From positions 12,102-43,236 of the forward strand of contig CAZUFC010000044.1 in the NCBI GenBank assembly GCA_964619725.1: 31,135 nucleotides of DNA. The letters run 5' to 3'. Position numbers and translations under genes: made by a program. The notes under the pieces are model-generated. The model was not told where the DNA came from. It saw only the letters and a list, made by a program, of their open reading frames with translations, and made no database searches. Positions 1 to 31,135 of this stretch are shown in pieces (position 1 is the stretch's first letter; each line of letters begins with the position of its first letter). The stretch comes from an uncultured bacterium. Its GTDB lineage: Bacteria > CSSED10-310 > CAZUFC01.

Positions 1-1127
1 GTCCGACAGGCCAAACCGGCGAAACAGGTCCGATGGGTCCTCAAGGCGATACGGGGGTCCAGGGACCGACTGGCCCGCAAGGCTTGCGAGGCGAAACCGG
101 CCCAGCGGGTCCCCAGGGTCTTCAGGGCGATACCGGTTTGACTGGCCCTGCGGGTCCGACAGGTCCGCAGGGACCCACTGGTCCGTCGGGATCGATAGGA
201 GGGACCGATAAGCAGTTTATTTTCAATGATGCCGGCGTTGCAGCGGGAACAGAAGTATATTATGACAAAATTTCCGATCAGGTCGGCGTGGGAACGGATA
301 ATCCCAACGAAACATTAACTTTGAACGGCGTTATGAGTCTACAGGAACTCACCGTTTCACCCTCCGAAACCGACGGATACGGTAAACTTTTCGTCAAACA
401 GGTCAGCGGCGTCGATTCTTTTACAAAACTGCTCCTCCACATGGAAGGCGCAAACGGTTCGACCTCTTTCGTCGATTCATCCGGTTCGGCTCATACCTTG
501 ACCGCGCACGGCGATGTTCACATCAGCACGATTTACAGCAGAATTGATGCGGGAAGCGGCGAGTTCGACGGAACGGGCGATTATCTGACGATACCTGCAC
601 ATAACGATTTCGTGTTCGGAGCTGGCGATTTCACCATAGAAGCCTGGATAAAAGCGGTGGACAACGGCGATTATCATGACAGGATAATATCCAACTGCAT
701 GGACGCCACAAGCGGAGGATGGCAATTTCTGTTAATGTCGGACAGCGGAAAACTCGGCTTCGGGAATAGTCCCGGCAGCTTGATTCAAGGCACAAGCAAT
801 GTTCGGGATGATGAATGGCATCACGTGGCTGTGGTAAGAAGCGGTTCGACTACCTTCTTGTTCGTGGACGGCATTGAGGAAGGCAATACATCGGATTCCA
901 CAAATTATAATCTGAACCAGGAGTTGTTGATCGGCGTATATTATGAGAGCCGAGATTCCAGCGGACATTTTGAGGGATTCATGAACGAACTGAGGGTTTC
1001 AAAAGGCATAGCCAGGTGGACGGGGAACTTTACGCCGCCCAGCGAACCCTACGGTCAGGGATCAGCCTTGTATTTCCGAAGCAGCTCGGGGACCGAATAC
1101 AAAGTGGAATTGACGCCGGTTCAGTAA
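1..1127 (+). CDS. Collagen-like (Gly-X-Y) repeat plus LamG/concanavalin-A-like domain surface protein; 5' end lies outside the window
   Basis: The frame is open upstream of ATG 33 ([11 protein letters not shown]), so the repeat runs off the left edge. About 21 complete G-X-Y triplets to nt 197, a VGVGTDNP motif, then LamG motifs [32 protein letters not shown]. Confidence 0.85.
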
Positions 1128-1295
1128 AATCAGTAAAACCGGCTTGAAAGCAGCGATAGAGATGCTGTTCAAAAAAGCAGCCGACATCAATCCTGCGCCC
1201 GGTTCAGCCGCAATACGATCCTCACCGCTATGGTCGAGAATCTCAGTCCTCGGCAGAAGCGCTGAGAGAACTGATTTTCGTGGATGAATTGCAAT

Positions 1296-1316
1296 AAGAA
1301 CATTTTGTTCCGATTA
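1296..1316. promoter_or_regulatory. Candidate enhancer (UAS) for a sigma-54 activator
   Basis: AAGAAC-ATTTT-GTTCCG dyad. GTTCCGATTA recurs exactly at 9375-9384 upstream of the other candidate sigma-54 promoter. Overlaps an 8-bp inverted repeat TTCCGATT(1308-1315)/AATCGGAA(1326-1333). Confidence 0.35.
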
Positions 1317-1509
1317 GGCGCCTTCAATCGGAAGTAATACGACACGAAACTCTCTTCGGTCGGTGTTGCTGGTCGTATATTTTCGGCATGTTTTAAAATG
1401 CATAGACATTGAGGGAGATAATGGCGGCTCTTAGGCGGCCTGCATTCGGATTGATTCTCATTCGACAGCGTTACCCGTCAAAAGAAGATGGGGGTTTCTC
1501 TCGTTTCGC

Positions 1510-1525
1510 CGGCACGAAGTTTGAT
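1510..1525 (+). promoter_or_regulatory. Candidate sigma-54 (-24/-12) promoter
   Basis: CGGCACGAAGTTTGAT matches TGGCACG-N4-TTGC with correct GG-N10-G spacing, but has GA for GC at -12. It lies 70 nt upstream of ATG 1596. Confidence 0.5.
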
Positions 1526-1595
1526 CTGAATAGTTGGAAGGCTACCCCGAAACAGGCTTGATTGCGTCAATCGGTCGGACTCATGAGGGGGCGGA

Positions 1596-1841
1596 ATGAA
1601 AGAAAAGGATATACTTCGAGGATTGATAATTCCCTTTAAATACAAGGAGGATATGAGCATTTCATCCGTATCCGTTGCGACCGACAACGAAGAGGAATAC
1701 CGGATAAAAATGAAGCGCGGGGGACGACAGATGATCAAGCATGCAGGGCAATTCGTCAGGATAGAGGGCAAGGTGCGACGATTGAAGAAGGGAACTCCGA
1801 TTATTCAGGTGGAGGAATTCGAGATTTTGGAAAAACTGTGA
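1596..1841 (+). CDS. Small hypothetical protein (81 aa, beta-rich, possibly OB-fold-like)
   Basis: GAGGGGG RBS before the ATG; alternating hydrophobic strands (VRIEGKV, IIQVEEF); ends 13 nt from the convergent regulator stop. Confidence 0.7.
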   Translation: MKEKDILRGLIIPFKYKEDMSISSVSVATDNEEEYRIKMKRGGRQMIKHAGQFVRIEGKVRRLKKGTPIIQVEEFEILEKL

Positions 1842-1854
1842 TGAGGGGCCGGCA

Positions 1855-3279
1855 TTATTTACCGGCGTTTTTCTTGATTTTGTAGATTTCTTTTTTGATA
1901 TCGTATTTGGTGAGCAACTTGTGCAGACGTCTGGCGGTTATTCCGGCGGCCTGCGCCGTGGCGTCGATTCTACCGGCGTGAATCGTCAGTAATTCTTTCA
2001 GGTAATGCTGTTCCGCCTCTTCCACGGCTTTTTTTCTGATTTCATTTAGAGGTTTGGAAGTATCGACAGGAGTGAATTTTATTTTCGAGCCTGCAGAAGA
2101 CAATTCTGCAGGCAGGTTTTGAGGGTTGAGGGTATTTGATTTTTCGAGGATATAGGCTCTTTCCAGGATATTTTCGAATTCCCTGATATTTCCAGGCCAA
2201 TCATATTCAGTCAAGGCAGAAATCACTATCGGATGAGCTTCATAGATATTTTTGGAGTAAATTTTATTGAGTTGTTCGAGGTATCCGTTCAGGAGGATAG
2301 GGATATCTTCTTTGCGTTCGCGTAGCGGAGGGATTTCAATGGGGAATATATTGAGTCTGTAGTAGAGGTCTTTTCTGAAGGTATTTTTTTCGACGAGTTC
2401 GACGAGGTTTTCGTTGGTAGCGGCAATAATTCTTACGTCCGTCTGTAAAGGCGATTCGCCTCCTACTCTATAGAAGATTTTCTCCTGGAGGACCTGAAGG
2501 AGTTTGACCTGAACCGCTGGAGTGATTGAAGCGATTTCATCCAGGAAGACAGCGCCTCCTTTAGCGATTTCGAATTTTCCGAGTTTTTTTCTGACTGCGC
2601 CGGTAAAGGCCCCTCTTTCATGACCGAAGAGTTCGCTTTCAATGAGGGTATCGGGTATGGCGCCGCAGTGAACGTGAATGAAGGGTTTATTGGACCGGTT
2701 GCTGTGGAGATGAATGAGTTGCGCCATTATGCCTTTTCCGGTGCCTGTTTCGCCTGTCAGCAGAACGGTGGCTTTCGTTTGGGCGACGGATTTTATTTTA
2801 TCGAAAATTCGCTTCATCTTTTCATTGTTAGTGTGAAGGACTTGCAGCCATTCGCTTCTCCAGAAACGATCCCGAAGGTAATCCAGTTCTGATTTCATCT
2901 GGATGTTTTTCTCGACGGTTTTCATCACCATTTCGATATCGCTGGTATGTGCGGGATAAGTCAGGTAATTGGCCGCACCGGCTTTTACGGCTGATACAAG
3001 GTTTCGCATGTCGTCCTGCGAAGACATGACTATGATCTGCACTACGGGGAAAAGATCGAAAAAACTTTTGAATTGATGCCGGTATATGGATTCTGTCTGC
3101 TCAGTTTCCGAAGTCAGAAAAGCCGTATCAATGAAAACTACATCATGGCGTTTCTTCTTGAACAAGGGATGAACCAGTTCCGGATCATAGATTTCTTCAA
3201 CTTTATACTCCTTTGACGAGAATTTTTTTATTGTTTCCGCTGTTTGTTCGTCTTTGCCGGCGATTAATATTTTTTTCAT
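1855..3279 (-). CDS. Sigma-54-dependent transcriptional activator (NtrC family: receiver-AAA+-HTH) with atypical receiver
   Basis: GETGTGK Walker A, ESELFGHERGAFTGA, FLDEI, RIIAATN, FRKDLYYRLN, WPGNIRE and a C-terminal Fis-like HTH. Start taken at MKKILIA (3279), the usual receiver N-terminus. Confidence 0.95.
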   Translation of the reverse strand: MKKILIAGKDEQTAETIKKFSSKEYKVEEIYDPELVHPLFKKKRHDVVFIDTAFLTSETEQTESIYRHQFKSFFDLFPVVQIIVMSSQDDMRNLVSAVKAGAANYLTYPAHTSDIEMVMKTVEKNIQMKSELDYLRDRFWRSEWLQVLHTNNEKMKRIFDKIKSVAQTKATVLLTGETGTGKGIMAQLIHLHSNRSNKPFIHVHCGAIPDTLIESELFGHERGAFTGAVRKKLGKFEIAKGGAVFLDEIASITPAVQVKLLQVLQEKIFYRVGGESPLQTDVRIIAATNENLVELVEKNTFRKDLYYRLNIFPIEIPPLRERKEDIPILLNGYLEQLNKIYSKNIYEAHPIVISALTEYDWPGNIREFENILERAYILEKSNTLNPQNLPAELSSAGSKIKFTPVDTSKPLNEIRKKAVEEAEQHYLKELLTIHAGRIDATAQAAGITARRLHKLLTKYDIKKEIYKIKKNAGK

Positions 3280-3393
3280 CAGCAGATATTCCCAGGAAAG
3301 AATTTTCGGCGCTTCTAAAAGACAATAAATTTTTACTACCAACAGCCGGAAATTGTCAATCAGCTTGCAGGCCGCGCCGGATTACGGCTTTAT

Positions 3394-4458
3394 TTAAATT
3401 ATTTGTGCGCCTAAACCTGGTTTATCTGAGGGGTAGAGGAAGCCGTTTTTAAGTGAAACGGAGCCTGCTGCCGGGTCGTTGAGCAGGTCCAGGTGTCCGT
3501 CAAGATCAGCGTAGAAGACATTAGGGCGGGCCAGGGCGAAGTGGAGTCCTGCGGCAATGGCAAGCGCTGATTCGTCCATGCAGCCGACCATTGATTCCAG
3601 GCCTGCGGATTTGGCTACAGCGTTAATCTGAAGAGCCTCGAAGATGCCTCCCACTTTCATCAGTTTTATATTAACCATATCGACAATATCGCCTCTGGCA
3701 AGTCTGAAGGCATCTCTGAGGTTCATCAGGCTTTCGTCCGCCATAATGGGAACGGGGGCTTTTTCCGTTACGTTCCGGAGCGTTTCCGGTTTACCTTTCG
3801 GCGTGGGTTGTTCTATCAGCTCTAATCCTGCAGAGCGTGTATGTTTAATGAAGTGAAGAGCGGCTTCCTCTGAGTATCCCTGGTTGGCATCAAAGCGGAG
3901 CTCGATTTTCGGACCTGTGATCGCTCTGATTTGCAGCATTTTTTTTATATCTTGCTCAACATCGATGCCTCCTTTTATTTTAAGTGATGAAAAGCCCTGT
4001 TCCAGGAATGTTCTGACTGTCTGGAGAGTTTCTTTCAAAGGTAAAATTCCAATGGTGATGCTTGTTTTCATGCGTTTTCTGAAACCGCCCAGCAATTTAT
4101 AGAGCGGCAGACCGGCGAATTTGCCCAGTATATCATGGAGCGCCATATCGACCATTGCCATCGCTGACGGTCGGTCAGGCATATTTTTTTTCAATTCAGT
4201 CAAATGTCGTGCGATACGAAGAGGGTCTTTACCCCGCAAGGCGGGTATAATGATTTCATTGCATGCTTCCAGGACGCTCTGCGGTGTTTCTCGAGTAACA
4301 GCAGCATCGGGTGCAGCGCAGCCTGTTCCGGTTATATTTTCACTGGTTTTAATTACCAGAAATACATTGACGGTATGAGTGACCGTTTCATAGGAAATCT
4401 GGTAAGGCGAGCGAAGCGGCATATCGGCGATGAAAGTTTCAAGAGAGGTGATTTTCAC
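3394..4458 (-). CDS. Enolase-superfamily dipeptide epimerase (L-Ala-D/L-Glu epimerase / DgcA N-acetyl-Glu racemase-like)
   Basis: KIK catalytic motif, metal ligands DANQG, EQP and DES, second base in NIKLMK, C-terminal DLD motif. GTG start at 4458 follows a GAAAGGA RBS. Confidence 0.9.
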   Translation of the reverse strand: MKITSLETFIADMPLRSPYQISYETVTHTVNVFLVIKTSENITGTGCAAPDAAVTRETPQSVLEACNEIIIPALRGKDPLRIARHLTELKKNMPDRPSAMAMVDMALHDILGKFAGLPLYKLLGGFRKRMKTSITIGILPLKETLQTVRTFLEQGFSSLKIKGGIDVEQDIKKMLQIRAITGPKIELRFDANQGYSEEAALHFIKHTRSAGLELIEQPTPKGKPETLRNVTEKAPVPIMADESLMNLRDAFRLARGDIVDMVNIKLMKVGGIFEALQINAVAKSAGLESMVGCMDESALAIAAGLHFALARPNVFYADLDGHLDLLNDPAAGSVSLKNGFLYPSDKPGLGAQII

Positions 4459-4537
4459 TGATGTTCCTTTCTGCGGCAAGCAATGATGAAAGCGGGGCGG
4501 TTGCCGGTCGTTTCAAATATCCGAACCCTGGGGGTTG

Positions 4538-6931
4538 TCAGTAACGTTTCTGGTATATTTCATCCAGGGTTAGATTCTTGAGGTCTTCAACGAGAGAGAC
4601 GAGATGAGCGATCATTGTTTTCCAGATTTTGCGGCCTTTGCCGGCTGTGGCTCTGGTAGGATCGCCGATCACGCCGCTTTGTGAGAATTTCCGGGTATAG
4701 GAGTACCAAATGACGCCTCTTTTTGAAGTAAAATTGAGATAGCGGCTGGAGAACCTTGGAGTCAGTCTGGAGGCTTTGGACATTTGAACGAGTTCGGGTC
4801 TGACGGCGAGAGCTGCGCTGGTTTCAATTTCGCCGGCATGGATATCATTAGGCGTATCAGCGATCATTTGGACATCCACATCGCTGGTTTCTCCGGTATC
4901 GACGCAGACGAAGACGCCTGCATCCCTGTTTATCATCTGTGCTGCGAAGGTTACAGCAGGTATATTTCCGCCGTGACCATTGATGATGACGAGTTTTTTA
5001 ATGCCGTTCCGGGAGACGCTCATGCCGATTTCGTAGACCAGGTGAGCGAGAGTATCGTTTTTAATGCTGATGGTGCCTGCAAATTCGTCATGTTCATAGG
5101 AAACCCCGTAAGAGATCAGGGGAAGCGCTAAAGGTTTGGGGTCACTGCAGGCATCCGCGACGTGTTCTGCGAGGTATCGAGCGTCGAATGCATCGGTGTC
5201 GAGGGGAAGGTGCAGGCCGTGTTGTTCTATTGAGCCGATCGGCAGAATGGCGACATCGACGATTTTGAGTCTTTTTTCAATTTCCGGCCAGGTCAGTTCG
5301 GCCCAAATGTAGTCTTTACGGGTAATTTTTTTTTCGCAGTGTGAGGTTTTGACTTGTTTGGAGCTTTTGTCCGGGAGTTCGAAAGGGAAGTTCTTGGACA
5401 AATCCGGATCAAGGAAAAGATCGAAAGGGCGCCAGTGGCCGGCGATTTTTTTAAGAGCGCCGTCAGTATATTGGAGGCATATATCGTAAACGGGTTTTCG
5501 AATTTCAACCGGAATGCCGTTGATGGGAGAACGTTTGGAATCAAAGCGAAGATGCATAATTTCTGTGCAGGGTTTTAATGTTTTCTGTTCTGAGGCGTAG
5601 AATTCGACGGCTTTTTTTTGATGAAGCAGCCACTTGAGATGACTGATGCCTGGGGCTTCCTGATGAATGCCCTTTCGGGCGATATCTTCCAGGCATTGTT
5701 TTATCTGTTTTTCCGTATATCCGCAGTGTTGAGGGTCAGCGCCGAATGCGATGAGCATACCCACGATTCGCCGGCATTTTTCACATTTGCCGCAGGGTTT
5801 AACCAGCGGGCCTTCCTTGTGCGCGGCGTGGCACGAAACCTGGTGTTGCTGGAGAGCGGGGTACCTGACGGCGAGTATTTTTTCGATCAGCAGCTCGGAC
5901 AGCGGCCGGAGAATGGAAAACTGGCTGACTCCCCAACCTTTACGCAGAAAATACCTGGACAGAGCATTATCAAAAGAGCGGCTTTGGTCGAACAGTCCGT
6001 CATAATGATTGACCCCCCTGTAAGTCTTCATGACGGTAGTATCAAATTCGTCGCCGATAATCAGTTTTCCGATATTCCTTTTTTTCAGGAGCGGAAGAGC
6101 GCCGAAGAGAAAAACAGCGACGGTCCACAGGCGTATAGGATATTCATCAGCTCTGATGCTCGCATAATCTTTTCGTATAAAGGGCATACGCCGCAACATC
6201 CAGTTGAATATTCTGTCTGAATTGGTCCAGACCCTTGAAGTGTTCGGTTCATTGCTTTTGAAATACCGGTATGCGTTCAACGCCGTGAACCAGTGCCGGC
6301 CTGATTCATTGATAAATACAGGATGAACGTCGAAACCGTTTTCATTAAGCAGCGCGTAGCTTAATAGACTGTCTTTCCCGCCGCTTGACAGGACCGCAAG
6401 TTTTTCTGCATCAGCGGCCCATAATTTCCAGGGCACCCCTGAACCGGCAGAGTTTGAGGGAATGAATTCAAACTGCGTTTTAAGATAATTTTTTTCCTTT
6501 TCAAAGATCAGTCTGGAAGCTTCACCGGTGAGGAAAGGATTCTCCTCCATAAATTTTTTTATGTATATTTCTTTTGCCGTATTTTCCGCCATTTCACGTA
6601 TGAACTTTTGATCGGTTTCATCGTAGCTGCCGTGAAAGGTTAAAGAGCGACAAAAGAGTCCGTAATTGATTGAAACCTGTGCTGCGATCATTTCGGCCAG
6701 GTTCATGGATTCCCGGGAGGAGGGATCGAAAACATCCTCTTCAAATTTATAGATCAGTTCGACTTCTTCATTTTTATTTCCGTAAAGAAGTCTATAGGGG
6801 GCCGTCAGCTTATCGGGCTGCAGTTTTACAGGTCCTATTTCAAGCCGATCAAAGACACAGACATTTTGAAGAGAGGAAGGAGGAGAATTTTTTAAGGAGT
6901 CAGCGGTTTTTGTCAGTTTTTTTTGTTTCAT
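4538..6931 (-). CDS. Fusion protein: N-terminal PP-loop ATPase (QueC/MurL-like, Cys-rich) plus C-terminal creatininase-family amidohydrolase
   Basis: SSGGKDS PP-loop, SCH...CGKCEKC metal site; the last ~260 aa carry LTWPEI, GSIEQHGLHLPLDTD, NGHGGN and HAGEIETS. Start overlaps the upstream stop (ATGA). Confidence 0.85.
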   Translation of the reverse strand: MKQKKLTKTADSLKNSPPSSLQNVCVFDRLEIGPVKLQPDKLTAPYRLLYGNKNEEVELIYKFEEDVFDPSSRESMNLAEMIAAQVSINYGLFCRSLTFHGSYDETDQKFIREMAENTAKEIYIKKFMEENPFLTGEASRLIFEKEKNYLKTQFEFIPSNSAGSGVPWKLWAADAEKLAVLSSGGKDSLLSYALLNENGFDVHPVFINESGRHWFTALNAYRYFKSNEPNTSRVWTNSDRIFNWMLRRMPFIRKDYASIRADEYPIRLWTVAVFLFGALPLLKKRNIGKLIIGDEFDTTVMKTYRGVNHYDGLFDQSRSFDNALSRYFLRKGWGVSQFSILRPLSELLIEKILAVRYPALQQHQVSCHAAHKEGPLVKPCGKCEKCRRIVGMLIAFGADPQHCGYTEKQIKQCLEDIARKGIHQEAPGISHLKWLLHQKKAVEFYASEQKTLKPCTEIMHLRFDSKRSPINGIPVEIRKPVYDICLQYTDGALKKIAGHWRPFDLFLDPDLSKNFPFELPDKSSKQVKTSHCEKKITRKDYIWAELTWPEIEKRLKIVDVAILPIGSIEQHGLHLPLDTDAFDARYLAEHVADACSDPKPLALPLISYGVSYEHDEFAGTISIKNDTLAHLVYEIGMSVSRNGIKKLVIINGHGGNIPAVTFAAQMINRDAGVFVCVDTGETSDVDVQMIADTPNDIHAGEIETSAALAVRPELVQMSKASRLTPRFSSRYLNFTSKRGVIWYSYTRKFSQSGVIGDPTRATAGKGRKIWKTMIAHLVSLVEDLKNLTLDEIYQKRY

Positions 6932-8025
6932 GCGGCAATCTCCTTTTTATGGTTCTTCAGGTAGGATTCCAGGTGTGCAACGAGAGGTTCGACGCCTTGT
7001 ACCAGGATGTCCCAGACCGGCAGGCCTAGCGTTATGGAGATAGAGCGGCATAAAGCAGGAATTTCCGGGAGGGGGATATTTTCGTGATTAACGGTGACTG
7101 CAGCCGTCGGTTTACCGGAGAGCAATTCCAGGGCCTGCATCTGTTTCGGCAGGGGATGAATGGGATACCCGGGAAATCCGTCGTAATCTTTTCTGGCAGG
7201 GGCGTGCTGCAGGACTATGACGTCGGGGCGTCCGGCCGCCAGCAATTCAAATCCTCCGGGATAGGCGGGGTTCATAATGCTGCCCTGACCTTCGATAACT
7301 ATGACGTCCGGCCGGACTTCGTTCCACGCTTCCCATACGGCATGTTCTATTTCTCCTGATACGAAATCGTTGATCAGTGAGTCCAGTATGATGCAATACT
7401 GCGCTCCCTGCATCCAGGCAGTTTGCCCTGTCCCGACTAATACGCTTTTTATGTCCTTTTTGTTGAATCCCTCAACAATGCGCCATGCCGTGGTTCTTTT
7501 GCCTACCGCAGAATCGGTTCCCAGTACCGCTATCTTCAACGCTTTCACCCGTTCGATTTTTCCTGAGAAAAAATGCAGTTCTTTTGCCGGACGAGGTTTT
7601 CTGATGTCCCGTACGACAACGCCATATTCGCGGGCAAGACTCATGACCGCATCATTTTCAGTCAAAAAATCATGCAGTCCGCAATCAACGTTTAAACCGG
7701 CTCTTATGGCATGTTTAATATCACGCAGCGCTTCAGAAGAGAGTCTGCCGCCGTCCGGCGCCAGTCCTACGACCAGAAAATCGGCTGGAGCAGCGGTATC
7801 CCGGCAGCGGATTAAGGCTGCATCGATTGATGAGACGATGGGTATGCCGTTTGGATGGCCGTCTAAAAGGTATCCCGCATCCTGTCCCGAACAACAGGAA
7901 TCCACTACAGCACAAACGTTGTAACGGCGGGTAAAACGAACCAGACCGTGCGCCGTTTTGCCGTTAGCAGTATTGAAATATCCTTCGCAATATACTACCG
8001 CATTTCTTTCCGGAAACCTTTCCAT
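6928..8025 (-). CDS. DUF1611 family protein (DgcN D-glutamate N-acetyltransferase-like)
   Basis: GKTAHGLVR, GLHDFL, GTDSAVGKRTT, TGQT and EGQGS motifs typical of DUF1611; shares an operon with an enolase-family epimerase. TAATG coupling with the upstream gene. Confidence 0.9.
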   Translation of the reverse strand: MERFPERNAVVYCEGYFNTANGKTAHGLVRFTRRYNVCAVVDSCCSGQDAGYLLDGHPNGIPIVSSIDAALIRCRDTAAPADFLVVGLAPDGGRLSSEALRDIKHAIRAGLNVDCGLHDFLTENDAVMSLAREYGVVVRDIRKPRPAKELHFFSGKIERVKALKIAVLGTDSAVGKRTTAWRIVEGFNKKDIKSVLVGTGQTAWMQGAQYCIILDSLINDFVSGEIEHAVWEAWNEVRPDVIVIEGQGSIMNPAYPGGFELLAAGRPDVIVLQHAPARKDYDGFPGYPIHPLPKQMQALELLSGKPTAAVTVNHENIPLPEIPALCRSISITLGLPVWDILVQGVEPLVAHLESYLKNHKKEIAA

Positions 8026-9176
8026 TACATCCTCCCTGTTAAAATCGCCACATACCGGTCATTGGGCAGAGGTTCTTTTTCATGCCTTTTCATCAGCGCT
8101 ATTAATCCTGCTGTCGAAGCCGGCAATACGCTTAATCCTTCACGTTCACGTATCAGCTTGGCGCAATGCAGCATTTCTTTGTCCGATGCATCGAAAGCCC
8201 AGCCGCCGGATTGACGGATCGAGTTGAGAGCGGCTTCTCCGTCGAAGGAGTGACGGTTGATCAGGGGTTCATTTATTTTCGTTTCATGAATTCCAGTGGG
8301 ATTCAGATCAAGGCAATGCGGCAGGTTCTTCAGGTAGGCATTGATGATGGGATTTTTGCGGAAAGAGGACCCAGCAGATATCCTGGGCATACGCGAAGTC
8401 CTGCCCCGGCGGTAAAGACTTAAGAATCCCCTGTATATGCCCGCCAGAGTCGTGCCGTTCGATACGGGACAGCCCAGAGCATACGGAGCATCTCTTAATT
8501 CATCGTATATCTCGTACGCAATTTCTCCGTATGCGCGAAATTGCATGGAAGTGTTTTCGCCGCCTGGATTGGCGTCGTAATATTCATGCTCTTCAGCATA
8601 CTTACGCGAAGCCGCCACAGCATCCTCATAATCACCTGGAATGCGGAGAACTTCAGCTCCCAAATCTTCGATCTCCCTTATTCGCTTCGTATGATAGGTT
8701 TCAGGAAGATGAATGATGCACCTTATGCCTGCCAGATTAGCCGCCAGTGACAGCGCTGTACCGTAATTGCCGCAGGTGGCCGTCGTCAATCCGTCAAATC
8801 CCCGTCTTAATGCATCTCGCGCCTGAAAAAACGCTATACGGTCCTTCTGGGTTCCCGTAGGATTCCCGCCGTCAAATTTAAGATAAAGCTGACGCATCCC
8901 GATGGAACGCTCTAAATTACGCGCCCGCAACAATACCGTATCACCCACCTCTGAATCAATTATATCCTCATACGCTTCAAGTCTCTGCGTCAACGGATAA
9001 GCGGCATTTGAACATATCCTGCGCCGGTCGGAAACATCTTCTGAGAATTCCTTTATTTCTCCCACCGCTCCATCTACCAGAGTAAGAATATGTTCATTCC
9101 CCAATTCTGCAACAGATTCCGCCTGAGCTTCGCTTATCCCCTCAGTCGATTCGTTGCTTCCAACCATTTCATCCAT
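8025..9176 (-). CDS. Fold-type-II PLP-dependent enzyme (threonine synthase-like)
   Basis: GDTVLL, LYLKFDGGNPTGTQKDR (PLP lysine), TCGNYG, PVSNGTT, ASTAGL and ILTG. Start chosen at ATG 9176 after AAGGTGA. Confidence 0.88.
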   Translation of the reverse strand: MDEMVGSNESTEGISEAQAESVAELGNEHILTLVDGAVGEIKEFSEDVSDRRRICSNAAYPLTQRLEAYEDIIDSEVGDTVLLRARNLERSIGMRQLYLKFDGGNPTGTQKDRIAFFQARDALRRGFDGLTTATCGNYGTALSLAANLAGIRCIIHLPETYHTKRIREIEDLGAEVLRIPGDYEDAVAASRKYAEEHEYYDANPGGENTSMQFRAYGEIAYEIYDELRDAPYALGCPVSNGTTLAGIYRGFLSLYRRGRTSRMPRISAGSSFRKNPIINAYLKNLPHCLDLNPTGIHETKINEPLINRHSFDGEAALNSIRQSGGWAFDASDKEMLHCAKLIREREGLSVLPASTAGLIALMKRHEKEPLPNDRYVAILTGRM

Positions 9177-9285
9177 GATCTTCACCTTCAAGGCTGATTT
9201 TGACAACTTTAAGCCATGGTCCGCACACAAAATACCTGCATTAAATCAGGCGAAGGAGACTTCTTCCCACGGCCTCCCGAAAATA

Positions 9286-9301
9286 ATCAACTTTTATGCC
9301 A
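9286..9301 (-). promoter_or_regulatory. Candidate sigma-54 promoter for the PLP/DUF1611/fusion/epimerase operon
   Basis: Minus strand TGGCATAAAAGTTGAT: GG-N10-GA, the same -12 variant as at 1510; about 110 nt upstream of the first gene. Confidence 0.55.
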
Positions 9302-9363
9302 AACTGTAACTTACAGATATCAAAAGATTTGTCGGGATTGCCCGGGAAAACGGCCCGGTTTTT

Positions 9364-9384
9364 CGGTCCTTTCGGTTCCGATTA
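9364..9384. promoter_or_regulatory. Candidate enhancer (UAS) for a sigma-54 activator
   Basis: CGGTCC-TTTCG-GTTCCG-ATTA, related to the dyad at 1296-1316; 65-85 bp upstream of the -24 element. Confidence 0.35.
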
Positions 9385-9669
9385 TTCGTGAGAACAATCA
9401 ATCCCTGGCTGTGTAAAGAATTCGCGGCTTTAATGTTTGTGGGGACTGTCGCTGCGAAATTCCGGTCTATAACGCATCACACGACTGCTATAACTCCGAA
9501 CTCCTACCCGCAGCACCCCTCGCACGACTGAATCTGCAGGAATTTAAACTGCCTCATATCAGTTTTAAGGAAAAATACGGGTGAGGATAAATTCACCGTT
9601 TATGGACAAAAACAGGGTAACGGGGACTGTTACTTTCTGTCAGTTTTATTCCATTGTAAAAACAACAAT

Positions 9670-9857
9670 TTCAGAACTCTTGACATACCCTAGTCAATCA
9701 ATTGATTTTAAATGCTTTTAAAACTCACCAATTCGGCAAAATTATTGTGAAATATTTTTGAATTTCACGACAAACAATATTGATATTCTTTGAACCGTGA
9801 TCCGTTTTCATCAAAAAATTCACAATTCTTTTCAGGCACATTGTCAGGAGCTCAGAA
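9670..9857. mobile_element. MITE-like element, family B (complete copy)
   Basis: Terminal inverted repeats TTCAGAACTCTTGACA (9670-9685) and TGTCAGGAGCTCAGAA (9842-9857, 13/16 match); internal IR ATTGTGAA/TTCACAAT; the left 82 bp recur at 30935-31016. Confidence 0.55.
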
Positions 9858-9983
9858 TTTAGCAATATTTATCAATAACGAAGAGGAAAACGCGGGGTGC
9901 GAGTAAACTTTACTGTTACAGAAACAAAGGTTTAAAAAGCATTAATATAAAATAAGTTAAAGGATTTAGGCTCATTCTGGTTT

Positions 9984-9999
9984 TGGCTTTGATTTTGCT
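9984..9999 (+). promoter_or_regulatory. Candidate sigma-54 promoter
   Basis: TGGCTTTGATTTTGCT: GG(9985-6)-N10-GC(9997-8), preceded by an AT-rich tract and followed by an RBS and ATG. Confidence 0.55.
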
Positions 10000-10027
10000 C
10001 AATCAAGAGTGGAATTGGAGGCGTATC

Positions 10028-10120
10028 ATGAGAGCAAATCTATTATTGTTTGCCGGGGTGATTTTGCTTTATGGCATCTGTATTTTGGTTTTGTTTTTTT
10101 CAATGAGTTTTCAATTGTAA
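10028..10120 (+). CDS. Small single-pass membrane peptide, 30 aa (not in the ORF track)
   Basis: GGAGG RBS (10017-10021) 6 nt before the ATG; translates MRANLLLFAGVILLYGICILVLFFSMSFQL-stop, with about 20 consecutive uncharged, mostly hydrophobic residues. Confidence 0.55.
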   Translation: MRANLLLFAGVILLYGICILVLFFSMSFQL

Positions 10121-10129
10121 AAAGAGGGG

Positions 10130-10428
10130 ATGATGAGAATACCCGGGATTTTGGAAAGCCTGCTGCAATCATGGACAACGTTGAACAAGCGGATAAGAGA
10201 AGAAGAGATTAGCAAAAAATTTAATCCGGTTTTATCGGTCATGCAAAATGAAAGAAAGATACAAATCAGTCGTCGAGAATTTAGGGGCATAGATCAAAAA
10301 TGCGTCTTTTGAGGTTACAATTAGAAAGAATATCTCATCATTTCGTTTCGATTGCGATACCGCCCCCGATTACTGAAACAAACTGTAATAAATTATGGAA
10401 GAAGTGTAACCCCGGTTTGATCAGTCCC
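10130..10428 (+). repeat. Interspersed repeat family A, copy 1 (diverged module plus MITE-like unit ending TGATCAGTCCC)
   Basis: 10333-10428 is clearly homologous to the reverse complement of 12311-12436. 10130-10220 weakly matches the reverse complements of 12540-12643 and 27656-27757 (GGACA...CGGATAAGA-AAGAAG). Confidence 0.7.
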
Positions 10429-10519
10429 GAATTCAGTAATATAAATGTTGCATTGTGCTGTTTCATGAGCGGAATAATCAGAGATGCGAAAGAGTGACGT
10501 GAAAGAGAAAAAAAGTTCG

Positions 10520-10745
10520 TTCCAGGAGGTTCTGGAAGGATATTTATGGAACGAAGATAATAGATGTGGGACTTCTCCTTTCAGGACAGTTGGGCATGGT
10601 GGGGTGACAGGAACTGCATTGTGAAGGTGGAGGTCGCGTCCGGGGATCCCCTCTCCAATTTATCGATCCCGGTGCGGCCTTCACCGGCCAGTCGCTGCTG
10701 TTGAAGGCTGGATTCTGGAGGAACGCCGGCAACCCTTTTCATTTT
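10520..10745 (+). ncRNA. Candidate GGA-rich small RNA (CsrB/Rsm-like)
   Basis: 12 GGA motifs in about 200 nt; ends in an imperfect hairpin (GTTGaaGGC...GCCggCAAC) followed by a T-rich tract; no convincing ORF. Confidence 0.3.
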
Positions 10746-10790
10746 ACAGTATATTTTTGAACGAAGCCCGGTTGCGCGCAGGGCCGGACG

Positions 10791-11999
10791 TCATAAGCGC
10801 AAGGCGCAGCACCGTCGGCAGAATGCATGGGCATTTGAGTTCAGCAGATAGCGCCGCATTTTTTTCATCTCCCTGCCGTTCCATACTCGTTTTAGAGGAG
10901 TATGCGAGACGTTTCCATAAACGAAATAGAAATAGAGTCCGCAGAATACGGCATCGCCGTTTGGAAAAACATTCATGACGTTCCAGGGGAGGGGACATGT
11001 TTTTTTCGGCATTTCCCAATCCTCCCACGCTCCGTAATAAGCAATAATTTCTTCGTCGGTATAATCAGGTTCGACAGCTATTGGAATTCCGGTTTGAGCC
11101 GATAGTTTTCTAATTATTTTTAATTGGTCGATCACAGTTTTACCGTCGATTTTCATCCGGTCTCCCGCCGCTTCTGTGCCGCCGAATGGAAAAGCCGCGC
11201 CGACATTACCGTCGAATCCGCGATCAGAATTCCCGGATACGCTTTCAATGGTGTTGAAGATCAGGTGTCTTACGCTGATTTGATCAGGATTGAATCTTAT
11301 CATTTCCTTGACCGTCGGAACGATTAACTTATAATTGGCGCTGCAGAGGGTAAAAATGAGTTTTATATTGGAACGATTATTTTTTCCGTTAAGCGAAACG
11401 ACCTTCTCTATGCCCCGGCAGGCTGCATCGAAAGAACCTTCGCATCCCGTAATATCATCGTAAACGCTTCCGATACCGTCGAACGATACGCCGATCAGGT
11501 TTACACCGCTGTTTATCAGGGACGGAGCTGCAGCTTCCAGATTGCCTCCGTTCGTGGTTAAAGAAACGAACAACCTCTTTTCCGCAAGTTCAAACAGCAG
11601 ACTGTCGATGGCGCCGTATTCCAGGGGTTCTCCCCCGAAAATGCTCACCGTGGGCTTGTATCCGCTTATATCGTCTATGATTTTGCGGCGAGTTTCTACG
11701 CTCATGTCCGTCAACCAATCATGCGGCAATTTGTTTTCTTCCATCGACTTCAGTATCTCCGGATGAGAACAATACCGGCACTTGTAAGAACACTTCAGGG
11801 TCGGAACCAGGCTCAAAGTCCAGGGCAGAAAACTCCAGTCCGTTTTTATCCTCCCGGGTAAAAGACTTAACGTCAACCGCTGCCTTATACCCGAACTGAT
11901 CAGCGCTCTTTCTCGAAGCGCCTTAGCCAGATAATCCGGCGCCTTGGAAATCAGGTCTTTAAAAATTTGAGTTCTGTTCGATTTTGTAGCCATATCCAT
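10791..11999 (-). CDS. Radical SAM protein with C-terminal SPASM/Twitch domain
   Basis: CSYKCRYC (CX3CX2C), GGEPL, TTNG, VSFDG; C-terminal CPLPW...NGDAVFC...GNV...CRRCC; AGAGG RBS. Confidence 0.92.
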   Translation of the reverse strand: MDMATKSNRTQIFKDLISKAPDYLAKALRERALISSGIRQRLTLSLLPGRIKTDWSFLPWTLSLVPTLKCSYKCRYCSHPEILKSMEENKLPHDWLTDMSVETRRKIIDDISGYKPTVSIFGGEPLEYGAIDSLLFELAEKRLFVSLTTNGGNLEAAAPSLINSGVNLIGVSFDGIGSVYDDITGCEGSFDAACRGIEKVVSLNGKNNRSNIKLIFTLCSANYKLIVPTVKEMIRFNPDQISVRHLIFNTIESVSGNSDRGFDGNVGAAFPFGGTEAAGDRMKIDGKTVIDQLKIIRKLSAQTGIPIAVEPDYTDEEIIAYYGAWEDWEMPKKTCPLPWNVMNVFPNGDAVFCGLYFYFVYGNVSHTPLKRVWNGREMKKMRRYLLNSNAHAFCRRCCALRL

Positions 12000-12310
12000 A
12001 TTGGAATCCTCTCTAACGAAAGCCTTAAAACCGCATTTTACTGCATTAAATAAATTCCAATGTCGCCGGCTTGTATTTTTTCATTTCCTGTTAAGGGATA
12101 ATTGAGAAGTCCTTCTTAAAGGCAGCCGTAAATTGCAGAATACGCTGATTTATTCACAATTTTCTGTAACCTTTCGTTTTAAGACTTATCTTCTGTCAGA
12201 TTAAAGCAAAAAACATTTTCTGTTTTCAAATGTACTAACGGGCATGAGAATTGTCAAGATGGTGAACCCGTTGCGGCGAGGGGCTTCGGCTGCGGGATAA
12301 GAGGAAAAGT

Positions 12311-12643
12311 GGGACTGATCAGACCGGGGTTACACTTCTTTAAAAACTTTTTACAGTTTGTTTCAGTAATCGGTATCGGTATCGTTATCGGGTTCGGTAT
12401 CGAGGCAGCAATCGCAGTCGAAACAAAATGATGAGAATTTATTTCGAATTGCAGCCGCTGTTTGATCAGTCCCCGCAAATGTATTCCTGTGTGAAGTGAG
12501 TTCTAAACAGAGTTGCAGACGGGTGCAGCAATTTTTACTATCGCTACATTTTTTATCCGTGAGGATTATTGTCCGTCGTTTTGGCGTCTTTTCAACTGTT
12601 TCTCCAAACCCGAATATTTCGATCATCGCTTCCATTTCCGTTT
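12311..12643 (-). mobile_element. Repeat family A, copy 2: MITE-like unit 12311-12473 plus adjacent ~100-bp module
   Basis: Perfect 11-bp terminal IR GGGACTGATCA (12311-12321) / TGATCAGTCCC (12463-12473); internal ATCGGT-type hexamer repeat at 12369-12404; 12540-12643 is homologous to 27656-27757. Confidence 0.7.
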
Positions 12644-12788
12644 TTATGCGTCAAATTTATGGGACTACGGCGCCGGTTAATTTTTCTTGACATTTCGTTT
12701 CATCATGAATAACTGATGTAGTGGTTTTCGTGGTGAACCGGCCATTAAAATTCACATCTGGCGACCTTATTATGGGAGGACGGGCAGA

Positions 12789-14207
12789 ATGAAGAAAGAC
12801 CGGGATAAAAGGAAAGCATATGCGACTCCTGAATTGGAAGAGGTTGATCCAGCGCATGCTTTGAGTTATCAGCAAAAGAGTCTTGACATGGAGATTTTTC
12901 GATATATTGACGGAGAGGGCATCGAATCGATGGCTGAGCGATATGGGACTCCTTTGTATGTTATTTCAGAAAAAAGGTTGAGGGAAGATTACATAAGGGT
13001 CCTGCGGTCTTTCGTCGAATATTATCCTGATACTGTAGCCGCTTATTCGTACAAGACGAATTATCTGTCGGCGATATGCGCTATATTGAGGGAAGAAGGC
13101 GCCTGGGCAGAAGTTGTATCCGGTTTTGAATACAGAATAGCGCGTGATTTGGGAATACCGGGTTCCAATATTATTTTCAACGGCCCGTGGAAGACGGATG
13201 ATGAACTGGGAAAGGCTTTTGACGAAGGAGCTCTAGTGAATCTGGATTCATTTTCCGAGCTGGACAGGGTGGAGGAAATTTCGAAGCGAAAGAAGCGGAA
13301 GCTGAAGGTGGGCGTAAGGGTCAATTTTAAGTTGAATTATCCTCCCTGGGCCAAATTCGGATTCAATGCCGAATCGGGCCAGGCTTTTGATGCCTGTCGT
13401 CGGATAAAGGAGTGCGAATATCTGGAGCTTTCCGGTTTTCATGTTCATGCCGGGACTTTCATTCTTGATTTGGACGTATATGAGAAGAGCACAAGGTCGA
13501 TGATCGAACTGGCGAATCGAGTCAGGAACGAACTGGGGCAAGAGCCGGAATATTTTGACATAGGGGGAGGATATGCATCTTCCAACACTCTTCATGCTCA
13601 GTTTTTAAGAGGGGAAACGACAACGCCGCCTATTGAAGAGTATGCCCGGGCGATAGGGGGCACGCTCGGCCGTTATGCGGACTCTTTCAACAAGAGACCT
13701 GTTTTATTCATAGAGCCCGGTCGAGCGGTCGTTGATCCCTGTATGAGTTTATTGACGAGGGTAGTAGCTGTAAAAAGTTTCCCTAACGGCGAAAAGGGCG
13801 TAATATTGGATGCGGGGGTCAATTTATTAAGCACGGCATACTGGTATAAGCATGAGGTGGAATTATCGACGAAGGAGTCACGGCCTATAGAGGAAGTGAA
13901 TATTTTGGGAGCTTTGTGCATGAACATTGATGTTCTTCGAAGAAAAGCGCGTCTGCCTGCGCTCAAGGTCGGCGATATACTGAGGTTTAAAAACGTGGGC
14001 GCGTATAATTTTTCTCAATCCCTTCAATTTATATTTCCGCGTCCGCGAGTCATTCTGATTGGTCCGGATAAGACGGAAATCGTCCGACTTGCTGAAGACG
14101 AACGATATATCAGGCGTCTGGAGCGTTTACCGGAACATCTGTCGAATGAAGAAAGCCGCAACAGCGTTCTTCCTCGTCCGCCGGATTCAGGATCAAAGCA
14201 GAGTTAA
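12789..14207 (+). CDS. Fold-type-III PLP decarboxylase (diaminopimelate decarboxylase/LysA-like, non-canonical substrate loop)
   Basis: YGTPLYV, YSYKTN (PLP lysine), FNGPWK, KFG, HVHAG, DIGGG, EPGR, GALCMNID and GAY motifs; GGGAGGA RBS 8 nt before ATG 12789. Confidence 0.9.
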   Translation: MKKDRDKRKAYATPELEEVDPAHALSYQQKSLDMEIFRYIDGEGIESMAERYGTPLYVISEKRLREDYIRVLRSFVEYYPDTVAAYSYKTNYLSAICAILREEGAWAEVVSGFEYRIARDLGIPGSNIIFNGPWKTDDELGKAFDEGALVNLDSFSELDRVEEISKRKKRKLKVGVRVNFKLNYPPWAKFGFNAESGQAFDACRRIKECEYLELSGFHVHAGTFILDLDVYEKSTRSMIELANRVRNELGQEPEYFDIGGGYASSNTLHAQFLRGETTTPPIEEYARAIGGTLGRYADSFNKRPVLFIEPGRAVVDPCMSLLTRVVAVKSFPNGEKGVILDAGVNLLSTAYWYKHEVELSTKESRPIEEVNILGALCMNIDVLRRKARLPALKVGDILRFKNVGAYNFSQSLQFIFPRPRVILIGPDKTEIVRLAEDERYIRRLERLPEHLSNEESRNSVLPRPPDSGSKQS

Positions 14208-14217
14208 TCCGAATTAA

Positions 14218-16089
14218 ATGAAACTGAATACGAAAAATTTTATGAAGTCGTCGCTGAACGGACTGGGGGCAGCGTTTTTCTGCGCCAATCCTCTGTCCGG
14301 CTTTTTTTTTGGACTGGCGTTGCTTTTATTAAGCGTAAAAACATTTTTTTACGTATTGACGGCATTGGTAATTTCAACGATAACGGCGGTGATATTGAAA
14401 CGGGACGAGGAGCTTGTTTATTCGGGCGTGTACGGTTATAACGCGGCGCTGTTGGGATTGTACTGGACCTGTTTCAGTCCTTCCGGCGTCCAGGTATGGT
14501 TGGGATTGGCTGCGGCATCGGTGATGGTATTCCTGGTGATGGAAGTTTTTCTGAATTTGTTCGTATACAGGCGATGGAACATGCCGGCGTTGAGTTTTCC
14601 GTCGTTAATCGTGATATGGATTTCATGCCTGGCGATGGGCGGTATGAAGATAGCGTGGTCTGATCTTCAATTGACGCCGGCCGGATTTGAAGACATTTTT
14701 TCGTATGATTGGTCCTCTTTTCAAGCTGTGTTTATAGATTGGATGTATTGGAGCAAGGCATTGCTGAAATATATGCCGGCGGTGTTATGTTTTTGTGCGG
14801 GGATACTGGTGCATTCACGCATCATGCTGGCGACAGCGATTTCAGGAGCGGCTGCCGGGCTTTTCCTGGCATTATTCATGGGAGCCAATGACGGATTTCT
14901 GTGGATGGATTTTTATCTGATTACGACGACCCCGATTGCGGCGGCCTTATGCGGTTTTTTCATATACTTGAAAAAGCGGACGATTGTTTATACGGCATGT
15001 GCGATCCTGTTTTCAGCGCCTGTCTGGTATGCCGCGCACAAGCTGCTTTCGGAATCGGGACTGCCGATATTCACGGCTCCCTTCGCCGTCGTCGTTTTCC
15101 TTTTTTTGCTCCCCTTGAAGTTGCGTCCCAGGACTTTCCAGAAAGTAGGATTAACGCCTACTCCGCTAATATTGGCGGCTTCGCCCGAATATGTCGCGAA
15201 GGTCAGAAAAGACGAAGAGATGGGCGAATCGTTCTGGGATACAATTTATCTAACAGAAGAGGAAAGGTGGTGGAAACTGGACATGGCCGACAAGATCAAC
15301 AAAGCTGTCGAAATATTAATGAATTCAAGCAAGATAGCAGCGTTTACGGGCGCCGGCATCAGTACAGAATCGGGGATACCCGACTACAGAACGGAATTTT
15401 TGCATTGGAAAAAATATGATACCAGTCATTTTCGGTATGAAAGGTTCGTCAGAAGCGAGGAATCGCGGCGTTATTACTGGCAGATGAGTCAGGATTTTTA
15501 TCTGGTCATTAAACAGGCGGAGCCTAATGTTGCGCATCTGGCTCTGGCTGAACTGGAAAAAATGGGTAAGCTGAAGAAAATAATAACGCAAAATGTGGAC
15601 AGGCTGCATCAGAAAGCAGGGAATAAGCCTGAGAACGTTCTTGAGTTGCACGGGAATGAATTGACGGTAAGATGTTTGAAATGCGGGAAGAAGTATCCGA
15701 GATCGGTCGTGTACCAGTGGATCATTAATGGAATGAGCGTGCCTTATTGTCTGGAGTGCCAGGGGTTGTTGAAACCGGCTTCAGTGGCTTTCGGCGAACC
15801 CATGCCTTACGAAACGAGTAAAGAAGCTTTCAGGGCTTCGCTAGATTGCGATCTCTTCCTCGTTATAGGGTCATCTCTCCTTGTCCAGCCCGCTGCCCTT
15901 CTGCCGTGGAAAGCCAAAGAAAACGGCGCCCGGCTCATCATCATCACCTTGACGCCGACTCAGTACGATCAACAGGCCGATCTGGTTTTCAGGCAAAAAG
16001 CCGGCGATATTTTGCCTCTGCTCACGGAACGTTTGAAAGGTATGGCTCATTACTATTCGACGGAAAGCAGATTCAGCCGGAACGATTAG
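14218..16089 (+). CDS. Urea transporter (UT family) - sirtuin (Sir2/CobB NAD-dependent deacylase) fusion
   Basis: The N-terminal ~300 aa are polytopic, with NPLSG, GVYGYNAALLG and LPIFTAPF UT-like motifs. From ~15283: GAGISTESGIPDYR, ITQNVDRLHQKAG, ELHG, CLKC/CLEC zinc site, FGE, GSSLLVQPA. One uninterrupted frame. Confidence 0.88.
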   Translation: MKLNTKNFMKSSLNGLGAAFFCANPLSGFFFGLALLLLSVKTFFYVLTALVISTITAVILKRDEELVYSGVYGYNAALLGLYWTCFSPSGVQVWLGLAAASVMVFLVMEVFLNLFVYRRWNMPALSFPSLIVIWISCLAMGGMKIAWSDLQLTPAGFEDIFSYDWSSFQAVFIDWMYWSKALLKYMPAVLCFCAGILVHSRIMLATAISGAAAGLFLALFMGANDGFLWMDFYLITTTPIAAALCGFFIYLKKRTIVYTACAILFSAPVWYAAHKLLSESGLPIFTAPFAVVVFLFLLPLKLRPRTFQKVGLTPTPLILAASPEYVAKVRKDEEMGESFWDTIYLTEEERWWKLDMADKINKAVEILMNSSKIAAFTGAGISTESGIPDYRTEFLHWKKYDTSHFRYERFVRSEESRRYYWQMSQDFYLVIKQAEPNVAHLALAELEKMGKLKKIITQNVDRLHQKAGNKPENVLELHGNELTVRCLKCGKKYPRSVVYQWIINGMSVPYCLECQGLLKPASVAFGEPMPYETSKEAFRASLDCDLFLVIGSSLLVQPAALLPWKAKENGARLIIITLTPTQYDQQADLVFRQKAGDILPLLTERLKGMAHYYSTESRFSRND

Positions 16090-16090
16090 C

Positions 16091-17599
16091 ATGACGATAA
16101 TTTCATATGCTACAGCCGCAGGTGCAGTCTTGTTGGCTTTCGCGGCCGGCGCAGCGTTTGCCGGAAACGGGTTTCATTTATCCTGGTCAGGCGAATTCCT
16201 GGCCGTTCCCGTCATGATGAACAATAATATCGATCTGGACAACTCAGACAAAAAAGATGAAATTACTTACCTCAGCGCCGCATTGTACATTTCGGGACAT
16301 TTGTATTACCGCCAAAGCGCCGGATTGCACCTGGCCCTGCGAACAGAGCAGAAATCAGGCTATACTCTGCCTTTGAAGGAAAAAGTCACAACTTACTACG
16401 GCGCTTATGAGCGTGACGACTTGTTCGATTATGTGCCGCACCTGGAAGAGCTGTATGCGGACTTTCAAATTGGAAGCTCCTGCAGGCGGATTAAAATCGG
16501 TTTATTTCCGATTCGGTCGGACAGCATGACTTTGAGCAACAAACATGAAAACTATGGGATGAGTTACATTTACGCCAGAGATAACTATACTTACGAGTTT
16601 TTTTTCGGGGTATGCGACTGGAACAACGAATTATACGTCGGCGGCGGCACGGAAGCGGAATCCGAAAGAAGAAAGGGTAAAAACCGTTCGAATGCTTATT
16701 TCAGTTACTTTCAGGGCCGTTACGAAAATCATTCTCAGAAATTTTTATTGTATACCGCTGTTTTGCATGATGTGACGTCGCCTGAAGACAGGCTTACTTT
16801 TCTGAACAGAAAAGTGAAAAAATCAACCCTGGGCATGGTGGGATTTAGGTATGGCTTCGATACGCCTCGGACCGGCTGGAGATTGGAGGCGGCAAGAAAT
16901 TTCGGGAAGGATGAGGTTGAAGGCGCTGCGGATTTCAACCATAAGGGTTATTTAATAAGCGGCAGAAGTTCGCTTTTTTGGGGGATGTTCGAATTTTACA
17001 TTAATTTTATAATTGCTTCGGGAAACGAATGGGATGAAAATGAATATTTTTCCGACTCATTCGGATTCGATGAGAATGAAGCCTTTTCATTTTATTCTCC
17101 GGGGAATATGTGGCTTTTCGATTCACGATATCCGACTTATCTGGGACCGGCGGCGGCGACGGGGAGCGGCTGGGGATTAAATTACGGCATCGGGCGTCCG
17201 GGCATCTTTAATGATCCGCATCTTCCCTCCAATATCATTTTATACAATTTAGGAATCGAGTCCCATATATTGAACGGATTGGAGGCGTCGACGGATTTTT
17301 ATTATCTGAAGTCGCATCGCAGCGGCATAGGCATGCGCGATGTGGGCGGGGACTTGAAAAAATGGGAGACTTTTAAGCTGCCCAGAACATTAGGTTCAGA
17401 GGTCGATTTTCATTTATCGTACCGGTACAGTTCCGAATTGTCCTTCAGCCTGATGGTCGGATATTTTCTGCCGATGGATTACTATGAAGCGAAACGTGAC
17501 GATGATGATCCTTACGGCATATTTCCCCGCTTGAACGATTCAGGAAAGACGGACGGAGTATGTCAGGCGGAATTGGGAATTCGCTTGAAAATGTTTTAG
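16091..17599 (+). CDS. Putative outer-membrane beta-barrel protein (alginate-export/porin-like)
   Basis: Signal peptide ending AFA; aromatic-rich alternating strands; LGSEVDF..SYRY..LSFSL..GYF pattern; terminal Phe. Starts 1 nt after the fusion gene stop. Confidence 0.65.
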   Translation: MTIISYATAAGAVLLAFAAGAAFAGNGFHLSWSGEFLAVPVMMNNNIDLDNSDKKDEITYLSAALYISGHLYYRQSAGLHLALRTEQKSGYTLPLKEKVTTYYGAYERDDLFDYVPHLEELYADFQIGSSCRRIKIGLFPIRSDSMTLSNKHENYGMSYIYARDNYTYEFFFGVCDWNNELYVGGGTEAESERRKGKNRSNAYFSYFQGRYENHSQKFLLYTAVLHDVTSPEDRLTFLNRKVKKSTLGMVGFRYGFDTPRTGWRLEAARNFGKDEVEGAADFNHKGYLISGRSSLFWGMFEFYINFIIASGNEWDENEYFSDSFGFDENEAFSFYSPGNMWLFDSRYPTYLGPAAATGSGWGLNYGIGRPGIFNDPHLPSNIILYNLGIESHILNGLEASTDFYYLKSHRSGIGMRDVGGDLKKWETFKLPRTLGSEVDFHLSYRYSSELSFSLMVGYFLPMDYYEAKRDDDDPYGIFPRLNDSGKTDGVCQAELGIRLKMF

Positions 17600-17615
17600 G
17601 CGTCGGGAATTAAGG

Positions 17616-18533
17616 ATGAAAAACGGGATCAAAGCGGCAAAAATAAAAATAGGCGAAAAAACGGCAATTGCCGTCGTTCTTGTTATTTATTCGCTGGGAG
17701 GCGGTTGCGTTACTTTTCGGTTGGGCAACTTAAAGGCTGAGGCTTTGCGTTGTTTTGAGCTTCAGAAATATGAGCGAGCTGCGAAAAAGTTCAGGGAAAT
17801 AACGGTTATCGCTCCTGATGATGCAGAATCCCTGTTGCTTTTGGGTTGGTGTCGATACTATGAGGGGCGGATGGATAAGGCGGTTGAGTCGTTTGAATCA
17901 TTGCTTAATCGGTTTCCGAAGGTTGAAGAATCCAGGAGAGTATCCTGTTTGCAGGGATTGACGCTGGCCCACTATTACAGGCAAAACTATCAGAAAGTTT
18001 TGCGCGTCGCGGGGAAGGCTTTGAGTTTGAATGCTTCCTGGGTAAACGGCTATTTGCTGAAAGGCTGGTCATTTTTTTATCTGGGTTCCTATGACATGGC
18101 CGAGAGAGAATTCGAGAAGGCGAAAGAATTGAACGCAAGTTTATATGAGGCGGACCGCGGGATTGGATTATGCGCGTATTATCAAGGCGATTATGAGCAT
18201 GCCCGGATCATGTTGAAAACCGCCCTGGATCGATGCGAAGAAACAGCGAATCCGGTTGAAAAAAGAGCTGTTCTTTCAGAGCTGGGTTGGGCCTGTCTGA
18301 AAGCGGACCGACTTCAAGACGCGGAATTTTATTTGAAAGAATGCGGGGGCGATGCCCCCTTCTCTTTCAACGTCAAACTGGGCCTGGCCTATGTTGCGCT
18401 CGAACAAGGCCGATATGAAAAAAGCCGTGAATTGTTCGATGAATTATTGGAGCTTTTTCCTGAGAGTCCTATAATACTTGAGGGAAAAAACAGGATTGAG
18501 GAAGAAAAAAACATCAAGAGTGAAACCAATTGA
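17616..18533 (+). CDS. Tetratricopeptide-repeat protein, probable lipoprotein
   Basis: Basic N-terminus, hydrophobic stretch and LGGGC lipobox-like motif; repeated LGW..Y..G....A...F TPR helices. Confidence 0.85.
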   Translation: MKNGIKAAKIKIGEKTAIAVVLVIYSLGGGCVTFRLGNLKAEALRCFELQKYERAAKKFREITVIAPDDAESLLLLGWCRYYEGRMDKAVESFESLLNRFPKVEESRRVSCLQGLTLAHYYRQNYQKVLRVAGKALSLNASWVNGYLLKGWSFFYLGSYDMAEREFEKAKELNASLYEADRGIGLCAYYQGDYEHARIMLKTALDRCEETANPVEKRAVLSELGWACLKADRLQDAEFYLKECGGDAPFSFNVKLGLAYVALEQGRYEKSRELFDELLELFPESPIILEGKNRIEEEKNIKSETN

Positions 18534-18616
18534 TAAGGATTTTTTTTAATCAGGAACGCCGAATTCATTTTTATGATCATTTTAGGAAGAAATGACGGAA
18601 TAATGAACAATTCAGT

Positions 18617-18645
18617 TTGTAAATTAATAAATTTTTTATTATTTT
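18617..18645 (+). promoter_or_regulatory. Candidate sigma-70 promoter for the def operon
   Basis: TTGTAA-17 nt-TATTTT in an AT-rich intergenic region. Confidence 0.3.
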
Positions 18646-18724
18646 ATAAGAGGCGTGGGGGCGCTTATGAATCCTGAGCAGATTTTTAGTATCTACACAG
18701 AGGGTGGAGCGAAGGAGGTTAATC

Positions 18725-19240
18725 ATGGCGGTTAGAGAAATTGTTTTATATGGAGATGAAAGGCTTCGGCAAGAGTCTAAACTTTTAGATGAAATTACCG
18801 AAGCAGATCAAATCCTGATTGATGATATGATCGAGACCATGCTGAGGGCTCCGGGAGTGGGACTGGCGGCGGTTCAAGTAGGCCAGATGAAGCGCATACT
18901 GGTTTTTGTCGAAAACGCTGCATCCGATGAAGAAAAAAGCGCCAGGGCTTTAATCAACCCTGAGATCACAGAATATTCAAAGGAAACCTGGGTTATGGAA
19001 GAGGGTTGTTTGAGCGTTCCTGATGTAAACGAAGATGTAAGGCGAGCCAAGTTTGTGAAGGTTGAAGCGTTGGACAGGGAAGGCAATACTGTGGTTATAG
19101 AGGGAGATGAGATGGTCAGCAGGATATTGCAGCATGAGATAGATCATCTGGACGGAACGCTTTTCATTGACAGATTGAGGCCCTTGAAGGAGCGTCTGGT
19201 AAAGAAGAGACTGAAGAAGCGGTTGTTACAGGGAGCATAG
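18725..19240 (+). CDS. def: Peptide deformylase
   Basis: GVGLAAVQVG, EGCLS and QHEIDHLDG motifs; AGGAGG RBS before ATG 18725. Confidence 0.97.
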   Translation: MAVREIVLYGDERLRQESKLLDEITEADQILIDDMIETMLRAPGVGLAAVQVGQMKRILVFVENAASDEEKSARALINPEITEYSKETWVMEEGCLSVPDVNEDVRRAKFVKVEALDREGNTVVIEGDEMVSRILQHEIDHLDGTLFIDRLRPLKERLVKKRLKKRLLQGA

Positions 19241-19244
19241 ACTG

Positions 19245-20207
19245 ATGAGTGATGAGATCATTTTCATGGGGACGCCTGAATTTGCTGCGGTGCATCTTTC
19301 CAGGCTTATAAAGGAGGATTACCGGATAACCCTGGTGGTGACGCAGCCTGACAGGCCGGTTGGCCGCGGAAGAAAGCTTAAGCCATCGCCGGTGAAGGTC
19401 ATAGCGCAGGAAGCGGGCCTGAAAGTCAGCGAACCGGAAAAGATCAGGAACCGGGAGTTCATGAGCCTGATGGAGCGATATGAGCCTGATTATCTGGTGG
19501 TTGCAGCCTATGGAAAGATTCTGCCCAGAAGGATTTTACAGATACCGCGCAAGATACCCGTGAATATGCATCCTTCATTGCTCCCGAAATACAGGGGGCC
19601 TTCGCCTGCTGCTTTTACGATAATAAACGGCGATGAATACGGCGGCATCACTACAATGTTGATGACGCCCAGGATGGACGCCGGCGATATATTGCTTCAG
19701 CGAAAAGTTCGGATAAAGGAAAGGGAGAATGCGGAGGAGCTGGAATTAAGATTAGCCGAATTGGGCGCTGATCTTTTAGTCGAAACTCTGGATAAATATT
19801 CGGTCGGGCTTATCGAACCCCGGAAGCAGGATGAGGATAAAGCAATTTATGTTCCTTTGCTGACCAAGGCTCATGGGCTCATTGATTGGGAAAAAAGCGC
19901 TGAAAAAATAGAGAATTTCGTATATGGGATGAATCCCTGGCCCGGCGCTTATTCCTTTTTGAACGGCAGAAGGATTGCGATTATTGAAGCGGAAGCGTTT
20001 CCGGAAGAGGAGGAAGAGGAAGATGAAGTCCGCTCGCCTGGAGATGCCGTGCGATTGAACGACAAGCGAAATTTTTGGGTTAAAACGGGTGATGGGCTTT
20101 TGCGCCTGGATAATATTAAACCGGAAAATTCACGGAGGATGGAGGCTGCAGCATTTTTACGCGGCTTGCAGGATAAAACGGATTTACGTTTCTCTCAGAA
20201 GAGATGA
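19245..20207 (+). CDS. fmt: Methionyl-tRNA formyltransferase
   Basis: IFMGTPEFA, VTQPDRP.GRG, HPSLLPKYRG, MDAGD and PWPGAY; follows def. Confidence 0.97.
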   Translation: MSDEIIFMGTPEFAAVHLSRLIKEDYRITLVVTQPDRPVGRGRKLKPSPVKVIAQEAGLKVSEPEKIRNREFMSLMERYEPDYLVVAAYGKILPRRILQIPRKIPVNMHPSLLPKYRGPSPAAFTIINGDEYGGITTMLMTPRMDAGDILLQRKVRIKERENAEELELRLAELGADLLVETLDKYSVGLIEPRKQDEDKAIYVPLLTKAHGLIDWEKSAEKIENFVYGMNPWPGAYSFLNGRRIAIIEAEAFPEEEEEEDEVRSPGDAVRLNDKRNFWVKTGDGLLRLDNIKPENSRRMEAAAFLRGLQDKTDLRFSQKR

Positions 20208-20306
20208 ACTTTAAGGCAATCTTAAAAAATAAAGAGATTTTGCGAACTATTTGCAGCATTTTAAAAATCAACTGACGAAAAGTTAATAGATTGGAGCGCC
20301 GTATAG

Positions 20307-21671
20307 ATGAACGCGGTCATAAACACTGATAAGGTCAGATATGAAGCCATAAAAGCGCTTTTGCAGGTACAAAAGGGCAGAAAATTACCGACGGCAGCGA
20401 TGGCTGCAAAAGCCGGAACTAATTGGACGCAAACCAACATGAACTTTTTCAATGAACTGACGCATGGCGTATGCAGAAAGAGAAATTTGCTGGATGCGGT
20501 GATACGGCGGTGTTCCAACAGGTCTTTGGAGGCTATAGATGCGATATTGCTTGAGGTTTTGAGGGTGGGCGTCTATCAGTTTTTTTACATGAACAGCGTT
20601 CCCGGATATGCGGTGGTGAACGAGTCGGTGAAGATAGCTATGAGTTCAAAGGGGCGGGGCGCTGCGGGGTTCGTGAATGCGGTATTGCGCAAGGCGGCGA
20701 AAGAGGATATAAATGCTTTCATGCCTGAAAAGCTTGACAGTATTCGATCTATTTCGCTGGCATATTCGCATCCCCGCTGGATGATAAGAAGGTGGTCGCA
20801 GCATTTCAATCTGGATGCTGCTGCCGAGATATGTCGGTTCAACAATAGTCCGGCATCGATGCATATTAGAGTGGACAGCTCAAAGATTGATCGTGATGAA
20901 TTCATAGAGAAGATCAGAGAAGAGGGATTCGGCGCTGAAAAATTAAATTCTGGTCCTGAGGCTGTTGTTTTGGATAAGGGCAGCGGTTTTACGGAGACTA
21001 CGTTATTTAAAGGGGGATATTTCACGGTGCAGGATGAGATGTCTCAGTTGATGCCGTTGCTGTTGAAACCGGAACCGGGGGGTTCCATTCTTGATGCATG
21101 CGCCGGCAAAGGCAGCAAGACTCTGCATATGGTGCAAATGATCGCGTCGAACGGCAAGGTCGTTGCTGCTGACATGAATCCCGGCAACTTGAAGTTGATG
21201 GAAAATGAAGAGAAGAGAATGAAATATGAACCTGTGCAGAAGATGGTCGTTGATTGGACGAAACGTTCCGTCACGCAGAACAACATCATGTATTTCGATC
21301 ACATCTTGTTCGACGCTCCCTGTTCAGGCCTTGGAGTTCTGCACAGACATCCCGATATAAGATGGAACCGGAAAAAAGATGATATCTCCAAGGCGGCATT
21401 GATACAGAAACAGATCGGAAAAAATCTGATAACACGCTTGAAATCCGGCGGAACTCTATTATATTGTGTCTGCTGTTACGAACCGGAGGAAACTTTTTCG
21501 ATAGTCGAGAGTCTCATGCAATCAGAGCAACTGGAATTAGTACCGATCATACCTGAAATAGAGGGCCGTTCCATACAGGAATTCATTACGCCTGACGGTT
21601 TTTTTCTCTCTCTGCCTTACCCGCATAAGACAAGCGGGTATTTTGCCGCGTTATTTCGTAAAACAAAATGA
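20307..21671 (+). CDS. rsmB: 16S rRNA m5C967 methyltransferase (NusB-like domain plus methyltransferase)
   Basis: AVVNESV, GFVNAVLR, SHPRW, VQD, LDACAGKG.K and DAPCSG.G; def-fmt-rsmB synteny. Confidence 0.93.
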   Translation: MNAVINTDKVRYEAIKALLQVQKGRKLPTAAMAAKAGTNWTQTNMNFFNELTHGVCRKRNLLDAVIRRCSNRSLEAIDAILLEVLRVGVYQFFYMNSVPGYAVVNESVKIAMSSKGRGAAGFVNAVLRKAAKEDINAFMPEKLDSIRSISLAYSHPRWMIRRWSQHFNLDAAAEICRFNNSPASMHIRVDSSKIDRDEFIEKIREEGFGAEKLNSGPEAVVLDKGSGFTETTLFKGGYFTVQDEMSQLMPLLLKPEPGGSILDACAGKGSKTLHMVQMIASNGKVVAADMNPGNLKLMENEEKRMKYEPVQKMVVDWTKRSVTQNNIMYFDHILFDAPCSGLGVLHRHPDIRWNRKKDDISKAALIQKQIGKNLITRLKSGGTLLYCVCCYEPEETFSIVESLMQSEQLELVPIIPEIEGRSIQEFITPDGFFLSLPYPHKTSGYFAALFRKTK

Positions 21672-22627
21672 AGAGTCTGCGGAGGGTTTTCAGGTTTCTT
21701 CAGTATGCTGTACTGATCGTGGTATTGACTTTAGTTGTAATCGTCAGCGGATGGGTGACGATGAAGCTGATCGTCAGCGGCGAAGAGGTTCCTGTGCCGA
21801 CGTTGGCGGGTAAAACAGCTTCGGAAGCTTTGAAAATAACGCAGGAAAGAGGATTCAATCTTAGAATAGAATCGGAAGAATACCATCCTGCCGTACCCCC
21901 TGGGTTTGTTATCTCTCAGGAACCTTCGCCCAGAACAAAATTGAAGAAAAACCGATCCGTTCGAGTGGTCTTGAGTCTGGGGGCTGAAAAAATAGTTATG
22001 CCTGATTTAAAGGGTTTGACGCTCCGCGAGACGGAAGCAATGATCCGGCGGTTGGGGCTTCAACTTGGGAAGGTAAGTAAAACTTACAGCGACGATATCA
22101 GGGAAGGACGCGTGGTCGCTCATTTTCCCGATTTCGGCGGCATCTGCCGGTTCGGACAAAACATCGATCTTTTGATCAGTCTGGGGGCGAACGCCCGGGA
22201 ATATATTATGCCCGAACTTTCGGGCAAGGAATTGGCGCGCATTCGCAGCATGTTCGACGAAATGGGCGTTCAACCCGCTCACATTAAATATGAATCCTCA
22301 TCTCACCTCAAACCGGGAGTGGTCATCAAACAGGAACCCTCTGCCGGTTCGCTGGTTTCCGTGGCAGAGGATGTTTATTTGACCGTCAACGGACCTGATT
22401 CGGCAACTCAGGCAGGAGAAGAGTACTATCTTTTCACCTGGGTGACGCCTGAGGGTGCGCCGCGCAATGAAGTGACCATTTTGCATCTGTACAATGAAGA
22501 AGCGCGTGAAGTTTTCAGCAGGAATTGCGAGCAACTGGAGCGCATATCGGTGGAAGTTCCCTGGATAGAAAATTCTTCGATAGAGGTTCGTTTGAATGAT
22601 CGTGTCGTTTACAGAGAGAGCCTGTAG
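21668..22627 (+). CDS. Membrane-anchored PASTA-domain protein (three repeats)
   Basis: N-terminal TM helix; three V/MP.L.G...G.V..Q.P repeats; typical position before rpe. Confidence 0.9.
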   Translation: MKSLRRVFRFLQYAVLIVVLTLVVIVSGWVTMKLIVSGEEVPVPTLAGKTASEALKITQERGFNLRIESEEYHPAVPPGFVISQEPSPRTKLKKNRSVRVVLSLGAEKIVMPDLKGLTLRETEAMIRRLGLQLGKVSKTYSDDIREGRVVAHFPDFGGICRFGQNIDLLISLGANAREYIMPELSGKELARIRSMFDEMGVQPAHIKYESSSHLKPGVVIKQEPSAGSLVSVAEDVYLTVNGPDSATQAGEEYYLFTWVTPEGAPRNEVTILHLYNEEAREVFSRNCEQLERISVEVPWIENSSIEVRLNDRVVYRESL

Positions 22628-22692
22628 GGCGAATTGGAAGGGGTTTGTAATTGAAGGGGAGTAAAAATTGATTATCATCCCGGGAGGAGAAC

Positions 22693-23355
22693 ATGGCTAA
22701 AATAGCGCCCTCTTTATTGTCGGCCGATTTCAGTCGATTGGGGGAAGAGCTGGACAAAGTAGTACGTGCGGGAGCGGAATATATTCATGTGGACGTCATG
22801 GACGGTCGGTTCGTTCCTCAGATAACCATCGGGCAACCGGTTGTCCGGGCATTGAAAAGAATCTGTCCTGTGCCGCTGGATGTGCATCTTATGATAGAGC
22901 GGCCTGATGATGCCGTAGAATCGTTTCTTAAGGCCGGTAGCGATTATCTGACGGTACATGTGGAGACAGCGCTTCACCTGGACAGGACCTTGAATCTGAT
23001 TAAACAAGCGGGCGCCGGCGCCGGCGCTGCGCTCAATCCCTCGACTCCCGTTTCGCTCCTTGAAAACGTCATTCACCTCACTGATCTTATCCTTATAATG
23101 AGCGTCAATCCGGGATTCGGAGGACAGAAATTCATCCCCTATTCGCTCGATAAAATCAGGGAATTATCGGAAATGGCGGAAAGCAGGGGGGTGAATCCCA
23201 TAATAGCGGTAGACGGGGGAATCAACCGGGACAATATCGTGAGCGTTGCCGAGGCCGGAGCCGATCTGATCATAGCGGGTTCAAGCATCTTTCATTCCGA
23301 TGATCCTGGAGAGATGACCAGGCGATTTATTCGAATGATAGAAAAAAATGAATAA
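22693..23355 (+). CDS. rpe: Ribulose-phosphate 3-epimerase
   Basis: IAPSLLSADF, HVDVMDG.FVP, DVHLM, MSVNPGFGGQ and VDGG motifs. Confidence 0.97.
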   Translation: MAKIAPSLLSADFSRLGEELDKVVRAGAEYIHVDVMDGRFVPQITIGQPVVRALKRICPVPLDVHLMIERPDDAVESFLKAGSDYLTVHVETALHLDRTLNLIKQAGAGAGAALNPSTPVSLLENVIHLTDLILIMSVNPGFGGQKFIPYSLDKIRELSEMAESRGVNPIIAVDGGINRDNIVSVAEAGADLIIAGSSIFHSDDPGEMTRRFIRMIEKNE

Positions 23356-24508
23356 GAATTCTGACTACTATAATTCCCTTTTGAAAGAAACGGCTGAAGC
23401 CGTGAATCTCGCCGAGGGAGCTGAAGGGGTCAGGATATTTTTAACTACGGTGGAGAAACATCCGGGGATTTCTTTAAAAAAACTGGCATCCGAGATTGAG
23501 CTTCCTCTTCCGGTTACGGCCGCAATCCGGCGAGAGCTTGAAAAGCGCGATGTTTTGATACGGCGCCAGGGTATTCGTTTTTCCGACGCGTTTTCCCGGA
23601 AACTATCCCGGAAGACGATTGACGCAAAACCCGACCCTCTTCCACAAGAAAATTTTCTGCCGGAAAACATATTGGAAGATATTTCTGAAGAATTGAGGGA
23701 CATACTTGATTCGAGACCGTCGGCAGACCCGAAGCTGGATCAATCCAAAGCGGTTTTCGATACAATCATAAGGCGGATCAGCTTTATGATCGATAACGAT
23801 CTGATTTCCGGCAGAATTATAGTGTTTCTGGGCGACGATGATTTGATGAGCATAGCTGCGGGGCTGGCCGGGGCAGCTTTAAACAAACCCGCCAACCGTC
23901 TGATCTCAATAGACGTGGATGACCGTTTTCTTTCCGCCATAAAAAAACGTTCTTTTCATTGCAAGCCGCCCGTCGAAACGATTTTACATGATTTAAGGAG
24001 TCCGCTGACGCCTGACTTACGAGATATGGCTGACGTGATCGTAACCGATCCTCCTTATACCAGGGACGGAATAAGCCTTTTTTTGAGTCGCGCTGCCGAA
24101 GCGCTAAAAAATGAACCCGCAAAAAAAGTAATGCTGTTCGCTAATCCTGGTATGCCGCAGAAGGAGCGGCAAGTACAAAGCGACATTATTGAAGCGGGAT
24201 TTCTGATCAAGGAAATCCACAGAAGGTTTTCGCGATATGAGGGAGCGTCGGTGATCGGGAGTCAGAGTCATTTTTATTATTTAGAGAGCGTCGGAGAAGA
24301 GTTTTCTGTAACGGGGAAGCGAAAGTGGGAAAAGATTTATACTTACGACGTAAACCCGACGGTCAAAATCTACCGATGTCAGTCCTGCAGGACGAAATTC
24401 AGGGTCGGGCAAAAGCAGAAATACGAAGTGATTGGTGAGTTGAAAGAATCGGGATGCCCGAACTGCGGAGCCCGTAAATTTCAAAGGGTCGCCAAATTGA
24501 AACTTTAG
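23348..24508 (+). CDS. BpsA-like N4-bis(aminopropyl)spermidine synthase family protein (DUF43) with C-terminal zinc ribbon
   Basis: LDQ, FLGDDDLMS, DVDDR, HDLR.PL and TDPPYT.DG..LFLSR motifs; terminal CQSC...CPNCG; overlaps rpe by 8 nt. Confidence 0.8.
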   Translation: MNKNSDYYNSLLKETAEAVNLAEGAEGVRIFLTTVEKHPGISLKKLASEIELPLPVTAAIRRELEKRDVLIRRQGIRFSDAFSRKLSRKTIDAKPDPLPQENFLPENILEDISEELRDILDSRPSADPKLDQSKAVFDTIIRRISFMIDNDLISGRIIVFLGDDDLMSIAAGLAGAALNKPANRLISIDVDDRFLSAIKKRSFHCKPPVETILHDLRSPLTPDLRDMADVIVTDPPYTRDGISLFLSRAAEALKNEPAKKVMLFANPGMPQKERQVQSDIIEAGFLIKEIHRRFSRYEGASVIGSQSHFYYLESVGEEFSVTGKRKWEKIYTYDVNPTVKIYRCQSCRTKFRVGQKQKYEVIGELKESGCPNCGARKFQRVAKLKL

Positions 24509-24528
24509 CCCGGATTTTTCAAACAAAA

Positions 24529-24673
24529 CCTGTTACGAACGTCCCTATCCCCGCCCCTTCAAGCGCTGCTTCCTACTTGTTCAGCATAGCGCTGCTATGC
24601 TTCCGCAGTCCTCAGGATCGACATGCTCGAATGTGCGGGAATCTGAACGCTCTCCATATGATTTTGTATCAGG
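24529..24673. repeat. Palindromic MITE/REP-like intergenic element
   Basis: Ends CCTGTTACGA / TTGTATCAGG (8/10 inverted); central hairpin AGCATAGC-GCT-GCTATGCT (24583-24601); imperfect complementary arms in between. Confidence 0.45.
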
Positions 24674-24749
24674 AATCCGGGATAATAGGTGCGGCTTATC
24701 TGATCAGTCCCGGATATTTGTCCGCCTGCGAAAAACTGCTGTTCTTGTT

Positions 24750-24779
24750 TTGACATCCGTAAAGATTTTCGCGTACATT
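24750..24779 (+). promoter_or_regulatory. Candidate sigma-70 promoter
   Basis: TTGACA-18 nt-TACATT, about 75 nt upstream of ATG 24853. Confidence 0.45.
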
Positions 24780-24852
24780 GATTAGGAATATCCGTTTCAA
24801 GTTTTGAAACGGGTTATTTGAAGATTTGGGGAGTCAACCAAAGGGAGAAGAG

Positions 24853-27531
24853 ATGAGTTATAGAAGAGAAATGATTGTTTCATTAATTTTTTGTGCGTTT
24901 TTTCTGCTGCCGACGTGTGAAAGTTCAGCAGCGGTAATAAGAGTTGATTGCAACGGCGGGGGCGATTATACGACGATCAGCGATGCCTTGGCGGCAGCGG
25001 AAAGCGGAGATACGATCCAGGTTGCCGAGTGCGTTTATCCTGAAGTGATAACTCTGGCTGACGGGATAGAGCTGTTGGGGGGATTTGAAGCTGCCGGATG
25101 GACCAGAGACGTTAATGAATATATTACTGTCATTGATGCGGCGGAAGGGACGACGCCGCCTGTCAGCGCCTCTCAGGTGTCGGGAGCGGTTTTCGACGGT
25201 TTCAGCGTGATAAACTGGTCTCCCGAAGCGGTCCGTCTGGAAGAAAGCCAGGTGACTATTTCTAATAACAGATTGGAATCGCCTGCAGGCAGTTACGGAA
25301 CGGGAATTTATGCTTTGAATTCTGAATCGGTTCTGAATTACAACTATATCACAGGCGGTTATGAAACAGGTTTGGCTGACGGCATCCTGGTTTACAATAT
25401 GCCTGCTTACCGATTGGGAAAGCAATACGTGCCCGACATTACGAATAACCTGGTTTCATACGCTTCAAACGGAATAAGAATTCTTTCGCCGTATGATTTT
25501 GAGATGGATATATCGGGTAATTCCTTATACATGGGATTCAATGGAATTTATGCTTACAATTATACGGGCTCCGTAACGCCGACCCTCTCTTACAATACGA
25601 TTTACGGAGAGTATGGAATACAAATCCAAAGCCGGTACGGCGAATTGAGTCCTGTGATAACGAACAATGTTCTGAACAGTTACAGCGGCGGCATCAATTT
25701 ATACAGTTATTATTATGGTCCTCAGAATAAGGAAACAGGAAAGAACGACAAGCAGACCTGGGCGCCGGTAATCGAATCGAACGATATCACCGCTTTCGAA
25801 TTCGGCATCCATTGCCTTACTTCAGCTTTGGGAATAGGCGGCACGATCTCTCAGAACGTTATTACAGGGACTGGTCGGGGCGTCTGGGTTTTCTCCGATC
25901 AGCAGCCGATCGATACGTTGATAAGCGGCAATTATGTCACTTCGAGCACCGGCGGTATGATGGGAATCGCCTGCATTTCTCAAAATTCGATAGCGAATCC
26001 GACGATCGCCTCCAACACCGTTTTATACGGTCAATACGGCATCGGTATTTACTCATCCGAATACCAGACGTCAGGGGTTGTGAGCGACAATACGGTCAAT
26101 GTGGGATATACCGGTATTTCAATCATCAACGTATATGTTGACGGCAATACGGAAATCAAAAACAACGAAATATCGGGTCATGCTCAGAACGGCATTGAAT
26201 TCAGAGGAGAAGGTTCGATCCTGACGCCGACGATTACGGATAACGACATCAACGGCGGACGTTTTGGAATTATTATAGACGGTAATAATGAAATAAGTCC
26301 CACTATTTCGCAAAATACCATTCATTCTCAGGATCACTCGAATATTTTCATCATGGACGAGATGTATCAGAATTACACTTCAGAACGCAACGATTCCAAA
26401 CAAATACATTCTCCCATCATCTCTGATAACGTCTTGTATGATGCGGGCGAAACCGGGATAATGATTACTAATTACAATTATCCTGTAGGCGGCGTAATTG
26501 CAGGAAACTTAATCCACGATACTGCGGCAGGCGTTTATTTTGAAGCGCTTAACGAATGTTCAACGGAAATTGCGAATAACCTGATTTACAATGAGGAGCA
26601 TGCCTGCGTTAATGTCGACGGCGCTTACCAGACCTCGATCTATCCCAATATCTGGAACAATACGTTTGCGTATTCTTACGACGGCGTATGGATCGAGGGA
26701 GAACCCCTGTCGCCGACGATAACAAACAATATAATCGTTTCCAATACAAACAGCGGCATATCGATCATCGAGGGTTTCAAGGCGGAAGAGGAAAAAGGTT
26801 CAGGCCAGAAAGACGCCTCAATCGATTACAATGACGTCTGGAACAACGGGGAAAATTACGTTTATTGCACGCCCGGTCCTAATGACATTTCCGCGGACCC
26901 GCTTTTTGCATCAGGACCTGACGGCGATTATTACCTGAGTCAGACTGCTGCTGGACAGAGCCAGGACAGTCCATGCCTGGATGCCGGCAGCGCTCCGGCT
27001 GATTCTCTCTCGATTCTGGGAACTTCCTTCGGAGAAATGACGACCAGGACCGATGAGGCGTTTGATTCTGGCACAGTGGACATGGGTTACCATTATGCTG
27101 TCGAAATGACTCCTACGCCGGTCCTTACTGGTACGCCGACAGAAACGCCCACAGATACGCCGACTGAAATACCTACAGATACGCCGACTGAAACGCCTAC
27201 AGATACCCCTACTGAAACGCCTACCTTAACGTTTACGCCGGTTCCTACAGACACTCCGACCGGAATTCCCACCGCTACACAGACGAGTTCTCCTGTGTTT
27301 TCGCCAACCGTTACCCCGTCTCCGACCCAGACTTTCTCCCCCACTCAGATTCCTTCCGATACTCCAACTATGACCGAAACTCCCGTTTATTCTCCCACAG
27401 TTACGCTGACGCCTACGCAGCCTGTCATACCGGCATTGAACTCTTCAGGGATTACGATTCTGATTCTCGCCGCCGGTTTTATGCTTTTCATTTTCGGCTG
27501 GAAAAAGAATCATAACGAAATTATACAGTAA
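24853..27531 (+). CDS. Secreted right-handed parallel beta-helix (pectin-lyase-like/NosD) repeat protein with Pro/Thr linker and IPTL-CTERM-like anchor
   Basis: AAGGGAG RBS, signal peptide, GDYTTI.DA...A..GDTI.V start, many I..N.I...GI repeats, DPLF...SPCLDAG...VDMGYHY cap, PT-rich stalk, then IPALNSSG + TM + KK. Confidence 0.85.
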   Translation: MSYRREMIVSLIFCAFFLLPTCESSAAVIRVDCNGGGDYTTISDALAAAESGDTIQVAECVYPEVITLADGIELLGGFEAAGWTRDVNEYITVIDAAEGTTPPVSASQVSGAVFDGFSVINWSPEAVRLEESQVTISNNRLESPAGSYGTGIYALNSESVLNYNYITGGYETGLADGILVYNMPAYRLGKQYVPDITNNLVSYASNGIRILSPYDFEMDISGNSLYMGFNGIYAYNYTGSVTPTLSYNTIYGEYGIQIQSRYGELSPVITNNVLNSYSGGINLYSYYYGPQNKETGKNDKQTWAPVIESNDITAFEFGIHCLTSALGIGGTISQNVITGTGRGVWVFSDQQPIDTLISGNYVTSSTGGMMGIACISQNSIANPTIASNTVLYGQYGIGIYSSEYQTSGVVSDNTVNVGYTGISIINVYVDGNTEIKNNEISGHAQNGIEFRGEGSILTPTITDNDINGGRFGIIIDGNNEISPTISQNTIHSQDHSNIFIMDEMYQNYTSERNDSKQIHSPIISDNVLYDAGETGIMITNYNYPVGGVIAGNLIHDTAAGVYFEALNECSTEIANNLIYNEEHACVNVDGAYQTSIYPNIWNNTFAYSYDGVWIEGEPLSPTITNNIIVSNTNSGISIIEGFKAEEEKGSGQKDASIDYNDVWNNGENYVYCTPGPNDISADPLFASGPDGDYYLSQTAAGQSQDSPCLDAGSAPADSLSILGTSFGEMTTRTDEAFDSGTVDMGYHYAVEMTPTPVLTGTPTETPTDTPTEIPTDTPTETPTDTPTETPTLTFTPVPTDTPTGIPTATQTSSPVFSPTVTPSPTQTFSPTQIPSDTPTMTETPVYSPTVTLTPTQPVIPALNSSGITILILAAGFMLFIFGWKKNHNEIIQ
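27133..27228 (+). repeat. Coding 12-bp tandem repeat (TPTE/TPTD, 8 units)
   Basis: ACGCCGACTGAA / ACGCCTACAGAT-type units within the Pro/Thr linker. Confidence 0.9.
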
Positions 27532-27542
27532 TTTCTTTTTAC

Positions 27543-27599
27543 CAGCGCCTGTCCACAAACTCGAATGCCGGTAAATATTCAGTTACTGGACAGGCGCTG
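27543..27599. repeat. Perfect 13-bp inverted repeat with 31-nt loop (possible terminator or collapsed MITE)
   Basis: CAGCGCCTGTCCA (27543-27555) / TGGACAGGCGCTG (27587-27599), 11 nt after the stop codon. Confidence 0.6.
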
Positions 27600-27616
27600 A
27601 TTAAATTGAAATAATC

Positions 27617-27757
27617 GGGACTGATCAAATGGGAAGTCCACTGTTTGCGAATAGCTTCTTTTCTTATCCGTGGTAATGCGCGCTGTCCGTTGTTGCGAAC
27701 TCTTTGCAATCGTTACCGAAAAACGGCATATTTTAATCAGCGCTCAAAAATCCGTTA
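27617..27757 (-). repeat. Repeat family A, copy 3 (one GGGACTGATCA end plus module)
   Basis: GGGACTGATCAAA at 27617; 27656-27757 aligns with 12540-12643 (TTATCCGTG...TGTCCGT...ATATTT..ATCA.CGCT....TCCGTT). Confidence 0.65.
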
Positions 27758-28005
27758 ATCGAAAAATTTTCGATAAAACAGCCTTGTTTGACGGACGGTT
27801 CCAGGCTTCAAAAGGCGTTCAGAAACTATAAGTCTTTCCTAAAGCGCCAGAGAGACGCTTAGAGGATTGATGCCGAACCCGTTAGTCGGCAAAACTCCCA
27901 GGCAGCGGCGGAGCGATACGGACGGAAAGCGGCGCTGGACGGGAGGTCTAAACTGTGCTATGCCTCACATGAGAATCCTGAAGGGATTTTTAAGGAGCCG
28001 GACTT

Positions 28006-29283
28006 TTGTTTCTTAAGCCTGTTACAGATGTGAATTTCCTCGAGCAATACATGGATGCTTGTTCAACAGCCGGGAAATGCAGCAGGACAAAATTAAAAAT
28101 TGCTATGGTTGCTGCATGCCCGTTTCCGACTTCTCAAGGTTCTCAAGTCCTGATCAGGCAACTGGCCGAGACTTTTCACGCCAGAGGGCATGAGGTGCAT
28201 CTGGTGGTTTATCACTTGAGCGAACCGTTTTCGTTGCCGTGTCATTTCAGGATTCATCGCATACCCCGCGTTACAGCCTATTCGAAATTGCGCGCCGGGC
28301 CTTCATTTAAAAAACCGGTTCTCGACCTGGCCTTAACGATTAAATTGGCGAAAGTGATTCGGGAATTCGGGTTAAGCGTGATTTATGCGCATAACTATGA
28401 AGCCGCCCTGGCAGGGTTCCTGGTGAGGGAAAAGCTTAAGCTTCCGGTTCTTTATCACAGTCACAACGCAATGATTGATGAGTTGCATACTTACTTTAAA
28501 TCTCCTTTTTTCCGATCACTGGCGTTGAAAACCGCCGGCGTTCTGGATCGGAACATTCCGCCCAGGGCTGACTTCTGTATCGTGCTTAATGACACGCTTT
28601 CTCATTATCTGCTGAAAAAAGGGGTCTCCAGGCACAGGCATTTAATGGTACCGCCGGGAACATTTCCTGAAGAGTTTTTAAGAACCAACCAGGAAGAAGT
28701 CCGTGAGAAATTCAGGTTAAAGGGCCGATCTGTTGTTATCTATACCGGCAACCTGGACCGGTACCAGAATCTGGAATTATTGTTCAACGCTTTTGAGATG
28801 GCGGTTAAAGATATCCCGGAGGCATTGCTGCTGCTGGTCAGTCATTCCAAACCGGGAGAATATCAAAAACGGGCCGATAGAATTAAGGCGCCGGATTCCG
28901 TCAGATTCATTGAAAGTCATTCCTTTGAAGAAGTCGGCGACCTGCTGGGCGCGGCCGATTTGACGGTCATTCCCAGGACTTCCTGGTCGGGTTATCCCAT
29001 CAAGCTGCTGAACTACATGGCCGCAGGAAAGGCCGTTATCGCTTCTGAGGGTTCCGCCAAAGGCATTACGCACATGGAGAACGGATATGTAGTCGAAAAC
29101 AGGGACGTGAAGGGTCTGGCTGGAGGTATAAGGTTCCTGTTGAAGAATCCGGAAATAAGAACGGAATTAGGAAGATCAGCGCTGGAATGGGTAGAAAAAC
29201 ACCACAACTGGGACCGTATAGTGCAGAACATTGAAGAAGTCTGTCAGGCTTTAATTTACGGCGCGTATTATCAGAGAAAATGA
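28006..29283 (+). CDS. Glycosyltransferase family 4 (GT-B)
   Basis: KIAMVA..PFP, GHEVHLV, YTGNL..YQ, PIKLLNYMAAGKAVI and ENG motifs. TTG start follows AAGGAG; ATG 28051 is an alternative start. Confidence 0.92.
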   Translation: MFLKPVTDVNFLEQYMDACSTAGKCSRTKLKIAMVAACPFPTSQGSQVLIRQLAETFHARGHEVHLVVYHLSEPFSLPCHFRIHRIPRVTAYSKLRAGPSFKKPVLDLALTIKLAKVIREFGLSVIYAHNYEAALAGFLVREKLKLPVLYHSHNAMIDELHTYFKSPFFRSLALKTAGVLDRNIPPRADFCIVLNDTLSHYLLKKGVSRHRHLMVPPGTFPEEFLRTNQEEVREKFRLKGRSVVIYTGNLDRYQNLELLFNAFEMAVKDIPEALLLLVSHSKPGEYQKRADRIKAPDSVRFIESHSFEEVGDLLGAADLTVIPRTSWSGYPIKLLNYMAAGKAVIASEGSAKGITHMENGYVVENRDVKGLAGGIRFLLKNPEIRTELGRSALEWVEKHHNWDRIVQNIEEVCQALIYGAYYQRK

Positions 29284-29628
29284 TTTCGCATGCCGGCCGG
29301 CAGATGCTGCATGGCGGATACTCTCCGACAAAACTGTTACGATTTTCAATAATTTCGGCACAGCCCTGATCCTCTCTCCGATGTAAGGGCTATTGGGCAG
29401 TGATCAAATATCCTTGTTTCGAGGTTACAATTTTCGCATGCTGAAAATTGAAGGTCATTTATGAATTTTCTTGATGTTTAGATTGATTTATGATTACTCT
29501 AAAAGGCAGATTAGTCTCAGAATTCCAGAGACACCGGGTATCGCTGAGAACTTTGAGCATATAATCGATGAAAAATAAACAGGAGAGATAAAAAGTTTTA
29601 GACCGAGAGAAATGAAAAGGAGGATGAA

Positions 29629-30624
29629 ATGGCTGATTTAACAGTTTCTTATATGGGTTGTGAGTTGAGTAATCCTATCATTGCGGGCGCGAGCGAACTC
29701 ACGTCAGACATGGAAAATATCAGGAAGATAGAAAAGGCGGGCGCCGGCGCGCTGGTTATAAAATCTTTGTTTGAAGAACAGATACAATTAGAAAAGATGA
29801 AAATGGAGGAGGAGCTTCACCGGCACGACAATTATTATGCAGAGATGCTGACGGTGCATCCGGAAATAAAGCATTCGGGGGCTGACGAACATCTGATGTG
29901 GACGGAGAAGGCGAAAAAATCTGTAGGCATACCGGTATTCGGCAGTTTGAACTGCATAAACGAAGCGACCTGGGTGGATTATGCGAAAAAGATGGAGGAG
30001 ACCGGCATAGACGGCTTGGAATTGAATTTTTACATGACGCCGACGGACATGGAAAAAGGTGCGACGGAGATAGAAGATTCTCAGATCAGGACCCTGGAAG
30101 CCGTGAAGAAGGCTGTATCGCTGCCGCTCAGCGTTAAATTAAGTCCGTTTTATACGAATCCCCAGAATTTTATTTCAAGGGCGGATAAAACGGGTATCGG
30201 CGGAATAGTGTTGTTCAACCGGTTATTTCAGCCGGAAATAGACCTGGAAAGCGAAAAAAACGTTTTTCCCTTTAATTTAAGCGCACCTGTAGATCAAAGG
30301 TTGCCGTTAAGATATGCCGGATTGTTGTTCGAAAACGTCGATGCCGACGTTTGCGCGAGCACGGGATTGTTCTCCGGGACTCATGCAGCGAAAATGATAC
30401 TGGCCGGGGCATGTTGCGTACAGACGGTAAGCTCGCTTTATCGTCACGGAATTGAGCATATAGGGACGATGATAAAGCAGCTTGAGGATTGGATGAAAGG
30501 AAAGGGATATGGATCGCTGGCTGATTTCAGGGGCAAGATGAGCCGCAAGAATAATTCCGATCCCTGGGTTTACAAAAGATCGCAGTATGTCAGAATGCTG
30601 ATGAAGGGCAATCCGTTAGTGTGA
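29629..30624 (+). CDS. Dihydroorotate dehydrogenase-like FMN protein
   Basis: L.NPIIAGAS, KSLFEEQI, LELN, VKLSPFY, LFNR.FQP and ILAGA motifs; AGGAGG RBS; lacks the class-1 SCPN catalytic Cys. Confidence 0.9.
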   Translation: MADLTVSYMGCELSNPIIAGASELTSDMENIRKIEKAGAGALVIKSLFEEQIQLEKMKMEEELHRHDNYYAEMLTVHPEIKHSGADEHLMWTEKAKKSVGIPVFGSLNCINEATWVDYAKKMEETGIDGLELNFYMTPTDMEKGATEIEDSQIRTLEAVKKAVSLPLSVKLSPFYTNPQNFISRADKTGIGGIVLFNRLFQPEIDLESEKNVFPFNLSAPVDQRLPLRYAGLLFENVDADVCASTGLFSGTHAAKMILAGACCVQTVSSLYRHGIEHIGTMIKQLEDWMKGKGYGSLADFRGKMSRKNNSDPWVYKRSQYVRMLMKGNPLV

Positions 30625-30760
30625 CGTTGAAAATGCAGCCGGGGAGCGGACCGTGGCTGTCCCGGATAAAATGATGCCCTGTCGGGGATTTGGCGGACCC
30701 GATTGATCCGGCAGACATAGCGGACAAAACGTAAGAGTCGTAAAAGGCGTATTCAACGGC

Positions 30761-30816
30761 GCAGGGTTGCCGGTGTTATTGAAACTGGAGGATAATCCCG
30801 GCAACGCTGCATTTTT
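30761..30816 (+). terminator. Hairpin followed by T-run (possible terminator or structured repeat)
   Basis: GCAGgGTTGCCGG...CCGGCAACgCTGC followed by ATTTTT, 136 nt after the DHODH-like stop. Confidence 0.35.
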
Positions 30817-30934
30817 ATACGGCAAACCGGTTCAAACGTATCCGATGTCCCGGCTTTGAACTTTGAATCGTCCAGACGCCCAAACCGTCGACAGTCCAAC
30901 TGCCGACAACCTTGCCGTCGCCCTGGCTATGAAC

Positions 30935-31016
30935 TTCAGAACTCTTGACAAGGCTGTCACAATCTATTGAAAAAGTTTGATTTTCTTGCATTTCAACTCG
31001 GCATAATAATTGTGAA
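30935..31016. repeat. MITE-like family B, second (left-end) copy
   Basis: Ungapped match to 9670-9751: first 16 nt identical, about two-thirds identity overall by hand count. Confidence 0.6.
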
Positions 31017-31135
31017 GTTTTTAGCCCCCCTATATCCGGTGGAAGAGCGTTATTCGATTAATCAAAGGACCTGCGGGCGGTATCCGTACCAGGTTAAAGC
31101 GCTCATCTGATATAATTTCCACAGATTGTGATTTT

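Follow-up and report, generated by a model that had tools for sequence, protein, structure and literature searches.

Bacterial sirtuins are usually studied as soluble regulators, and proteins of the urea transporter (UT) family as urea channels. The locus described here raises the question of what the two might do together: the window (the whole 31,135-nucleotide stretch of DNA analysed) contains a gene in which, according to an original prediction made from the letters, a UT-family channel domain is joined to a complete sirtuin. The product, referred to below as UT-Sir2, is a single inner-membrane protein that begins with a channel domain of the UT fold and continues, over a short tether, into a sirtuin facing the cytoplasm. 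The features discussed are listed in Table 1.

Table 1. Features of the UT-Sir2 locus (positions in the window; aa, amino acids)
Feature	Position	Strand	Remarks
PLP-dependent decarboxylase (Orn/DAP/Arg decarboxylase fold), 472 aa	12789..14207	+	Pfam PF02784, PF00278
UT-Sir2 fusion ORF	14218..16089	+	623 aa, ATG start
UT-fold membrane domain, residues 1–341	14218..15240	+	includes conserved cytoplasmic C-terminal helix 323–341
Flexible tether, residues 342–355 (~14 residues)	15241..15282	+	pLDDT <50 at 342–351; Sir2 helix from 356
Sirtuin domain, residues 356–619	15283..16074	+	GAGIS 378, QNVD 458, catalytic His478, zinc Cys 486/489/511/514
502-aa protein, signal peptide, C-terminal Phe, probable outer-membrane beta-barrel	16091..17599	+	starts 1 bp past UT-Sir2 stop
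305-aa TPR protein, lipoprotein-type N-terminus (…LGGGC)	17616..18533	+	TPR families

One gene for two domains

The predicted fusion is borne out by the one ORF, in which both Pfam profiles are matched over nearly their full length: UT (PF03253) at residues 10–299 (profile positions 2–290 of 292, 142 bits) and SIR2 (PF02146) at residues 378–558 (1–180 of 180, 150 bits). The AF2 model has a mean pLDDT of 91. Contig cover across the domain junction was found in one sequencing run, in which a 5275-nt contig matches positions 14703–17700 with 0 differences, although this match is not independent support, because the run may be the source sample of the window. In a second run, the depth bin at 13702–13868 is empty, and only a pair of contigs with a 9-nt overlap spans the junction. 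Independent support comes from the recurrence of the continuous ORF in other genomes, and the fusion is therefore taken to be real. Both domains (PF03253 and PF02146), the combination to which the original prediction had pointed, lie on one chain in 61 of 115 database relatives, five of the 61 also carrying a GNAT domain. The fused form is present in three of the 14 genomes of the window's phylum and in 12 of 401 Planctomycetota genomes (one of these copies is clipped by a contig end); one further Planctomycetota genome (G337) has a split form, in which two ORFs overlap by 4 nt and the decarboxylase gene still lies ahead of them. UT variants with an inserted TPR also exist, and the UT fold is retained in these as in the M23 variants described below. 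An erroneous merging of two separate genes by assembly or gene calling could be invoked given that the window belongs to a metagenome-assembled genome with 6.5% contamination, but many independent genomes and metagenomes contain the uninterrupted ORF, and a single contig runs through the junction without differences, leaving this explanation with almost no likelihood.

The membrane domain and its pore

The assignment of the N-terminal domain to the UT family, made by Pfam, is upheld by structural comparison. VIA-align superposes residues 1–332/339 on solved urea transporters with Z 36.5–37.5 and rmsd 2.4–2.7 over 305–318 aligned residues (for dvUT, 3k3f: Z 37.1, rmsd 2.6, 307 aligned, model range 1–332), and phmmer matches dvUT 3k3f over residues 8–300 with an E-value of 1.9e-16. 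The two inverted five-helix repeats and the two pore half-helices of the UT fold are all present. UT proteins have an N-in/C-in topology, with which the charge distribution of UT-Sir2 (K/R-rich N-terminus and post-TM segment, acidic central loop) agrees, so that the sirtuin would lie in the cytoplasm, as had been supposed. The linker of about 55 residues described in the original prediction is mostly the C-terminal cytoplasmic helix of the UT fold itself (323–341), and only the part from about residue 342 to 355 is disordered.

The selectivity filter of dvUT consists of an inner site Si (Q24, V25, F80, L129), a middle site Sm (L84, T130, L247, T294) and an outer site So (E187, V188, F190, L293) (PMC4357013). 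These residues were transferred by hand onto the phmmer alignment and the corresponding columns were counted over 44 family members. UT-Sir2 does not reproduce this filter as a whole: L78, L125, S126, T286, Y74 and F285 are kept or conservative, but Q24 is replaced by A18, V25 by A19 and L247 by P239, and, in a poorly aligned stretch, E187 by L182, V188 by L183 and F190 by Y185. Both urea-binding polar positions of dvUT (Q24 and E187) are lost in this way. Across the 44 members, the equivalent of F80 is F in 34 and Y in nine, that of L84 is L in 40, that of L129 is L in 41, that of T130 is S in 38, that of T294 is T in 40 and that of L247 is P in 40, whereas the So columns (equivalents of E187, V188 and F190) are unconserved. 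To judge from these alignments, the pore is constrained yet altered. Mean identity to the window's protein over 43 relatives is 27% for the UT part versus 54% for the Sir2 part. The emphasis first placed on urea or amine flux is not sustained by these substitutions, nor is a role in urea handling by the gene content of the genomes: the urease model TIGR01792 reaches a maximum of 39.8 bits, against a cut-off of 680 bits, in all five of the five carrier genomes searched.

The sirtuin domain

By its residues, the C-terminal domain is a sirtuin of the Sir2Af2/Sir2Tm type in which all NAD-binding, catalytic and zinc residues are present. Each of the motifs enumerated in advance (GAGIS, QNVD, HG, the zinc cysteines and FGE) was located, the positions additional to those of Table 1 being HG 478, CLKC 486, CLEC 511 and FGE 525, and G378, A379, G380, S382, T457–D461, H478, C486, C489, C511 and C514 are invariant in all 44 members. 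Sir2Af2 (1ma3) matches the domain with an E-value of 9.7e-57, and residues 356–610 superpose on Sir2Af2 and Sir2Tm with Z of about 31 (for 1yc2_E: Z 31.2, rmsd 2.2, 46% identity). The proposal of a membrane-tethered sirtuin is supported, and the enzyme appears to be active. The remark that it lacks a Y-x-x-R pair, which we take to be the acyl-pocket motif of SIRT5 and of E. coli CobB-type desuccinylases, holds as well, since a regular-expression search for Y..R over the entire protein gave no match; the E. coli-type CobB model NF001755 scores 106.6 bits against a cut-off of 318 bits.

Docking of the two domains of UT-Sir2 gave a score of 0.50, versus 0.00 for the best of three controls. Of 80 solved complexes, 58 pass the mark, as do two of 110 mismatched pairs; among scores of 0.60 or less, the passing cases number only seven of the 80 solved complexes, together with both of the mismatches that pass. 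Contacts agree between runs to at least 74%, and partner pLDDT is at least 84. The model lends weak support to the idea of Sir2 docking on the UT domain.

A conserved gene cassette

What is new here, and absent from the original prediction, is the genomic context of UT-Sir2, which comprises a conserved cassette and a sister cassette containing a UT-M23 protein. UT-Sir2 is the last gene of a cassette conserved in at least three lineages, the order being an exported TPR protein, a PqqD-family peptide chaperone, one or two ATP-grasp ligases, a LysA/FslC/BtrK-like PLP decarboxylase and the UT fusion. The suspected tie to the neighbouring decarboxylase proved real and strong: its stop codon lies 10 bp ahead of the UT-Sir2 gene, and at all 15 genome loci, as well as at the metagenomic GNAT-variant locus L144 (16/16 altogether), an ortholog is the gene immediately before UT-Sir2, in the same orientation. 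This decarboxylase falls below the cut-offs of every NCBIfam model (FslC, 230 of 500 bits; LysA, 224 of 298), and its nearest solved structures are N-citrylornithine decarboxylase 7kh2 (E 1e-57), DAP decarboxylase 1twi (7e-51) and BtrK (2e-26). ATP-grasp A is found at 15 of 15 genome loci, and its homologs occur in 24 of the 401 Planctomycetota genomes, namely all 13 UT-Sir2 carriers and 11 others; the sole solved match of the ATP-grasps is the uncharacterised 2pn1. PqqD-family ORFs were recognised at L001, L093, L139, L143 and L144, with Pfam PqqD E-values of 6e-9 (L143) and 2e-13 (L144), while lasso-type PqqD models match with E-values of 1e-6 to 1e-13, under their cut-offs. A PqqD-like recognition element thus sits beside modifying enzymes, as in RiPP-type systems. 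In 18 loci, the search for a conserved small ORF up to 700 nt upstream of PqqD yielded matches between close relatives only; a precursor gene might be located elsewhere. A sirtuin-motif-weighted scan of the genome contigs gave one fused locus (L001) and 79 standalone sirtuins; the latter served as a negative control, and cassette genes were found near none of these closest standalone sirtuins (0/79 loci).

Downstream of UT-Sir2 in the window, the 502-aa protein matches nothing in Pfam or NCBIfam; its nearest ESM Atlas clusters (0.99–0.98) carry Alginate_exp on 12–20% of their members, which makes a porin-like nature a lead only. Homologs of this protein behind UT-Sir2 are present only in G003 and G008 (22% identity), and these two genomes also have a lipobox counterpart of the 305-aa TPR protein. 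In G008 the cassette forms one contiguous stretch. The large TPR proteins bear signal peptides and the small one a lipobox. A promoter and terminator scan of 12000–18800 found no clear operon boundaries (10 promoter-like sites, versus a shuffle mean of 9.8), and Rfam gave no matches at gathering thresholds over the whole window.

In the sister cassette, a fusion of UT with an M23 peptidase holds the position of UT-Sir2 (10 of 11 loci): PqqD, ATP-grasp, decarboxylase and UT-M23 are contiguous in 10 of the 11 Planctomycetota genomes that have ATP-grasp A without UT-Sir2. No hydrophobic segment lies between UT and M23, the HxH and H…D motifs are retained, and the M23 domain is on the same side of the membrane as Sir2 in UT-Sir2. 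The UT-M23 architecture is named, without a function and beside EF-hand and ankyrin combinations, in the main text of PMC12998343 (2026); in that main text, Sir2, sirtuin and deacetylase have 0 occurrences. Neither a UT-sirtuin fusion nor a PqqD/ATP-grasp/decarboxylase/UT-Sir2 cassette was found in searchable literature text. PMC13097080, which concerns partner-dependent graspetides, was considered as a description of the cassette and rejected, its subject being different.

Possible function

The gene set looks built for making and exporting an amide-linked product, not for handling urea. The reading preferred here, to which we give an even chance, is that UT-Sir2 is a membrane-stationed NAD-dependent deacylase that finishes or controls the product of the cassette and does not serve urea uptake. 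The ATP-grasp ligases would form an amide between an amino acid and the carboxylate of a small molecule or peptide, and the decarboxylase would strip the free alpha-carboxylate from that amino acid, in the way in which its nearest solved relatives act on side-chain-linked substrates. The UT module would be the membrane station, providing either a pore through which a small neutral product or by-product would pass or a dock for the periplasmic TPR protein and the outer-membrane barrel. The tethered sirtuin, using NAD+, would cleave an N-acyl group off a lysine-type amine, be it in the product, in an intermediate or in a cassette protein, and this step at the membrane could amount to maturation, deprotection or control. 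Several observations count against this deacylase reading: a UT pore is narrow; the Sir2 domain is ordinary, and general protein deacetylation could be a simple alternative; distant loci share no conserved small ORF upstream of PqqD; the docking score is weak; in the genome of the window, the cassette is divided, its TPR-PqqD-grasp A-grasp B half lying on another contig; and one UT-M23 gene in another phylum (G029, L096) lies away from cassette genes. Chains that carry both GNAT and Sir2 are explained equally well by a regulatory switch that sets and removes acetyl groups and by a step of biosynthesis.

A bolder reading, which we consider unlikely, is that the UT fold has been recruited as a novel type of export or maturation station, with a tethered amide-cleaving domain that deprotects an amide-linked natural product on exit. 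The ligases and the decarboxylase would yield an acyl-amine, such as a peptide or carboxylate bearing a tail of the acyl-cadaverine or putrescine type. The cytoplasmic domain wired to the channel (Sir2, or its M23 counterpart in the sister cassette) would take off a leader or protecting acyl group, and the GNAT triple fusions would both cap and uncap the amine on one chain. If true, this would be the first sirtuin to act as a biosynthetic deprotecting enzyme and the first member of the UT family with a non-urea cargo.

GlnK controls AmtB, and UT-Sir2 could by analogy be a channel for urea or a similar small amide that is gated by its sirtuin according to NAD+ or acetylation state. Coupling of this kind was the main idea of the original prediction; a channel releasing nicotinamide was considered as well and dropped. 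The retention of the entire UT fold (Z 37), the conservation of the middle and inner pore positions in the family and the weakly supported docking (0.50 versus 0.00 for the best control) speak for gating, but A18 and L182 stand in place of Q24 and E187, the outer site is unconserved and L247 has become a conserved Pro. Such gating also sits badly with urease scores of at most 39.8 of the required 680 bits in five of five carrier genomes, with strict partners that are biosynthetic genes and not genes of urea or nitrogen metabolism, and with the peptidase that takes the place of Sir2 in the sister cassette, which is a misfit with an NAD sensor; gating is thus distinctly unlikely. The reverse possibility is that the UT domain is dead for transport and simply holds, and perhaps trimerises, a sirtuin, the cassette enzymes being regulated by lysine deacetylation. 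Lysine acetylation is regulated in this manner by the Pat/CobB pair, and in the triple fusions GNAT would act as the writer opposing the sirtuin. Consistent with simple anchoring, conservation is much lower in the UT part than in Sir2, the pore has a degenerate outer site and GNAT is fused in five of the 61 database rows and at L144; yet a ten-helix fold with conserved pore-lining L, S/T and F would be superfluous for an anchor, and this fold persists in the M23 and TPR-inserted variants, so that anchoring alone also seems doubtful.

Defence systems include SIR2 domains fused to membrane or sensor modules, which is what could be said for a membrane-bound NADase that depletes NAD+ upon phage infection. 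A role of this kind is very improbable, given that the best PADLOC match of UT-Sir2 is a candidate model (PDC-S65, 17.7 bits, E 4e-4) with no passing stretch, that its neighbours are without a PADLOC match except for viperin-like models on a radical SAM gene, that the zinc module is complete and the fold that of peptide deacylases, and that the neighbouring genes are biosynthetic and housekeeping. The separation from defence-type SIR2 proteins made in the original prediction stands, there being no credible PADLOC match.

Significance and comparison with known systems

A UT protein and a sirtuin have thus become one chain within a conserved gene set that is unstudied and spans several uncultured phyla. 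The system is testable, with a defined gene set, two exchangeable enzyme heads (Sir2 or M23) and a split form, and lets one ask what range of cargo the UT fold can carry and whether sirtuins have non-protein or non-acetyl substrates. The automatic names "urea transporter" and "NAD-dependent deacetylase" are probably misleading where the nitrogen cycle is inferred from metagenomes.

UT-Sir2 resembles the UT/SLC14 proteins (dvUT, UT-B, UT-A) in its fold over the whole domain, in the LPxxS/TxP(F/S) motifs of both halves and in the retained middle-site (L78, S126, T286) and inner-site (Y74, L125) residues. It differs from them in that the urea-binding Gln and Glu are gone (A18, L182), conservation is missing in the second pore helix and L247 has given way to Pro; its Pfam score is 142 bits, whereas canonical members reach 200–340, and it obtains 100 bits with NCBIfam urea_trans_yut (cut-off 274.6). 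Unlike them, moreover, it is joined to an enzyme and sits in a biosynthetic cassette. Its sirtuin is like Sir2Af2, Sir2Tm and CobB (44–46% identity to Sir2Af2, Z of about 31, complete catalytic and zinc residues), but is covalently tethered to a polytopic membrane domain, misses every curated cut-off of the NCBIfam models for CobB (at best 258 of 320 and 237 of 243 bits) and, unlike the closest standalone sirtuins, belongs to the cassette. The decarboxylase is closest to FslC (rhizoferrin), BtrK (butirosin) and DAP decarboxylase; in butirosin biosynthesis, the ATP-grasp ligase BtrJ works with BtrK. Unlike the FslC and BtrK systems, the UT-Sir2 cassette shows no siderophore synthetase or acyl carrier protein.

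Some exporters of modified peptides contain a peptidase, as in the fusion of a C39 peptidase to an ABC transporter. By functional analogy only, UT-Sir2 shares with these a membrane module bearing a cytoplasmic amide-cleaving domain and a terminal position in a peptide-modification gene set with a PqqD-like chaperone, but has no ABC/ATPase, its membrane part is of channel fold and its cleaving domain depends on NAD; the search upstream of PqqD at 18 loci gave no precursor peptide. The UT-M23 proteins carry a zinc peptidase in place of the sirtuin and have one ATP-grasp in their cassette, not two, but they share with UT-Sir2 the UT-first order, the "PE..L" helix that follows the final membrane helix and a place in the gene order after PqqD, ATP-grasp and decarboxylase.

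Domain structure and conservation of the fused protein

The original prediction of one 623-residue ORF joining a complete urea-transporter-fold (UT) domain to a complete sirtuin (UT-Sir2) is borne out by both Pfam and superposition on solved structures. Pfam places the UT domain (PF03253) at residues 10–299 (profile positions 2–290 of 292, 142 bits) and the Sir2 domain (PF02146) at residues 378–558 (1–180 of 180, 150 bits). Structural likeness was assessed by superposition, together with Foldseek and sequence searches. In an AlphaFold2 model built from 44 relatives (mean pLDDT 91, pTM 0.71), residues 1–332/339 match solved urea transporters with Z scores of 36.5–37.5 (dvUT of Desulfovibrio vulgaris, 3k3f: Z 37.1, rmsd 2.6 Å, 307 residues, 25% identity), and residues 356–610 match Sir2Af2 and Sir2Tm with Z scores of about 31 (1yc2_E: rmsd 2.2, 247 residues, 46% identity). 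All the predicted sirtuin motifs are present (GAGIS at 378, QNVD at 458, HG at 478, the zinc pairs CLKC at 486 and CLEC at 511, and FGE at 525), and the Y..R pattern, said to be lacking, occurs nowhere in the protein. The supposed linker of about 55 residues is, by contrast, mostly the C-terminal helix of the UT fold itself (residues 323–341 of the model), with disorder only at about residues 342–355. UT proteins have an N-in/C-in topology; the K/R-rich N-terminus, short loops and post-TM segment and the acidic central loop of UT-Sir2 fit this arrangement, so the sirtuin is predicted to face the cytoplasm. Two-chain prediction of UT (1–345) with Sir2 (352–619) gave a docking score of 0.50 (best control, 0.00), which weakly supports contact between them.

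The Sir2 part is canonical, with all its catalytic, NAD-binding and zinc residues invariant in 44/44 members; against the curated CobB models it falls just under the cut-offs (258 of 320 and 237 of 243 bits). Identity to the window protein averages 54% for the Sir2 part and 27% for the UT part, which belongs to the most divergent UT subgroup seen (142 Pfam bits, versus about 200–340 for canonical UTs). The dvUT selectivity-filter residues listed in PMC4357013 were mapped by hand on a sequence alignment. Inner and middle positions are mostly kept, whereas the urea ligands and the outer site, including its remaining columns, are lost or unconserved; the pore is thus constrained, but no longer as a textbook urea filter. 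The urease alpha-subunit model scored at most 39.8 bits against a cut-off of 680 in all five carrier genomes searched, with PF00449 also used.

Pore positions of dvUT and their counterparts in UT-Sir2 (counts over 44 members)
dvUT residue	Site	Window residue	Family
L84	middle (Sm)	L78	L 40
T130	middle (Sm)	S126	S 38
T294	middle (Sm)	T286	T 40
L247	middle (Sm)	P239	P 40
F80	inner (Si)	Y74	F 34, Y 9
L129	inner (Si)	L125	L 41
Q24	inner (Si), urea-binding	A18	A 26, Q 9
E187	outer (So), urea-binding	L182	unconserved

Recurrence of the fusion

Relatives are not confined to unlinked genes: both domains lie on one protein in 61 of the 115 rows returned for UT-Sir2, namely 54 of the first 55 and seven shorter, more divergent forms (539–567 aa), one of which (P0072) has the same domain order and a short linker. 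Five of the 61 carry an additional C-terminal GNAT domain. These relatives, named "urea transporter" or "NAD-dependent deacetylase" at source, come from Planctomycetota, candidate division CSSED10-310 and Rokubacteria. The fused form was found in 3/14 genomes of the window's phylum and in 12 of 401 sampled Planctomycetota genomes (one copy cut by a contig end), with a split form in one more, G337, in which a 366-aa UT ORF and a 269-aa Sir2 ORF overlap by 4 nt. Possible further cases of splitting are the UT-only proteins P0119, P0120, P0123, P0124, P0133 and P0144, which are about 360 aa long and have a post-UT helix. A 5275-nt contig of sequencing run X1, which may be the window's own sample, runs continuously across the domain junction with no differences. 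Given this contig and the fused ORF in other genomes, an assembly artefact is practically ruled out.

A conserved cassette and its sister

The main new result is the fixed genomic context of the fusion. In 15/15 loci from other genomes (G003, G008, G041 and 12 more from Planctomycetota, split G337 included), the gene directly before it on the same strand is a decarboxylase ortholog, whose stop codon often overlaps the next start codon. ATP-grasp ligase A is found further upstream in all 15. The upstream genes also include a large signal-peptide TPR protein, a second ATP-grasp-like gene, which is fused to the decarboxylase in some loci, and, just before grasp A, a small PqqD-family peptide chaperone. 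At the metagenome locus of a GNAT variant the row is complete, with a TPR protein of 1054 aa, PqqD of 125, grasp A of 350, grasp B of 363, the decarboxylase of 451 and UT-Sir2-GNAT of 765. The first four genes lie on another contig of the window's genome, and the cassette is therefore broken in two in this organism. Only the window, G003 and G008 have the barrel-like and small TPR proteins behind the fused gene. No cassette gene occurs in any of the 79 loci at which the closest standalone sirtuins are encoded.

ATP-grasp A homologs occur in 24/401 Planctomycetota genomes, among them every one of the 13 UT-Sir2 carriers. Of the other 11, ten (loci L146–L154 and L156) have PqqD, one ATP-grasp and the decarboxylase followed by a 691–736-aa UT-peptidase M23 protein; in the last one, a convergent radical SAM gene takes the place of that protein. 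UT-M23 shares with UT-Sir2 a "PE..L" helix behind the last membrane helix, and its metal motifs are intact. No hydrophobic segment separates UT from M23, which implies a cytoplasmic peptidase. One UT-M23 gene of another phylum lies outside any such cassette. A 1.84-billion-protein library gave 150 best relatives of the UT domain, and in 79 of these the architectures were UT alone (52, including the forms of about 360 aa with a post-UT helix), UT-M23 (11), UT-Sir2 (6), UT with inserted TPR (4, similar to the second UT-family protein of the window's genome), UT-EF-hand (4) and UT-Sir2-GNAT (2).

Features of the window and of related loci
Feature	Location	Coordinates	Strand	Remarks
UT-Sir2	window	14218–16089	+	623 aa
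PLP decarboxylase	window			directly upstream of UT-Sir2, 10 bp gap
Outer-membrane-barrel-like signal-peptide protein	window			1 bp downstream of UT-Sir2
TPR lipoprotein	window			next after barrel-like protein
Split UT and Sir2	G337, L139	8238–10144	-	directly behind decarboxylase
Cassette first half	window's genome (G000), contig C111, L143	11750–16158	-	TPR 668, PqqD-like 125, grasp A 350, grasp B 346 aa; 2587-aa beta-helix protein behind
Second UT-family protein	G000, contig C32, L095	6267–7751	-	494 aa; TPR repeats between two UT halves; adjoins weak AMP-binding-enzyme match
Open ORF at window start	window	33–1127	+	collagen triple-helix repeats, then laminin-G/concanavalin-like lectin domain
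Divergent gene row	window	1855–9230	-	
ORF-poor region	window	9231–10743		about 1.5 kb; no ORF of at least 80 aa
Imperfect inverted repeats	window	10313–10428 and 12311–12456		80 nt at 86%, 58 nt at 78% complementarity
Radical SAM/SPASM gene	window	10791–11999	-	maturase-like
BpsA-type gene	window	23348–24508	+	

Other genes of the window

The radical SAM/SPASM gene is flanked by the inverted repeats, which also give short ORFs of similar translation on the two strands. It may belong to a small element inserted between the operon of the decarboxylase and the divergent one. The ORF-poor region beside it, in which no Rfam family was matched, may encode small precursor peptides or may have decayed. 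The divergent row includes a sigma-54 activator, an MR/MLE-type enolase-superfamily enzyme, a 797-aa protein with a creatininase domain at its end, DUF1611 and a threonine-synthase-like PLP enzyme (PRK06381 type, 427 bits), and resembles an amino-acid or peptide-derivative pathway. A possible polyamine link is the gene whose product has the C-terminal domain of the branched-chain polyamine synthase BpsA; it is found 5 kb downstream of the half-cassette, beyond def-fmt-rsmB, a PASTA-domain gene and rpe.

Proposed role

The cassette decarboxylase is closest to FslC, DAP decarboxylase and BtrK, which decarboxylate an amino acid held via its side chain. ATP-grasp ligases form amide bonds, the role of PqqD-like proteins is to present peptides to the enzymes that modify them, and the exported TPR proteins and barrel point to a passage across the envelope. 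In the terminal gene a UT-fold module for the membrane is always joined to a cytoplasmic amide-bond-cleaving domain, Sir2 or M23. On these grounds, UT-Sir2 is most likely the membrane station of the cassette and would carry an NAD-dependent deacylase. The sirtuin would strip a lysine-type amine of its N-acyl group, in the product, in an intermediate or in a cassette protein, and the UT pore or surface would serve passage or hand-over. Architecture, catalytic completeness and synteny are observed here, and the chemistry, the substrate and any transport are inferred.

A urea or amide channel gated by the sirtuin seems improbable, given the loss of the urea ligands, the lack of urease in the five carrier genomes searched and the replacement of Sir2 by M23 in the sister cassette. 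It is also rather doubtful that the UT domain is only an anchor for a regulatory sirtuin: the fusions with GNAT and the weak conservation of the UT part agree with such a role, but it leaves unexplained both the conserved pore positions and the repeated use of this one fold. A defence SIR2 is extremely improbable, as the Sir2 part had no credible match among defence systems.

Neither a UT-sirtuin fusion nor this cassette was found in full-text literature searches. A 2026 study (PMC12998343) describes bacterial UT domains combined with M23 peptidase, EF-hand and other modules, giving no function in a main text that never mentions Sir2; its Table S3 may list UT-Sir2. UT and Sir2 are both known families, and what is new is their joint architecture, its fixed genomic partners and the non-urea role that these imply.
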